From an uncultured Candidatus Peribacteria bacterium (GTDB taxonomy: Bacteria > Patescibacteriota > Gracilibacteria > Absconditabacterales > Absconditicoccaceae), in the NCBI GenBank assembly GCA_964463255.1, contig CAYXBC010000024.1, positions 5,587 through 69,586 of the forward strand: a stretch of DNA of 64,000 nt. The letters run 5' to 3'. Positions within the stretch are counted from its first letter, which is position 1, and the number at the start of each line of letters is the position of its first letter. The translations under genes and the position numbers were made by a program. Shown in pieces: positions 1 to 64,000 of this stretch. A model generated the notes under the pieces. The model was not told the DNA's origin. It did no database searches and worked only from the letters and a program-made list of their open reading frames with translations.

Positions 1-569
1 ATATGTATCTTAGTAAGCACTTTCTCTATCTGTTCATGTAATTCTTCGATAGTACCATTATTGGTCAATCTATAGTCAGCGAGGGCAATGCAGGCACCTA
101 CATTCTGTTTGTTTGGGTCGGTATTGGTCATCTCCCTTTGTTCATTCATAATGAATTCCTGGTATCCGACGTGGTCAGTCTCGCTCCCTCTTTCCATTAT
201 CCTCTCATATCTTATCTTGGGATCTGCATCGATGGCTAGGAGGGTAAAATCACCATTCTCCTGAGCTGCTTTGGCTTTGAGTGCTTGCACTTCCCCGGGA
301 TTTCTTATGCTTTCTATGATTGCGTGTCTTCCACCTGATCTTGCTTGTTCGTAGAGTTGTTCAACGATATAGGAAGATCCATGCTCGGCACGTAGTTCGT
401 TGCCTACATGGACCATAGCATCTCTATTGATTGGCATCCCTTGCTTCTCTATCTCCTCAATCAGGAATGCCCTCACGGAATAATGAATGAATCCCTTGTG
501 CTGGACGAGATATTCGACGATAGTCCCTTTACCCGCACCGAGCGTTCACGTGATTCAGACAATAATCAT
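1..569 (-). CDS. P-loop nucleotide/nucleoside kinase-like protein (3' end runs off the window)
   Basis: ATG at 569-567. The N-terminus MIIVGITGTLGAGKGT is a Walker A loop only if the in-frame TGAs at 555-557 and 546-548 are read as Gly. The frame stays open to position 1. Confidence 0.8.
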
Positions 570-717
570 GCCACATACATTTTTACATGGTAAATGAGCG
601 TATCGTAGTAGGTATAGCGATTTAGGTCCTAGAGTAAACCATATTTTTGCGTTTGAAAAAGACTCTACAGTCAGTATATAGTATATATCTTATGCCTTTT
701 ATCTTTTCGTCTTATCT

Positions 718-1611
718 ATGCGAGCACAGCTCCAGAAATACTATACCGACAAATGATTTTTCCGAAGAAGTATCATTGCGATTGTTCTTGTTCTTATCAT
801 CATTTTCCTCATGAGTGGTTCACAATGAAGGGCAAATATCGCAACAAGCCAGGTACTCTCGTTTGCAGGTGAAACGATGCCCATAGGAGGGAGATATCAG
901 ATGAATATCGAAAGATTTGATAGGGAGGTTGCTTTGCTTGAAATCAACGCAGCCCAATTTATTATGATCTATAAAAGATGGAATCTGATTATCCCAATGA
1001 TAGAAAAACAATTGAAGAAGGCAGGTCTCCCTGATGACTTCAAATATATCCCGATCATTGAAAGTGCGCTGAGGGAGAATGTATCTAGTTCTGCCGGGGC
1101 TGCATGATTGTGGCAATTGATGCCAGCAACTGCCCAAAGATACGGAGTGATCGTTACTAGTGGGGTAGATGAGAGATACGATGTCGCTAAGTCTACGGCG
1201 GCGGCCATCGATCATCTCAAAGGGCTGAGTTCGATTTTCAAGCAACATACCCTTGTCGCCGCCGCCTACAACAGAGGCGCTGCAGGATTACAATCAGCTA
1301 TGAAGAGTCAATGAACCGATAATTTCTACGACCTGCGGATGAATAATGAGACCTCGAGATATATCTTCAGATTGCTTGCTATGAAATATGTATGGGAGCA
1401 TAAGAATGATTTCTTCGACCGCGATAGTCTTGGCGATATGTACCGTCCTTTCGTCACTAGAAATATCAGCGAAAAGAATATTCCTGATCTCGTGGCTCGG
1501 GCCACAGCCCATGATGCGAGCTATTATGAGGTAAAGAAACTAAACCCTCGGATTATGAGTAATTCCTTGCCTGAAGGAAAGTGGAATATCGAGCTGTTTG
1601 AAAAGAAATAA
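718..1611 (+). CDS. membrane-anchored lytic murein transglycosylase (SLT domain, MltD-like)
   Basis: ATG 718 follows an in-frame TAG at 679. N-terminal TM helix IIAIVLVLIIIFLM. SLT motif ES..SSAGAA-G-LWQLMPATAQRYG, where the G is TGA 1105-1107. In-frame TGAs at 754, 826, 1105 and 1312. TAA stop at 1609. Confidence 0.85.
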
Positions 1612-1793
1612 ATAACTTCATCATATGGAAAGGTGGAGAATGACTAATGACGAATCCCTGAGACTATTGTCATCCTGAATCCCGCCTTGTGGGACAAGTT
1701 CCATGAAAGATATACGTAATATTACTCTATCCTTCGACACTGCTCAGGATGACAGAGAGGAGAAATATAAAAATCAGGCAATTATTATATATT

Positions 1794-1827
1794 GTAAAAA
1801 AAGAGCTGATGATGGCTCTTTTTTTCT
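1794..1827. terminator. bidirectional rho-independent terminator between convergent genes
   Basis: An A-run, the stem AGAGC / GCTCT with an 8-nt loop, then a T-run. It lies between the transglycosylase stop (1611) and the efp stop (1845). Confidence 0.55.
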
Positions 1828-1844
1828 TTATATACATAGCGTGA

Positions 1845-2396
1845 TTAGTTGGTCTCTCCGGTAATGGTATTGAGTGTTACGGTATCGCCTTCGTTCTTAT
1901 GAAGCGGGATCATAATTTCCATGCCGGTTTCTATCGTCGCCGGTTTCTTGCCTGCTTGTGCCCTATCACCTTTCACTCCTGGAACGGTTGAAGCAATCTT
2001 GTAAGAAACGGTCGGAGGCAATATGACGCTTATCACATTCCCCTTGTAGACCATCACGAAACAGTCCATATTCTCTTTGAGATATCCTGTGATATCGTCG
2101 ACCATGGATTTGTTGAGATCATACATTTCCCCGGTATCGTTTTCCATAAAGGTATAAGTATCTCCTGCAGTATACAAGAAGACTGCATTTTTAGTAGTTA
2201 CATCTCCCTTTTCCAGAACGGTTCCTGATTTGTAGGTAAATGTCTGCACACCTCCGGTGATAAGATTTTTCATTTTATAACTATAGCTTCCTTGTCTTTG
2301 CTGCATCTGCATAAAAGAAAAATCCACTACTTTGAATAACTGACCATCGATTTCGAGGATAGTATTCTTCTTGATTTCTGATACATCTAACTTCAT
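1845..2396 (-). CDS. efp: elongation factor P
   Basis: Intact 183-aa ORF, MKLDVSEIKKNTILEIDGQLFKVVDF..., with typical EF-P length and N-terminal KOW-like sequence. No internal TGA. Confidence 0.95.
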   Translation of the reverse strand: MKLDVSEIKKNTILEIDGQLFKVVDFSFMQMQQRQGSYSYKMKNLITGGVQTFTYKSGTVLEKGDVTTKNAVFLYTAGDTYTFMENDTGEMYDLNKSMVDDITGYLKENMDCFVMVYKGNVISVILPPTVSYKIASTVPGVKGDRAQAGKKPATIETGMEIMIPLHKNEGDTVTLNTITGETN

Positions 2397-2460
2397 GATT
2401 CCACGATTAATCTATTAAAATATTTAGTCTGATATACTTTTTACGATTTTTCTCATCGTA

Positions 2461-5400
2461 TTAATTTAATTCAAATACGATAAGCTGACTTCCTCCTCCC
2501 AAACTTTGGCCCAGGATACTGTTGAGATATTCCTGATATTGTGCATTTCAGCTCGTAGCAAGATTCAAAAGTCCTACATACTGAAGCATAATCATGCGTT
2601 CATCATTTGTCAGTCCTTCAATCTCTTTCTTCAATGCTTCCGAAGGAGCTCATTGTTCTTGGATTAATTTTCTAGAAACACTGAGTGTCTTCGCCTCATC
2701 GATGGTCTTTCCCATGACGTCTGCGATATCTCCTACTGCTTTTCCGTTCTTGATTCTGCTATCGAAGGTCTCTCCTATATAATTCAACAGCGTCTGTGCG
2801 TCTGGAAAATATCTTGCGATGGAGAGCTTAGCTCTCAAGAATATTATATCATCTTCGGACATCGTTCAGAACTTTGTGATAAGATCTTGATCGGTCAGTT
2901 CGAATGCATATTTTGCACCAAGATTATTGGTAGAGAAGAGTTTGATATATCCTGCTTTCCGAAGTTTTACTAAAGAGCTAATTGCTCCGTCTTCTTGGAT
3001 CTTTCCGCTAACAGCATCTCTCTTTGCGAAGAATCTATTGAAGAGTGATTCGTTTCCTTCCCCCATCACGACGGTTCCGATATTTGGATCTATGACGAGA
3101 TATTTAAGATTACTCTCTTGAAGTCTCTGATACGATTTACATAGATTGCCGTCGCTCATCTCCTCTCGGAATCGGTTAAGCATGCCATCTCACTTGATAT
3201 TATACTGGTTGTCTAACCAGTACTGCATATAGGTTCCTGCGATTAATACCCCATCAGTATTTTTTCTGTTTTTGACATAGTCGATGAATTTATTGTAATG
3301 AGGGAACTGGAGATCAAATACATCTTTCTGACCATAACCAGCTTTTACGGTTTCCTGCTGCTGGAGTGTAGAACTTACCTCTGTCACTTTTCCATTATTC
3401 ATTCTGTATCGGAGGAATGGTCAGCCACCGCCTTGGGAGGATATCCTGACGAAATTAAGTACGAACTGAATGATACCTCGGACGACGAAGAGGAAGAGTA
3501 TGATATACATCATCGTTTTGTCCTGTTCCTGCTCGGAATGCTCGAACATATCCTTGATAATCATTGTCACTGATATTACAGTCCGGACAATGAGTCCCAT
3601 TCCGTACCAAACGATACCTCATCCTATGATTCGCCGTATTACTCGTCAGATAAGTGTCACCCCTGAGAGCACCGTAAGGTCAATATGTTCCTTGAAACGT
3701 TTCTGGTTGAAGAGTGTATATATAAAACCTAGGACTAAGAGCATCAATATCAGCAGCCAGACGAATCCGATATCAGTATAATAACTGCTAAGGTTCTGCA
3801 ATGATCGGTTGAAGACTACGTTGAACGGTACGAGATATCTATAGGGAATATATATCTTACCTGCTTCGGTCTTGATAGTATTGTTTTGATAATACTGCCT
3901 CAAGGTAACTATCTGATCTTTAAACTCAGCGGGATTAACGACCGTGCCACTTCCTTTGATAGCATATGCTGTGAGTGCTCCGCTTAGAAAATCATATGCC
4001 TGGGTCCCCTGCTTCATTTGTGCGAACAATGATTTGAGCGTCGGTACATTGAAGTTATCTATCGCCTGGGCGTTGTTGCAGAGCAGTTTTGCTGATCTTA
4101 CCCATCCGTAACAAACATTATTCTTTATAGTAAATCGTCTCAAAAAACCATAACCGAGATTGAGCCCTTTGCCTTGATCGAGCTCTTTCCATCCATATCC
4201 TACATATCTTCCTACATCTTCATTTCCTGCTACCGCTTTCTTGAGATTTGCATCGAGCTCTCCTTTGGTGAATGGTGTCTGTTTGCATTGCGCTAATGAA
4301 AGCGTACTCGTACTCAAGACTTGCGTATCTATAGCGTTTTGGAGTACCAAGCCTGTGGCATCATTTGCTGCTAAGAAAATTTTCTGCTTGGTATCGTTAC
4401 GCACTAATAATACGCTCTTGATAAATGTCCCTGGAGCAAAGGTGCCTGCATTAATCTGATTAATCAAAACATTCGGTCCTTTGAAGACTAGTACGGTTGC
4501 CACCAACGCAGCTCCCCATATAAGGATATAGGTGAACAATCTTTTTTTATCTACCAATTTCCCTTGTGATTTATTCTTGTTTATGATCATCTTTATGAGA
4601 CCAAGAACAGCTACTAGCAATCCGATGATCATTATATATTTTCCGGCTGCCGGTGTCATCATATCCGGTGCGTTGGCAATCTGGAGGACACCCATCATTC
4701 CTACCGTCATAATACCGAGTCCGATAGCTATGATACTATCTATCCACAGTCCGATGAGTAATAATCCGAATAATGCGATATCGATGAAGGCGGTCGGTTT
4801 AGCCATAAGCGCCCATGCGAACATCACTCACGAGATAATGATATATTTCAATGAATCCCGATGGAGTCTGAGTCCGTGTTCACGGGTATCCAGGATATGT
4901 TTGAGAAATATGAATCCAGAAAGTACGGCGAGAATCGTCAATGACATTACCCCGAGATCCGTCTTATTATCTACAAATACTAAGAATGCACCCATTCAGC
5001 TCGTAAGCCGGAAGAGCAGCATGGTCCATCCTATATAGACACCGAAGCTCTCCATAACACCCTCTTCATCTTTTTTTGGAGAGAAATATTCTATCGCTTC
5101 TTTAATAAGTCCTATTCAGAAAATAAGCACGAATACTCCGCTCAAGAAATTCATCGCTACGGCTACCGTGTCCGGTCCTATCCGGAACCAGCTCTTGATA
5201 GGCTGGATAAGTGCAAAGAAGAAGGTAATGAACATATGTCGGAGTCCTGGTACCATTTGTGCTGGTCATCAGACATCACTCCACATCACACCATGATTCT
5301 CTGCAAGTACCTTAGGGATATACATATATGCATGATTTGCATCCCGAGCTGTCGAATATGGGATATACGATAATTGGAATCCATAGAAATAATAGATGAG

Positions 5401-6075
5401 CGAAATCGCCAACAAGACGATACCTATCCATTTCCACCGATTTACTCTGAGTTTATCACTTCTGAACTCATGTGTTATCTCACTGATAATCTCTTTGTAA
5501 GGAAGCATATCTGACTTCATATATCGGACCATATATCCTAGACCTAGGAACAATATCCAGATAACTATACCCCGGATCAAATGAACCATAGCGAAGAGAT
5601 AGATGATGAGCAAAAAGATACCGAGTCCGAGTCCAAAATTTATCAGCATTTCCTGCCATCTTGTCTCCTTGAATTTTATAATTTTCTTGGATATCCGTGT
5701 CCCGAAAGCTGCCAATCCCACAATCATATACATACCTAGGAAATAGATAATCAAGGTATTGAGTATCAGGATAAGCAATCCTGCGGATCCTCCTATGATA
5801 CTATCTTTGACGAGAATCATAGCTATCGAATCCACTACCAATGCGAGAGGGATGATATATACAAAGAATTTCTTCACATCGAAAGATTTCGCTTTGATAA
5901 TATAGACGATAGGGATAAGCACGGAAACAATAGTCCGGAGTATTAATTTCCGGTTTGCCCGGCTTGCAAGCATTGTCTGATAATACGTGTGGTTCGCCAT
6001 AAATTCATTGAATATCGACACTCAAAGGAAACTGAGCATGAAGATACCGATGATCAAGAAGATCTTTTGTTTCAT
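2461..6075 (-). CDS. large polytopic membrane protein (1204 aa) with a C-terminal soluble domain; possible GT-C-like glycosyltransferase
   Basis: ORF-track pieces 5269..6021, 3646..4827, 3190..3402, 2866..3183 and 2650..2862 are all in one frame, separated only by TGA. I traced the gaps and found no TAA/TAG. ATG at 6075, TAA at 2461-2463. Many TM helices in the N-terminal two thirds. The function is a guess. Confidence 0.75.
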
Positions 6076-6117
6076 TGACCGCTAGAGTAAAAGAGTAAAA
6101 GGTTGGATGTCTGAAAT

Positions 6118-6150
6118 CAGGAACCAGGAAATGGGGACCAGGGACCTTGG
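6118..6150. repeat. GGWWCC-type short repeat (caggaaccaggaaatggggaccagggacc)
   Basis: Same motif family as 20811-20937 and the in-frame copy at 26739-26757. Confidence 0.5.
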
Positions 6151-6159
6151 GCTTGTGAT

Positions 6160-7860
6160 TTATACTGATTTTTTACTATAGAATTCATGGAGTAATAATT
6201 TGGTCAATGGTACATTGAATAACAAGGTAAGTAACACCGTGACGATCATCATGGATCCGAATCCTTTGAATACATTGGTTCCCATGGAGAAAAGTACAAA
6301 TGCAATCAACCCTGCGCTTATCTGACCATCTCTGATTGCCGTTCGGCTTCTGTCTTTCGCATGATCAATTGCTCATGCCATGCTCTTACCATCCTTGAGT
6401 TCTTCGCGAAGCCTCTCATAAATCAAGATATTTGCATCTACTCCCATACCTATAGAGAGGATAATAACAGCTATTCCACTGAGTGAAAGTGCATAATCCA
6501 CAATTTTCATAAATGCCGCGAGCACCATCAGGAAGGATAATAGTACTATAGCTGTGAGGAGCATCTTCTTATATCCATACATTCCACACAACAATACCAT
6601 GATAGCTATCAATCCTGCTAATCATGCGAACAAAGCGCCGGTCAATGCATTGTCTCCCAGCGTAGGACTTATCTTTTCTTCCTGCATAAGAATCAACGGT
6701 GCAGGCAAGGTACCTTCATTTAAAGCATCTGAAAGTTGTTTAGCTGACTCTGTCGTAAATGATCCATTGATCTCTGCAGTTCCTCAGCAGATCTTGCTCT
6801 GAATATTTGGAGCAGTGAGGAGATTCCCTCCTACGAAAATTGCCATTGGCTTTCCTATGTTCTGTTCGGTGATCTTACAAAAAACATCTTTTCCTTGATC
6901 ATCTAAATTAATAGCAACGACCGGCTCTCCCATTTGAGAAGCACTCGCATTAGCGAACTTGAAATATGCGCCGTTGAGGATATTCTTCCCATCCGTAGCT
7001 GCTATCCATGTCTCCCTATCTTGCACGAAGACATCTTCTATGATGTAGACGGAAACCATATTTCCTGATTGGTCTTTTGCTTGTTTTCTATCGAGCACAC
7101 GATACATCGTATATCCATCCAATGCTGTCCCGGTACCTTTAAACATCGTATTTGCTCCTTGAGAATAGACGGTAGTATAGTTTCCTTCTATCAATCCATA
7201 AAATTTCCCCGTCTGTGCTTCAGCGAGTAATTTCGGATCTTTCTTGTACATATCTGGCAACTGGTCAGCTGTCGCTCCTGAATACATACTATGATAGATA
7301 TTCTCGGACATCCTTCCTTCAAATGATTTAGTTATATTTTCTGGATCTTTGATGACCTCAGCGAACACTTTATTCGCTAACTCTTTTCTCGCTGCGATAG
7401 TCGTTTTTGTAGGAGCTTCCGGATTCTGAAGTTTGAATTCAAGTTCAAGCGTCTTTCCAATCAATCCTTTCGCTTGATCCAAATCTGCTATACCTCCGAT
7501 TTCCACGACGATATAATTTTGGTTATCAAGCGTCTGGACGTAAGCTTTGTAATCACTCACACCGAGTTTTGAAATTCTGTTATCGATATTTTTCATGATG
7601 ATGGTCTCTATCGTCTTCTTGACGGCAGCCAACTCTGTAGCATTGGTATACACTTTCTCATATTTATCATAAGAGATCTTGTAGACGAGCTTGGTACCTC
7701 CTGAGACATCGAGTCCCTTCCTGAAATGAGATAATCCATTTGCTGTGAATATGAAACTTCTCGTTCATGTCTGCGGGTCGAAATTTCTTCCCACAAAGAA
7801 TACGAATATCGCCGATACGATGACCAATACCGTGAAAATCGTTTTTTTACTAATTTTCAT
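6160..7860 (-). CDS. secD: protein translocase subunit SecD
   Basis: Pieces 6784..7653 and 6373..6612 plus flanks are in one frame across TGA. It has an N-terminal TM, a large periplasmic domain and C-terminal TMs with [20 protein letters not shown] 7860, TAA 6160-6162. Confidence 0.85.
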
Positions 7861-8058
7861 CTGTAACCATAAAGATAAATAAAATTTCCAGAATAACAAA
7901 AAATATTTTGACGCTTTTTTCTATCTTTTTGGGGAGCTAATGCAAGATGAAAAGAAATCACCATCAGGGGTATACAACGTGGTCGAGACCTAAGCAAAGA
8001 GGAAAAAAAAGCCAGATTCAATATATTTGTCCCTGTGTATGCTCCCTCTACTTATGGC

Positions 8059-8715
8059 TTATCTGAGGGTATATAAGATGGAAAAGAAATGCGCAGTGCT
8101 TCCTGCCAAAACAAAGAGATGCCGTATTCCATGGCTGAACCTCATTAAGCGCCGATTATAAAATATCGTGCCTATCGAATACAAAACTCCTCATACCAGC
8201 AACAAAATAAAACTTATAGACGGCATATTCTTGATCATCGGGACGATAGCGATTATAAACATCCACCCCATCATGAGATATACGATGAGCATCGATTGGA
8301 CAAAACGCATAGGCGCGATGGAACGTATGACAACGCCTATGATTGCCAATAATCGAATGATACCAAAAAGTACCCATCATAATCATCACTTCACGACCGT
8401 CAAAAGATATGGTGTATAGGTACCGGCGATAAGTAGGAAAATCACCGAATGGTCGAATCTGATGAAAACATTTTTCCATCTCTGGGAAACGCTTCCGTGA
8501 TATAATGCTGAGGACAGATACATCAGAATTAGTGTGCTGCCGAAAATAGAGAAACTGACTACATGCCAAGCATTCCCTTTGGTAACAGCATGTACTATCA
8601 ATACTACAAGCGCGACTATACTCAACATGACGCCAACCCCGTGCGTTATACTATTGAAGAGTTCTTCTCTGGATGACAGATTTCTCTGTTTACCCCCCTG
8701 TCTCACCCTGTCCAT
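8059..8715 (-). CDS. hemolysin III / PAQR family channel protein
   Basis: Motifs LSSALYHG, FIRFDHSVIFLLIAGTYTP. It continues through TGA TGA TTA TGA TGG (8388-8374) as GGLGW. 218 aa. TAA at 8059-8061. Confidence 0.85.
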
Positions 8716-8761
8716 ATGGAGGTTATATAGATAAATTGATGAATATCTAATTATCGCATAT

Positions 8762-10015
8762 TTATGCGGTTTTTACTACCTTAAATACCTTCTTTCCTTT
8801 CCTGAGCAAGAGCATACCGCTTATAAAATCCTCTTTCTTGATGCTATGTTGGGGATCCTCGACTTTGGCTTCATTGATGAAAAGCGATCAGGATTGGATC
8901 ATTTTCTTGGCATCACCATTAGAACTTGTCAATCATGCAAGCGTAAAGATATCGAGTGCTTTGGCTTCCTTGTCGTTCATCTCGATAAAACCGGTCTCTG
9001 CAGCCAATGCATCACGATCTTCCTTAGTAAATCCTTTGATGGTCTCCATAATATTGTCTCCTCCAAAGAGGATGCTTGAAATCTTCTGTGCTTCAATTAC
9101 TGCATCTTTTCCGAATACTACTTCCACTATCCGACTCGCGAGTTCTTTCTGTCCGTATCTTATTTCTGGCTTCTCCATATGTTTTTTAACTATCGCACCT
9201 ATCTCTTCCAAGGACTTGAGTGAAAATACTTTCAACAATTTTTCAATCAGAAAATCCTCTGAATTCATAAAAAACTGATAAACGAAATACGGACTATTCT
9301 TCTTCCTATCTACCCGGACTGCATTGCCGGCTGATTTCCCATATTTTGCTCCGCTAGCATCAGTTATGATAGGTATCGTCATACAAAATGATTCTTTATC
9401 CAACTTTTTTCTAATTAATTCCATGCCCGTAGTCACATTCCCCCATTGATCTGAACCTCCCAGCTGCATTTTGACCCCATGCTTGTCAAATAAGGTTAGA
9501 AAATCAAATCCTTGGATTAGCATATAACTAAATTCTGCATAGGTAATAGATTTATCTGGATCCTCAATTCTTTTCTTCACAGATTCCTTATTGATCATCA
9601 CATTCACGGTCATGTATTTCCCCACTTCACGGAGGAAACTTAGATAGTCCATGCCCTTGAAAAAGTCCAAATTATCCACCATTTCATAATCAAATTGTAT
9701 ATCATAATTCTTTTTGATATTTTCCAAAAAAATCTTGAGCTGATCGTAAATACATTGTTCGTTGTGTCTGAGTTTCTCTTCCGTCAAAAAATTCCTTTCG
9801 TCACTTCTGCCGCTAGGATCTCCTATCATACCTGTCGCTCCTCCCACGAGGAAATAACATTTGTTGCCGTATTTCATCAAATGAATAGCTGCCATCACGG
9901 CAAACATATTTCCTATCTGCAAAGAATCAGCTGAAGGATCGAATCCTATATAGAATTTCTGTCCTCATTTCGTATACAGATCAAAAAGTTTTTCATCTGA
10001 AAATTGGTAGATCAA
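8762..10015 (-). CDS. tyrS: tyrosyl-tRNA synthetase with C-terminal S4 domain
   Basis: FYIGFDPSADSLQIGN and the KYGKS (KMSKS-like) motif. The S4-like tail NGDAKKMIQS-G-SLFINEAKV follows TGA 8933. TAA at 8762. The 5' end is drawn at TTG 10015 because the upstream in-frame ATG 10048 is followed by TAA 10033-10031 (see findings). Confidence 0.85.
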
Positions 10016-10090
10016 TCCGCGCTGTTCTCGTTATTCACGAAGGCTCATTGTATTGGGTTTTATAGAGTAAAAGAATATATCAATTTTTAA

Positions 10091-10285
10091 TTTCCCCTCC
10101 TTCGAGGACAGGTAATTTCTAACCTTGCCTGCGGCAGGCAGGTTTCTAATGTAGGACTTTGTATTATTACTAACTATAGTAATTTACCATAGTCCATAAT
10201 TAGACAATACATTCATCCATCATCCATCATCCATCATCCAAAATCAATTAAGGTCCATCATCCAAAATCAATTATAGTCTAAAAT
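10091..10285. repeat. composite intergenic repeat element, copy A
   Basis: Shares the modules ccctccttcgaggacaggtaattt, ccttgcctgcggcaggcaggtttctaatgtagga and (catc)n-caaaat(c/t)aattaaggtccatcatccaaaat with copies at 18761, 20716 and 24066. Confidence 0.7.
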
Positions 10286-10393
10286 ATCAACCTTATAACA
10301 AATAGGGTGCCAAAGGCAACAAAAAAATTATTCCTTGCTATTCCTCTACAAATCACTAGATTTTTCTACCCAAACAAAAATAATTATTTTTTT

Positions 10394-10732
10394 ATGACAC
10401 AACACACAGCAACAAAAACTCACGAGACCGTGAGATCCCTCTTCGCTTTCGAAGAGCACTGGTTGGCATATCCAAAATATGCTGGCTTCAGACCGTCTTT
10501 TTCTGGCATGAATTGGCAATCCGTCAAAGACCATTTTCATAGAAGCTACTCGTATGATACTCCGCTCTCCATGATGGTCAGCAACAATAAGGAAATCATA
10601 TCGGTCACGGTCTATGGATTCAAAATCTTGGCTGAACCGCTTGCACTCAATTACGGACCAAATCCATTCCCCCGGAAAGCAGTCCTATGTCGGCGCATAG
10701 CTACCCAAGAACGTATAGTTATCTATTTCTGA
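10394..10732 (+). CDS. hypothetical protein (112 aa)
   Basis: ATG 10394 lies inside ORF 10307..10732. No internal TGA and no recognisable motif. Confidence 0.5.
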   Translation: MTQHTATKTHETVRSLFAFEEHWLAYPKYAGFRPSFSGMNWQSVKDHFHRSYSYDTPLSMMVSNNKEIISVTVYGFKILAEPLALNYGPNPFPRKAVLCRRIATQERIVIYF

Positions 10733-11877
10733 TCTCTATATACTTCACCCACCTTCGCTGTATTAGCGGAGGTTTTTTTTTCGCTGGATTTCTCAACATA
10801 CTTCTTCTGCCAATCCTGAAGTGCCTGTTTGGTCTCTTCATTCCAGACTCCTTCCATCGTCCCATCTTCCCTGGTAGAGTGTGGTAAGACATATCCGTCT
10901 GCTTTGAGCCTTATCTGCAGCGACCTTATCGTATTTTTCTTGGGAGCGAACATCATCTTATCATCTTTGGAGATTTTCCTCATCTGATCAATCAAAGACT
11001 TGATCTCCTCAGATCCGATATAACCATCGATATAAGACTGCAGTACCGGTTCCACATTCTGATGTGTATCAAATTCAAAATGCTCTGGATTCTTGTATCC
11101 ATTGTCTTGTCATTTCTCACTCACGAAGGGGTTCTTGATTCGATTCTTTATGAACGCTAATAATTCTGATCCTTCCTGAGCATTTCTATATCCATGGGCT
11201 TCCTCAGCAGTATAACTACTTCCACGTATCTTATTTATCAACGGAAAAAACATCGACCTTTTTTTGGAATCCTCTTTTCGTCTCTCGATATATGAAGTAT
11301 CAGTCCTTATCTCCTGGAGTTTCTTGGCTTTACGTGCTATCTTTTCTATCGGCGTCAAATTATTCTCTTCAGCCTCTTTTTCCGAATATGCTACTGCGAT
11401 AGCGATGGGAGATGCCAATACCGGAAGATAACTTGGGTTGCCAGCCAAGGTATTCACTTCTATGAGCCTATCCAATTTCTCCTTATCGATCTTTCGTCCA
11501 TACTCAGCCTCATCCTTGATTTTTCCTTTGGTATAATCGGACACCGGAAGATTCAACAGACTGTCCGTATTTCCATATATCGAGAGCTGTTGCATTTGTG
11601 ATGCGGTATTTTTTGTCGAATATCTCTCATTCTTTCGCATAAACTCCTTATTGAAATTTTTTCTCGCTTCCTTGTATGCTGCTGCGAAACCGCTTTTATC
11701 GGTATAATCCGGCACTCACCGATTTTTGGGATTTATCATGCTGATAATCTTGTCTACGACTGGTCACAGCTTGGACTGAGCGGATTTTTCATCGATACGG
11801 GAAAGTGATTCATGGTCTGACGACATGCTTTTGGGTTGTTCACTGCGGTCGGTTTTTTCTATTCCCATCGCTGTCAT
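10723..11877 (-). CDS. hypothetical protein with C-terminal peptidoglycan-binding-like domain
   Basis: Pieces 11110..11715 and 10723..11055 plus a 54-codon 5' extension are in one frame across TGA. The C-terminus LQIRLKADGYVLP..DG..G.WNEETKQALQDWQKKY resembles PG_binding_1. The ATG overlaps the upstream stop as TAATG. Confidence 0.7.
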
Positions 11878-12218
11878 TAGTCAGATAAAATATTTTCGAT
11901 ATCTTCGAGTTCCTTTTTAGTATCTTTCCTGTCTTCCTGCTCCCTCTGTTTGACGATATCCTGCATCTTTCTTATCGTCTCTCCATCCTTCGTCTTCCGG
12001 AGTTCCTGGATCCCTTGGACTGCATCATAGATATCATCGAGTTCATCATCATCGAGTTCATGATTGACTAGTAGATCGTAGGTCTTCGTATAGATAGGAA
12101 ATCTCTTGTTGATTGTCGAAAAAAGTTCACGCAGGTACGCTTGTTTCTCTTTGTGAGTCATAATCTTAAATACTTGGCTGCTCATGCGTACATAACCTAT
12201 AAAATCAACACCTCTCAT
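11877..12218 (-). CDS. hypothetical acidic protein
   Basis: 113-aa ORF. TAA 11877-11879 overlaps the downstream start. The true start may be an internal Met. Confidence 0.55.
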   Translation of the reverse strand: MRGVDFIGYVRMSSQVFKIMTHKEKQAYLRELFSTINKRFPIYTKTYDLLVNHELDDDELDDIYDAVQGIQELRKTKDGETIRKMQDIVKQREQEDRKDTKKELEDIENILSD

Positions 12219-12231
12219 TATATTTGGAATA

Positions 12232-12275
12232 CAAAAAAATGCAAATCCAGAACATATGTATACTGAATTTGCATT
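12232..12275 (-). terminator. rho-independent terminator after the S8 protease gene
   Basis: The minus strand reads AATGCAAAT, a loop, ATTTGCAT, then T7, immediately 3' of the stop at 12291. Confidence 0.6.
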
Positions 12276-12290
12276 CCCATCACTATTTTT

Positions 12291-15200
12291 TTATTTCACG
12301 CTTCTCATCAGCATCAGCATCACATATCCTCTGAGTTCATTCATCGTCGGCATAGAGATATCGTTCATAATGCCGGTATGTTGGAGTGCTTGCAGGTGAG
12401 GGAGATAGTAGGGTGTCCCTCCATTATATACATTACCCCAAAGTGCTCTCGACAGTACGGTACCGAATTGCGCTCTCGTGACTTCCCCCTTGGGATCGAA
12501 ATTAGTCACCCCTACTCCCATGAGTCCAAGCTGACATGCTAATCTGCTATAGAATTTCATCTCTGTGCTCTCATTCTGCATGTCCATAAAATTACAGACC
12601 ATTCAGGTATTTGGCGTCTTACCTAACTGTTTGATGACGAAATTACTGATCATCTTGGCGAGATGATTCCTTTGGAGCGAGCCCGTCATATCTGCTTTTT
12701 CTATTGTAGTCATGGTGGTTATCCCGATATTGAATGCGTAGAGATAGGCCTGATTCAATTCGGTCGAAAAGGTGGACCGGGTTATCTTTCCTGTCTTCGC
12801 TCAGGAAAGGATAGTACCTGATGTCAGCATGCTTCCTGTCAGCGTACAGGCAAGCCCGATCTTTATCGATGTGCAATCCGCTCAGCTGAGCAGGATATAT
12901 TTTCAGCCTGTGCAGATCAGTTGTGTGGTAGTGCAACTCGGCGTCATGGCTCATCAACCGCCTCATCATCAATTACCTCAACCTCAACTAGTTATTGTTT
13001 CTTTAATACTTGCAAAATAGGAGAGATGATCCGTTCTGAAACCACATACCAGACTACTAGTTAATGTACAGCTTGCGTCAGGAGTATTTGCGGTCCATGT
13101 TGATCCATCGGATGACCTATAGAGTTTTATCGTATCTCCGCTAGCGCCTCACGCTACGACAAAATTTATCGTAAAGTATCATCCGCTTGCTATCAAGGAA
13201 TCTGTCGTTGCTCATGCTTGGATTGTCAGGAGGATGGTTCTTGTTGTCAATCATTCCGTCTGAGCTGGGATTCATGTTTCGGCGAAACCAGCATTTCCGG
13301 CATCTCATCAGCTCAAATTAGTAGGTGGATGTAATATACCATCCCGAGTCCCCCCTAATGTTTGGATAGCGAAGCCGCTCACATTAATCTGAAAATGATT
13401 ATTAGTATTTCATGTATTATTTATCGTCAGTGTTCAGGTCGTAGAAAATACTATCCCAGTGCCTCTAGCTCATCATACCTGTACTTCTCATGATACTACT
13501 GTCGTTCATAATACGTTTGATGCATCTATAACTTTTGGTGTGGTGAATGTTCAAGTAGTAGAGATATCACCTGTCAGTCCATTTATCATTGCATATACTT
13601 TATAAGCGTATGTCGCATTGTCCGACAATCCATTCAGGACTATATTGTGTCACGTAGTCAGCGTTCCTGTCTTGGTAGTATTCAGCGATGATGTGCCATA
13701 GAGTATATATCAGCTCGCGAGAATATCTGATGTAAAGGTTATCCTTACTGACGTTCCGCTTAGCACTTCTGCACTTATGCTTGCTACCAATGGCAATCTG
13801 GTGACTATGAATGTTCAGGTCCGTATATTGCCTGCGAGATCGGTACCAGAGATATTGATAGTATTTGTTCATCAGATCAATGCGACTCCTGTCTTGGACC
13901 GAGTTCCTGTACCTACCGCTTGCAGTCAATTTATATATATAGCAGCCACTCCATTTGCATCGCTCCCTGTTCATCCTATCGTAATCGTAGATCCTGTCGC
14001 TGTAGCCGGAGAGGTCACTGTGAATGACGGTCAGGTCCTATCGACTTTGACGGTAGATCACTCGGTGGTAGTGGTCACGCTCGCTCCGGTATTATTATTG
14101 AGATCTTGGTAGACTATGGAGAATACGAGTCCGGTCTCAGCCGTGGATCAGGTCACCAAAAATGTCGATTGCCGTCCGACTCATCATCAGGTATTTGTTC
14201 CCGTCAATCCATTGATGGTAACTATCACTCAGGTCAATGCTTCACTTCCGGTAAAGCTTAGGGTCACTAGCGTTCATGATTTTGCGTAGCTGGTAGTTCA
14301 TGTATTGTCCGAGCGAATATTCACCTGCAATAATTGTGGTCTAAGATCAAATGAGGTGAAGTGCGCTACATCTAGATATATCGGACAGGTGCTGGTGCAT
14401 ACTCATGTGCGGACTGCAGTGATTATATTATTTCCGGTACTTACTCCTCCACTTCCGTCTCTGACGGCAAAGCTTCACGAATTAATAGCAGAGAGAACTC
14501 ATGAAAAGTTTATTGGGAGATTCATCTGGAGTGTAGCATTTTTTCCGACGAATCCTGATCAAGGCGTGAATCGGATCTGTCATTGAGATATTCACAAGGA
14601 ACTTGGTAGTGTTCCAGAAAGAAAATTCTGTGTCCCGGTATCGGTTAGATCAAGCCCTGTAAAGAATGTTATCCTGCCGAGTTCGTCCGATCATGACATC
14701 TTTGCGAAATAGAGTCATGAGAAACTGCTTGCATTTCCTGTGGTGACGCTATGTAGATTATTGTGTATTCATTGTCAGGATAATAATACTCCTATCGCCG
14801 TGTATATCTGTGACCAATCGATTCATGTATAGGGTTGCGTATATCCGAGCGCCAGCAAGACATTTTGTGCATTGATTCTTTTGCCACTGACGGTTTTGCC
14901 AGCGAGGGATCCTATAGCATCTCCGCTATTGAGGATTACATTTTTGATTTGGGCATAGCTTAGATTTGGTCTAGCGCTCCATGCCAGACTGGCTAATCCT
15001 GCCACGTGAGGAGTTGCCATAGAAGTTCATTGGAGATCGCCATAAGGTTCAGTCGCAGTCGATGGAGAAGTGTATTTGGTAATCACGAGATTATCTACCA
15101 AACATCATGAATAATTATTGTCTCAGGTATCGCTGACCCAGGTAAATCTTATCTTAAAATTTGCCGTAGCATATTGTTTGGTGATATCATAGTTCATATT

Positions 15201-16703
15201 TCCTGAAGTTGCTCATCATATATTATTTCATGAATTCGTATCATTATCCAAATATGCTTCATCCCATCTATCAACGATATCGAAGTTGCTTCCATCCGAG
15301 CTTATCTCCAGTTGCATATAATCAACCCGGGCACCGGTATCATATTGTGTATCACATTGTGTCCAAAATGTTATATTCATTCAGCTCGTACTTGAAGCAT
15401 TACTACTCTTTTCCATTCTGCCGGTTACATTATTAGGATATGGATTCCTCATGTCTCCATACAATGCGTTCCCGTATGCAGGGATGCGTGAATCCAAGAC
15501 TCATCCATTAGCATTTGTTCATGCCTGACTCCATCAACTAGGGAGCGATCATGTAGCCGTACTGGTAAAGTTTTCTGAATACAGTGTCGTGGAATTTATG
15601 GTCGCCATTGTGCTATATATACTGACTCCTGGCGCTCATACATCTACTGATACCACTCAAGAATTTGAAAAACTAGCGAGCGCATCTGATTGATCACTAG
15701 CAGCTACGCAGATGATATTATCCAAGGTGTAACTACATGGATAGGTCGGTGTAGTATCATTATTTGCTCCGTCATTTCCTGCTGCTGCAATAAATAATCA
15801 ACCAGCAGATCTGAAACTATTTATAGCATCATACATGGCGGTGTCATAACTGCTTCCCCCGAAACTTGCATTGATAATCCTAGCTCAGTTATTTTTTGCG
15901 AAACTTATTCATTTTATAATTGCATCTGTTGATAACATACTATTTCCTACTCTGATAGCCATAATTTTCGCATGAGGGTTAATTCCTATTACACCCTTAT
16001 TGTTGTTGGCTTCAGCTGCTATAGTACCAGCCACATGTGTACCATGATACGATGCTACGGGATACGGATCTTTGTCGTCATCATAATAATCATATCCATG
16101 CATACATCCTCATAAGCTATTTCCATTCTCGTCCTTGCAACTAGATCCATCCCACAGATTGGCAGCTAGATCTGGATGATCATAGGCGACTCATGCATCG
16201 ATGACAGCGACTATCGTTCCTGTCGTATTCACATTTCCACTAAACATATCATATGCTTCATATCGATGTATCTTCGGTAATGCTCGTAGATTGCCCGAAT
16301 TGGTATCATTAAATGAAGTAGCCATCAAGGTATACATATAATTGGGCTGAGCATATTCGACACTCGGATCAGTTTGAAGCTCGGATAGTCTCTGATTGAA
16401 ATCCTGATTTTTATCTATTTTGAAAACTGCTATATTGTCGCTACTTATCTTATCTTTCACCTCCATCCCTCTATTTGTAGCAAAGGTGTTCATCGTCGAC
16501 ATCGCTGCAGATGATTTCATATTTATCTTCGTTGGTTTGAATTTTACGATAATCTCACCTGGGACATAATGTTGTCATTGCATGTCGGTCTTTTGTTTGG
16601 TAAGTCCGCTCATCTGTTTCGTTAATCACGTTTCCTGCGCTAATGTATATGCCGAACAAACGCTTATGAGCAAAAAAAATATTCCGTAAAAAAATTTCTT
16701 CAT
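12291..16703 (-). CDS. secreted subtilisin-family (S8) serine protease with Ig/FN3-like repeats and a C-terminal SLH-like anchor module (1470 aa)
   Basis: Signal peptide [18 protein letters not shown]. Catalytic motifs [26 protein letters not shown] and [11 protein letters not shown]. About 190 extra residues lie between the His and Ser motifs. I checked every codon of the frame across 12603-14823, 15021-15909, 16104-16190 and 16521-16625 and found only TGA, no TAA/TAG. The C-terminal module is shared with 46.5-47.1 kb and 47.4-48.0 kb. Confidence 0.85.
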
Positions 16704-16755
16704 ATCGGGCTGTATCAAAAAATAAATATGATTTTGAATATTCTTCTCTGTCTGA

Positions 16756-18654
16756 TTACATCCTTTCCAAAAATACCATGCCGATGAGTTCCATCGCCTG
16801 TTTGAGGGTATCACGAGTCTTTTTGAGAAGTGAGATTCTTGCATGTTTGAGTGCTTCATTCTCCACTAATATCTTGGCATGCGCATAATAACTATTGACC
16901 AACTGAGCGAGATCGAAACAATATTTTGCGATATAATGAGGAGCGAGATCTTCTTTGGCTTTCAGCACCAAATCATCGAATCCGCTGATCTTTTTAACCA
17001 ATGCGAATTCACTCTCCTCCTGGAGCAAATCATAGTCCACTGCTGGTGTATCGAATGCTCATGCGGCATCTATAATACTCTGCATCCTGGCTCCGGTATA
17101 GAGAATATATGCTCAGGTCTCCCCTTGCATATCCAATGCTTCGTCTAGATCAAAGACAATGTCTTTGGTGATATCTCCTCTGATGAGAAAAAATCTCAAT
17201 GCAGACACTGCCATCGCTTCGGCGACGTCATCCAATCGAGTATCAAGTTTTCCGGGATTTCTCTCTTTGGTCTCGAAATATGCTTTGGAATGTAACATCT
17301 GGAGCATCTCATCTATAGTCACGGTCCGTCATTTTCTGCTAGCGAAGGGCAGTCTTTTTTCTGTCGTTTCTTCTGGACTGAGGGTATATCAGAGCTTAAT
17401 TAATGTAGAAGGTGTCAGATAGACGACACCATAGCCAAGCGGAAGATAGCTCTTATGTTTCTGAGTATATTCCAATAAGGTGAATGCAGATTTGACGATG
17501 GTCTGTGCTGGTATCTGTCTATTGTCGATGACGGTGATTGCGGTGTCATAGTTTCAGAAATGATGTTTGGTCAATTTCTCCTCGGGATGGGCGTTTGTGG
17601 TGAAAATCGTCTCCCCTCTCGGGTCCTCAATTAGAATATCATAGCCAAAATCTTTGGAGAGATAGCCGAGTTTCCGTAATGCGAATGCGATATCTTTGGC
17701 GATATAGGTCGCTACACCGTCGGATTTGATCAGAATCTGGTATTGTTTCTCTTCTTTTGCATATTCGGGTAATGAGGAGAGATCCAGTACTCGACAACCT
17801 TTAGCATCGCCTTCCTCGACGAATTTTATGACGCCTTTGTCTCTGAGGAGATCTATCGCTTCTGCGAAGAATTTAATATGCAGGATATCCGTCTCCCATG
17901 CAACTGCATCGAAAAATGCATTCATCCTCCGACAGGTTCTGATCTGCTCAATAGCACATCTTCTGGTATAGTCGAAATGGAGTTTCTTGAGTTGTTCGTC
18001 CGTACCTTCCTCGATCTTGAGTAAGGTCTGGGACAGAAGCTGTTTGAATTTTGGGTCTTCATCCTGTTTCCTCATTTGTTCGTAGATCTTGCCACAATAG
18101 TGATCGTATTTTTTGTCGGTATCCAACGCATATCCGTAATAGAGATGTCCTACGATATTGTACCCGACATTGACTCCGCTATCGTCGCCGTAATTGAAGG
18201 CGTGCACGTCGTATCCGAGTCTCTCATGCATCCTGATGATGCTATCTCCTATACAGACATTCCTCGCTTGACCGATATGGAGCGGTTTATTGGGATTGGC
18301 ATTCATATATTCGACCAAGACTTTCGTCTTGGCATTTTGGAGTCCGGATTCTGGATTTTTGGTGTCGGGAGAAAAAAAATGTTCTATAAAAGTTTTCTTA
18401 TTGATATGGGCATTGAGATAGCCACCTATAGCCTCAAATTTGTCGAACTCCGGCGATATCATGGTCTGTGCCAATTCCTGCGCTATCATGGGCGGAGCTT
18501 TTTTGAGTTGCTTGGATAAGGTAAAACACGGGAATGCTAAATCACCCGGGATATTTTCCGGCGGGATCTCTACCATCGCCAGGATTTCCTTCACCTCGAG
18601 ACCGGTATGTTTAGCCAAGAGTTGGGCGAATTGTTCTTTATATCTTCCTATCAT
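16756..18654 (-). CDS. argS: arginyl-tRNA synthetase
   Basis: Pieces 17554..18654, 17113..17322 and 16756..17040 are in one frame across TGA, and the gaps were traced. PLHIGQARN class I signature region and a C-terminal DALR-like anticodon-binding region. TAA at 16756. Confidence 0.9.
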
Positions 18655-18760
18655 TATCTTTCGCTATACAATAAAACCATTGAGCAGCAATCATCGCTCC
18701 TCTACGGAATATACTATACAGTTGTAGATAGTTATCAAGGCAAAAAGAGGAAGACGAATT

Positions 18761-19117
18761 TCTAATTTTCAATTTCTAACCTTGCCTGCGGCAGGCAGGT
18801 TTCTAATGTAGGATTTGCTACAATGAACTATTGTATCTTACAATAGTGCATAAGTAGACACTACCTTCATCCATCATCCATCATCCATCATCCAAAATTA
18901 ATTATAGTCTAACATCCATCATTCAAAATTAATTAAGGTCCATCATCCAAAATTGAAAATTGATGGTTGAGAATTGAAAAATTGACTGTGGCAGACAGAT
19001 ATAGTAAAATAATCTAGTACTTTTTCCTAGACTGCTTCGTTCCCTTCCGAACAGGCAGGTAAACTCGCAATGACAGAGGTAATAATGAATTTAGAGAATT
19101 AAGAATTAGAAAATTAT
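18761..19117. repeat. composite intergenic repeat element, copy B
   Basis: Contains the ccttgcctgcggcaggcagg hairpin, the palindrome ctattgtatcttacaatag (18828-18846), (catc)n tracts and aattaaggtccatcatccaaaatt. Confidence 0.7.
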
Positions 19118-19121
19118 CTTT

Positions 19122-19913
19122 TTAGTATTCTCAGAGGATTTTGAAAAACACGGTATTTTCACGCAGCTGAGCTCTGGTTTCCTCATCGAGTCTTCCATCC
19201 AAATCTAGCCGGAAATAATAGGTGAATCAGCTTTTCTGGGTTGGGATGCTTTCAAGCTTTGTTATGTTTATATTATGATTTGCTAATATATTCAAGCATT
19301 TCAATAATGATCACGGTTTGTCTTGCATCTCAAATAGGACGGTTGTTTTGTTTTTTGGCAGGATAGGGACATCGATATGTTTTTTGGCAATCACAAAGAA
19401 TCTTGTCGTATTGTGGTCTTGATCCTGTATATGTGATTTTAGTACATTGAGATTATATATCTGCCCTGCCATCGCTGAAGCTATGCTTGCTATACCGGAT
19501 TCATCGCTTTGCGCCACGAACCTTGCCGACTGTGCAGTATCATTGTGTATCACTGGTTCTATATCATGTTCTTTCAAGAAATCCTGACATTGTGCCAGCG
19601 CTTGGATATGAGAATACGCTTTTTTGATCTTGGAAATATCTGTCTCTTTAGACAATAGACAATGGTTGACCTTAAGCTCCGTTTCTCAGATTATCTGGCA
19701 GTCATACTCCAAAAATTTCTTGAAGTTTTCGTGGATGGATCCCGCATAAGAATTTTCCATAGGAAGCACTCCTATACCATCTTCTGATATATTTTTCCAC
19801 ACGGTAGCGAAACTCTCTACTCATTCAATTTCCATATCCTGCATTTTGTCGGCTATCATCTGTGCGACTATAGATGAATATGCTCACAATATTCCTTGAT
19901 AATAGATTTTCAT
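19122..19913 (-). CDS. pheA: prephenate dehydratase (PDT plus ACT domain)
   Basis: MKIYYQGIL-G-AYSS N-terminus. ACT-like QDKP-G-SLLKCLNILANHNINITKLESIPT. All pieces are in one frame and the gaps were traced. TAA at 19122. Confidence 0.85.
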
Positions 19914-19951
19914 GTCATGTAGCTCAAAGGATAAAAATGGATTAAAAAAAA

Positions 19952-20078
19952 CCTCCGGAAAGATGGGAGGGGTTGTTGCTGTTTTTTGGTATATACTAAA
20001 CAACCCCTGTTATCTACAGAAGGCAAAAAAGTTCTTTACAGAGCGTTTAGTAATGCACATATCTATATATATTATCAT
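19952..20078 (-). promoter_or_regulatory. candidate Phe leader peptide plus terminator/antiterminator attenuator upstream of pheA
   Basis: Minus-strand mini-ORF 20078..20010, MIIYIDMCITKRSVKNFFAFCR-TAA. Next comes AACAGGGGTTGTT (20011-19999), which pairs with AACAACCCCT (19977-19968). That arm overlaps the terminator stem CCTCC/GGAGG (19970-19952), which is followed by T8, about 30 nt before the pheA ATG. Confidence 0.45.
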
Positions 20079-20223
20079 AAATCACTGAAGGAATGTCTAT
20101 AGAAACAGGAAATAAAATCAAGCAAAAATATTAATTTTCCTGGGGCATCTCTTATGAAGGTCGAAGAGTTTGTGGAATAAAAAAAATCCCTTGGCATGAT
20201 GTCAGAGATTTTTCTTAGAGAAA

Positions 20224-20643
20224 TTATTCTTCTGAGATAGGCGTCTGTCTCGACTGTTTGATTTTGCTCGTGTGTTTTTTGTCGGTGATGCGTTCTTCGC
20301 GTTGGGATGCTGGCAGGTTGGTAGCTATCCTCTCCTTTGGCTCTTCGAGTGCCTGGGTCAGGAGCTCTTTGAAATGATGGATAACTTTTTGTTTGTTCGC
20401 ATTTTGATAACGTTCTTCCTGACAGGTCATAATCAAAATTCCTTCCTCATGATGGACTCTATGCCCTCCAAGCTCGATAAGTCTCGCTTTCTGCTGGGGA
20501 GTGAGGTGCTCTGAATCGTGGATATTAAAATAGAGCTCCGCTTTGGTTTCCCTCTTATTTACATTCTGTCCCCCATGTCCTCCGCTCTTGGCAAAATGGA
20601 AATGCAGCTCGTGCTCTACTATATTCTTGATAATATCTTCCAT
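20224..20643 (-). CDS. arfB: ArfB-like peptidyl-tRNA hydrolase (class I release factor GGQ domain protein)
   Basis: 139 aa with SGGHGGQNVNK and a basic C-terminal tail. No internal TGA. Confidence 0.8.
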   Translation of the reverse strand: MEDIIKNIVEHELHFHFAKSGGHGGQNVNKRETKAELYFNIHDSEHLTPQQKARLIELGGHRVHHEEGILIMTCQEERYQNANKQKVIHHFKELLTQALEEPKERIATNLPASQREERITDKKHTSKIKQSRQTPISEE

Positions 20644-20715
20644 GGTTTGTTACTAATGATAAAAGGTGGAGAGTTGAGAGTGGAGAGTTGTCCCCTTCGA
20701 GAATAAGTGAATGTT

Positions 20716-20937
20716 TGATTCGCTAGAATGAACTATTGTAAGATACAATAGTGGATAATAAGACAAAACCTTCATCCAAAATTCATCATCCAAAATTCAA
20801 AATTAATTAAGGTCCCTGGTTCCCGGTCCCTAATTCCTGGTCCCTATTCCCTAGTTCCCGGTTCCCGGTATCTGGTCCCTGGTTCCTGGTTCCCGGTATC
20901 TGGTTCCTGGTTCCTAATTCCTGGTTCCTGGTCCCTG
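20716..20937. repeat. composite intergenic repeat element, copy C, fused to a GGWWCC tandem tract
   Basis: Palindrome ctattgtaagatacaatag (20733-20751), then aattaaggtcc, then about 125 bp of degenerate ggt(c/t)cc(c/t)gg units (20811-20937). Confidence 0.7.
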
Positions 20938-20940
20938 TCT

Positions 20941-21156
20941 TTATGCTTGTTTCCTATGTTTATTAATCCTTCCATTCTCGTAGGTATCGAGTTCACTAGA
21001 GATCTGGTTTTTGGCGAGGCGTTCTCCTTTGGCGGTAGGTTTTTTGGTTCCACTGATGGTACGGGAGAGATCTTCGATTCCCATCCGGAATGTGTTGCCT
21101 ATGGTATCTGCAAGATTTGTCTTACGCTTCTCTTCAAATTTCTTGAGATCGCTCAT
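20941..21156 (-). CDS. hypothetical small protein (71 aa)
   Basis: ORF with a TAA stop and no motif. Preferred over the overlapping repeat-encoded ORF 20844..21053. Confidence 0.4.
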   Translation of the reverse strand: MSDLKKFEEKRKTNLADTIGNTFRMGIEDLSRTISGTKKPTAKGERLAKNQISSELDTYENGRINKHRKQA

Positions 21157-21357
21157 ATCTACATGATTAAATAACTAAATAATGAACCAGATAAACGATG
21201 AAACGATGATGATTGTCGTTTTAGCATTTCCACGATTCATCATCTTTAAGTATATATACTTTCACCATAAAAAGCAATTTTTTTATTACATTTCTATTTG
21301 CTATTTTTGCTCGTATTTCTATACTACAAACAGTATTTTACTGTATTAGCGAAGTTG

Positions 21358-22554
21358 ATGACCAAAACAAAAACTATACTCAAGCGATGAATCATTACAT
21401 TCCTCGGATTGATGTGATGAGTCCTTTGAGCCAAAGTCACCTTGCAGCCATTATACTCCGATGTAAGATTTCAACCTGCCGACAAACTCAATGCCGGCTG
21501 TACCAATTCCGCAGATATCCTTTTTGCTCCTCAAGGGCAGAGTATCACAAGATTTAAAATCGTCCTCTATTATGATCCTGCTACCATAGAAATTCTCCGC
21601 ATCCTTCCTATCGAATGAATAGGCCAGATGAGCTCCAAGATAGAATACGATAAAATCATCCTGGAAGTAAAAAACCCTATCTTTGCCGACCTCAAAAAAG
21701 AGCAAAAATTCTTCCAGATTATCTTCAAAGGCAATAATGTTGGAAAAGAACTTATTACCTTAGGTACATGATCTGTAGTAGCGACCGCATCTACTACCAC
21801 TCCTCTCAGCGATATCTTCACCTTAAATTTCGCTCAAGTTCCTGAATGTGAACCTGATATTGTCCCTCCGAGCATTAACCTCATCTATCCCAAAGATACC
21901 CAACAAAGGATTGGATTAGATCAATATTTCATCTTCGACATCAAGGATATCGGCAAATGAGTCGACAAAAATAGTATCAGAGTAGATTTCGATAATGATC
22001 AATATTTCTATGGTTCCGATAGTCTCAAACGGAATGGAAATTATCTTACCTTCTCTCCGTCCAAACGGATACCGATAGATGCCAAAATGGATCTCAAGAT
22101 TTCCATGAATGACAAACAATCTTATGGATGATCCAATAAAGCACAGACCACCTATAGTTTCACATCAGCTACCTGAATGGTCCTCGAAAAAAACATCGGT
22201 CCACTCATGTACAGACAGATAGCCTTACAAGCCCAAAAGATAGTCGCATCTGCCGCGGAGTGTGCAGTGCTTGCTAATTTCTATAAGACATCAGATGCAT
22301 TTTATCAAAAAGATTTCAGATCTATCATCCAAAAAGTCTGATGTGATATTTCGAGCGTAGATACCTCGATGACTGCCCATGAACAGACGACCACTATCCC
22401 AAGCGATGGCAAACAACAGCAGCTAAGAAATCTTTCTGTTTTTGCAACCGTCGGCTGGATTCTCTTCTTCATATCATTTACCCTCAAAATGCATTATTTC
22501 CTTGCATATAAGAGACATAAGAACATTATTGACAAACGAAAGATGAATAGCTAA
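21358..22554 (+). CDS. hypothetical membrane-anchored protein (398 aa; N-terminal signal/TM, C-terminal TM)
   Basis: A continuous code-25 frame from ATG 21358 to TAA 22552 with 10 in-frame TGAs. N-terminus IITFLGLM-GG-VLGA. C-terminal TM LSVFATVGWILFFISF. The standard-code track shows only antisense fragments here. Confidence 0.7.
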
Positions 22555-22602
22555 TGTACCAACATCTTTCCGTCCCTTTATCTTTTCATACCCGTTGTTA
22601 GC

Positions 22603-23088
22603 ATGATACTAGAAATCGAAAGGAAATTCCTGATCAAAGATATTCCTATGGATATCGAACAATTCCCTCATCAGGCAATTATCCAATGATACCTTAACGA
22701 TCCCACAAGTGGCAAAAGCATCAGAGTGAGACATATCTGAGATGCTTATAAAGTGACGAGAAAAAAATGACATGGACTCGTCAGAGAAGAGATGGAAACT
22801 GATATTACAAAATCAGAATTCGACCAGCTCCGATTCCAGGTAGAGAATCATTTCATTGAAAAAATACGTTATGAACTACCCTATGAAGGACATATCATCT
22901 ATCTCGATGTTTATGATAATCTCCAAGGGCTCAAAACCGCTGAAGTAGAATTCGCTACCAAAAGGGATGCCAAAAAATTCGTAGCTCCCCAATGGTTCGG
23001 TGAAGAGCTTACCAGAATGAGAGAAGCGACGAATGCCTACATAGCCAACCATGGATTGTCTGATGATCTCATTGCATTGTTACACTAA
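22603..23088 (+). CDS. CYTH domain protein (triphosphate tunnel metalloenzyme)
   Basis: MILEIERKFL (ExExK signature). Three in-frame TGAs join it to ORF 22792..23088. Confidence 0.75.
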
Positions 23089-23129
23089 TCATAGCCATGA
23101 TTACTCACTTTATCGTCTAGTCATGTATC

Positions 23130-24053
23130 ATGAAAACCACCCTTAATTTCTGAAATATAGATCGGATCCATCTTTTTGAACCTCAGCAAGATGAAATCAA
23201 TGAGATTGTACAGAAATATGACCTTCATGAATTGATTGAAGAGGACCTTTTCGAACTTACGAATCAAGAAAAAATCGATGTCTATGAGGACTATATGTTT
23301 GTCGTCGTCAATTTCCCAAAATACAATGCAGAGAGTAAAAAATATTTTCTGAATGAATTTAGTATAGTGCTGGGCAAAAACATCATCATCAGCATGACGA
23401 AATTTGATACCAACCATATCACCCATATCATTGATGAATATTCAGAAGAGCTTAAGACTAGAGAATCGGATGAAGATTTCAAAATTTCCCCTTATTATAT
23501 CCTCTATAAAATTTTGGATACGATGTACGATAAAAGTATCAAGATGCTTACTCAGTCAGCCAAGGATGCCGTAAATCTGGAAGAACAGCTCTTTAGCTCA
23601 AAAAAACTGGAAAAACTCTTGCTCGAAAACCTTACCATCAAGAAACGCAATATTGTATCGCTCAAACATATCTTCACTCCTCACCAAGAAATCTTGGAAG
23701 AATTACAAAAGGCGTTGCCTAAGTTCTATAAAGAGGATCTCGATGTCTATTTTGAGGATCTGACTTATAAAGTCGAAAAGATTATGAATACTATCGCCAT
23801 CAGTTTTGAAAATATCGAATCTCTTGCAGACACCTACAACTCTCTCATGAATATCAAAACCAATTCCATGATTGGCGTACTCACTATCTTTACGGCACTT
23901 ACCTGAGTGCTTACCTTGATCAGCGGAATCTATGGTATGAATATCACACTTCCTGGACAGGAAAAACCTTATTTCTTCCTTACTCTGGTAGGAATCATGG
24001 TCTTGGTTTGTATTATTTTGCTTTTGATTTTCAGAAGAAAAAGACGGATCTAA
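23130..24053 (+). CDS. corA: CorA family magnesium transporter
   Basis: ATG 23130 in frame with ORF 23232..23906. TALT-G-VLTLISGIYGMN with the GMN motif and two C-terminal TMs. TAA at 24051. Confidence 0.9.
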
Positions 24054-24065
24054 GAAAAAAATAAA

Positions 24066-24277
24066 TGTTGAATTTTTCCTTCCTTCGAGGACAGGTAATT
24101 TTCAATTTCCCCTCCTTCGAGGACAGGTAATTTTGAATTTTAAATTTTAAATGTTGGATATTTGAATTGCTAAAATGAACTATTGTATCTTACAATAGTG
24201 CATAAGTAGACACTACCTTAATCTAAAATTCATCATCCAAAATTCAAAATTAATTAAGGTCCATCATTCATCATTCA
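24066..24277. repeat. composite intergenic repeat element, copy D
   Basis: Two tandem ccttcgaggacaggtaatttt units, the palindrome ctattgtatcttacaatag (24180-24198) and aattaaggtccatcattcatcattca. Confidence 0.7.
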
Positions 24278-24437
24278 CTGGTCATTAGGTAGTTCTGATG
24301 CTTCCGTGAAGGAAACTTCATCATACAACGAATCCAATTCATCCTTTATAGAAGCTATGGAGTACTCTCTTTCAGAAGGGGAGGTGAGATAGTCATCACG
24401 CATGGATAGAGGGCAGTAAGGATAAAGAAAAAAATGT

Positions 24438-24824
24438 TTATCTTTGGATGATGAGATAGACAATCAGAGAGACAATACCAGATACCGCAGTTCCCCATGC
24501 AAGATCTACCAAGGTGACGCTGAGTGGGAACCCCTTGAGTGTTGCAAGATTGGTGAGGTCATAGGTAGCATAAGCGACAAGACCAAAGAGCGCTCAGGAG
24601 AGGAGTGCTTGTTTTCGTGATCATGTTTTGATGGAAGGCATGAGGACGAAGAAGACCAATCCCAAGGAGAAAAGAAGATAGAAAAGTCATCAGGCAATCC
24701 GATTGATATCAGTCTTCATAAGAGAACCCATAGCGCTCTTATAGAAACTTTTGGAAATAACACCAAGTCGTAGTGCATCAAGTCCCAAGAGGATGGGGAG
24801 AGTGAGAAAGTAAAGTTTAAGCAT
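24438..24824 (-). CDS. small membrane protein, DUF2177-like (128 aa)
   Basis: ATG 24824. The frame was traced through TGAs to TAA 24438-24440. Contains YATYDLTNLATLKGFP and four predicted TMs. Confidence 0.65.
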
Positions 24825-24859
24825 GGAATCAAAGAAAATAAAATATAAGGACACAGGGA

Positions 24860-25510
24860 TTATTTTTTCTTGGGAGCAGCTTTTTTGGAAGTAAATTTTT
24901 TGCTGATGACACGCTTGGGAGCAGTAGGCTTTTTGGATGGAGATACGGGGGTGACAGGAATATTCGCTGGTACATGGCGAGGAGCATGGAAATGTTTGAT
25001 GACATAATAGAGGCATGCTACCATAAATAATGCATTCAGCCGAAAGTAGATCCAGCTAGCGCCAAGGTAGCTAAAGAGCGCCAAGAAAAAAGCTCCGAGT
25101 GTAAGGAAAATATATCTGCGTAGGGTAAACATCTTGTAGGCATATCCGAGACTTAATCCTATCATACCCAAGATGAAATAGAAAATCATAAAATTAGGGA
25201 AGAGTGACAATGCCCATAATCCCAGGAGTATTCAGAGACCTCAGATAATGAGTGTATCGACGCGATCATCGATATCGAGCATCATAAATGTAATTGCTAT
25301 CATGATGAGTACTTCCAGAAGTAGGAAGATAAACGTAGATCATGAGAGATACCCAAGCAAGGCGTAGATAAACATTGAGAAACATCAAATCGCGAAAAGC
25401 CAGTTCTTCTTAGATTTAATGGGAGAGGTGACTCGCGTCTCTTCGGGATAGACAGCTCAGATTAGCAGGATGACGGATCCAATGATCCCGATAAGGTCAG
25501 TGATATTCAT
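24860..25510 (-). CDS. hypothetical membrane protein with a Lys/Pro-rich tail (216 aa)
   Basis: ATG 25510. The frame was traced codon by codon to ORF 24860..25210. Multiple TMs. C-terminus PSKKPTAPKRVISKKFTSKKAAPKKK. Confidence 0.65.
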
Positions 25511-25537
25511 GGAAAAGAACTAAGAAGATAAAAAAGA

Positions 25538-27985
25538 TTATCCTTTTGGTGATTTCTTTCCTGTTTTCTTTGCTGGAGTTTTAGCTGATGTTCCAGCCTT
25601 TTTCTTCGTAGATTTCTTTGCAGCGGTAGTTGTATCGTTTCATTTTACACCTCATACTTTGATAATATCTAGACAATCCTTCATGGTGAGATCGCTAGCA
25701 TCTTTGCCTCATTTGGGGATCTTGTAATTGTTACCGTCGAACTTGATATACGCTCCATAGAGCCCATTGAGGACTTCTATTTTCTTTCAAGCACCTGCCC
25801 CGTCTTTAGCGGGGTGGTCAAACGTATTGATGTATTTATTCTTTTCCGTATCGATTTTTTTCTCTATCAAAGGAATTGCATCTTCCATGGTGACGGTGTA
25901 AGGATCGAGTGTCTTTGGCAGGGAAACGAAGAACGTCTTATATTTGAGATAGGGTCAAAATTTTCCTACGGCTGCAGTGACTCATTCATTTTCATACTGT
26001 CCTATAATTCTCGGGAGGGCGAATAATGCCAAGGCATCTTCCAAGGTGAGCGATTCAATATTTTGTCACGGTCTGAGCGAAGCAAATTTAGGCTTATCGG
26101 TGTCTTGAGCGGTTCCTACTTGGACCATAGGACCAAATCTTCCGATTCTTGCGACGACTTTCTTGCCGGTATTGGGATCGATACCGAGTTCTTTTTCTCC
26201 CGTCTGCTTTTCAGCAAATTCAATAGTCTTGGCTACCTCTTTGTGGAATGGTCAATAAAATTCTCTGATCATCTGGACCCATTGTACTTTCCCTTCAGCG
26301 ATTTCATCGAATTCTTCTTCTACGCTTGCGGTGAAATTATAGTCCAGGATTTCTTGAAAATTAGCGCATAGAAAATCATTGACGACCATACCGATATCGG
26401 TTGGAAAAAGTTTCTGTTTCTCAGCTCCGGTATTTTGTTTTTTTGTTTCAGATTTAATGACCCCGAGCCCGCCTGCCGTGGCAGGTCTCAATATCATTTC
26501 CTGATAACTTCTTTCGTTACCGTTTCTATCTTCCTTCACGACATATCATCTTTTCTGGACCGTAGAGATGGTCGGCGCATACGTTGATGGACGTCCGATA
26601 CCCAGTTCTTCAAGCTTTTTAACCAACGATGCTTCTGTATATCTTGGTGGATGATTTTTGAATCTTTCGCCAGCGATAATCTGATGCATAGCAAGAATTT
26701 CTCACTTCGTAAGTTTAGGCAACATGCCTTCATCCTCGTCCCTGGTCCCTGGTTCCTGATCGTCTTCGTCTTTGGATTCGAGATAGACTTTGAGAAACCC
26801 CTCAAATTTGATGACCTCGCCGCTTGCGATGAAATTGAATTTGGTATTTGTTGAAATGCTTATAGTCGCTTTGGTTTTTTCTATCTCCGCTGGCGCCATC
26901 TGCGAAGCAATCGTTCTCTTCCAGATAAGCTCATAGAGCTTCTTTTCTGAAGCGTCGTTTCCTGCCATATTATGTTCCATATGTGCTGGTCTGATACATT
27001 CATGTGCTTCCTGAGATCCTTTGCTTTTGGTGACATACTGCGTAGGTTTGGAGTAGTCTTTACCGTATCTTTTGGTGATTTCTTCTTGGGCCGCTTTGAC
27101 AGCAAATTCTGAGATATTTACGGAATCAGTTCTCATATAGGTGATGAATCCTCATTCATAAAGTTTCTGAGCTACCTGCATCGTTCTTGCTACGGAGAAT
27201 CCTAATTTTCTGCTCGCTTCCTGTTGGAGCGTAGAGGTGGTGAATGGCGCAGAAGGCGATTTCTTGCCAGGTTTCACCTCGACACTTTCTATCGTATAGG
27301 TCGCATCCTTGCAGGATTCCAAAAATTTTCTTGCTTCGTCGGCAGTAGGCAGATCCTTGGAAAGTTCAGCTTTAAATTCTTTTTTCGCATCACCAACAAA
27401 ACTTCAGATGACCTTAAAAAAAGATGCTGATTCAAATTTTTGGATTTCTCTTTCTCTTTCGACGATCAATCTCACTGCGACGGATTGGACTCTTCCTGCA
27501 CTCAATCACATTTTAATTTTTTTCCACAACACAGGTGAAAGCTCGAAACCTACGAGCCTATCCAAGATTCTTCTTGCCTGTTGAGCATCTACGAGATTCA
27601 TATCTATGGTTCTTGGATTCTTTACTGCTGCATCAATCGCTTCTTTGGTGATTTCATGGAAGACGATCCTTGCAGTCTTTTTGATATCGAGTCCCAATGC
27701 ATTGGCCACATGCCGACCTATTGCTTCTCCTTCGCGGTCCTCATCGGTAGCGATCCAGACTTTGTCAGCATTTTTCGCTAACGATTTGAGCTCGCTTACG
27801 ACTCTGGTCTTGTCAGGGGATATCTGGTAGTTAGGCTTGAAATCATTAGCGACATCGACACCGATCTCTTTCTGAGGTAGATCAACTACATGTCCAAATG
27901 ATGCTTTGACCTCGAATCCTTCGCCGAGGAATTTTTTGATGGTAGCGGATTTGGCAGGCGACTCAACAATCACGAGATTTTTCAT
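25538..27985 (-). CDS. topA: DNA topoisomerase I
   Basis: Toprim N-terminus [60 protein letters not shown]-terminal Lys-rich tail. The three listed ORF pieces are in one frame; the gaps between them were read by translation, not checked codon by codon. TAA at 25538. Confidence 0.92.
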
Positions 27986-28280
27986 AGAGATGCTATATCA
28001 GGATAAACATATTCCGATGAAAGGGAAAAAATATACTTCCCTTGTTTAGTCTATTTGTCCTGTATTTCAACCAAAAAAAATATGTTACAGAAAGATACTG
28101 GAGAAAGAGAGAATACTGGATTCTGAAAGTCACAATAATTTCTTATGACAAAAAATGTTTGTGGCAAACAACAGACAATGTCATACTAGAGGATATAGTG
28201 TGCTGCTTAGATGAAATATCATTGTTTTTTTTATGTATATACATAGATAGTAGGAGAGCGTTTTTTATATCTTTTTTTTC

Positions 28281-31200
28281 ATGGTCATGGAATACAAAAA
28301 GAAATTGATAATCTTTGCTGCGGTAATTGGTGTAGTAGTACTTGGGATTGGAACATTTGCAGCATGGAAATCGGGGTTCTTATCAAGAATTACTCCGGAT
28401 ATCTCAAAGGGAATAATTCAGGAATCTTTTTCTGGAAAAAAAGCAGTGACCTTATTTTTCCCATCAGGCGCGATAGATACTCTTGATCAAACAATTCTGG
28501 TCTCTTTCGCAAAGCCTATGGTGGCATTGACAACCTTAGATAAGCAAACTCCATGTCCAATCGCTATCAGTCCATCAGCCAACGGAAAATGTAGACGGAT
28601 ATCTACCCAGACCCTCGAATTCACTCCAGAGAAATGGAAACCAGCTACGCAATATACCGTGAGTATATCATGAGATAATGAACTCTATACGGGAAGATTT
28701 TCTACGCCCTTATTGCAACGAGGAGTCTCTCAAAAGGAATCTCTCCATGAAGGAATGCAATTGGTGTTTAATTTCCCTATAAAAGATGATGAGCTGCAAC
28801 AATATCTTCTCGTGACGGATACACAGTCAAATGAAAAGGTGTCCGTAAATGTCGTACAAGATATCACCTCAGGAACTTATATCATCCAACCGAAATCATG
28901 AATACGGAAATATCTGACGACATATAAGTTTTCTCTCAGTTCGCCGCTGGATGCCCAAGAGGGTAATCTACCAAGCACATTAAGTCAGCTCTCGTACACG
29001 ACTTTGGATGCATTGACGGATGTTATGCTGCAGTTGGTGATAAACGATACCGCTAAGCAATGATTCCAAAATTATCGATATAATGAATGAAGCACAAATT
29101 ATGGAGCGGTGAAATGATACGGATATCAAAGTCTGTATGATATCTATTTTACTCCTGCAAGTTCTGCTTCTTTGCTTCCCCTCAAAGATATTGCATTTGA
29201 TATGAGCTTTCAGGAAATCATACAAGATCTTTCGTCAAAGACAATCCGTTTGGTCAAAGATGGAGTAACTGTTCCTGCGACGCTTTCGTATATACCTGAG
29301 CTAATCTATGATGAACAGACGAGGACGGAAAAAGAGCAGACAACAAAAAGAAAGGTGAGATTGATCGTGACGGGAAAACTTAATGGGGATTCGACCTATC
29401 AATTGGAATACACTCCAGATGGTACAATCGTGGTAGCATCGCGTACCTATAAGACACCGACGCCATTGAAAGTCACCAGAATCGAGATGGTGGATTATTC
29501 AAAAGTATGTCTCTATACCAACAATATCCTTGATGCTTCTGCTGTAGGGGATACAGAAACTCAGACCTTGATTACAACGACACCAAAGGCGCGTATACAA
29601 TCAATTGCTACAGAAGAATACATGCCTGATGATCTTCAGGATGCATTTTCAAAAGTGACAACATCCACCATCACAAAATTCCTTGCCGACAATGGAATGT
29701 GTCCTCAGCCGAAACCGGATGAGATGGTCTATGTAATAAATACCAGGCTCAATCCTTCTACGGCATATACCTTGAAATTTACCGTCAAGGATATGTATGG
29801 TAATGTAGTAGCTCCCATAACCAAGACATTCACAACCGGCAAGATAAAAGACAAGGACAAATTCCTGTACATAGGATATCCTGAAAAAAATACCATACCG
29901 AGTGATGTTCCTCTGATAGTGAATATCCAGAGCATAAATACGTCCAAAGTTAGTATTGCCGTCTGTGCTATGGATGTAGAGATGTATCTCAAGAGCAAAC
30001 ATACTGTTTCCACGGATAATCAGCTAGTATCACCAGGGGGGTGTGATCAATCTTTCACTAAGGATATCACGGTCAAGAACAATAATCGGCTACTGAGCAA
30101 TACGCACATCGATCTAGAAAAAGATATCTGATGAAAAGCGATAAAATCTCATATCATACGTGCAGTAGGATCTTTAGGGAGTAATGACCCCATCGCCAAG
30201 GAGAGATGATTTTCAACACTCTTCATAAGGTCAAATCTTTCGCTTATGTTGGAACAGGCGACCAACAAAAAGGTGTTGCTTGCTACGACATTCAATGGTG
30301 CTCCGGTAACTGGATTATCATTTAAGTGATATCGTTTTGAAAATGAAAAATACATACCCGTGTCATTGTCGGCTACATATAATAGTACACAATGAGTCTA
30401 TGAATTGAGCGATACTGCAGATGTGATTGTCGCATCCAACAAGACGTATCGAGGTATGTTGGAGAGCACGTCCGATATGACGGACAATTATGATTTCGGT
30501 TATATCGCAGGACAAGGCAGTGCGCAGAAAGATTTTTTGTATCTCTATACGGAGAGACCGATGTATAAACCTGGTGATACGGTATACTACAAAGGAATCC
30601 TGAGGACATTTAATTTCGATGGATTTACCGCAAGCAAAAAGAAGACGGGAGATATCATCATCAGCAACGAGCTATCAGAAGAAGTAATGAAAGTCACCGT
30701 CAAGATGGATAAGAATAGTAATTTCAATGGATCATTCACGCTACCCAAGGATATGAGTCTGGGATGATATGTTATGAAGTTTAGATCAAGTGACCAGGAA
30801 GAGATCTATACCAATGCAACATTTTTCGTGGAAGAATATCACAAACCGGTATTCAAGATAAGTATCGATTCATGAATCAATGATCTCATCGCGGGGGAGC
30901 AAGCAAATATCTCATTGAATCCCGTCTATTATTTCTGAGGCAAGATAACCAATACCCAAGGGAATTATCAGATATTGACCCAGAAATATTTTTTCAATGC
31001 AAAGGACTACAGCGATTTCCAATTCGGAGAATGAAATGATTATGTCGATTGTATCTACCGGAATGAATGCAGATATATGGATACGCCGCTTTTTGGACAG
31101 GATTCAAGCTTTATGATAAATGCTGCAGGTACATATACGCTCAAATATGCTACCGACAAAGATGCCGCAGAAAAATTATATTCATTTATATTCCAGGTAG

Positions 31201-34200
31201 AGGATCCTACCACCAAGAAGCCAGTCAGTACGACTGTCACTAAAGTAATCCATGCTACGGATGGATATGTAGGGATACAACTGCCGTATCGAAACGTCAA
31301 AGAACAATGAATCCTTCTTCATGCGGTGACATTGGATCGAAATGCAGAGCCAAAAGCCACTACGCCGGTGACGATACAACTGATCAAGCAGGATCGGAAA
31401 GCGATAAAGAAACAGGGGATAGATGGCGTCTTCTATTATGATTATTCATTGGAGCAGGTGACAGAGTCTACAGAAAAAGTGACGAGTGATGGAAAATGAA
31501 TAATAGAAAAGACACTACAACCCAAATCTGACGGAGAATATCTCGTGAAAGTATCCTATCAATGAAAATGAGGTGTCCCATTTGTTTCAAGTCAGACCGT
31601 CTATGTCTCAGGTAAAGATCCACTCTTGCGAAGAACGGAAAATAATTCCGTCACCAAAGTGATAGCAGAGAAAACGATGGTAAATGTCTGAGATACCGCA
31701 AGCTATACCATACAATCTCCCATAAACACCGGAACGATTTTTGTCGCAGTGGAAAAAGATGATGGGATACTGAGCTATTTCACGATGCCATTACAGGAGT
31801 ATGCTACAAAATTTTCACTCAAGATAAACAAAGAATATTATCCGAATATCTATCTGAGAGTGTTTCTTGTGTGACAACAAAAAAATAATCCGTTACCAAT
31901 CTACAAGAGATGATTAGCGATAAGTAAAGTAAATACCTTACCCCAAAAACTCAAGGTAGAGATAACGACCAATAAAGAATTGTATCTTCCCGGAGACCAG
32001 CCTAAGATTACGGTCAAAGTGACAGATGCAGATAATGTCCCTGTCGTATGAGCCGATCTCAGTATCGGTATCGTAGATCAAAGCCTCTTGGCACTCAAAG
32101 GAAATCCTATCAAGAATCCCTTCGCATATTTCTATGACATGAAAAGATATCTTGGAACCAATACCTGGCTATCGCTCAATACCTTAGTCGAAAAGCTTGA
32201 GATAAAAGATACCTCAGATGGATCCAAATGAGGTGATGGAGGATCGATGAAATGAGGGAATAGCAGAAAAAAAAGATGAGTATTCAAAGATACTGCATAT
32301 CGGAATGCAGACAGTACTACTGATGCCAAAGGACAGGTACAGATAACTGCTGATGCATTGCCTGATAATCTGACGACTCGGGTGATCGAATCATTGGTAA
32401 ATACCAAAGATACCAAAGTAGGTATCGCCACCGATACGATACAGACCGCGCTGCCATTGATGATTAATCCGAATCTTCCTAATCTTCTTTCTCTAGGAGA
32501 TACGGTAGTATTCCATCCGGTGATTTTCAATAAGACCGACAAAGAACAAGTGGTTGCATTCAGTATGTCAGGGACATATCTATATATTTCAACTCCGGTA
32601 CAAAAGATAACTATCCCTGCGCAATGACAAGCTCCACTCAATATCACCGCTATCGTGAGTGGAAACGATATCTCATATATGCAGCAGTGAGCAAGCAAGA
32701 TAGAGATGTTAGCTATCACATCAGATGCAGATATCCGTGATGAGGTACAGCTCTACGTTCCTGTAGTCCAGAATGTAACCAGAGAAACCGTCACTACAGT
32801 GTGACAGATTAGCGGAGGAATAGCAGTTGAAAAATTGGATATTCCCAAAGACCTTCAAGGATATCTTTCCTTGACCTATAGTAAATCACTCTTCGGATCT
32901 CTTCTGGAATGAATATCATGAGCTGCACAATCTGTATATGGTTGTCTGGAACAGAGGTTTTCATCATTCATGTCGCATATTTATAGCAAGCAATTGTTCG
33001 TCTCGGCAAAACAAGGCGATGCCTATAATTTGGATAAGATATTTTTCTCTGAATGGGTGGATCAGTTCGATGGGAATCAGAAGATTTCTGTATCTTCATA
33101 TATCAGATCTCAGCTTGCAAGTTTAGAAAAATACCAAAATACTGATGGCGGTTTCATGTTCCGATACGATACCAAACGGTCACAGAACTCTTCCGTTCGG
33201 TTGACAAATTATATCGTAGACTCTTTGGCTGCACTGCGTGATGTCGGATTCCCTGTAGCGGACAAGATAGCTACCAATGCCATCAATTATCTTAAAGATC
33301 AGTTCTATACAAATCAAAAGATGTGCGTTGAGAAGAAGAGAAACTGCGAGTGGCGAGCGCAAGAGGAAGGTATCGATACCATCGCTGCAATCCTTGATTT
33401 CTCTCCCTCAGATGCTATGGGTACCAAGATGTGGGAGCTTATCAAACCATATGTGAAAGACAATATTTCTGTCACTGCTTCTCTCAAAAAATCTATGGTA
33501 TTGAGCAAATTATGATACACGGATGAAGCGGCAAGTATTATCAAAAAGATACTGAATGATCAATTGGTGATGGAACCAAAGACTGCGCATATCGGCAGAT
33601 ACAGCAGTTACGGAAATATATTGGATACAGCATATTTCCTGGAAGCGAGTAGTTATGTACCAGGAGTGATAGCAGAAAATACGGTAATCTACGATGCATT
33701 GCAGAGATGGATCGCTGAGCAGAAAAAGAATGGACAATGGGGATCTACTCAGGATACCATCAAGGTGATCAGATCATTGACACGTTTCATTAGGGTAAAT
33801 CCTATTCCTGCAAAGACGATGACGATTGCTGCATCGATAGGGTCTGTGTTGTTCCCTGAGGTGAAATTATTTAAAGATGATCCTTTCGCAACTATTACAA
33901 GGCAAGCAGATATTGCAGGCATAGCTCATCAATCAGAGATAACAATGAAATCAGACGCCAAGGAGAGATCATATTATGATGTGACGATGAATTACTTTGT
34001 TCCCGCAAAAGATGTCGCATCCAGGGATGAATGATTCGTTATTCAGAAAAAATATTATAGCTATGAATCCTATATGGATATAGCTCGCAAGAAGTCAGCT
34101 GAACGAAGTCAGTACACACAAAATAAAATCACGTATTCGGCATTGAAATATCCTAAAGCCATTACAGAATATCTCCAAGAAGAGAAATCTCCCAAGATCG

Positions 34201-34643
34201 GCGAAGTGTTGGTAGCCAATATACGTTTTGTAACAAGCGAACCGAGACAGCAGGTAGCTATAGACAATTATATTCCTGCAGGTACGGAACTCATCAACCC
34301 TAATCTTTCTACGGAAAGCACCTATACCAATAAACTACAAAATACAAGCACACCACAGATGGGTGCTGACGGTTATGGCTATGGATACCAGTGAGATTCA
34401 GCTCCGGAGACACAGACGCAAAGTGTAAATATCCAGACATTTGCCTGTGATCAAGAAGAGTTTAGGACAGAAAGACACTTCTGCTATGTAGAGAATCTGA
34501 GTCCATGAGCATATACGCTTATGTCCTTATTGAGAGTAACGCATGCAGGTACATTTGCCGTCAGACCTACCATGATTTTCGAATTCTATCATCCGGAAAA
34601 TTTTGGAAGGACCTTCGGCCAACAGTTTACGGTAACAGAATAA
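28281..34643 (+). CDS. bacterial alpha-2-macroglobulin family protein with thioester motif (2120 aa)
   Basis: Nine ORF-track pieces are all in frame 0, and every gap was traced (TGA only). N-terminal TM. MG-domain hallmarks RPMYKPGDTVYYKGILR and EEYHKPVFK. FKDTAYRNA. Thioester site VYGCLEQ at 32937-32957. TAA at 34641. Confidence 0.85.
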
Positions 34644-34646
34644 AAA

Positions 34647-36713
34647 ATGGCTAAAGCATCCAAACCCAACAAAAAATACTCACGATTTTCTATGTGCTAT
34701 ATCTTGGCGAGCATAGCACTTTTGCTGATAGTGATGCCCTATCTTTTTCCTATACATCTCAAAGAGATTCCTATCTCTACGGTAGTGTATGATAGGAATG
34801 GCATCGTAATCGGTGAAATAGTGCCAGACACTATACACAGGCATCAGACCATAGATCTAGAGCTGTATCCCAAATTTATGGTAAATGCTATCATTGCTAT
34901 AGAGGACAAACGTTTTTGGCAGCATAATGGGATAGATACCATTGCATTGGCGAGAGCAGCGATAAAAAATATAAAGTCATCATCCATTGTGCAGTGAGCA
35001 TCGACCATCCCCAGTCAGATTGCCAGAAATCAGTTATGGCTTAATGCACCGAGGACACGACGAAGAAAGATAATAGAATTTATCTATGCGTATATGCTAG
35101 GTGCAAGATATTCAAAACAACAGTTACTTGGGTATTATCTCAATTCCTTGCCCTTATGATATATGAATTATGGCTTTGAGACCGCAGCTCAGCGATATTT
35201 TGGAAAATCGGTATTCCAGTTGTCTCAGTCTCAACAGCTTGCATTGATCACCATGATGAAAAATCCGGTTCGTTATGATCCTTTCAAAAAATCATGAAAC
35301 TTCAATGCAAGATATAAAAATCTTATTGATGTTTTAAGGAATGAAAACTATCTCTCTTCTGGAGATGCGATAGCGCTCGCTGAAGAGTGAGATAGTTTGG
35401 ATCGAAGAAAGGATACGGAAGCGAAACAGCCATATCTGAGGGATTATATAAGTCAGTTTGCAGAGAAACAACAGAAGGGATTAGCAACAAGCATATATAC
35501 GACCGTTGATGAGAATATGTCACGTGAGATAAAGGATATAGCAGATCAGACTATCTATAAATTATTGTGGAAAGATGTCTCGGACTATGGTGTGCTCGTA
35601 CTAGATAAGAAGACCAACCAGCTTCGTGTGATGCTTTGAGGTATGGCATATGATGGTAAAGCGGGACAAGTAAATGCGACGATGAGCGTAAATCAGCCGT
35701 GATCAGCAGTCAAACCATTTACCTATGCCTTAGCATTCCAACAACTAGGAGTGCTTCCTTCCGATAGTATCATTGATGAGCCGGTCCAATTTCAGTCGCT
35801 CCTATGATTTGCCTATACGCCCCAAAATTTCAGTATGGAATACCAATGACCGGTGACGCTAGCGCAAGCGCTTGCACAAAGTCTCAATATCCCTGCAGTG
35901 AAGATCGCTAATAGGCTATGAGCGGATAAACTCTTGGATTTTTACCATAAAGTCTGATTAGAATCACTCAAACAATCATCAGAGTATTATGGATTAGCCC
36001 TTACCTTATGAGTAGGGGAAGTGAGCCTGTGGGAGTTGACCAGAGCGTACGGTATTTTCGCTCACCAATGAGAACTCTGTGATATCGCTATGTTTTCCTG
36101 ACAGCAAGTGACGTGCAAGCAGGTCATCGATGCGAAATATACGGACATGGTAGTCGATATATTGTCCAATAGATACAATAAGATGCCGTCGTTCCCTTTG
36201 TTTTCTAATCTCGATTTCCCTGATAGGAATGTGTTTCTCAAAAGCTGAACATCCAGGAAATTTAGCGATAATCGGGTCATAGGATTTACGGATAATTATA
36301 TCATCGGAATACGGATAGGAAATAAAGATGGATCGAATATGAAGGGCGTAAGTGGCGTCTCTGGCGCAGGTGATATATTCAATAATATCGTATATATGCT
36401 GGAAAAATCCGAACAATCTCCCACATATCAAGCACAATCGCCCATGCAGGTAGGGCCATATCTCCATATTACCAAACCATTGCCACAGAGTGTATTTTCC
36501 TTAGATCCAAAAATTTCTCAGAATCTGCAATGAATGAAATTCGACTTTTCAACGAATATCCCATATACGACATATCAATTGCTGGTGGATGGAAAAAAGA
36601 TTTCCTCACCTATGCGAATTCCTCAAATCGGTGTGCATACCCTTACGGTCACGCTTTTCTCGTGAAATGATGAGATAAAAACCAGTGAGGTGGGATTTCA
36701 GGTGAAAGAATAA
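34647..36713 (+). CDS. bifunctional class A penicillin-binding protein (GT51 transglycosylase plus transpeptidase), PBP1C-like by context
   Basis: EDKRFWQHNGID, Q-G-ASTIPSQIARN, SAVKPF (SxxK) and KS-G-TS. It starts 4 nt after the A2M stop. TAA at 36711. Confidence 0.9.
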
Positions 36714-36926
36714 GAAAGAAGAAATATCTTTCGGGAAAGATACATTCCCTTATTTTTTATAGAGCAAAAAAATGTAGCTAGAGAGAACAATACAAAATAT
36801 AAAAAAAAGAATAAATGTCAATTATATAAGAGAAGGAAACATTGCTAAACTTGACGAGAACCCTTTTCCGGTATATACTTGGAAGGATAGTATTCCATCG
36901 TCATTTTACTCCTTTCTGATATACAG

Positions 36927-39900
36927 ATGAAACTCCATCATCGTATCGGTTCCCACCTCAAAAAACATCACAAGAAGTATCTTTTCGGGGCGTTCTGATC
37001 ATTTGCACTCGTCAAGATGCTGCTCCTGTTTGCAGGATTTTTTGGGATTATCCAGCATAGCTGGACATTTGCATCTGAGTGATGTGAAACTTTCGTAGAT
37101 CAGCCAACATGTGAATCGTCTAGTTGTTTTTGGAATATAACTGATACTACCTGTATAACAAACGCCACAGCAGAAGCTAATGCGAACTTACAGGTAGCAA
37201 AAGATTATCTATGAATGCTAGGATCAGATTACCCAGACGATTATATAGCAACAAGCGTAGGAGCAGTGACATCAGGATTTGCATTACCAGAAACCAATGA
37301 TGCAGAAAAGATCACAAAAACAAACGCACTTAATGCTGCATATGCATGATTAGTGACAAATTTGGATGCTGCAAAAGTGTCAGCGGCGACAAAGGTTCAA
37401 GCTGACTATACGGCAGGAAGCTGGGCAGTCCTCACAGGTGCATTAGCATGATGACGAGAATGAAGCGTGGATAGTAGAAATACAAAAGCGAACGCAATCA
37501 ATAATGCAATTGCAGCTTTAGTTCCTATTGGTGAAATGCCTGAAGGGGTATATCCCTATGACGCTAAATTCACCATTCCAGTAGGGTATGTAAAGATAGT
37601 GGATGATACTGCCAATCCTAAGTACATGGTCATTGCAGCTCAATATCCATCTGATAATGGGTATACGTATACGGACATGAAATCATATATAGCTCCACAT
37701 AATTATATGCTACCGACCACAGCATTAAAAGATATGCTGACAATGGGTAATCATACATCGACACGGGTCATTGAATCTGAAGTTACTGGATGAGAATGAT
37801 GATTATATGATATAGGAAATCGGAATGAACGGGTAAGTGACCCCACATATACCAATGATTGATGATATGGGTATCATTACAATCTTATGTGAATACAAGA
37901 ATATCCAAGTTGAAAATCCTTTTATGCAGAATGAAACTATATAAACGATTGGCCATCATGACGAGCAAAAATAAGACTTTTCTATGCTCCAAATATGGTT
38001 GATAGTTGAAATATAGTGACTAAATATGGCTGTGCAACAGATGCGTTAACATGTGATTTATCAAATACAGGTATCGTAACTATTGCGCCAGATGCTTTCA
38101 TGCATCACACAAATTTAACAAGTTTGAATATTTCCAACAATCAGATTAGCACTATCGAGAGCTGAACGTTTTCTGAGCTTAGTAAGCTCAATCAATTGAA
38201 ACTGGGCAATAACCAGATTTCTTGATCGATAACCGCATCAATGCTACGTTGACCATCAGATCTAGAATGATTATTCCTAAACAATAACAAAATAACTTCT
38301 TTCGATAATGATGTCTTCCTATGACTTACGCACTTGCGTCAATTCCAGTTTGATTATAATTTCCTTAGCACGATGCCGGCATCCATCACGGGGCTTGCAA
38401 ATCTGCTGCTTGGTCGGTTAGTCCCTGAATATAATTGCCGAGATACCGGATCTATGGACAGCTATGTCATAGAATTTATGAATACGAATGCGAGTCAAAG
38501 CTATCGACAGGATCATATCAACACCGGCTGTCCGGTATGTGGAGATGGGATCATAAACGGGAATGATATATGCGATGACGGCGACAATAATGGTACGCCA
38601 GAATATTGTAATGCTACCTGTACTGCTATACTTCCACCGGATGCTGATGCTGATGGTATCGCAGATGCTTATGATAATTGTCCTTTCGAAGCGAATCCAG
38701 ACCAAGGAAATACACAGGTAAGTTTTGCGAAAGCGAATGCTGCCAATCGGGCCTTATCAGGAAATCAGGATCGTATCACGGATAATGTACGACTCACCAG
38801 ATGAGCTACCAAAAGTTTATTCAATGCAAAAACAGAAAGCAGTTATACAGGTACAAGTCCATTAGACACAGAATGGAAAAATGGAGGATGTGATGCTAGT
38901 GGCACCTTTATGAAATGGGACACATGGATAAATAATGCTCCTGCTGCAAAAGTGGATGTCCCCGCTTGCGTGCACCTGATCACCGATGATAGGTATTTGG
39001 ACATTATGCTTACATTCCGGAGCAGTACCTGATTCTCCTATACGAGGGAGAATATCCATGGAGCTGCATGTACTGTGTCCGAAGAGAGCACAGCTATAAT
39101 AAATACATATTATGGATCATGATCAGCATATACCACCAATCGAACCAGCAATACTTGTAATCTAGCAGATATGACCGTAAAATATATCAATAATTATGCG
39201 ACGAGCGGATATGATAAGATCCCAGAATATCTATCAGCAAATACTATCTATGTCCTGCTCCCATGAGCACATATCACATCACGATATCAGATAAATCTTG
39301 CAACATGCTCAGCCATTATAGGGAGTGGAGAGGTAAAACTTTATTCTACTACGCAACGTGATAATATATTGTATGCACTTAACCAAAAAAACATCATCAT
39401 TGATGCTATCAATATAGATGGAATACAGGATGGTATCTGAGGCAATCACTATGCAAATAGCAACTGAATAATGTTTCTGGCTACTTCGGATAGCACTATC
39501 AATGAAGTAAAAGCACATGATAACCAAACATATGGAATACATCTCCATAATTATGCCACCAACAATACGATTAGCAATAGTCAAATCTATAATAACTGAG
39601 GGCAGTGAATCCGTATACAAGCAAATTCAGACAATACAATCATTGACAATATGCAAGCATTCAATAATGGATACTGAATATTATTGGATACTACAAACAA
39701 CAACACTATCAACAACACACAGACATATAACAATAACGGTGGTGGGATATATCTCTACAATTCTGCAAACAACACCATCAACAATACACAGGTATATAAT
39801 AACCAGAATTGAATTTTTATGGTCAACGGAGATACGCACAACAATACGCTCAATAATGTACAAGCCTACAATAATGCTTATCGTGGAATAGAGATGAATA

Positions 39901-42900
39901 ATTCCAATAATAATATCCTCAACAATATCCAGAGTTACAATAATGTATATGGAATAGAAGACGGATGAGACAATAATACCTATTATGGGACATTAAAGGT
40001 ATTTGGAAATGATGCTAATCTATATTGATGGTCTACGCTTATGACATGATCTGATTCAGAAGATTTCTCATGATGAATATTGGATACGGTATGAACCATA
40101 TCTTGTGATCGAATAACTAATCCTATGGACAGTAGTGAGGCATTTCTGGTAACCACTCCTGCTTGTGACAGTAGATGATATAATAATGGTTGGATACCAA
40201 CATACGATATAAAATATCTTTACGGAGCAAATATTCTCAGACAGACGAAAGCTGCACAGGATAGTGGAGAATGAACGCCTGTATATACTTGGTGAGGGAT
40301 ACCATATGTTCCGACAAAATATATAGCAGAAAGTAATCCACTTCTCAACGGATCGCTTCTCTTGGCATCAGGACAATCCTATGTGCTAGAAAATACTCTT
40401 CAGATTCATTTGACGACAGCAGAACCTTCCATATATGTACTCTCCGGTGATTTTGTATGATCGCCTGTTTCGGGCACCATACAAAGTGCAGCTAGGGCAA
40501 CCGTAAGCTTGACTGCATGATACGGTATCAAAAATATTTCCGTAAGCTATAGCACAGGAGAGAAACAAAGAATATTCACAAAAAAAATCTGATATATATC
40601 AAGTATGGATAACTATTGTGAGATGGTAAGTGATCTTCCTCGCGCCCAATGTGACGCACTCATCGATCTTTATATCAGTACGGATGGTGATCATTGGAAT
40701 TGGAGCAATAACCGGTTTGGGTCTGGTGATATAACTCCAGAAACCGTATGTGATAATCGGTATGGGGTAAGTTGTTATGATGATAATGGTTCTCTTTATG
40801 TCTCTTATCTTTCTTTATCTGAGAATAATCTCTCTGGGGCTTTGCCAGAAACGATAGGTAATCTTACTTGATTGGGAAATCTCTATCTGGATGGGAATCA
40901 TATTACGTCATTACCAGAATCCTTGGGTAATCTCACCTCATTAGGAGAACTCAATCTCTATAACAACGCATTAGTAGTATTACCAGAATCTTTCGGTAAT
41001 CTCACGTCATTGGCATATCTGTATCTCAATAGCAATGCATTAGCATCCTTACCGGAAAGCCTGACACAATTGAGTAATCTAAATTATATCAATATCAATA
41101 ATAATGCTATCTGTCCCTATGCATTGAGTGGCAATCTAAGGGATTTCTTGGATCAATATAATGAACAGGATAAGGGTGATTGGAGGAATGTCCAGGATAA
41201 AGGTGCCTGCGATAGTGATAATGATGGGGTTATGGATCCAGGAGACAACTGTCCTCTTGTAGCAAATACCGATCAAGCAGATCGGAATAAAATAGAATGA
41301 TGAGGAACGCCTGTTACCTTTACCAAGGCTAATTATGCAGATTGGACGCTTCCGGAAAATCAGGATTGCATCACATCAAATGTCTGTATCACCAGACAAG
41401 ATGATAGAGGTATTTTCAATGCAGTGTCAGAAGAATATTTTGATCGGGACAATAATAGCCCTAAGGATACACAGTGGGCAATGGGACAATGTAGTGATAT
41501 GGGGTCATTGAGTTTTGATAATTTGTTTGATTATGGATATTCTCCTTCCCATTTGATAGGTGATGCTCTGTGTCTGCATCTTATTTCAGAGGATAAATAT
41601 TACGATATCACTTTCAACAACCGGACCTCAGGTGAAGAAGAAGGTGGGTGAGGATTCTCGTATACAAGAACTGAATTTATAAACAACAAAGGTGATGTCT
41701 GTGATTGTAGTGATAATGCATGTTATGCAGGGAATACAGGAAATGATATCAGCGGAGCACCGGTATGTAAATTATGAGAAGACGCATGTTATCCCGATAC
41801 CGATGAAGATGGTGTACATGACAATAGAGATAACTGTATCTCTGTGCCGAATCCAGACCAAGCAGATACGGAAGTTTCTCAGATTTCATTCACCAAAGAA
41901 GATCGAGCTGACCCTACTGACCCAGCAAACCAAGATCATATCACGTCAAATGTCTGGCTTACGAGAGGAGATTATTATCCCTTATATAATATAAAGTATC
42001 AAAATTTCGGAGATGTCGAAGACAATAGCACAGCTCCTACCGATACAGAATGGGCATATGGTGAATGTGTTGATAAAGATAATCTTAATCGAGATTCTCG
42101 AGTATATTATATTTACTATAATTTAGGAAATCCTGTATGTCTCCATACACTTTCAGACAACAAATATATCGATATGGTATTTGATTCTCGGACAAGTGAT
42201 GATGGATGAGGATTCTCCTATACAAGAACAAAATATGGAGATGGAACAGGTGACGCTTGTCAAAATGTTTATCCTATAGTTACGCAAGGTCTTGGAGATC
42301 ATGAAGGAGTATTTACCATAGCATGATTATCAAGTGCTACGATAACATTCAATAAGCCTATTGCAAATATAGAGCATATAAAGCAGCTTATCGCTTCATG
42401 ATCAGATAGTGCTCCTACATTCAACTGGTCAGAAGGGGACTATATATTGACGATAAGCAATGAGACGGAAGAAGATATGAGATGGACGAGACCGATAGCA
42501 GGAAATCTTACTGATGCACAATGAAATACTTCATACAATCAAGTAGTGATCATGACGTCCGTAGAGACGGATAGTGAAGACCCTTTGGCTGGGTCCGGAA
42601 ATGCCTGTACTGTAGACAACACTTCTATCAGCATAGATATCCCATTACATACATCAGGGGCGAAAGTGAAGGTCGATTCATGTGATATTGAATACTCAGG
42701 AGATACCAAGATTATCACGATACCGGAAATAGATGTGACGGTGATGACAGATCTTTCTGATTCACCAGTGAGCGTACAGATACCTCAATTCACACGTATT
42801 ACCTCAGATCTTAATTTCGATTATAATATCTTCACACCGACCGTCAAAGAGAATTCTAGCGTCACAGCAGGTACAGACCAGACGGTACAATCCGTCATAG

Positions 42901-45900
42901 AACTTGGATATGCGTCATGAAGCCTCTTATTCGACCAATGAGTAAGGATACTCATTCCTGGGCAAGCAGGCAAAAAGGTAGGATATACACATGGAGGATC
43001 ACCGCTTACTGAGATTACCGCAATATGTGCTAGTGATAGCCAAACCATAGGTGATGATCTAGCTTCAAATAGTGATTGTAAAATAGATGTAGGAGCTGAC
43101 CTAGTCGTTTGGACAAAACATTTTACGACATTCGTTACCTATACCCAAAATGCTTGAGGAACCGGAGAACTCAATAGCGAGAATCTTGTGACTCAATATC
43201 TCTGTACAACCGATGCAACATGATGCGATCTTTCAAATATGGAGATAGCGACCATAGCACCAAATGCATTCATCAACCATACCATGCTGACGCGATTGAA
43301 TCTTAGCAACAATCAGATGAGCTGATTTCTTGCAAGTGCCACATTTGATGGTATACCCCAATTGCAATATCTCGATCTCAGCTACAATACTATCACCAGT
43401 GTGGATCTTTCCTGATTCGCTAATCTCACCCTGCTTAAGATAAACGATAATGCACTGACCTCATTGCCAGAAGGACTGACTGGACTCGCATCGTTATCGG
43501 ATGGGACATGACTTGATATCTCAAATAATTACATTAATTATACTCCATTTTCTCTTTCGACATTGTGATTTATCGATGCAAAGTCAGTGAATAGTGGATG
43601 GAGAAGTACCCAGATTTTCTGCGGAAATGGAGTGATTGAATGAAATGAAATATGTGATGATGGAATAGATAACGGAAACCAATCATACTGCAATCTTACC
43701 TGTACAGAGGTATTGCCTCCTGATGCAGACGGCGATGGCGTGCCGGATACTACGGACAATTGTCCTCATGTATCCAACGCTGATCAAACCGATACAGATA
43801 GCAACGGCATATGAGACGCCTGCCAACGCTCCGATCCGATAGCTCCTACAGCTACAGTAGAATATTCTATAGGATTACCAACCAATCAAGATGTGGTAGC
43901 TACGCTGACATGATGGAATGAAGCGATAACATGAGTGAATGCTTACCAGCATACCTTTACGGGAAATGGAGAATTCATATTCACCTTCACGAGTCTCTCT
44001 GGTCTCGATGGAAGTGTAATAGCCAGAGTAGGTTGGATCGATAAAGAGAGTCCAGTGATTACGATGATTGATAGCGGAACGCTTGAGATCGAGTGGGGAA
44101 GTGAATATACGGATGCTTGAGCGACTGCGTATGATAGTGTAGATGGAAACATCACCACTGGCATCATCACGAGCGGAACCGTAGATACGAATATACCAGG
44201 AAATTATATTGTAGAATATATGGTGACTGATAATGTAGGGAATGAGACATATACTATAAGGATAGTAAATGTAGTAGATACTACAGCGCCAGTAATTACC
44301 TTGAATGGCGGTACATGAATCGTGTATGTGGAATACAAAACTACTTATAGTGAATTATGAGCGAGCTGGAGAGATACACATGATGGAAGTGGAGTGGTGA
44401 TACAGATAAGCTGAACAGTGAATACGTGAGTACTCTGAACTTATACATTGCTATACAGCAAAGTAGATGCTGCAGGCAATGTAGCGACACCAGTGACAAG
44501 GACGGTGATGGTAAGAGATACTACGGCCCCAGTAATTACCTTGAATGGCGAACCAGGTCTGAATATCACACAAGGTACGACCTATACGGATGCTTGAGCG
44601 ACTGCACATGATAGTGTAGATGGAAATATCACCACTGGCATCATCACGAGCGGAGTAGTAGATACCAATAGAACATGAATATATATGATAATATATACCG
44701 TAAGAGATGCTGCAGGTAATCGAGCAACACCAATTACAAGATACATTACTGTCGTACAAAAGTGAGCGCCTACAGCAACGATAGTATATAGTAGTGAGAA
44801 TTTGACCAATCAAAACATAATCGCTACGGTGACATGATTTTCTGAAGCAGTGAGTGGTATGAATGCAGTGACCCACACCTTCACAGGAAACGGAACATTC
44901 ACCTTTACATTCAGCGACCTCTATGGAAATCCAGGAAGCATCATAGCGAATGTGACATGGATCGATAAGGTAAAACCTGTAGTGACACTAAATAATAGTG
45001 GAATGATATATATCGAATATGGAAACACTTATAGCGATGCAGGAGCGACAGCCAACGATAATATCGATGGGAATATCACCATCGGTATCATAACGAGTGG
45101 AACGGTAAACGCATGAGTACTATGAACCTATATGATTACCTATACCGTGAGCGATATTGCAGGAAATACCTGATCAGCTACGAGGACAGTGATGGTAAGA
45201 GATACTACGGCGCCAGTAATTACCTTGAATGGGGGCACATGAATCGTGTATGTGGAATATGGTAATGCTTATAGTGAATTATGAGCGAGCTGGACAGATC
45301 TTCGTGATGGAAGCGGAGTTGTGATGCAAATAAGTGGAATGGTAAATACATGAGTATTATGAACCTATACCATTACCTATACCGTGAGCGATATTGCAGG
45401 AAATACCTGATCAGCTACGAGGACGGTGATTGTAAGGGATACTACGGCACCAGTAATTACCTTGAATGGCGGCACATGAATCGTGTATGTCGAATACAAA
45501 ACTACTTATAGTGAATTATGAGCGAGCTGGAGAGATACACATGATGGAAGTGGAGTGGTGACACAGATAAGCTGAACAGTGAATACATGAACACTCTGAA
45601 CTTATACATTGCTATACAGCAAAGTAGATGCTGCAGGCAATGCAGCGACACCAACTACAAGGACGGTGATTGTAAGAGATACTACGGCGCCAGTAATCAC
45701 ACTTATCGGCAGCGGAACCATAAATATCGAATATGCTACAGTATATGGTGAATCCGGAGCCAGATGGTCAGATATTCATGATGGCTCATGATTCGTTGCC
45801 TCTATCAGCTGATACGTGGATACCTGAACGCCAGGAACATATACATTGCTATACAGCAAGACTGATACCTCTTGAAATACATGAACAGCAAGCAGAATAG

Positions 45901-47138
45901 TGAAGGTAGGTATGATTAGCGCCATATTGAGCGGAGAGAGAAATGCTACAGGATCTGCGATGTTCGACGGAGCGACGACCACCGGAGTGATATTGAGCTG
46001 AACAGGTAGTTTGACGCTTTCTAGCGAAGAGACAGGGAATAATACGCTCGAGATACCTTCGAATATAGGTGCTATCAATGCAAGCGGAGGTACATGGGAT
46101 GGAACAATTTCTGCACCAGAAAAAGATTTGAGCGGTGAGGCGACCCAAAGTGAATTATATTGATTTTTGCCTGTTTCTACCAACAATACGACATATCAGC
46201 ATGAAATCATAACTACTGTAAAAGTGGGATCAAATGTCGAGCTACGACCAACAACCGGATACTTCACAGTCACTATCTATGTCGTAGGATATAATGGGCA
46301 GACTATCAAAGTCTTTAGATCAGAAGACGGTGATACTCGGACCAAAAATTCACCCGATGAAACATGTTATGTCACAGGCAATATCTGTAGCTTTAGGACC
46401 GATCACTTGAGTTTCTTTGCTCCAGCAAAAGTAGTCGCAAGCCAAGTAGTAACAACTCCTAGCGTATGATGATGAGGCTGATGAACGACCCTCATAAAAG
46501 ATATGTGTCCAGGACAAAGGGATTGTTCAGATAGTTATTATGATAAGCTTTGCGGTGTATGTCCAGCATCAGCGACAGGTCATGCAGCAGCGAGTACGAA
46601 AGTACCAGCGAGCATAGTGAATTCTCCCTATTCTTCACAGTCTAATGAGGCATATCTCCGGGCATACAGCTACGATATCACAACCATGCCTACCATCCAG
46701 AATGCGAATATAGATGGCAATCTCATGAGAAGGGATATGGCAAAGATGATAACCAACTTTGCAACGCAAGTCATGGGAATGAAAATCACGGCTCAGAGTT
46801 GATTGAACTGCAAATTCTCCGATATAGCATCCCTCGGAAAACAGACCCAATATTATATTCTTTATGCATGCAGATTGTGACTGATGTGATATGAGAATGA
46901 TGGTGTGACGGTACAGAAAAACTTTGATCCTAATAAAGAAGTCGATAGGAGACAATTCGGAACAATCCTTTCCAGAGTTATCCGATGAACGAAATACAAT
47001 GGATGAATCCCATATTATATGAACCATTTAGCCGCATTGAAGAGGAATGCAATCATGACCAAGATATCTACGCCGACGATGAAAGAGATAAGAGGGTTTG
47101 TGATGCTGATGATGAAGAGAGCGTTCGAGATGAAATAG
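36927..47138 (+). CDS. giant multidomain cell-surface protein (3403 aa): LRR blocks, TSP3 calcium-binding repeats, parallel beta-helix repeats, Ig-like repeats, SLH-like anchor
   Basis: Thirteen ORF-track pieces are all in frame 0. I traced most long gaps codon by codon (37791-38334, 38802-40605, 42918-43935, 44118-44460, 45789-46167, 46800-47138) and read the remaining gaps, including 45117-45608, by translation; I found only TGA. N-terminal TM leader. Repeated DADGDGVPDxxDNCPxxxNxDQ. NN(T/A)IxNxQxYNN beta-helix repeats across 39.4-40.0 kb. DTTAPVITLNG Ig-like repeats across 43.8-45.9 kb. TAG at 47136. Confidence 0.8.
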
Positions 47139-47193
47139 GCATATGCTGCCCAATACCTATCCATAAAAATTTTTACTCTTGTCTGATATACAG

Positions 47194-47997
47194 ATGAAAT
47201 TCCATGACCGTACCGGTTCCCACCTCAAGAGCAGAGTATTCTGACCTTTTACTTTCATTAAGATGCTATTAGTGTTTGCAGGATTTTTGGGGATTATCAC
47301 CCAAGCTAGGTATATTTATGCCGCATCTACACAAAATATATGAAGTAGTTGAGGAACAACCATAAAACAAGATATCTGTGCAGTGAGGGACTGTAGTAGT
47401 AAGTACTACGATGATGTCTGTGGAATCTGCCCTAAGACCACACAGGGCACTGTGGGAATAACGGGAACTAGTGTACCAACAACAGGATCGATAGTAGGAT
47501 CGACGTACTCTCAGGAACTCAATAGTGCCTACCTCTATGCATACAGCGTAGGAATCACCAGTATGCCAACTATCCAAAAAGCCAACCTTGATGGTAAATT
47601 ATTAAGATCTCATATGGCCAAGATGATGGTGGAATATGCAATGAATGTCTTGGAAAAGAAAGCTGATACCAAAGCAGTATGTACCTATACGGATATCGCT
47701 GATCAAAGTGAGGAAATGCAGACATATATGAAGCTTGCATGTGCATATGGTCTCATGGGTATACATACCAACAACAAATTCAATCCAACCAGTGAAGTAA
47801 CGAGAGCAGAATTTGCTACGGTCTTATCAAGATTATTATATGGTGCCAGATATGATGCCACAGCAGGAGCAAATTATTATGAAAATCATCTTGCAGCATT
47901 AAAAACAAAGAAGATAATCACCAACACCACTCCCACTCTCAAAGAATTAAGAGCTAATGTAATGCTGATGCTTTGGAGAGCTACGACCAGAAAATAG
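47194..47997 (+). CDS. small paralog made of the same N-terminal leader plus a Cys-rich linker plus the SLH-like anchor module (267 aa)
   Basis: MKFHDRTGSHLK..MLLVFAGFLGII matches the giant protein leader. The C-terminus FNPTSEVTRAEFATVLSRLLYG...LMLWR matches the anchors at 12.3 kb and 47.0 kb. TAG at 47995. Confidence 0.75.
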
Positions 47998-48006
47998 TAG
48001 AAGTAT

Positions 48007-48036
48007 AAAAACTCTGCATAACTGCAGGGTTTTTTA
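48007..48036 (+). terminator. rho-independent terminator
   Basis: aaaactctgca-taac-tgcagggtttttt directly after the stop at 47997. Confidence 0.6.
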
Positions 48037-48049
48037 GTGCCATGTTATT

Positions 48050-48098
48050 CTGGTAGGGTGGCCCCGGAGATGCACCGGGGAACCACTGAGTAAAGAAA
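48050..48098 (-). other. tRNA 3'-half-like remnant (putative att junction)
   Basis: The minus strand reads ctttactCAGTGGTtCCCCGGtgcatctCCGGGGCCACCCTAcca. tRNA-Lys reads cttttaagcCAGTGGTcCAGGGttcgatcCCCTGCCACCCTA. The acceptor strand and variable-loop region are identical, and the T-stem differs but still base-pairs. No 5' half is present. Confidence 0.5.
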
Positions 48099-48356
48099 AA
48101 AATAACCAATCTCTTGATTATTTTTCTATATTTCAACATTTCAATGTTATTCTGGTAGACTGACAGGTCATTGAATCTAATTTCTATACGTCTATCTTTA
48201 CTCAATATAAACAGTTCATCCTAAAAAACAAGGACGTTATAAAAGCCATATATGCGTATATGGACTTTTTCCATAAATGAAGGTTAGCCGAGCTTTCGTC
48301 AGTGGAGTTAGTGAAAGTTGGGGATTACAATCTATAAATAAGGAACAAACCGTTCA

Positions 48357-48482
48357 CTAATCTAATTCAACCTCTAACAATAACTGAATGAGATTATAGA
48401 GAGATTCACCAAAACCTTTAGCACTCAATACTTCACGCAAAGATTGTTTCGTTTCAAATCTTTGTAAAATCAGTTTATCCAT
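48357..48482 (-). CDS. hypothetical 41-aa protein divergent from rep
   Basis: ATG 48482, TAG 48357-48359. It is short and has no motif. Confidence 0.25.
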   Translation of the reverse strand: MDKLILQRFETKQSLREVLSAKGFGESLYNLIQLLLEVELD

Positions 48483-48506
48483 TTTATTTTATTACCATAT
48501 AAAACA

Positions 48507-49427
48507 ATGACTATATCACAAGACATCATCCAAAGGACTATTGATAAGATGATAAGAAGCCAAGAGAAAAAGAAAGAGATTACTGGTTATTTAGAAGCTA
48601 ATAAGCCACATTTATTATGATCTATCCGAAAGAAGGGAAGGATAAAAGACTGTTGTAATGTCTTAATCTTCCGTGATTATCTCAATGGAGAAAAGAAGCT
48701 CTATAAAACCAACTTCTGTAAATACGATAAGTTCTGCCTAGCCTGTGCTACTAGGAGATCAATAAAGATGATCCAAAAATTTGAAGCCTGAATTGTTCAA
48801 TATGGATTGGATACGAAAAACTGGTATCATATATCATTGACGGTTAAGCACAATAATCGTCAGTCTTTAGGATTTCTTATGGATAAACTATGGAAGGCAA
48901 AAGAGAAACTAGCCCAAAGGTTTAGAAACTCCAAAAGAGATAATCATAAAGCAAAGAGTTTTATGCACAATTTTGACGGGATAGTTAGTTCTGTAGAGGT
49001 AACCTATAGTCAAAAAAGCGGGCGACATCCACATATCCATATGCTTGTTTGTACTGATAAAGAAATACCAATAGAATGGTCTAAGAAACTAACAGCACAT
49101 TCAAATAGAGAGCTTCAAAAAGAATGGTATCAGATTACGGGGGATAGTTATTCCGTAGGTATAAGAAAGGTAGCGGTTAATAAAGACAATTATAGCCGTA
49201 AAGGTATAGGGGAGGTATTCAAATATGCAGTTAAATTTTCAAAATTGGATATACCTCAACTGTCGGAAGTGATAGAAATTCAGCAAATCAAAAGATATCG
49301 TTTCTTTGCTACCTATGGTATCTTTAGAGGTTGGAAGATAGAAAAACCCAATATCATAGATAATGATAGGTTCGTAGAAAGATCTTTTGAATATCACAAT
49401 GATGAATTTGAAGAAAAAGACATATAA
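48507..49427 (+). CDS. rolling-circle replication initiator (HUH endonuclease, Rep_1/pC194-pUB110-like)
   Basis: Motif 1 HISLTVKHN, motif 2 HPHIHMLV, motif 3 EVFKYAVKFSK. Two in-frame TGAs join ATG 48507 to ORF 48807..49427. Confidence 0.8.
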
Positions 49428-49562
49428 GTTGATATATTAGATAATTAGACAAAAGATTCGTGATTTTAACTATCAAATACAACAGGTACAAAATTTGCAA
49501 AAATTTCGATTCTGAATATAATTACTAGAGAGTAAAAACTCTTTAATTTTTGAAACACAGGT

Positions 49563-50357
49563 ATGAAAAAAAAGGTTACATCAATTCACGACTTTCTAGA
49601 GCAAGCCAAGGATATGACACCCACCCAGGCGGGAAAAGAATTTTATTGATTGACGGAAAAAGAAATTAATGAAATCCTATCAAAAAAAACCGAAGTTTCA
49701 AAGACAGAAATAGAAACCACAAAATCCACAGAAGAAGAATCGAATGAAATAATGTCTTCTAAACTTCCTTCAGCAGTAAGTAAGCAGGGGAAGGATGCAG
49801 TTGAATATTTTTTTAAGAATAAAGAAGTAAGTCATTCGAATGTTATCGTTGAGGTCCAGAAACTAGGGAAGAAATGACTGATCCAATATAAGGATACAGG
49901 AAACGGAACTTACGAAGTCCATTTTAATCTCCCATGATGTAAACTGAAACGATATATGCCCCCAGATACTAGCATAGCGGATAGTAGTTACATATACGAT
50001 CTTTGGGACGACACCAAGATAACACAGATAACACAACAGGAAACAACAAGAAAGAGACTACGAAGTGATGAATGAAAGAAATATTTGACCGACAAAGAGA
50101 AGAATGAAAAAAAATCACTTATCAGTAAGGAAAACTTCCTAAAGCTGTGAAAGGCATTGTATCCTAATGGAACCGAGGAAGAACAGATATTAGCAATAAT
50201 GATAGCGACATGATTTTATGGATATATGTGGTTATCAGATAAAACATCAGAATATCAGCTTGCTGTCAATTGTTATCTTCATTCAGATGACCGTTCATTC
50301 TTCAAGCTGAGTTTTGATCTCAGCTCATGCAGTATCATTTACACAAGCACTTTATAG
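49563..50357 (+). CDS. DGR target protein 1 (264 aa) with C-terminal variable region
   Basis: ATG 49563 with six in-frame TGAs. Paralogous to 53293..54087 and to the C-terminal third of 50432..53218. It ends ...CSIIYTSTL-TAG at 50355. Confidence 0.8.
50256..50350 (+). repeat. DGR variable repeat VR1
   Basis: Aligns to the reverse complement of 55785-55884. By hand alignment, 17 of 18 substitutions fall at TR adenines. Confidence 0.85.
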
Positions 50358-50431
50358 AGATAGACCCCGCAGAGCGGGGTAAACTCTTTGACTCTTTGTC
50401 CCTTTGACTCTTTAATTATTACACTATACCA

Positions 50432-53218
50432 ATGGAAAACCAATTGAACACATCATCTCCATCAGTAGATAACAAACAAGAAAAAGCTATCCAGCTTACA
50501 AGTTTGATAGGAGATTTTCTGATTGATCCCTTGCATGCAGATATATATACCAAACTCAAAGCAAAATGATCCAAGGAAGATGTCCAGTTTCTCAAACAGC
50601 TTAGAAAATGAAAGGAAGGTATCAACTCTCGTACATCCCAAAAACTCTGAGAGACTTTGAGTAATCCTTCTCCAATAATAACCCCAGACAGTCTAGAGTT
50701 ATTGATCAGTCAGGATATTTCGGATACAGAGATAGATGCTATTAGGAAGTTATATGCTGATCCTGAAGTCAGGGAGATTTATTTTGATGAATATGAATCC
50801 AGAAAAGATGATTTGGATCTACTGAGAAGATGATATAAACAACTAGGTAAAGTCCAGAAAATAGATGATATTATCTCCAAAGCAAAAGATAAAATACTGG
50901 GAATAAGGATAGCGGCGTTTGCTGCGAACAGACAATTATCTCCAAACGAAATAATCCATATCACCAAACTCCATGAAGCAATATCACAACAAGAATCTGA
51001 AAAGAAAAACATGCTGAAAATCAGAGAGATTGCTACAGCATACAGACATCAGCAACTCAAAACATATAAACATCAGATGGATACAGAATGATTTGTCATC
51101 ACTCCATCTAGAGTTAAAATTATTGATGAAATCATAGAAAAGATATTACTTGGTCAAAATGTGTTGCTTACTGGACCGACAGGTACAGGTAAAACAGTAT
51201 TGGCAATCCAGGCAGTCAAAACCATAGCAGCCAGACTACATATCTGACTGGAAGCAGTACAGGGTAAAGCATTAGCTCATGAGCTACAAAACAACCCTGA
51301 TGCTGAAAAACTTTTGGATGAATTTGTAGTAGTGCTTTCGGGTCATGCAGGTATTACTCCTTCGGAATTTATCGCCAAGATGTGACTGAAATGAGATGAC
51401 AAATGAGGTACACAAACATACACTCAGCTAGGTAAGGTACTTAAAGCATTTGTGGATGGAAACATTCCTATTATTGATGAAATAGATTTGATACCAAATG
51501 ATGTACTCATGAGGATCAAACATCTGTTTACGTTGAAATCAGGCAAGACGTATTCACCACAAGAAGACGGCAACCAAAAACATAAGCTATTGACCACTAC
51601 GGTCATAGCTACAGCCAATATCAAATCAGCCAAACATCCAGATAGACAGGAGATAGATCCTGCTATAGTCAGACTTTTGCCTGGTGTTGAAGTAAAATAT
51701 CTGCCTAGTGAAGAAACGTATGATTTGGGATTGATCAATATCATGGAACCTAAATGATTTGTATATTGAGTAGGAGTAGAGAGCTTATCACATACTGATG
51801 GTATATTATATCATCTTATCGAAGCACTCAAACAGATAGAAGATAATTATCTTGGTAAATGAACATGACTTACAATATCCAATAAGTCCAATATGTTTCT
51901 GCAAAAAGCGGTATTGGAACTATGAAGTTTTGTAGCGTTATTCAAATGATTCAAAGAATCAGGACAAGATTTTGCTGAATTTATTAAAGCCAAAATAATA
52001 AAATTTGTGAGCAATGGTGCGTATCCCAAAAATGACAGAATGCTGCTTATCAATATTTTTTCTGGCAAAGGTTTGGTTACACAAAATGATGTAGATTCAT
52101 TATTGGAAAGGATGTCTGATATTTCAAAAGAAGAACTTGAACAAAATATACTATGAGGAACTAGTTTCACATTTCCGCAGGACACTATACGTTTTGTTGA
52201 CCCTTATCAGCTTGCAAATTTTGATCCTTACAAAAAAAGAAATCTAGAAACTTTGGAATTGGAAGATAAAAATATGAAGATAAAATCAACATTGAAACAA
52301 ATAAGTGCACATCTACTTACATTGCCAAACGAGGATACAGAAGATTTGCAGGAAAATTTGGATAATATATTGGATGAATATGTTAAGAACCCCGATTATG
52401 AAATAAACCATGAAACAATAGACCAGATATTTGGCTGATTGTATGAATTATGATTAGTGACCCAATTATTGGAATGTAGTCGTTTGGGAGACTATTGGTC
52501 ATCTAGGATAGAAATGATAAAACTTTTTGACAGTAAAGATAAAAATGGTAAGGGTCTATTTGAAAATACTGAGATTCCATCAAAGGAATCTATTTCGCTT
52601 GCAAAGGAAGTAAAAGAAAATATTTCTTCATCTCTACCATCAATGGTAGCTAAACAAGAAAAGGATGCAACCAAATATTTTACTGACAATAGCGAAACAA
52701 ATCATTTAGAAATTATCACGGGAATACAAAAATTAAGGGATAAAAAAATGATCACCTACAAGGATACAGGAAACGGAACCTACGAAGTCCATTTTAATCT
52801 CCCATGAAGCAAACTAAAACGATATATGCCCTCAGATACAAGCATAGCCGATAGCTCCTCTAAGTATACACTTTGGGATGATACTGAACTAAAACCCCAA
52901 GAAACAACAAGAAACAAGCTTCGAAGTGATGAATGAAAAAAATATCTGAAAGATAAAGAACAGAAAGAGAATAAGAATTTATTAAACAAAAGCGATTTCC
53001 TAAAGCTATGAAAGGCTCTTTATCCTAATGGAACCGAAGAAGAACAGATATTAGCAATAATGATAGCGACAGGCTTTTATGGATGGATGTGGTTATCAGA
53101 TAAAGACTCAGATTATCAGCTTGCTGTCTTCTGTTCTCGTAAATCATTTAACCGTTTATTCCTCAAGGTGAATGATGATCTCAACCATTGCAGTATCATT
53201 TACACAAGCACTTTATAG
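50432..53218 (+). CDS. DGR target protein 2: AAA+ ATPase (MoxR/AAA_5-like) fused to the variable C-terminal module (928 aa)
   Basis: ATG 50432. A single frame was traced through TGAs to TAG 53216. Walker A LLTGPTGTGKT, Walker B IPIIDEIDL. The C-terminal 260 aa are colinear with targets 1 and 3. Confidence 0.75.
53117..53211 (+). repeat. DGR variable repeat VR2
   Basis: 15 of 16 substitutions relative to the TR fall at TR adenines. Confidence 0.85.
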
Positions 53219-53292
53219 AGATAGACCCCGCGTAGCGGGGTAAACTCTTTGATACTTTGTCACTTTGACTCTTTAATTCTTGGAATATATAT

Positions 53293-54087
53293 ATGACAAA
53301 AAAGATTACATCAATTCATGACTTTCTAGAGCAAACCAAGGATATGACACCTGCACAGGCGGGAAAAGAATTTTATTGATTGACGGAGAAAGAGATAAAA
53401 GAGATTCTATCACAGAAGACCGAGAAGAAAAATGAAGATGCCAATCCCAAAGACCTTGGTCCTGTAAAGGGAAAGGAATCAAATGAGAAAATAACATCAG
53501 TGCTCCCATGAGCAGTAAAAAAACAGGAAAAAGACGCTACTGATTATTTTACCAAAAGTAATGAAACTAATCATCTGCAAGTTATCTCAGAAGTACAGAA
53601 ATTAAGGGATAAGAAAATGATCACCTATAAGGATACAGGGAATGGAACCTATGAAGTACATTTCAATCTTCCATGAAGCAAAATGAAACGATATATGCCA
53701 CCTGACACGAGTATAGCAGATAGTAGCTATAAATACGATTTTTGGGATGATACAAAAATAACTAATCAGGAAACGAAAAAAAGTAAACTCCGAAGTGATG
53801 AATGAAAAAAACATCTAGAAGAAAAAGAGAAAAAAGAACATAAAAAGTTACTAACCAAAGAAGAAATACTAATATTATGAAAAGAATTATGCCCGACAGG
53901 AACTGAAGAGGAACAGATATTAGCAATAATGATAGCAACAGGCTTTTATGGATATATGTGGTTATCGGATAAGATATCAGAATATCAGCTTGCTGTCATT
54001 TGTTATCGTGAGTCAGATGACCGTTCATTCTTCAAGATGACTATTGATGACTCCCATTGCAGTATCATTTACACAAGCACTTTATAG
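53293..54087 (+). CDS. DGR target protein 3 (264 aa)
   Basis: ATG 53293, TAG 54085. The N-terminus MTKKITSIHDFLEQTKDMTPAQAGKEFY-G-LTEKEI is nearly identical to target 1. Confidence 0.8.
53986..54080 (+). repeat. DGR variable repeat VR3
   Basis: 16 of 16 substitutions relative to the TR fall at TR adenines. Confidence 0.85.
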
Positions 54088-54156
54088 AGATAGACCCCGC
54101 GTAGCGGGGTAAACTCTTTGATACTTTGACCCTTTGTCTCTTTGCCTCTTTTATAT

Positions 54157-54498
54157 CTACGATACCTTATTCCATCCAGCAAGCTGTTTGGATATTTCTT
54201 CAATCAATGGTTGTAAATCTACATAGTCTAAATAAGCAAATCCTCATAAATCTTTGCAGAGTCTGACCAAGAGTCTGATCAGTTCAATCTGTTCTCTCGC
54301 ATTATTGAGATATTCTTTTCTTTGTTCACGAAAACTATTTGCCTTAAAAATTGTTATTACAAGTTCTACTAGACTCGTATGTAAGTGTTGACCTACATTG
54401 TATCTATAACTTTGCGGAAGTTTCTTACATAGACGGGTTGTAGTAACCAGGAGTGTATAACATGATTTGTAGATAGGTAGTTCATTATAGATTACCAT
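54157..54498 (-). CDS. avd: Avd-like accessory variability determinant (four-helix-bundle / 23S rRNA IVS protein family, 113 aa)
   Basis: MVIYNELPIYKSCYTLLVTTTRLCKKLPQSYRYNVGQHL... It extends through TGA 54244 to TAG 54157-54159. The ATG overlaps the RT stop as ATGGTAA. Confidence 0.7.
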
Positions 54499-55721
54499 CA
54501 GAGTAGTTTGTAAAAAATATAAAGTGATTGTTTGTATTTCTTTTTGACTTTTCTTAATTTGATACTAATCTTGTCCCAAGGAGATTTAGCTTTGAAATAA
54601 TTTCATCGTTTGACTGGCATTCACGATACCATACCTTGCCTCAGGCGGTAAGTAGACCAGTGTTTCATCATACCCAGATAACTATTACAGGTACTGCGAA
54701 ATTTCTCCCATTGTGTATAAGAGTTTGGTGGATGTGATTTCCGTTCATTCATTTTTTTCTTCCAACGTCAGATAGTTCTGGTACGTGGTAGTATATGATA
54801 TGGTTTGATTCTCACTCAGCAGAAAGTAACTCCATGTCTGATTGGCTGAAAATATCTTTTGTTCGGATGTAACTTCAATTGCAATCTTTCATCTAGAAAT
54901 CTTTCTATCTGTTTGATACAGTTTTGGAGATAAGATTTATCAGTATGCATCAGCACAAAATCGTCCATATATCTTCCATAGTATTTGATACCTAGATGAT
55001 GTACTATAAATTTATCCAGCTCGTACATATAGATATTTGCAAAAATCTGACTGGTAAGATTTCATAATGGCAATCCTGTCCCAATCTTGCTTGCAAATAA
55101 TGATTTATGTTTAGGAAAGCTATCCCGTTGCCTGATGTTACCTATGCGATGATAATGCATGGTAGGCTCATCCATAATTATCGTAGAAATAATTTTCCAA
55201 AATCGTTGGATAGAATATGGTAAATGTGATTTATTAGTCTCTAGGATATTTCTGACGAGACCAGATAAAATGGTTTTGTTTATAGACATAAAATAACTGG
55301 AAATATCATATTTAGCCACCCATGCTTCATTAGTGTAATTATCGCTCACGGACCTCAACATTCTCTTAACTTGCTGTATGGCATGATGAGTTCATTTGCC
55401 TGGTCTGCATGCATAACTATTATCCAAAAAAATATGTTCAAGGATTGGATTAAGATGTCTATACATTAGATGATGTACGATACGATCACGGATATGAGGA
55501 GCAAAAATTTCTCTAGGCACAGGATCGAATATTAGGAAACAAGTATATTCTGATGTCTGATACTTGCCAGAGATAAGTTCATCATATAATTTAAGTATTT
55601 CTACTTCCTTGTTGATATCAAAAGCGATCAAGGTATGCTTATTTGATTTTCACTTTTTCATTGTCTCATAGGCTTGGAATATATCATGAAGTAATTTCTG
55701 CTTCTCATCTCAGTTTAGCAT
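54492..55721 (-). CDS. DGR reverse transcriptase (409 aa)
   Basis: Three ORF pieces plus tails are in one frame across TGA. Contains RPGK-G-THHA, the DGR-type motif LPL-G-NLTSQIFANIYM ([LIV]GxxxSQ) and the catalytic YMDD. TAA at 54492. Confidence 0.9.
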
Positions 55722-55784
55722 AATTTATTTTTATACAAAATAAAAAAGTATATCCCATGATGTAGAATATACTTTAGTAGTCTA

Positions 55785-55884
55785 TGCAAAGTGTTGTGTA
55801 AATGATACTGCATTTGTTGTTATCATTATTCATCTTGTTGAATTTACGGTTATCTGATTTACGATAACATTTGACAGCAAGCTG
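55785..55884 (-). repeat. DGR template repeat (TR)
   Basis: The minus strand reads cagcttgctgtc AAA tgt tat cgt AAA tca gat AAC cgt AAA ttc AAC aag atg AAT AAT gat AAC AAC AAA tgc agt atc att tac aca... It is non-coding, lies just 5' of the RT gene, and is adenine-rich exactly where the VRs vary. Confidence 0.85.
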
Positions 55885-56254
55885 CAGCACAATTGTCACT
55901 ACTTTATTTGCCAGTTGCCTGATACTTTATGCCATTGATTCATATCAATGGGAGTGACTGCACTTTATAGGATAGACATATTGATTTTGCATACTTTGGC
56001 AGTGTCCAATTGACTACAGCCAAATTCCAGCCTAGACATACTAATCTTCTGGGTGTTATTTACAAACAAAAAATTTGTTTATAAATTTGTCTCAAAATTT
56101 GCTCTTCCTGCGAGATGAATCCGTTTCAGGATGAATCAGGCAAGGACGGGTAAATTTTGTCCAACAAAATTTGTTTATAAATTTAGTTCAAAATTTGCTA
56201 AAATAAGTGTTTTGCTTATAATTGTAGAGCAACATTATTACATAATTTCATCAC

Positions 56255-58390
56255 ATGAAAAACACACCTCAATCAAATTATGAATCATTTGATATAACCA
56301 AGTACACTCCTTGGATAAATTTGCTGTCCAAAAACAATAATATCCAGATAAATATAGATAACTCATTTTCCCATACTGCCGCTATCAATCTACAAGATTT
56401 ATCTAAACCACAGATTATTCTCAATCTTAGACTTATGAAAGAAAAATATAATTATTCTGATGATGAGATAATGTTTGATATAGGTCATGAGCTTGGTCAT
56501 TTGGATGAAGAAACGCAATTGCAAAGTACTCAAACATGAAAAGATATTGCCCAACAAAGAGTCCAGAGACTTGAAGAAAAATGAAATCTAGCAGAATCTT
56601 ATCATATCTTGGAAAATGTCCTAAGAGACGTTTGGGACAATAATGACCTTATCAGTCCTAGAAAATTACCCGTTCTCAAAAATACCTGTTATACCAATTA
56701 TAGGGATAAAATGTTCAAAGAGACAGACTATTGTCAGCTACCAAAACATATGCAGTTTAATAATACTATCATCAGAGAAGCCATGGTTCCTGATCAGCAA
56801 TGTACTATCGATCCTAATATTAGAAAGATTATTTCAAGATTAAAAAGAAGTGATGTTTTATCGAAAACTACTGTATGAACACTACAATCCAGACTTCAAA
56901 ATATACGGCAGTATGTAGAACCTGTTTATCAAAAACTTTTGCAGGATGACATAAAAAAGCAGGAGGATGAAAACAAGAATCAGGAGAAAGAAAAGAAGGA
57001 TAAAAAAGGTAATCAGAATAAATGAAAAGGGAATCCATCACAAAACAATAATCAAAGCGGTTGAAATCAAAATAATCCTGGTCAGAAATCTTGAGAGAGT
57101 CCAAATTCTCAAATAGCTCAAACTCCTAAATGAAAAAATAATAAATGAGCAATCAAACAACTTATGCAAATACTTTGATGAGAAAAAAATAAATGATGAG
57201 ATTCACAGCCACCTAAAAACAATCAAATCAATCCATCGGATGCTATTTCTAATGAAGGCAAAAATCCTTTTGATGGTCTCTATCAGAATATGCCCAAGAT
57301 ACCTCATCTCCTGGAACAGGAACTTTCGGATGAAGATAAGCAAAAACTTAGACAAGTTTTACAGGATATTTATGATGAAAAAAATAGAGAAAAGACCCGT
57401 GAAGAATTAGAATTGGAAAAGAGAGCAAAGAATATGTGAATCAATCCTAGCGACAAAGATGCATTTCAAGAGACAGTCCGTAAGCTAAAGGACTATGATA
57501 AATTCCTTGCTCAGTTGGAACAGATTATAGACAAACATACTGGTAACGCGGTTATGCAAGAGATAGAAAACATATTTCAGCAAATCAGGTCGCATAGAAC
57601 TAAACCACGCTACAAAGCCAAAGGACCAGTAGATATAGACCATGGCTATAGGTTACATCCTGGAGCTATCGCCTGAGGTATCGCAGAAGTGAAGTGAGGT
57701 AATTTCAATCCAGAGATGTTTGAAATGGATATTAAACATGAAAAGCCCGAACAATTGACAGGCAGGTTTGAATTAACACTTATAGCAGATGGAAGCTGAT
57801 CTATGACACAAAACGATAAAAATAGACAACAAAAGATAGCTGTACTGCTTATCTTAGAATCTCTCAAACGTTTGCATGATAAGCTATCGGAAGAAAAATA
57901 TAACCTCACAGAAGGAGTAGAGTTTACAACTCAGGCTATTATGTTCCTGGAGAAACTAAAATGAGTTTTGGATTGTAAAGATTTGTGACCAGATTTTTCT
58001 GATCAAGAAAGGTTGTATACCTATAGTTCTCTTGATCATGCTAACTGATGAACAAACGACTATGATGGTCTCCAAAAAGTAATTGATCATATGAAGTGAT
58101 ATTCTCATGAACATCTACAGGAAATACAATCATGAAAAGTAAAAAAAATTATTATAGTCATGTCAGACTGATGATCAGATGATGAGACAAAAATGAAAGA
58201 AAAAATCAAAACATTAAGAGATATGTGAGTGTTGGTATATGGAGTAGGTATCACTTCTTCTGGAAGTCCTATGGTAGACCTTTTTCAGTCTACAAATCAA
58301 TCTTTAGGATATGGGCAGGTATGTACACAAGTACAGGATTTAGCTCAGACACTCAAAGATATCCTTTGGATGCATTTGGAAAAATTATAG
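56255..58390 (+). CDS. HExxH zinc-metalloprotease-like N-terminus plus a Q/N/K-rich linker plus a C-terminal von Willebrand factor A domain (711 aa)
   Basis: HELGH at about 56500. MIDAS-like LIADGS-G-SM and VMSD-GG-SDD. The whole frame 56540-58388 was traced (TGA only). TAG at 58388. Confidence 0.75.
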
Positions 58391-58422
58391 AATATATATT
58401 CCTAATATAGTTCTTTTATCCT

Positions 58423-59733
58423 ATGAAAATGAGGCAAATAACTGCTTTATTTTTTCGCTGTTTTGGATATATTGTGAATGGTTTATTTTTATATTGGCAT
58501 ACAATGTGAATGAAATATCAAACCTATTATCCTTATCCATTACACGAACACTTTCAAAGTCCATTTTGGGATTTTTTTGAAGATAAAAAAAACATTAAAA
58601 CTATTGAGGAAATTACAGATTCACGAATAAAACCAAACCACCGTATATACTCTGAGAACCCAAAGACAATGTATATGGAAACAATCACTCAATCAAAAAT
58701 ATGACTTTGAACTTCTATAAAAGATGATTGAATATATGTAAGTCCTCTTTTTCTTATTTTAAGAAAAATATGAGACCTTTTCATATCAAGACTACCAAAT
58801 AATACTTTTAATTTTGATGATTATAGTGTGATTATATGACTTTTGAAATGAGGAATGATACACGAATACCATACTATAGGGAAAGAAGGGGAAGATTTAA
58901 TGGATATACTAGACAAAGAGGCTGAAGCCAAATATTGAAAAGTTTTAGAGGCACGAAATAAATTAGTTCCATTTTATACAGAAGAAATAGAACCAAGAGG
59001 AGAAAATTTAGAACTAATGAATCTACAAGCCAAGGCTTTTGAAGAAGTTAGAAAATACGTTTATCTAACAGACAAAAAATTAACTAAAAAAACGATTGAA
59101 GATATTGATAAATTATGTATACAACCAAATAATTTTTATAAGTTTTCTAAAGAGTGAATAGATTTTATTAAAGAATTTGATTTTGATGAAAATATCATAA
59201 AAGGATTTAGACAAATTCGTATAAAAAGACACTTCAAATTTAATATTGGTTTGTTGATTGCAGTCATTACTGCGGTTTATTTTGATATTGAACTCTTTTT
59301 GTATTATAACCCATACCTATATGAAATGTGAATTTGTGATAAAGACAATCTAAAATTTGAATATGACAATACTTATATAGTTATGAATTTTAACAATATT
59401 ATTAAAAGCGTGTTTTGTGAACATTGTTTGGAAAAGATGGTAGGAGAAACAAGAAAGAAGTTAAAAAACGGAAAGAATATAGAAAACAATCAAGAAATTA
59501 TAAAGAATATGTTTGATGGTGTTCTAAACCAACTTTCTAGTATTTGTCCCGATGATGTTTCATTGGTCATTGAGGGGAAAGTAAATGATACAAATAGAAT
59601 GCACGAAATAAACGAAAAGCTACCAAATGCTGATGTTGTTGGATATACAAGACATAGTGGGAACAATAAGAAAGTAAAATTTGTCATAAAAGATGATTTG
59701 AAAAACTGTAAGAAAAGAATAGAAAGAAAATAA
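58423..59733 (+). CDS. hypothetical protein (436 aa), one central TM
   Basis: Pieces 58510..58704 and 59383..59733 are in one frame, with the gap traced. The start could be 58423 or 58510. Confidence 0.55.
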
Positions 59734-59734
59734 G

Positions 59735-59756
59735 CTCTTCTTGGCGAAGAGATTTT
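59735..59756 (+). terminator. possible terminator hairpin
   Basis: ctcttc-ttggc-gaagag followed by atttt. Confidence 0.4.
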
Positions 59757-59817
59757 AATGGGTGTTTTTCACAAAGTCCTTTTATAGAAAAAGGAAGAGA
59801 AACGAACCCAAAAGCCA

Positions 59818-59985
59818 ATGAAAATTGAAGAACTAAGAAAAGTTCTAGGCTCAAAATATGATGCTTTGCCAGATTCAACTCTGCAAGGTATCATAGACCT
59901 CTTCAGAATGTATGCGAAACTTGCAATAAGTAAGCATATAGCTGAAAAGAAAAAAGCCAGAGCTGACAAAATCCGCAACAAATAG
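59818..59985 (+). CDS. hypothetical 55-aa basic protein upstream of the recombinase (candidate directionality factor or regulator)
   Basis: ATG 59818, TAG 59983, followed by a strong hairpin. Confidence 0.45.
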   Translation: MKIEELRKVLGSKYDALPDSTLQGIIDLFRMYAKLAISKHIAEKKKARADKIRNK

Positions 59986-59993
59986 CGGTAGAG

Positions 59994-60020
59994 CCGTAGC
60001 CCACAAAGCTACGGTTTTCT
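59994..60020 (+). terminator. rho-independent terminator
   Basis: ccgtagc-ccacaaa-gctacgg followed by tttt. Confidence 0.6.
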
Positions 60021-60166
60021 TGTTGTGAAAAAATCTCTTGCTTTTGTGAACTGTTTATTTATTATATATACCGAACCAGTAAGAAAACATATAAAAAGTA
60101 GTTATAATAAGTAATATAAACGCTATAATATAAGTTCGGTATAAATAACATTTTATTTACTAATAA

Positions 60167-64000: not shown

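Follow-up and report, generated by a model that had tools for sequence, protein, structure and literature searches.

Transcription attenuation by a leader peptide requires a ribosome that follows closely behind RNA polymerase. The attenuator of E. coli pheL-pheA was reportedly described by Zurawski in 1978. Genomes of Absconditabacteria-type bacteria are about 1.3 Mb in size; UGA is read as glycine, Shine-Dalgarno sites are not used, and the organisms do not grow in culture on their own. Known cases of leader-peptide attenuation come mostly from Proteobacteria and some from Actinobacteria and Firmicutes (PMC2965389, PMC3082878), and no published report of it in the SR1/Absconditabacteria-type group was found in the literature. 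Among the closest described systems is E. coli pheL-pheA (RF01859; PMC3082878), in which pheA is preceded by a short leader ORF containing Phe codons and, about 30 nt before the gene, by a U-run terminator. Outside the Proteobacteria, the AroR leader before the aroF operon of Corynebacterium glutamicum is a proven attenuator with Phe-Tyr-Phe only, which responds to Phe limitation (Neshat et al. 2014, as related in PMC11802643).

The window (the whole stretch of DNA that was analysed, 64,000 nt) contains a pheA gene on the minus strand (19122..19913), which encodes a prephenate/arogenate dehydratase of 263 aa with PDT and ACT domains (Pfam, 3e-50 and 1e-10, respectively). The N-terminus of the protein, MKIYYQG, is conserved in orthologs. 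The host uses genetic code 25 (TGA = Gly) of the SR1/Absconditabacteria type; six in-frame TGA codons are found in pheA, and a table 11 reading of the region was rejected, as pheA and its neighbours are intact only under code 25. No other Phe-pathway gene was found in the genome (91% complete), so that pheA is a pathway orphan, and Phe, the amino acid of the leader described below, matches this sole gene. The upstream gene, arfB (20224..20643, minus strand), encodes an ArfB-like stand-alone GGQ/RF-1 domain protein of 139 aa (Pfam RF-1, 7e-17) and, in over 20 species of the genus, is located directly before argS. The pheA region, 1.57 kb long, was recently inserted between arfB and argS, with repeat-rich DNA on its flanks. 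Unrelated inserts and low-complexity repeats gather at this junction across the genus, and a Pfam search of the other inserts at the site gave no matches.

The element upstream of pheA is likely to be a transcription attenuator of the leader-peptide, ribosome-mediated type, through which the supply of Phe-tRNA governs how much pheA is transcribed. The sequence-only reading had pointed to a minus-strand ORF of 22 codons with three Phe codons close to its stop, and all of these elements are present in the sequence: the ORF (20010..20078) begins with ATG 20078, ends with UAA (20012-20010), and reads MIIYIDMCITKRSVKNFFAFCR. The extent of the ORF stands as described earlier; translation, however, probably begins not at the 22-codon start but at the internal ATG 20060, giving a 16-codon form (minus strand, MCITKRSVKNFFAFCR), because only this ATG has a TTTAY signal and sits downstream of the promoter-like site (see below). 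The regulatory codons UUU UUU GCC UUC occupy 20019..20030 on the minus strand. The Phe codons are UUU (20030-20028), UUU (20027-20025), and UUC (20021-20019), GCC separates the first two from the third, and UGU AGA and the stop follow. The ORF contains no TGA codon. Its GCCUUC (20024-20019) doubles as segment 1, the distal partner of GGAGGU. Among intergenic mini-ORFs, a comparable run of Phe codons near the stop was counted in 5 of the 918 sense ones and in 12 of the 898 antisense ones (0.5–1.3%). The leader is not a decayed remnant of tyrA or a neighbouring gene, as tblastn showed no similarity to tyrA or any other neighbour, nor is it a copy of a genomic repeat, as no second copy was present in the genome or the family. 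An adjoining ORF of 41 codons contains seven Phe codons.

The best sigma70-like candidate for a leader promoter, TAGACA-17-GATAAT (20071..20099, minus strand), has 10/12 matches to the consensus; canonical promoters of this genome are TTGACA-17-TATAAT. If functional, it would place the transcription start at about 20064, 4 nt before ATG 20060. A start-proximal translation signal, TTTAT (20077..20081, minus strand), is located at −21 from ATG 20060, and that of pheA, also TTTAT and in the consensus form (19931..19935, minus strand), at −22, inside CATTTTTATCC. In the host genome, TTTAY is found at −25..−18 in 43% of gene starts vs 5% of other intergenic ATGs. Its spacing to the ATG is fixed, and that to −10 boxes is variable (5 to >60 nt), which rules out TTTAY as a promoter giving pheA its own transcription start; judged by this spacing, it is a 5′UTR signal. 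A sequence scan of the 30-nt gap between U8 and the pheA ATG found no sigma70-like site. Because the gap is this short, carries no such site, and TTTAY is a 5′UTR signal, pheA must be transcribed through the attenuator element, and the leader and pheA appear to be co-transcribed with no separate pheA promoter. The genome avoids Shine-Dalgarno motifs (see also PMC10783764). The GGAGG of the element is thus not a ribosome-binding site, and there is no start codon at the corresponding distance. The combination of U8 and T5 was also considered as a generic T-rich start-proximal signal, which is partly true, for TTTAT at −22 only; U8 does not belong to it because it lies outside the −25..−18 window and closes a hairpin.

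Two pairings compete downstream of the regulatory codons. In the 2:3 antiterminator (19968..20008, minus strand), AGGGGUUGUU (20008-19999) pairs with AACAACCCCU (19977-19968) over 10 bp with a 21-nt loop. This helix has a folding energy of −13 to −15 kcal/mol (−14.9 with z = −4.2), was equalled in 0 of 200 shuffles, and can be extended by pairing of AGAU (20015-20012) with AUCU (19964-19961). The 3:4 terminator (19944..19970, minus strand) consists of CCUCC (19970-19966), a 9-nt loop, GGAGG (19956-19952), and U8 (19951-19944), the last 30 nt from the pheA ATG (19913), which confirms the earlier description of CCTCC-N9-GGAGG and T8 at about this distance. The antiterminator arm overlaps the 5′ arm of the terminator by 3 nt. 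When no ribosome is present, GGAGGU pairs with GCCUUC (20024-20019, the Ala-Phe codons), and the whole folds as a single nested 87-nt hairpin abutting U8 (−23.3 kcal/mol, z = −3.3). The arms thus compete as had been proposed, but they do not form a simple mutually exclusive pair, since this third, nested state would also terminate. In addition, the terminator/hairpin scan gave a 1:2 hairpin, CUUCUGU-AGAUA-ACAGGGG (20004..20022, minus strand; 7 bp including 2 G-U), which spans the stop codon and, by analogy with the trp and pheA leaders, may be a pause hairpin.

The host genome uses terminators made of a hairpin and a T-run, and the 164 counted have a median of −10 kcal/mol, stems of 6–9 bp, and loops of 4–5 nt. 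The local CCUCC/GGAGG stem, with 5 bp and a 9-nt loop, falls within their weakest decile; stems of 5 bp were observed in 13/164 and a 9-nt loop in 1/164. By the standards of this genome the local terminator is marginal, a real weakness that counts against the attenuator. An unstable 5-bp stem had been named in advance as unfavourable to the proposal: the local stem is weak, at −6.1 to −6.8 kcal/mol, and the nested hairpin has −23.3 kcal/mol. On average, 5′ regulatory terminators are weaker than 3′ terminators (PMC2965389).

In the proposed mechanism, transcription would enter from upstream of the mini-ORF, either through read-through from arfB or from a start at the TAGACA-17-GATAAT site, in which case the mRNA would be almost leaderless. 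A ribosome would translate the leader of 16 or 22 codons while RNA polymerase approaches U8. If the ribosome is missing or lags behind, GCCUUC (segment 1) would pair with GGAGGU (segment 4) around the 2:3 helix, and the resulting long hairpin at U8 would terminate transcription. When Phe-tRNA is scarce, the ribosome would stall with UUU UUU in the A-site, covering segment 1 and leaving segment 2 free; the 10-bp 2:3 antiterminator would then sequester CCU of the terminator 5′ arm, GGAGG would be single-stranded, and polymerase would read through into pheA. With plentiful Phe-tRNA, the ribosome would reach the last codons or UAA and cover segment 2, so that CCUCC:GGAGG could form and transcription would end at U8. 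That the cell translates the leader, terminates at U8, and responds to Phe is what we infer.

The element was folded with the stretch covered by a ribosome masked, at successive ribosome positions. The probability that GGAGG is paired was 0.97 without a ribosome, 0.96–0.99 with AAG, before the Phe codons, in the A-site, and 0.99 for a ribosome on UAA or within the last one to three codons. It was 0.21–0.30 when UUU 20030 or UUU 20027 was in the A-site (12-nt mask), and 0.22 for UUU 20030 with a 14-nt mask. True pairing with CCUCC was just 0.07–0.10 with the A-site on the UUU codons, where the 2:3 antiterminator was the dominant structure. Clear antitermination in the model came from only the first two of the three Phe codons. 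At the simulated positions, the ribosome logic of the sequence-only reading is borne out: a ribosome at the stop codon masks the antiterminator arm and leaves the terminator, and one at UUU UUU frees the arm.

The full ribosome-masking fold pipeline, which was designed after the pheA-leader case had been seen, was run genome-wide. The pheA leader was the sole match in 628 upstream regions, for any amino acid. Under strict criteria, the full architecture was found in 0 of 628 antisense regions and in 0 of 1,255 controls overall. With loosened criteria, Phe-type false matches occurred in approximately 0.15–0.5% of regions, none of them before a cognate gene, and even with such loose definitions the joint probability of the architecture arising by chance was estimated at about 0.1–0.5%.

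Compared with E. coli pheL-pheA, the locus shares the short Phe-codon leader ORF upstream of pheA, the alternative 1:2, 2:3, and 3:4 pairings with the stop codon at the edge of segment 2, the U-run terminator about 30 nt before pheA, a distance of about 80 nt from the regulatory codons to the U-run, and the predicted read-through when a ribosome stalls at the Phe codons. It differs in having no sequence or covariance-model similarity; the Phe_leader model (RF01859) gave no match even at E ≤ 10. The leader has three Phe codons, in contrast to seven in pheL, and fails the operational pheL screen of at least five in-frame Phe codons within 60 nt (PMC3082878). Unlike in E. coli, the regulated enzyme consists of PDT and ACT without a chorismate mutase domain and is a pathway orphan, the host uses no Shine-Dalgarno sites and reads UGA as Gly, and the terminator is far weaker, the ribosome-free state being the nested 1:4 + 2:3 hairpin. 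The C. glutamicum aroR leader resembles the pheA leader as an aromatic attenuator outside the Proteobacteria with only three regulatory residues, but it belongs to another phylum, precedes a DAHP synthase gene, and has been validated experimentally, whereas the pheA leader is a computational prediction.

Conservation was searched for at several levels. None of the 29 other species of the genus has pheA, and a search of 140 family genomes found no DNA homolog of the leader. The organism is also represented by contigs in ERR3687823, ERZ27300181 and ERZ1426829, each a run or an assembly. In other samples, contigs of the species show 100% identity, and a contig with a 77%-identical PheA begins 6 nt before the ATG of that gene. 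A metagenome scan yielded one distant match. A comparable leader was found in 0/19 family pheA loci, 0/8 other family tyrA loci, and 0/7 further metagenomic loci. Two relatives with code 25, G142 and L098, have leaders of the same design. In G142, from the same GTDB family, the leader (L032:188-347) encodes MKTTTISSQSFFFSYFYYSRGK before tyrA-pheA; its terminator (−18.9 kcal/mol, T8) lies 25 nt before the operon, and the same three-state behaviour was observed under masks. The L098 leader, on an unbinned Logan contig (L098:2848-3000), encodes the homologous peptide MTTNLSSQSYFFFSYFFYL, and the associated TyrA is 75% identical. The two leader regions are 84% identical, with the consensus ..SSQS[FY]FFFSYF[FY]Y.. 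and GCTAC..GGAAGGTAGC.

The pheA leader shares with these two the genetic code, the regulation of the pheA family, the three-state topology, regulatory codons that form the distal partner of the terminator 3′ arm, a run of T7–T8 located 25–38 nt before the first gene, and a length of 16–22 codons. The G142 and L098 leaders, however, sit before tyrA instead of directly before pheA, carry 7–8 aromatic codons (Phe and Tyr) instead of three for Phe only, and have robust terminators (−12 to −19 kcal/mol) instead of a marginal one. The regulatory codons track the operon content, with Phe only before pheA and Phe plus Tyr before tyrA-pheA. By MAFFT and blastn-short, the pheA leader could not be aligned to the other two beyond T-runs, and the PheA phylogeny, built to ask whether the leaders share descent or arose independently, is a polytomy. 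Such attenuators had been called mainly proteobacterial and unexpected in a CPR-like genome; the design is not confined to Proteobacteria and recurs in the code-25 group. The three leaders are small and free of TGA codons, which makes them amenable to reporter or cell-free assays.

Other explanations were weighed against these observations. The nested 87-nt hairpin and U8 could be a constitutive, leaky terminator or an insulator that ends transcription of arfB or of a tiny ORF or sRNA; read-through would then give pheA a low, constant expression, and T-rich sequence would account for the Phe codons as a by-product. The single hairpin of −23.3 kcal/mol that the ribosome-free element forms against U8 fits this, as does the distance of 59 nt from the mini-ORF stop to the U-run, which is typical of ordinary 3′ terminators here. 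The genome has other strong terminators ≤45 nt from the following co-directional start (8/110), Phe codons are common in T-rich sequence such as the neighbouring 41-codon ORF, and the region is young inserted DNA beside repeats. We consider the explanation unlikely, however. Right after its stop, arfB already has its own terminator-like hairpin (20178..20217, minus strand; AUCUCU/AGGGAU core with A:U pairs, U8 20186-20179, −12 kcal/mol, z = −3.2), about 40 nt past the stop and thus at the usual position for a 3′ terminator in this genome. The pheA-leader hairpin, 273 nt away, was therefore rejected as the arfB terminator, and at that range from gene stops the counts of hairpins with T-runs are at chance level. 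A leaky terminator also leaves unexplained that the terminator pairing collapses specifically with a ribosome on the Phe codons, that the combination is unique among 1,256 regions, and that the layout recurs in relatives, where the codons before tyrA-pheA are for Phe/Tyr.

It is improbable that the locus is a functionless assemblage of accidental features in fast-evolving junk DNA, although the arfB-argS junction is an insertion hot spot where unrelated inserts and low-complexity repeats pile up. By chance, about 10% of the T-runs in the genome close a hairpin with an energy of −6 kcal/mol or lower, gene starts are generally preceded by an excess of T-runs, and there is no conservation to show selection. 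Chance accounts poorly, however, for a joint probability as low as that given above, for a 10-bp helix and a composite hairpin that are each significantly more stable than shuffles, and for the presence of the genome's start signal at the ORF start, and it leaves pheA with no other route to transcription. A switch that uses the same hairpins and senses by other means than the ribosome (a T-box-like tRNA sensor, a riboswitch, or protein-mediated antitermination) is hardly credible. Alternative hairpins before an amino-acid gene are also a hallmark of T-boxes and of TRAP- and PyrR-type systems, but the Rfam scan of 18600-20700 at E ≤ 10 gave only four noise matches at 17–19 bits, with no T-box or other cis-regulatory family. 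The leader is too short and has no specifier loop or T-box-like conserved sequence, the relatives' leaders are far under the threshold for every family (PyrR, 31 bits vs 54), and the ribosome fully explains the dependence on codon position.

Phe-sensing, ribosome-mediated attenuation of pheA, as put forward in the sequence-only reading, is thus the best explanation. It is supported by the sequence elements, the fold behaviour under masks, the uniqueness in the genome, the lack of a pheA promoter, and the leaders of the two code-25 relatives. Besides the marginal local terminator, its weak points are that the leader has just three Phe codons, that the pheA insertion is recent and missing from the rest of the genus, which leaves no sequence conservation or covariation to draw on, and that pheA is an orphan, which makes the benefit of Phe feedback questionable. 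It would be a classical mechanism at work in a new lineage. More tentatively, and with considerable doubt, we suggest that the capture of an orphan pheA at arfB-argS came first, that the Phe-only attenuator then either evolved de novo or was altered past recognition, and that leaders in this lineage, which lacks Shine-Dalgarno sites and reads UGA as Gly, run on leaderless or nearly leaderless mRNAs. Should this be correct, transcription and translation would be tightly coupled in ultra-reduced bacteria of the episymbiont type, and the content of regulatory codons would be quickly re-tuned to that of the operon (Phe vs Phe and Tyr).

If the element is a Phe-sensing attenuator, Absconditabacteria-type bacteria would keep transcription-translation coupling and sense the amino-acid supply via tRNA charging. 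Even an orphan prephenate/arogenate dehydratase would be worth regulating, which hints that Phe may be made from a host-derived precursor, and attenuators would be gained or rebuilt over short evolutionary timescales.

The genome to which the window belongs (1.285 Mb, 91% complete) reads TGA as glycine, and long ORFs were restored by translation table 25 only, including a 1522-aa protein with 72 TGA codons, ArgRS, and TopA. The pheA gene (19913..19122, minus strand) encodes a prephenate/arogenate dehydratase of 263 aa (PDT and ACT domains) and has six TGA = Gly codons. It is located 310 nt downstream of arfB (20643..20224, minus strand), which encodes an ArfB-like GGQ protein.

A Phe leader-peptide attenuator had been proposed in this spacer by the sequence-only reading, and the underlying observation was confirmed. 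The 22-codon ORF was found at 20078..20010 on the minus strand (MIIYIDMCITKRSVKNFFAFCR), with the three Phe codons UUU 20030, UUU 20027, and UUC 20021 ahead of the UAA stop (20012-20010). The two arms described as pairing form a 10-bp helix of AGGGGUUGUU (20008-19999) with AACAACCCCU (19977-19968), for which folding together with a 4-bp extension gave −14.9 kcal/mol (z = −4.2). As claimed, the second arm overlaps the terminator: 3 nt are shared between the helix and CCUCC (19970-19966), which pairs with GGAGG (19956-19952) across a 9-nt loop (−6.8 kcal/mol by folding). U8 (19951-19944) comes next, and 30 nt separate it from the pheA ATG. Two structures were absent from that description. Whole-leader folding placed a 1:2 hairpin, CUUCUGU/ACAGGGG, at 20022-20004 (minus strand), with the stop codon inside its span, and in the ribosome-free minimum free energy state GGAGGU was paired with GCCUUC of the Ala-Phe codons (20024-20019) around the 10-bp helix. 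This nested hairpin of 87 nt ends at U8 and has a folding energy of −23.3 kcal/mol (z = −3.3; 0/200 shuffles as stable).

To model ribosome positions, the RNA was masked up to 12, 14, or 16 nt past each A-site codon, and the probability of GGAGG being paired was computed for polymerase at the U-run. The probability was 0.97 with no ribosome and 0.96-0.99 when AAG, located two codons ahead of the Phe codons, was in the A-site (12-14-nt mask), the partner being the distal GCCUUC in both cases. For UUU 20030 or UUU 20027 in the A-site and a 12-nt mask it was 0.21-0.30, CCUCC pairing accounting for only 0.07-0.10; with the 14-nt mask it dipped to 0.22 at UUU 20030, and with the 16-nt mask the dip was one codon further upstream. 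On the last codons or UAA it was 0.99, with the local CCUCC as the partner, so that the masking check suggested along with the original claim gave the expected local terminator at the stop codon and its loss at the Phe codons. Under this model, the antiterminated state would thus arise only when the ribosome stalls on the tandem Phe codons. A ribosome stalled there would leave the terminator arm GGAGG mostly unpaired (antitermination), one at the last codons or UAA would allow the local CCUCC:GGAGG terminator, and with no ribosome GGAGGU would join the distal GCCUUC in the nested hairpin ending at U8. The Phe codons lie 79 nt from the U-run, a spacing similar to that in classical leaders.

Start signals and promoters were surveyed in the whole genome using our own code-25 ORF calls. 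SD motifs were depleted ahead of starts (GGAG at 2% of starts vs 4% background), in agreement with the classification of Absconditabacteria as SD-scarce and lacking a conserved CCUCC anti-SD (PMC10783764), and GGAGG was therefore rejected as a ribosome binding site. The motif TTTAY (approximate consensus CATTTTTATC, followed by another T 9 nt further on) begins at −25..−18 (mode −22/−21) of 43% of gene starts vs 5% of other intergenic ATGs, and was also present ahead of 30% of operon-internal genes. Canonical TTGACA-17-TATAAT promoters were found in 105 strong instances. The distance from TTTAY to the −10 box varied (5 to over 60 nt downstream) while that to the ATG was fixed; the motif was thus rejected as a promoter and assigned as a 5'UTR translation-start signal, of which no published description was found in the literature examined. 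Ahead of pheA, the motif occurs in its consensus form, CATTTTTATCC, at −22 (TTTAT at 19931-19935, minus strand). Within the mini-ORF, TTTAT (20077-20081, minus strand) is located at −21 of an internal ATG at 20060, and no TTTAY was in range of the first ATG (20078). The best promoter-like site in the leader, TAGACA-17-GATAAT (20099..20071, minus strand; 10/12 consensus matches), would start transcription ~4 nt before ATG 20060. Because of this predicted start and the TTTAT, the 16-codon version from ATG 20060 (MCITKRSVKNFFAFCR) is more likely to be the leader peptide. No sigma70-like site was found between U8 and the pheA ATG, and transcription of pheA is therefore taken to run through the hairpin and U8.

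The main rival explanation is a constitutive or leaky terminator, next to which the Phe codons are coincidental; we consider it unlikely. Intrinsic terminators are used by this genome: a closing hairpin with an energy of at most −6 kcal/mol was present at 41-48% of T-runs of at least 6 located at most 120 nt past a same-strand stop, vs ~10% of those elsewhere. In these terminators (n = 164), stems of 6-9 bp, loops of 4-5 nt, and T7-T8 are typical, and the median energy is −10 kcal/mol. The local stem of the candidate (5 bp, 9-nt loop) falls in their weakest decile, and 5' terminators have a lower average strength than 3' terminators (PMC2965389). Directly after its stop, arfB has its own hairpin and U8 (20217-20178, minus strand; −12 kcal/mol, z = −3.2), and a second element is therefore superfluous for ending arfB.

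That the parts came together by chance is considerably less probable. Phe runs, defined as at least three Phe in four codons close to the stop, occurred in 5/918 sense and 12/898 antisense intergenic mini-ORFs. A search pipeline required a T-run 10-90 nt before a gene, a terminator hairpin forming with the ribosome at the stop, and a clearly more stable alternative that abolishes the terminator when the ribosome occupies the first codon in a run for the same amino acid. For any amino acid, the leader of pheA was the sole match among 628 upstream regions, and 628 antisense controls gave 0 matches. When loosened (any start codon, T5 or longer, weaker energies, two codons), the pipeline gave Phe-type false matches in about 0.15-0.5% of regions and, for any amino acid, none before a cognate gene. 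As the pipeline was written after the case had been seen, the likelihood ratio was taken as roughly 100 rather than 1000. A switch operating without the ribosome is the least probable alternative, given hardly any weight.

In the GTDB genus of the window's genome, pheA was absent from 29/29 other species; in the family, it was present in 25/140 genomes at ≤52% identity, and no DNA homolog of the 310-nt leader was found. The genes arfB and argS are neighbours throughout the genus, in many cases with 7-60 nt between them. In the window's genome, the 1.57 kb made up of pheA and its flanks (310 nt and 467 nt) is therefore an insertion, and other species carry other inserts at this hot spot. Gaps at this junction (window 18655-20223; loci L056-L082) range from 7 nt to 1.3 kb across the genus, and many contain short tandem repeats. 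About five species have an opposite-strand ORF of ~105-130 aa (..YGRLHLLRARY..SIRIGK.SRLI..YSPNHY) and two have an ORF of ~385 aa, both with no Pfam match. In the repeat-rich flank downstream of pheA (18655-19121, minus strand), a GTCATTGCGAG element is accompanied by tandem repeats (GGATGATGG..., CAATTTTCAATT...). Palindromes like GTCATTGCGAG...CTCGCAATGAC were also seen in other species' arfB-argS gaps and in the tyrA-pheA gap of G142, a code-25 genome of the same family (locus L032, about 1385-1480), and look like a REP/MITE-type element common to the family. The pheA flanks held no remnants of neighbour genes.

Same-species contigs from other samples were 100% identical, a contig with a 77%-identical PheA starts 6 nt before its ATG, and a metagenome scan added nothing. 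A Phe-run ORF with a terminator was found upstream of 0/19 family pheA genes. Strong hairpin TAGGGAACGGTTTTAAGCCGTTCCCTA, with neither U-run nor leader ORF, is located ~60 nt ahead of another Gracilibacteria-type pheA (L094:2740-2790). Several family members have tyrA followed by pheA, and the pipeline gave one striking match among the family tyrA upstream regions, in G142, whose PheA is ~50% identical to the window's and among the closest. Its leader MKTTTISSQSFFFSYFYYSRGK (within L032:116-350) has seven aromatic codons in eight. The 5' arm of the terminator, CUACUUUCCU, is exactly complementary to the final codons of this leader plus the stop (AGGAAAGUAG), and the terminator is a −18.9 kcal/mol hairpin with T8, 25 nt ahead of the tyrA ATG. 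The ribosome scan gave the same three states: 0.97 paired through the distal arm of regulatory codons, 0.18-0.47 with the A-site on UUU UUU AGC UAC UUU, and the local terminator (0.91) beyond. Judging from a −10-like box close to the ATG, this leader mRNA may be leaderless. A homologous leader with the same arms, MTTNLSSQSYFFFSYFFYL (within L098:2848-3003), precedes tyrA-pheA on an unbinned Logan contig (TyrA 75% identical; leader regions of the two loci 84% identical). The two are very convincing Phe/Tyr leader-peptide attenuators with strong terminators; neither the 8 other family tyrA loci nor the 7 further metagenomic pheA/tyrA loci had such a leader. The window's leader could not be aligned to them and the PheA tree did not resolve, so a shared design is claimed, but not common descent.

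The window's leader is of the same mechanistic type as the classical pheL-pheA and trpL attenuators (PMC3082878, PMC1183508). It does not belong to the enterobacterial pheL family: no Rfam Phe_leader match was obtained, it has 3 Phe codons as opposed to 5 or more, and the chorismate mutase domain is missing from the window's PheA. In the validated AroR leader of C. glutamicum, three regulatory codons (Phe-Tyr-Phe) are enough (PMC11802643). Overall, a ribosome-mediated Phe-sensing attenuator of pheA is, on computational grounds, the probable reading. It would be a known attenuator type in a code-25, SD-less, reduced-genome lineage, where no published report was found; the literature search likewise yielded no link between CPR/Patescibacteria and leader-peptide attenuation.

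The pheA gene is a pathway orphan in this genome. CM_2 chorismate mutase, chorismate synthase, class I/II aminotransferase, and TyrA were not found, and the EPSP_synthase family (which includes MurA) had no match, while all or nearly all of 14 control genomes matched in the same searches. The tyrA-pheA pairs of the family are present without the shikimate pathway, which suggests the use of imported prephenate or arogenate. Judging from the PDT/ADT family, arogenate as the substrate would give Phe directly, with no aminotransferase needed. Unless the enzyme acts on arogenate, the benefit of Phe control is doubtful, which counts against the attenuator model; if it does, Phe-responsive control would be meaningful for an organism importing the precursor.

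Follow-up and report, generated by a model that had tools for sequence, protein, structure and literature searches.

The window, a 64,000-nt stretch of cellular chromosome, carries three adjacent target genes, T1, T2 and T3, each ending in a variable repeat (VR), and, on the opposite strand, a template repeat (TR), a reverse transcriptase (RT) gene and an accessory avd gene (Table 1). Every part of the diversity-generating retroelement (DGR) announced by an earlier sequence-only reading was found where that reading had placed it; the starts of T2 and T3 have been revised. T1 is 60-73% identical to T3 and to the C-terminus of T2. The N-terminal domain of T2 matches Pfam AAA_5 (E 7.9e-9, 36 bits, cut-off 22), displays a Walker A motif, GPTGTGKT, and gives weak PDB matches to midasin; T2 orthologues of 920-930 amino acids occur in L001 and in the related loci L005 and L009. 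The vWA domain of the conserved neighbour reaches 35.6 bits (cut-off 23.8), and orthologues of this protein adjoin target genes in L005, L006, L007, L009 and L010. The promoter-like element upstream of T1 and its near-copy are the top scorers of a promoter scan whose overall result does not exceed chance; for the TR/RT transcript the scan provides no convincing promoter.

Table 1. Features of the DGR locus, in window coordinates.
Feature	Coordinates	Strand	Remarks
Promoter-like TTGCAA-16-TATAAT, upstream of T1	49495..49522	+	near-copy at 56195-56222, preceding the vWA gene
T1, short variable protein	49563..50357	+	264 aa (code 25); no Pfam match
VR1	50256-50353	+	core 50256-50346, in frame from codon position 1; 18 mismatches to TR, 17 at TR adenines
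GC-rich hairpin ACCCCGC-AGA-GCGGGGT	50364..50380		begins 7 nt past T1 stop
T2, AAA_5 (MoxR/midasin-like) ATPase plus C-terminal module homologous to T1/T3	50432..53218	+	928 aa; start revised
VR2	53117-53214	+	core 53117-53207; 16 mismatches to TR, 15 at TR adenines
GC-rich hairpin after VR2	53225..53241
T3, duplicate of T1	53293..54087	+	264 aa; start revised
VR3	53986-54083	+	core 53986-54076; 16 mismatches to TR, 16 at TR adenines
GC-rich hairpin after VR3	54094..54110		between convergent T3 and avd
avd, accessory gene	54157..54498	-	113 aa; Pfam bAvd PF22296, 47.6 bits, cut-off 40
RT gene	54492..55721	-	409 aa; 8 in-frame TGA = Gly; RVT_1 E 4.6e-19
A-run, hairpin, T-run between TR and RT start	55742..55775	-	RNAalifold consensus -10.5 kcal/mol
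TR, non-coding	55788-55884	-	91-nt ungapped core 55794-55884, 39 A
vWA neighbour	56255..58390	+	711 aa; HELGH at aa 78-82, C-terminal vWA with DGSGS MIDAS; Pfam VWA E 1.4e-8

Reverse transcriptase, Avd and genetic code

The RT exhibits the LGNLTSQ and YMDD motifs expected from the sequence-only reading, and they align with IGSLTSQ and YMDD of Bordetella bRT. Its best PDB match is 8ub7_A, a 328-residue RT that we take to be bRT (E 1.4e-36), whereas group II intron RTs reach 2.6e-14. The frame stays open only when TGA encodes an amino acid; translation table 11 breaks it into ORFs of 70-99 amino acids, and the in-frame TGAs match glycines of bRT (RPGK-G-TH, LPL-G-NLTSQ). The silent translation of TGA as glycine in the earlier reading is thus vindicated, RT and Avd being intact only in code 25, and it implies what had been left unstated, that the host uses this code. 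The start of avd overlaps the RT stop (ATGGTAA), as described. Avd also matches the NCBIfam DivGenRetAVD profile over its full length (E 1.7e-14), its 54 bits falling below the curated cut-off of 80. To note, database protein P0001 equals T3 except that TGA is there read as W.

Template repeat, variable repeats and their rewriting

A repeat search pairs the TR with VR1, VR2 and VR3 as three 91-nt inverted repeats of 80-82% identity, and after replacement of the TR adenines by N no further TR-like copy is detected in the 64-kb window. Past a 1-nt indel the homology resumes for CACTTT, which extends TR and VRs to the limits given in Table 1. The mismatch counts made by hand in the sequence-only reading were reproduced exactly on recounting: 48 of the 50 differences fall on TR adenines, with hypergeometric P values of 6e-7, 5e-6 and 1e-7 for VR1, VR2 and VR3. 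Shared repeats are no surprise in the paralogues T1, T2 and T3, and ordinary divergence or gene conversion of three gene ends, accompanied by a chance non-coding copy and no retroelement, might be invoked. This is contradicted by the mismatch spectrum and is hardly conceivable: the fourth copy, which adjoins an RT gene, is rich in adenine and does not code for protein, almost all differences lie at its own adenines, and over 91 nt the non-adenine positions are otherwise identical, as compared to ~77% identity among the paralogues upstream of the VRs.

The ends of the three target genes have in common a 12-nt 5' homology, CAGCTTGCTGTC, a 3' block, TGCAGTATCATTTACACAA(G)CACTTT, and a GC hairpin directly after the stop. 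The motif CCCCGC-N3-GCGGGG occurs three times in the 64 kb, each time following a VR. By analogy with the hairpins studied by Guo et al. 2011 (PMC3240598), it may be involved in target recognition; this homing role is uncertain because the hairpin is missing after both VRs of the related locus L005, and it could instead be a simple terminator. The element between TR and the RT start is retained in L005 and L009 with differing stem sequences, and could be a terminator-like or a TR-RNA structural element.

Mechanistically, the locus would operate as that of Bordetella phage BPP-1. With TR, RT and avd carried on the minus strand, an RT-Avd complex would copy TR-containing RNA, misincorporating opposite template adenines, and the cDNA would replace the last ~90 nt of T1, T2 or T3 on the plus strand, information passing from TR to VR; the 3' block and the hairpin would take part in homing. 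Some 15-20 codons would be randomised, giving roughly 5e15 possible peptides, between the invariant scaffold residues C237, R239, S241, R244, F246 and C256.

Comparison of assemblies bears directly on activity. Over 22,892 bp, assembly L010 and the window differ at 19 positions, every one of them within VR2 and 18 coinciding with TR adenines (binomial P 3e-37). Assemblies L011 and L012 differ from the window at eight positions, all in VR3 and all at TR adenines. At the protein level, the 10 residue differences between P0058 and T2 are within 904-919, and P0053 and P0005 differ only in the VR except for one residue, at position 43. In L005 and L009, which display the gene order of the window, the proteins are only ~54% identical to those of the window despite a nearly identical TR (85-87/90), and VR mismatches are again concentrated at TR adenines (20/20, 22/23, 9/10 and 17/17). 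Conversely, L006 and L007 harbor a deletion that begins within avd, spans the RT and ends upstream of the TR; this lineage has a single target, whose sequence is identical on three contigs, and constitutes a natural control. That lineage, together with the many inactivated DGRs of the databases (Wu et al. 2018, PMC5758913), might suggest that the cassette of the window is likewise a relic, its VRs diversified in the past and its function since lost. This is very improbable, as RT and Avd are full-length in code 25 with intact catalytic motifs, and the 22.6 kb flanking VR2 carry no substitution between L010 and the window. The rewriting of VR2 is therefore younger than any point mutation of the region. 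Differences between assemblies establish that variants exist and do not date their origin; as judged from these independent assemblies, the DGR is active in nature.

DGR-type RT, bAvd match, adenine-specific pattern and VR-restricted differences thus bear out the proposal of a complete DGR, in which a single TR serves three VR-bearing targets. We assign a probability of about 0.92 to the locus being a chromosomal DGR of a code-25 bacterium, probably of the Absconditabacterales (SR1), and the sequence comparisons indicate that it rewrites the C-terminal tips of three host proteins, T1, T2 and T3.

The diversified module and its possible role

The VR-bearing module is found in ~30 sequences, all of TGA-recoded lineages. 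Across this family, entropy is 2.43 bits at columns of TR A-codons versus 0.62 at interleaved non-A codons (P 7e-5). The module is predicted to be an α/β domain of ~190 residues (pLDDT 78, pTM 0.70), of which the variable segment would form the C-terminal tip. Foldseek searches with this model yield at best E 2.3 in the PDB and 0.066 in BFVD, none of 11 scanned family members matches Pfam at a threshold as loose as E <= 10, no PDB profile matches, and hhalign gives a probability of 0.2% against GFRP-ending sister modules. The PDB contains the structures of Mtd, TvpA and FGE. The module may represent a novel scaffold or else a C-type lectin (CLec) fold that has diverged greatly, and we lean towards the latter despite the lack of a match by these four approaches. 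From about residue 185, the secondary structure of the model follows the order β-α-α-β-β-β-β that a minimal CLec fold would show; to our knowledge, every structurally solved DGR variable protein has a CLec fold; and the sister AAA-fused targets finish in GFRP/SFRP motifs, typical of CLec-type VRs. Roux et al. 2021 (PMC8144416) likewise anticipate that VR domains of CPR bacteria still lacking characterisation will prove to be new variants of CLec. The locus would then be an entirely ordinary CPR-type DGR. The earlier suggestion that the module departs from CLec/FGE scaffolds stands by sequence and Foldseek and is unproven at the level of the fold.

T1, T2 and T3 possess neither signal peptide nor transmembrane segment (maximal 19-residue Kyte-Doolittle means 0.97-1.24). 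Together with the AAA_5 fusion of T2 and the conserved vWA/MIDAS neighbour, probably the partner of the T2 ATPase, this domain architecture tentatively suggests that the variable tips may bind ligands as the sensors of an ATPase-vWA machine in the cytoplasm and not be surface adhesins. Attachment is the standard hypothesis for the DGRs enriched in CPR episymbionts (review PMC10221324; Roux et al. 2021, PMC8144416), and genes for giant surface proteins abound nearby (28281-47138); surface or secreted adhesins for epibiotic attachment to changing hosts are nevertheless unlikely, as export features are lacking, the ATPase of T2 requires cytoplasmic ATP and the conserved partner is a soluble protein. 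In the AAA-module family, the C-terminal modules are interchangeable and include WD40 repeats, WG repeats and GFRP-ending VRs.

Relation to known DGRs

The system is of a well-known kind, while the protein module that it diversifies is without match to a known scaffold. It resembles the prototype, the mtd-avd-TR-brt DGR of phage BPP-1, by its RT with IGxxxSQ-type and YMDD motifs, four-helix Avd protein and single TR, by adenine-specific TR-to-VR differences, by a VR placed at the very 3' end of its target and followed by a GC-rich inverted repeat, and by non-identical TR and VR 3' ends (IMH/IMH*-like). It differs by its location on a cellular chromosome instead of a phage, its TR-RT-avd order with avd overlapping the RT stop, its three targets on the opposite strand, which are not tail fibres and not detectably CLec, its use of genetic code 25, and AAA/AAG codons in the TR that are mutable to stops.

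The CPR/DPANN DGRs (Paul et al. 2017; Wu et al. 2018) are closer: their hosts are CPR, their targets are without recognisable domains, signal peptides or membrane segments, one target here is likewise joined to an AAA ATPase that weakly resembles midasin, and genomes may harbor more than one DGR, as does that of L005. Wu et al. 2018 (PMC5758913) describe unclassified VR classes UVR1-6 and, as category g1/UVR4, AAA/midasin-type P-loop targets, and assign 90% of the CPR set to architecture B3, TR-(avd)-RT; neither paper is known to set code-25 lineages apart. Multi-target, opposite-strand and AAA-ATPase-fused systems being already described for CPR DGRs, the present one is a further member of that group. 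Of the features held to be unusual in the sequence-only reading, the three targets and the antisense TR are thus known, whereas the TR-RT-avd order, with avd following the RT on the same strand, does lie outside the major B1-B3 architectures.

In multicellular bacteria, the sensors that clade 5 DGRs diversify belong to MoxR-vWA 'ternary' and STAND conflict systems (Dore et al. 2024, PMC10907252; Kaur et al. 2020), most CPR RTs belonging to a different RT clade (Dore et al. 2024, PMC10907252). Common to both are a short target beside a long, N-terminally extended one, a MoxR-like AAA ATPase and a vWA protein in the locus, and predicted cytoplasmic targets. In clade 5, however, the ATPase usually has a gene of its own and the vWA domain is often part of the target, while here the ATPase is fused to the target and the vWA protein is separate; moreover, PADLOC finds no defence system for T1, T2 or the vWA protein. 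Neither a VMAP protein nor a TIR nor a Pfam-recognisable effector peptidase of caspase- or trypsin-like type was detected, the sole candidate being the HExxH motif of the vWA protein.

As in the multi-target DGRs of Treponema denticola, Stenotrophomonas and others treated by Wu et al. 2018, a single TR serves several VRs with common flanks. As a point of difference, the targets of the present locus, three in number, adjoin one another and are of two architectures, short (T1, T3) and AAA-fused (T2). Their VRs diversify independently, L010 being altered in VR2, L011 and L012 in VR3.

Genetic code and cellular setting

Translation with table 11 splits the reverse transcriptase (RT) region of the diversity-generating retroelement (DGR) into ORFs of 70, 99 and 79 amino acids, each break being a TGA, and also fragments the target gene T2. 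Once TGA is read as sense, ORFs with 100 codons or more add up to 125 kb, up from 42 kb. The RT TGAs fall at RPGK-G-TH and LPL-G-NLTSQ, which are glycine positions in bRT, the DGR reverse transcriptase of Bordetella phage BPP-1. In databases where TGA is translated as tryptophan, the Walker A motif of T2 homologues appears as LLTWPTWTGKT. TGA is assigned to glycine because of the bRT glycines and of this W-for-G exchange and the whole window (1-64000) uses genetic code 25 (TGA = Gly), which was applied to its genes instead of table 11. Aligned members of the target family in code-4 databases show W at the glycines encoded by TGA in the window. Tools fixed on table 11 break most window genes into pieces, and DGR finders that are not switched to code 25 will overlook loci of this kind or label them as degraded.

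The nearest named relatives are MAGs of Candidatus Absconditabacterales and, on the basis of these names and of code 25, the host probably belongs to this order. The window also encodes ArgRS, TyrRS, SecD, a class A PBP (PBP1) and CorA, as well as an 815-residue ORF resembling topoisomerase I (TopA-like), whose counterparts in the related loci L006 and L007 harbor Toprim and Topoisom_bac domains. With the cassette as query, blastn returned no match from a collection of 50,697 phage records. The presence of cellular genes and the absence of a match among phage records identify the window as cellular chromosome; a phage origin of the cassette is unsupported, its flanks being cellular.

Components and activity of the retroelement

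The cassette assembles an RT, an accessory gene (avd) and a template repeat (TR) on one strand, and three target genes (T1, T2 and T3) on the other, each terminated by a variable repeat (VR1, VR2 and VR3).

Features of the window (positions in nucleotides)
Feature	Position	Strand	Description
Giant secreted protein	12291-16859	-	1522 aa; ~130-aa C-terminal module
Giant secreted protein	36927-47138	+	3403 aa; ~130-aa C-terminal module
272-aa protein	47179-47997	+	~130-aa C-terminal module
Rep_1 rolling-circle replication gene	48507-49427	+	Pfam E 2.4e-16; directly upstream of T1
Promoter-like box	49495-49522	+	Upstream of T1
T1	49563-50357	+	264 aa; paralogue of T3
VR1	50256-50346	+	91-nt inverted pair with TR
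T2	50432-53218	+	928 aa; AAA_5 ATPase, long helical region, then T1/T3-type ~190-aa module
VR2	53117-53207	+	91-nt inverted pair with TR
T3	53293-54087	+	264 aa; paralogue of T1
VR3	53986-54076	+	91-nt inverted pair with TR
avd	54157-54498	-	113 aa; ATG overlaps RT stop (ATGGTAA)
RT	54492-55721	-	409 aa; RVT_1 match
A-run, hairpin and T-run	55742-55775	-	Between TR and RT start codon
TR	55794-55884	-	Non-coding, within intergenic region 55722-56254; adjoins RT
Promoter-like box	56195-56222	+	Upstream of vWA gene; near-identical to T1 box
vWA gene	56255-58390	+	711 aa; C-terminal vWA with DGSGS, VWA 35.6 bits (cut-off 23.8)
Large serine recombinase (Resolvase + Zn_ribbon_recom)	60167-61927	+	3' end overlaps tRNA-Lys gene
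tRNA-Lys(ttt)	61831-61906	-	Opposite strand to serine recombinase

A repeat search of the window retrieves the TR and the three VRs as 91-nt inverted pairs. The mismatch counts first obtained by hand are reproduced exactly by computed alignment: VR1, VR2 and VR3 differ from the TR at 18, 16 and 16 positions, of which 17, 15 and 16 are TR adenines (hypergeometric P = 6e-7, 5e-6 and 1e-7, with 39 A in 91 nt). When every A of the TR is replaced by N, the resulting pattern occurs at only four places in the 64 kb, the TR itself and the three VRs. At their 3' ends, TR and VR part by indels after CACAA; similarity resumes past a 1-nt indel for CACTTT and then fades, so that the two ends differ in the manner of a putative IMH* (TR) and IMH (VR), as in the prototype. 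Each VR lies in frame at the 3' end of its gene, starting at codon position 1 and ending four codons before the stop, and 26 of the 31 TR adenines of the variable zone occupy codon positions 1 and 2. The usual TR design uses AAY codons only. To note, this TR harbors four AAA and one AAG codon, from which adenine mutagenesis can yield TAA or TAG stops, while TGA outcomes are glycine under code 25 and not stops. The last-strand ATC and ATT codons can give only I, L, V or F, in agreement with the family alignment columns. The related loci L005 and L009 retain the A-run, hairpin and T-run that follows the TR, although its stem differs in sequence; this structure could act as a terminator of the TR RNA or give it its shape.

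The RT carries LPLGNLTSQIFANIY and RYMDD; its LGNLTSQIFANIY and RYMDD align to IGSLTSQLFANVY and RYMDD of bRT. Its best PDB match, at E 1.4e-36, is the 328-residue RT 8ub7_A, here taken as Bordetella bRT; among group II intron RTs, the best reaches only 2.6e-14. By motif, catalytic box and PDB search, the protein is thus classified as a DGR-clade RT, which bears out the DGR-type motif and YMDD recognized in the sequence-only reading. The Avd assignment of the gene overlapping the RT stop is borne out as well: the product scores 47.6 bits with Pfam bAvd, above the cut-off of 40, and aligns over its full length to NCBIfam DivGenRetAVD, at 54 bits, below the cut-off of 80. A search against PDB sequences returned no match for Avd.

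A 7-bp GC hairpin, ACCCCGC-NNN-GCGGGGT, begins 7 nt past the stop codon after each VR and is absent from the rest of the window. L006 has it too, as does L009 after its VR1, while L005 lacks it. GC-rich hairpins or cruciforms 3' of the VR are known DGR target elements, and a target site is functional whichever way it is oriented (Guo et al. 2011, PMC3240598); by analogy, the hairpin is a candidate target-recognition element, and the location of the targets on the opposite strand is mechanistically unremarkable since orientation is indifferent. The boxes preceding T1 and the vWA gene both read TTGCAA or TTGCTA, 16 nt, TATAAT, then ..TAGAG, and their near-identity suggests co-regulation; the promoter scan was overall not above chance. 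A further partial copy of the box lies at 56070-56103. An Rfam scan of the whole window reported tRNA only.

The strongest result comes from the comparison of assemblies. The 74-kb contig L010 (ENA ERZ27300140) aligns with window positions 40327-63218 over 22,892 bp without gap and with 19 differences, all located in VR2 (53141-53188) and 18 of them at TR adenines (binomial P 3e-37). The remaining difference lies at the G where the window VR2 has its sole non-adenine mismatch, and VR1 and VR3 are the same in both. From position 53195, the contigs L011 (ENA ERZ27300176; 2,270 bp) and L012 (JGI 3300021070; 949 bp) each display eight differences from the window, all in VR3 and all at TR adenines. 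At the protein level, the database protein P0053 differs from P0005 and P0052 in the VR only, except for one residue (position 43 of P0005). Two targets have hence been caught rewritten between genomes otherwise identical over 22.9 kb, and the restriction to VRs of the differences between independent assemblies points to ongoing diversification. As far as sequence comparison can tell, the DGR is demonstrably real, complete and active.

CPR bacteria are rich in DGRs. The target family is very small: 11 clusters were found with one query among 5.8 billion proteins, 22 with a profile, and 32 among 1.84 billion cluster representatives. In loci L005 and L009, a short target is followed by an AAA-fused target and then, in this order, by avd, RT, TR and the vWA gene. 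Their TRs are identical to that of the window at 85-87 of 90 positions, while the target proteins are only ~54% identical, and their VR mismatches fall at TR adenines in 20/20, 22/23, 9/10 and 17/17 cases. In L004, two VRs are 868 nt apart, in a layout resembling that of T2 and T3. Across 28 family members, the columns of TR A-codons reach an entropy of 2.43 bits versus 0.62 at the non-A codons lying between them (Mann-Whitney P 7e-5), and C237, R239, S241, R244, F246 and C256 are nearly fixed. A sister lineage illustrates the loss of the system: in L006 (10778-11130) and L007 (5882-6234), RT and TR are lost through a deletion, so that the 3' portion of avd now abuts the region upstream of the former TR. 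One target, which keeps its GC hairpin, and the vWA gene are left, and this single target (protein P0006) has an identical sequence on three contigs.

The arrangement had been described as unusual, which holds in part. According to Wu 2018 (PMC5758913), ~15% of DGRs have several targets, and components on different strands are known. The TR-RT-avd order, common to L005, L009 and L010, falls outside the major B1-B3 architectures as presented there. Since multi-target cassettes and AAA-fused targets have already been described, the element in itself is an unsurprising DGR; among natural examples it stands out as unusually clean, with one TR serving three targets of two architectures.

Targets, probable partner gene and fold of the variable module

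T2 exhibits an AAA_5 domain (36 bits, cut-off 22) with a GPTGTGKT Walker A, and hydrophobic segments were found neither in the three targets nor in the vWA neighbor. AAA_5/MoxR ATPases commonly pair with vWA partners. The vWA gene adjoins the targets in L005, L006, L007, L009 and L010, and the AAA_5 and vWA pairing is kept in L005, L009 and L010. An HELGH (HExxH) motif is observed at residues 78-82 of the vWA protein (56486-56500, plus strand) and in its L005 orthologue. Sub-threshold Pfam matches of this protein are EAD8, DED and EAD1 (E 0.003-0.05), and its HELGH-bearing part could be a metallopeptidase or an adaptor region.

T2 also matches midasin weakly, like the UVR4 targets, for which Wu et al. 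2018 (PMC5758913) report midasin-like AAA matches. In CPR DGRs, the VRs typically escape classification and the targets are devoid of export signals (Wu 2018, PMC5758913; Roux 2021, PMC8144416). AAA-fused C-type lectin (CLec) targets are given as the commonest annotated CPR architecture by Dore et al. 2024 (PMC10907252), citing Paul et al. 2017. For multicellular bacteria, sensors diversified by a DGR and tied to MoxR and vWA proteins have been put forward (Dore et al. 2024, PMC10907252). The locus encodes both a vWA protein and an AAA ATPase of the MoxR type, a pairing shared with the 'ternary' MoxR-vWA conflict systems (Kaur et al. 2020, as used by Dore et al. 2024); unlike in those systems, no VMAP, TIR or Pfam-recognizable peptidase was found here. 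PADLOC gave no meaningful match for T1, T2, the vWA protein or the next ORF. Because the vWA neighbor is conserved, MoxR/vWA-linked DGR sensors have been proposed elsewhere and AAA-fused CPR targets are known, the favored model, drawn by analogy, is that of a cytoplasmic ATPase-vWA machine that would carry a DGR-diversified ligand-binding tip. The proximity of AAA_5 and vWA domains, together with the absence of export signals, offers a testable lead on what CPR DGR targets do.

The fold of the VR-bearing C-terminal module (~190 residues) is the sole feature that could raise the significance of this DGR. Neither T1 nor T3 matches Pfam at E <= 0.1, none of 11 family members scanned matches it at E <= 10, and the family profile returns 0 PDB matches at E <= 10. 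Pfam and PDB profile searches thus do not place the module in the CLec, FGE or DUF1566 families. The homologues of the T2 ATPase swap their C-terminal modules, which may be of the T1/T3 type, VRs ending in GFRP or SFRP (including those of a second DGR in L005), WG repeats or WD40 repeats. When the module is compared with the GFRP type by hhalign, no similarity is detected (probability 0.2%), the profile of this sister family has no PDB match either, and the stretch common to one short GFRP-type target and T1/T3 is limited to the first 28 residues. With neither Pfam or PDB matches nor hhalign similarity to the GFRP type, the module constitutes a separate sequence family. The second DGR occupies positions 1-6633 of the L005 contig, which also bears the orthologous cassette. 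Its RT lies at 4433-5500, and both of its targets end in GFRPCG: the first forms the C-terminus of an AAA protein resembling T2, and the second shares its N-terminal 28 residues with T1/T3.

The structure was predicted from database copies in which TGA is read as W, resulting in five W-for-G substitutions in the modelled sequence; an exact look-up of P0001, the database counterpart of T3, returned no record. AlphaFold2 with 28 sequences yields a model with a pLDDT of 78.1 and a pTM of 0.70, residues 70-260 being at 82-95. For this W-for-G model Foldseek finds no match, the best E-values being 2.3 in PDB and 0.066 in BFVD; the Foldseek outcome of an earlier model from 11 sequences (pLDDT 60) is meaningless. 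From residue ~185, the predicted secondary structure follows the order beta-alpha-alpha-beta-beta-beta-beta, which is compatible with a minimal CLec fold. The initial impression that the module does not look like a CLec/FGE scaffold is therefore sustained by the Pfam, PDB-profile and Foldseek searches, and tempered by this order of elements.

A bolder reading holds that the module (T3 residues ~70-264), known from ~30 sequences found only in TGA-recoded Absconditabacterales/Gracilibacteria-like genomes, is a new non-CLec scaffold that, in this lineage, would have replaced a CLec-type sensor on an AAA_5 ATPase working with a vWA/HExxH partner. It is held tentatively, at a probability of roughly 0.3. 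If true, an obligate epibiont would possess a cytoplasmic recognition system programmed by a DGR. A module without the CLec fold would break the rule that every DGR variable region sits on that fold, and would give the engineering of hypervariation a second scaffold of natural origin.

Other genes of the window

The cassette is flanked by a Rep_1 gene and, beyond the vWA gene, by a large serine recombinase. No att-like repeats of the tRNA-Lys region were found elsewhere in the window, and the existence of an integrated element, with Rep_1 and the serine recombinase at its borders, is not established. The Rep_1-T1 adjacency is also observed in L003, L008 and L010, and not in L001, L005, L006 and L009.

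Two giant secreted proteins and a 272-residue protein share a ~130-residue C-terminal module (...AYLYAY..IT.M.TI..A...G.L.R..MAKM...TRA-F-TVLSR...) that may be a cell-envelope anchor. The larger one, of 3403 residues, also contains internal repeats that are 94% identical (44277-44542 and 45438-45704).

Follow-up and report, generated by a model that had tools for sequence, protein, structure and literature searches.

We found that one of the three targets of the DGR in the window (the whole 64,000-nt stretch that was analysed) is a 928-aa protein in which an AAA+ ATPase is joined directly to the variable module. This protein, target 2 (50432..53218, plus strand), is almost certainly one polypeptide and a real and active DGR target. 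As the best overall explanation, we propose with a probability of roughly 60% that it belongs to a cytoplasmic MoxR-VWA machine whose recognition head is diversified by a retroelement. DGR targets in CPR bacteria were previously called functionally opaque, and the locus provides a checkable example, in which an ATPase-fused target has been caught diversifying, its core can be assigned to MoxR, and a conserved VWA partner is encoded nearby. Using this example, an "unknown intracellular target" can be restated as a concrete hypothesis, namely a remodelling machine of the MoxR-VWA type whose head is programmable.

The fusion ORF runs from ATG 50432 to TAG 53216-53218 and, when read with code 25, comprises 928 sense codons, including 21 in-frame TGA codons (Gly) and no TAA or TAG, in agreement with the first-pass annotation, which had traced this frame and met only TGA interruptions. 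The recoding is window-wide, and 105 TGA codons were counted within one ORF. Because W occupies the invariant Walker A glycines in homologues that had been translated with code 4 (LLTWPTGTGKT, AWPTWTGKT), TGA demonstrably encodes Gly (code 25, SR1-type) and not Trp. In the homologue alignment, mixtures of W and G are found at the columns that are TGA in the window, the columns that are GGN in the window contain 29% G and 28% W, and TGG columns are never aligned with G. For the protein-representative search, the database copy P0035, in which TGA is read as W, was used as the query.

Residues 1 to about 704 place the fusion among the members of a large family of AAA_5 ATPases, which comprises roughly 400 representatives. 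The N-terminal helical region (aa 1-230, 50432..51121), to which no domain was assigned, has an AxELASLxG motif that is kept in the family. It is followed by the AAA+ core (aa 231-440, 51122..51751), as defined by Pfam, the predicted structure and the homologue alignment, and then by the lid and the helical scaffold of the family (aa 441-700, 51752..52531). The core contains Walker A (LLTGPTGTGKT, aa 245-255, 51164-51196), Walker B (IPIIDEIDL, aa 345-353, 51464-51490), sensor 1 (ATAN, 51602-51628) and an Arg motif (DPAIVRL, 51656-51679), and the residues K254, T255, D349, E350, N396, R405 and R414 are invariant in 20 homologues. When the code-25 translation was searched with HMMs, AAA_5 was matched at 36.1 bits, above the Pfam cut-off of 22. 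A sequence-only search of the PDB with the core returned only weak P-loop matches (midasin, ABC and ClpX). In the AF2 model of the ATPase, the core has a pLDDT of ~90, and the top Foldseek matches of this predicted core were NorQ, NorQ-NorD(VWA) complexes and CbbQ (E 2e-8 to 1e-7, TM (target) 0.70-0.76), with McrB (E ~2e-6, TM 0.43-0.62) and dynein ranked below them. Judged by the predicted structure, assignment of the ATPase to the MoxR class (AAA_5, NorQ/CbbQ type) is right, and the two Walker motifs and the AAA_5/MoxR-like core that had been read from the sequence are borne out. Pfam detected no NACHT, NB-ARC or nSTAND NTPase domain in the fusion (nSTAND3 appeared weakly in 3 of 50 relatives). 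No domain could be recognised as an effector, and none is annotated at the N-terminus. PADLOC gave no defence-family match, NCBIfam gave nothing meaningful, and tblastn against phage and plasmid collections gave no match.

The diversification machinery is encoded on the minus strand downstream of the three targets. The reverse transcriptase (54492..55721, 409 aa; RVT_1, 4.6e-19) contains LGNLTSQ, which we take to fit the [ILV]GxxxSQ motif of DGR reverse transcriptases. It is accompanied by a bAvd accessory protein (54157..54498, 113 aa; PF22296, 2.5e-12) and, upstream of it on the same strand, by the template repeat (TR, 55781..55884). The three variable repeats on the plus strand are VR1 (50256..50352), with 17 mismatches at TR adenines, VR2 (53117..53213), which forms the 3' end of the target 2 ORF and ends 3 nt before the stop, and VR3 (53986..54082), which was located by comparison with the TR. 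Within each repeat there are 15-17 mismatches at TR adenines and only 1-2 non-A mismatches. An identical GC hairpin (GACCCCGC-AGA-GCGGGGT) lies 3' of all three VRs, at 50364..50380 (-8.3 kcal/mol, z = -5.0), 53225..53241 (-8.3 kcal/mol, z = -4.1) and 54094..54110 (found by folding). When a second assembly of the locus, from ENA, was compared with the window, 19 differences were found in 14,892 bp; all of them fall at 53141-53188, inside VR2, and 18 of the 19 are at TR adenines, which shows that the fused target is being diversified by adenine-specific mutagenesis. Two protein variants of VR2 exist among three assemblies. About 15 codons at the extreme C-terminus are rewritten by the DGR, which in theory allows up to ~4.5e15 amino-acid combinations.

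The two halves of the fusion abut without a spacer, with ATPase-family homology up to about aa 704 and homology to the variable module from aa 709. The ATPase-family part is therefore about 700 aa long and the shared module about 220 aa (aa 709-928 of target 2, corresponding to aa 39-264 of target 1), in place of the approximately 660 and 260 aa estimated at first. One could suppose that an independent ATPase gene is followed by a module with its own internal start, and that the fusion is an artefact of reading TGA as sense; in-frame GTG 52457 (aa 676), ATG 52514 (aa 695) and ATG 52643 might serve as such starts, and could conceivably give a short isoform beside the long one. We consider two genes very improbable. 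Since TGA is Gly and 50243-53215 is free of TAA and TAG in the frame of target 2, translation of the ATPase cannot end before the ribosome has reached the VR. GTG 52457 and ATG 52514 fall within sequence that is still homologous to the ATPase family, and the conserved motifs GGLYELGL and IEMIKLFD of the aa 441-700 region, which are shared with ATPase members bearing other C-termini, span the supposed starts; this argues against the separate start near 52457 that had been raised as a possible objection. The fusion also lacks the 38-aa leader seen in the short targets, and no strong promoter-like site was found within 52300-52520. Furthermore, a search of related contigs for the same fusion, as had been suggested, recovered a 928-aa orthologue in an Absconditabacterales MAG (L010; 68% identity, 0 TAA/TAG) and the same architecture in P0002/L011 (64% identity), both with a gap-free junction, and the junction in L010 differs by 15 synonymous and 17 non-synonymous codon changes, in line with coding constraint. 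Together with the second assembly, these orthologues agree with the initial claim that the ATPase and the variable module form a genuine single ORF. The least probable of all the readings we weighed is a non-functional assembly chimera or decaying pseudogene derived from recombination among the target copies. Three copies that are 70-86% similar and lie inside 4.5 kb do invite mis-assembly and recombination, and in a closely related strain (L021) the reverse transcriptase, TR and fusion have been lost from this position; a short target and the VWA gene are still there, with no reverse transcriptase or ATPase fusion within 10 kb on one side. Against this, the same fusion protein, VR aside, is encoded in the NCBI (74.6 kb), ENA (74.1 kb) and JGI (11.3 kb) assemblies, the ENA DNA being identical outside VR2; the 928-aa architecture is kept in the two other MAGs, the catalytic residues are invariant, and of the three VRs only VR2 has changed from one assembly to another, at TR adenines.

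The VR-bearing module of target 2 (52556..53215) is homologous to aa 39-264 of two short targets, target 1 (49563..50357) and target 3 (53293..54087), each of 264 aa as first annotated. Target 1 consists of a leader and the VR module, and the short-target leader has a conserved MTPxExxxxIYG motif that is common to two unrelated VR modules. Among 23 members of the module family, no relevant Pfam family (CLec / FGE-sulfatase / DUF1566) was matched even at E <= 5. In the predicted model of a 264-aa target, the module reaches a pLDDT of ~90. Foldseek searches with this model gave nothing significant in the PDB (best E = 3.5; the sole lectin-fold match was EBV gp42, E = 6.5) or in BFVD (best E = 0.67), where the use of the whole protein as query may lower sensitivity. 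The last 75 residues of the modelled module follow a helix-helix-four-strand order, which is compatible with a minimal CLec and is no proof of one. Because the model gave no significant match to a C-type lectin or other structure, the term "ligand-binding head" is used here by analogy with other DGR targets. By eye, the tails of many relatives look CLec-like (GFRPSV, GVRVGVR, RVVLLER); this is pattern reading only, as Pfam recognised no C-terminal lectin-type domain in 50 ATPase-family members.

The candidate partner is encoded at 56255..58390 on the plus strand. This 711-aa protein has HELGH in its N-terminal region and, beyond a low-complexity linker, a VWA domain at the C-terminus whose MIDAS motif reads DGSGS; it carries no VR. 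A profile search of the PDB gave integrin-type VWA matches and, for the HExxH region, no significant family match (proabylysin, E = 0.35). VWA orthologues with 40-57% identity, in which HExxH and MIDAS are kept, adjoin the ATPase gene in the window and its ENA counterpart (L009) and in L001/L002, L005, L006, L012 and L015, and a distant orthologue lies by the ATPase gene in L019. The VWA gene is thus conserved as a neighbour across seven related loci, of which L006 and L015 have no DGR; it is not adjacent in L004/L013 and L007/L008/L014. The C-terminal part of the ATPase family is exchangeable. The ATPases of L001, L005 and L012 are joined to an unrelated VR module of the RG...GFR type, which has its own TR and is accompanied by a reverse transcriptase 28-30% identical, other relatives have WD40 or WG repeats as the C-terminal domain, and L004 contains a tandem array of four paralogues. 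As for the surroundings, the stretch that holds the locus is low in GC and contains Rep_1 and serine recombinase genes beside tRNA-Lys. When an att-site repeat of tRNA-Lys was sought at the left edge of this stretch, just an unconvincing 9-10-nt similarity near 48055 was found. Genes for giant LRR/beta-helix/Ig surface proteins and an SLH protein are located just upstream of the locus.

From homology and gene order, it is somewhat more probable than an even chance that the fusion acts as a MoxR-VWA machine, and on the same basis we infer hexamer formation, ATPase activity and contact between the ATPase and the VWA protein. By analogy with other MoxR ATPases, the fusion would be cytoplasmic and form a hexameric ring, which would therefore carry six identical variable heads. 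It may work with its HExxH-VWA neighbour as NorQ does with NorD or CbbQ with CbbO, with the VWA partner docking into the ring and ATP hydrolysis remodelling the bound molecule. The variable head would pick the ligand, and the ATPase-VWA pair would then act by transduction or remodelling, or possibly by cleavage through the HExxH region. An intracellular or machine-coupled function had already been suggested from the sequence and is still the best reading; no TM-like segment was detected in the fusion, target 1 or the VWA protein, as the highest 19-residue Kyte-Doolittle means are only 0.97-1.24, and the VWA gene is a conserved neighbour. The biological role is the least certain step. Because the head is exchanged among relatives (for WD40 repeats, WG repeats or another VR module) and paralogues occur in tandem arrays, we tentatively favour a role in recognising changing foreign or host molecules, in conflict and defence or in the interaction of an episymbiont with its host; a role in conflict or as a sensor is a tentative suggestion.

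Other functions can be proposed for such a protein. Since the closest structures, NorQ and CbbQ, are maturation or remodelling chaperones with VWA partners (PMC13036017, PMC9976466), the fusion could have a housekeeping task as a MoxR-VWA chaperone that inserts metals or matures complexes, like NorQD, CbbQO and RavA-ViaA, and whose client domain happens to be variable. This is unlikely, as there would be little point in hypermutating the site at which a dedicated chaperone binds its client, the head is exchanged for WD40 or WG repeats in relatives, which also occur in tandem arrays, no candidate client operon (nor, cbb or cox) lies nearby, and the low-GC stretch with its Rep_1 and recombinase genes does not suit a housekeeping locus. 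A surface or adhesion system, in which the modules are exported to bind host cells and the ATPase-VWA pair serves export or assembly in a pilus- or adhesin-like manner, has a similarly low probability. Absconditabacteria and Gracilibacteria are episymbionts or predators that need to attach to host cells, large surface proteins are encoded just upstream, and VWA domains occur in adhesins, commonly at their tips. However, hydropathy showed no TM-like segment in target 1, target 2 or the VWA protein, the variable module shares one polypeptide with a soluble AAA+ ATPase, which depends on ATP in the cytoplasm, and no secretion-system genes were seen in the operon. Still less credible, and by a wide step, is a restriction-system GTPase akin to McrB whose specificity domain is variable. 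McrB falls under AAA_5 too, and its structures were among the Foldseek matches, but they rank below NorQ and CbbQ with lower TM values. The McrB sensor signature is NTAD, and the sensor region of the fusion reads ATANIKS. In addition, no Pfam match suggesting a nuclease partner, McrC-like or other, was obtained among the neighbouring proteins scanned, and the conserved partner is a VWA protein. Separate genes, an assembly chimera and an McrB-like protein were rejected on the evidence of the junction, the multiple assemblies and the structure ranking.

Compared with known systems, the preferred MoxR-VWA machine with a diversified head has both familiar and distinct features. AAA-ATPase-fused proteins are the commonest type of DGR target in CPR bacteria according to Paul 2017 as summarised in Doré 2024 (PMC10907252), and the CPR targets described by Wu 2018 (PMC5758913) include category g1 and UVR4 "Midasin/P-loop NTPase". 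The first-pass view that an ATPase-borne variable tip is unusual holds against phage and Bordetella-type DGRs and fails for CPR bacteria, as far as these two accounts go, and the headline architecture of an ATPase-fused target is already in the literature and not new. As summarised there, these CPR targets resemble ours in their CPR-type host, several targets per DGR, an N-terminal AAA/P-loop ATPase, a VR at the extreme C-terminus and the lack of a signal peptide or TM (in our case, of a TM-like segment by hydropathy), and the "Midasin" targets also in the weak midasin match of the core. From this summary, we infer that the ATPase family is the same as in the Paul 2017 targets. In contrast to what is described for those targets, our fusion is assigned to the NorQ/CbbQ class of MoxR by structure, has a conserved and documented HExxH-VWA partner, bears a VR module that gives no CLec match and comes from a host that uses code 25; as new details, one may count the coupling to VWA and a VR fold that resists classification. 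Roux 2021 (PMC8144416) noted that whether CPR DGR targets are genuine non-membrane targets "remains to be established".

Similar components are found in the VMAP or MoxR-vWA ternary conflict systems with DGR-diversified FGS domains (Kaur 2020, PMC7159879; DGR 4/5/7/8 of Doré 2024, PMC10907252). As in those systems, the DGR is accompanied by genes for a MoxR-type ATPase and a vWA protein, the proteins are cytoplasmic in type, and the domains at the C-terminus are exchangeable modules; a short and a long target in one locus are also found in clade 5A of Doré 2024 (PMC10907252). In VMAP systems, however, the hypervariable FGS/CLec domain is carried by the vWA component or an unannotated protein and the MoxR protein is separate and small, whereas here the VR is on the MoxR-like ATPase and the vWA protein has the order HExxH-linker-VWA and no VR. 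No VMAP, peptidase, cyclase, TIR or EAD component was found among the neighbours by Pfam, with EAD8, EAD1 and DED matched only below threshold in the VWA protein, and the hosts of VMAP systems are multicellular cyanobacteria and proteobacteria, not CPR bacteria. With NorQ-NorD and CbbQ-CbbO, for which the MoxR-VWA mechanism has been described (PMC13036017), the fusion shares the best structural matches of its core and an adjacent VWA partner gene with an intact MIDAS. Unlike the fusion, NorQ and CbbQ are ATPases of ~260 aa that lack both a helical arm at the N-terminus and a binding domain at the C-terminus, and their clients are fixed (NOR and Rubisco) with no retroelement involved. The arrangement of an NTPase in the middle, a diversified C-terminal sensor and WD40-type relatives is also seen in the STAND/NLR-like DGR targets, called "putative antigen sensors" (Doré 2024, PMC10907252), but the NTPase here is AAA_5/MoxR and not NACHT or nSTAND, and there is no annotated N-terminal effector.

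A more specific, "programmable MoxR" reading would make the ATPase and its partner a distinct two-gene machine found in CPR bacteria, those with code 25 among them. The diversified heads would sit on the AAA+ ring itself, the reverse of VMAP systems, in which the vWA protein bears them, and the HExxH-VWA partner may be a latent metallopeptidase. Free-standing short targets might dock onto the same machine via the MTPxExxxxIYG leader, and the 220-aa VR module could represent a third type of variable scaffold for DGRs, distinct from CLec and Ig. As a joint claim with all its parts, this reading is rather doubtful. With regard to transcription, the total of promoter-like sites was not above that of shuffles. 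A promoter-like 38-nt motif (TTGCAA-N16-TATAAT, a consensus match only) is located upstream of target 1 at 49486..49523 on the plus strand, and a 74% copy of it is found at 56186-56223, upstream of the VWA gene.

Target 2 of the diversity-generating retroelement (DGR) is encoded in one frame (50432-53218, plus strand), the translation of which has 928 sense codons with 21 TGA and no TAA or TAG, as the first-pass annotation had traced it. The whole window is recoded likewise, with TAA/TAG-bounded ORFs of up to 3416 codons that contain 105 TGA. Judged from sequence comparison, TGA is glycine and not tryptophan, corresponding to genetic code 25 (SR1/Gracilibacteria). Homologues that the databases had translated with code 4 show W in place of invariant Walker-A glycines (LLTWPTGTGKT, AWPTWTGKT). 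When 42 relatives were aligned, the columns of window TGA were W/G mixtures, those of window GGN contained 29% G and 28% W, and G was never found in those of window TGG. The nearest genome matches are Candidatus Absconditabacterales MAGs.

Within target 2, similarity to a large ATPase family begins near aa 18 and ends near aa 704, and aa 709-928 are homologous to the short targets (aa 39-264 in target 1), so the two parts abut. The earlier reading had proposed this fusion and had flagged a start at about 52457, which would leave the ATPase as an independent gene. A GTG codon is indeed present at 52457 (aa 676), followed by an ATG at 52514 (aa 695), but both fall within the motifs GGLYELGL and IEMIKLFD, which are kept in ATPase-family members with quite different C-termini. 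There is no spacer between the parts, target 2 lacks the 38-aa leader that the short targets have, and the ATPase start occupies the position of a target start, since the sequence preceding target 2 repeats that preceding target 3. The same fusion protein is found in three assemblies (NCBI, 74.6 kb; ENA, 74.1 kb; JGI, 11.3 kb). Related contigs, where the fusion was to be sought, yielded a 928-aa orthologue in an Absconditabacterales MAG (68% identity, no TAA/TAG, short target upstream), whose junction (aa 660-712) aligns gap-free and is 68% identical, the codon differences being 15 synonymous and 17 non-synonymous, and one more contig carries the same fusion at 64% identity. Taken together, these observations make it very unlikely that the ATPase and the module are separate genes or that the fusion is an assembly artefact. 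An extra short isoform made from an internal start besides the full-length protein is possible.

The ATPase part of the fusion matches Pfam AAA_5 over threshold, and 20 homologues all keep its Walker A Lys/Thr, Walker B Asp-Glu, sensor-1 Asn and two Arg residues. In an AlphaFold2 model built from 42 sequences (mean pLDDT 73, core about 90), the best PDB matches of the ATPase are NorQ, by itself and in complex with the VWA domain of NorD, and CbbQ (E about 2e-8, TM 0.70-0.76 on the target), with McrB and dynein modules ranked lower. These matches to the predicted structure place the core in the MoxR class with a NorQ/CbbQ-class fold, in agreement with the AAA_5/MoxR-like core recognized at first reading. 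The core is flanked by a helical arm of about 230 aa on its N-terminal side and by about 260 aa of helical scaffold on its C-terminal side, and neither flank is assigned to a family.

The retroelement consists of a 104-nt template repeat (TR, 55781-55884, minus strand) upstream of the reverse transcriptase gene (RT, 54492-55721, minus; RVT_1, 4.6e-19) and the accessory bAvd gene (54157-54498, minus; 2.5e-12), together with three plus-strand variable repeats, VR1 (50256-50352), VR2 (53117-53213) and VR3 (53986-54082), at the 3' ends of the genes for targets 1, 2 and 3, respectively. Targets 1 and 3 have 264 aa apiece. For each VR, the mismatches to the TR comprise 15-17 adenines and just 1-2 other positions, and a 7-bp GC hairpin of the same sequence lies directly 3' of all three. 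The rewriting hits about 25 C-terminal residues of target 2, and the 15 variable codons of the TR can encode about 4.5e15 amino-acid combinations. When the ENA copy of the locus was aligned with the window base for base over 14,892 bp, all 19 differing positions were located within 53141-53188, inside VR2, and 18 of them were TR adenines; VR1 and VR3 showed no difference. Therefore, the fused target is the most recently turned-over copy. Window VR2 also has one non-adenine change from the TR at 53147 (G to T, GAT to TTT), where the other assembly keeps G. Besides AAY, the TR (55788-55884) has four AAA codons and one AAG, from which mutation to TAA or TAG is possible; because TGA gives Gly under code 25, recoding reduces the stop risks from three to two.

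Past the RT and TR is the gene for a 711-aa protein (56255-58390). A conserved HExxH is located close to its N-terminus, and a low-complexity linker leads to a C-terminal VWA domain that has the MIDAS motif DGSGS. MoxR ATPases typically work with VWA partners, and the VWA domain in NorQD inserts a finger into the ring pore, with ATP hydrolysis remodelling the partner (PMC13036017). Orthologues (40-57% identity) adjoin the ATPase gene in the related loci L001/L002, L005, L006, L012 and L015, a distant one does so in a Levyibacteriota contig (L019), and several other related loci have no VWA gene adjoining the ATPase gene. Since L006 and L015 have the pair with no DGR, the DGR appears to have been added to an older ATPase-VWA unit. 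A 38-nt repeat (74% identity, TTGCAA/TTGCTA-N16-TATAAT) occurs upstream of target 1 (49486-49523) and of the VWA gene (56186-56223), and this shared sequence is a hint that the target operon is regulated together with the partner. In L021, from a close relative, one short target and the VWA gene are kept, a deletion took the RT, the TR and the greater part of avd, and no ATPase fusion is present on the one side covered by its sequence. This related strain has 77-92% nucleotide identity (L021 8372-10001, compared with window 27991, 49301-50416, 54157-54247 and 55929-56961); in it, topA directly adjoins the one short target with its hairpin and a 3' avd remnant, followed by a jump to just upstream of the VWA gene, and the approximately 21 kb of giant surface-protein genes separating topA from the DGR in the window are absent.

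The C-terminal heads of the ATPase family (412 cluster representatives at E <= 1e-3 and 208 at E <= 1e-10 in an exhaustive search) are exchangeable. Close relatives end in WD40 or WG repeats, and a 1.49-Mb Patescibacteria chromosome (L004, 1-13198) has four tandem paralogues, all ending in WG repeats, with no DGR nearby. In L001, L005 and L012, the ATPase is joined to a different module ending RG...GFR, diversification of which depends on a separate TR and on an RT sharing only 28-30% identity with that of the window, and a short free-standing target is again present in each. The window VR module belongs to a small family of short proteins (about 250-320 aa) with no Pfam match, and its model in the short target (pLDDT about 90 in the module) had no significant structural match in PDB or BFVD, so it was not filed as a C-type lectin; a minimal C-type lectin would nevertheless fit the order in which its final secondary-structure elements occur. 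An N-terminal leader motif, MTPxExxxxIYG, is common to the free-standing short targets: DMTPTQAGKEFYGL in the window (49563-49690 and 53293-53420), GMTPKEIVEKIYGI in L012 (8207-8300), NMTPAEVAEQIYGI in L005 (6247-6340) and GMSLEQIAQDIYHT in L001 (8806-8900). These targets span two unrelated VR-module types, and the ATPase fusions are without the leader, which might act as a docking peptide. In loci of the second DGR type, an Avd-like helical bundle, assigned by reading the sequence, forms the C-terminal half of a longer protein of 204-282 aa (L001 13098-13946 and L005 3499-4326, 61% identical; L012 6131-6745), whose N-terminal domain is without assignment.

We propose that target 2 would form a cytoplasmic hexamer displaying six identical variable heads, that the HExxH-VWA protein would engage it, and that ligand binding by the head would be coupled to ATP-driven remodelling or to partner activation. 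The absence of hydrophobic segments from target 2, together with its MoxR-type ATPase and the conserved VWA neighbour, supports the intracellular, machine-coupled recognition suggested earlier. Recognition of variable foreign or host molecules is the most likely role and the least secure step, argued from the swapping of sensors, the arrays of paralogues, the coupling to a DGR and low-GC surroundings that include a Rep_1 gene and a serine recombinase at tRNA-Lys; PADLOC gave no defence-family match, and no effector domain was recognisable.

AAA-ATPase-fused DGR targets of CPR bacteria were reported by Doré et al. 2024 (PMC10907252), citing Paul 2017, with the ATPase suggested as a signal transducer. 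CPR targets also include P-loop NTPase and Midasin-like types (Wu et al. 2018, PMC5758913), and in MoxR-vWA ternary systems a DGR-diversified FGS domain is joined to the vWA component (Kaur et al. 2020, PMC7159879). The locus thus belongs to an already known kind, and an ATPase-fused DGR target as such is of low novelty. Compared with those VMAP systems, the variable domain is on the ATPase instead of the vWA component, and the VMAP component is missing. Useful details that may be new are that activity is localised to the fused copy, that the fold is of the NorQ/CbbQ class, that the HExxH-VWA partner is conserved, that the heads are exchangeable and that the VR scaffold is unclassified.

The stretch 48000-62000 has a low GC content (0.30-0.36, against about 0.40 elsewhere) and encodes a Rep_1 protein for rolling-circle replication (48468-49427), the DGR, the VWA protein and a large serine recombinase (60167-61927), the ORF of which passes in antisense orientation through tRNA-Lys (61831-61906). 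The stretch is possibly an integrated element; a search for an att repeat gave no convincing candidate. The 3416-aa ORF at 36891-47138 (plus strand, 105 TGA), with LRR, beta-helix, TSP_3 and bacterial Ig-like matches in the database gene table, probably encodes a surface protein. An SLH-domain protein (47167-47997) is encoded downstream of it, and a second giant ORF of 1525 aa with 72 TGA is located at 12291-16865 on the minus strand.
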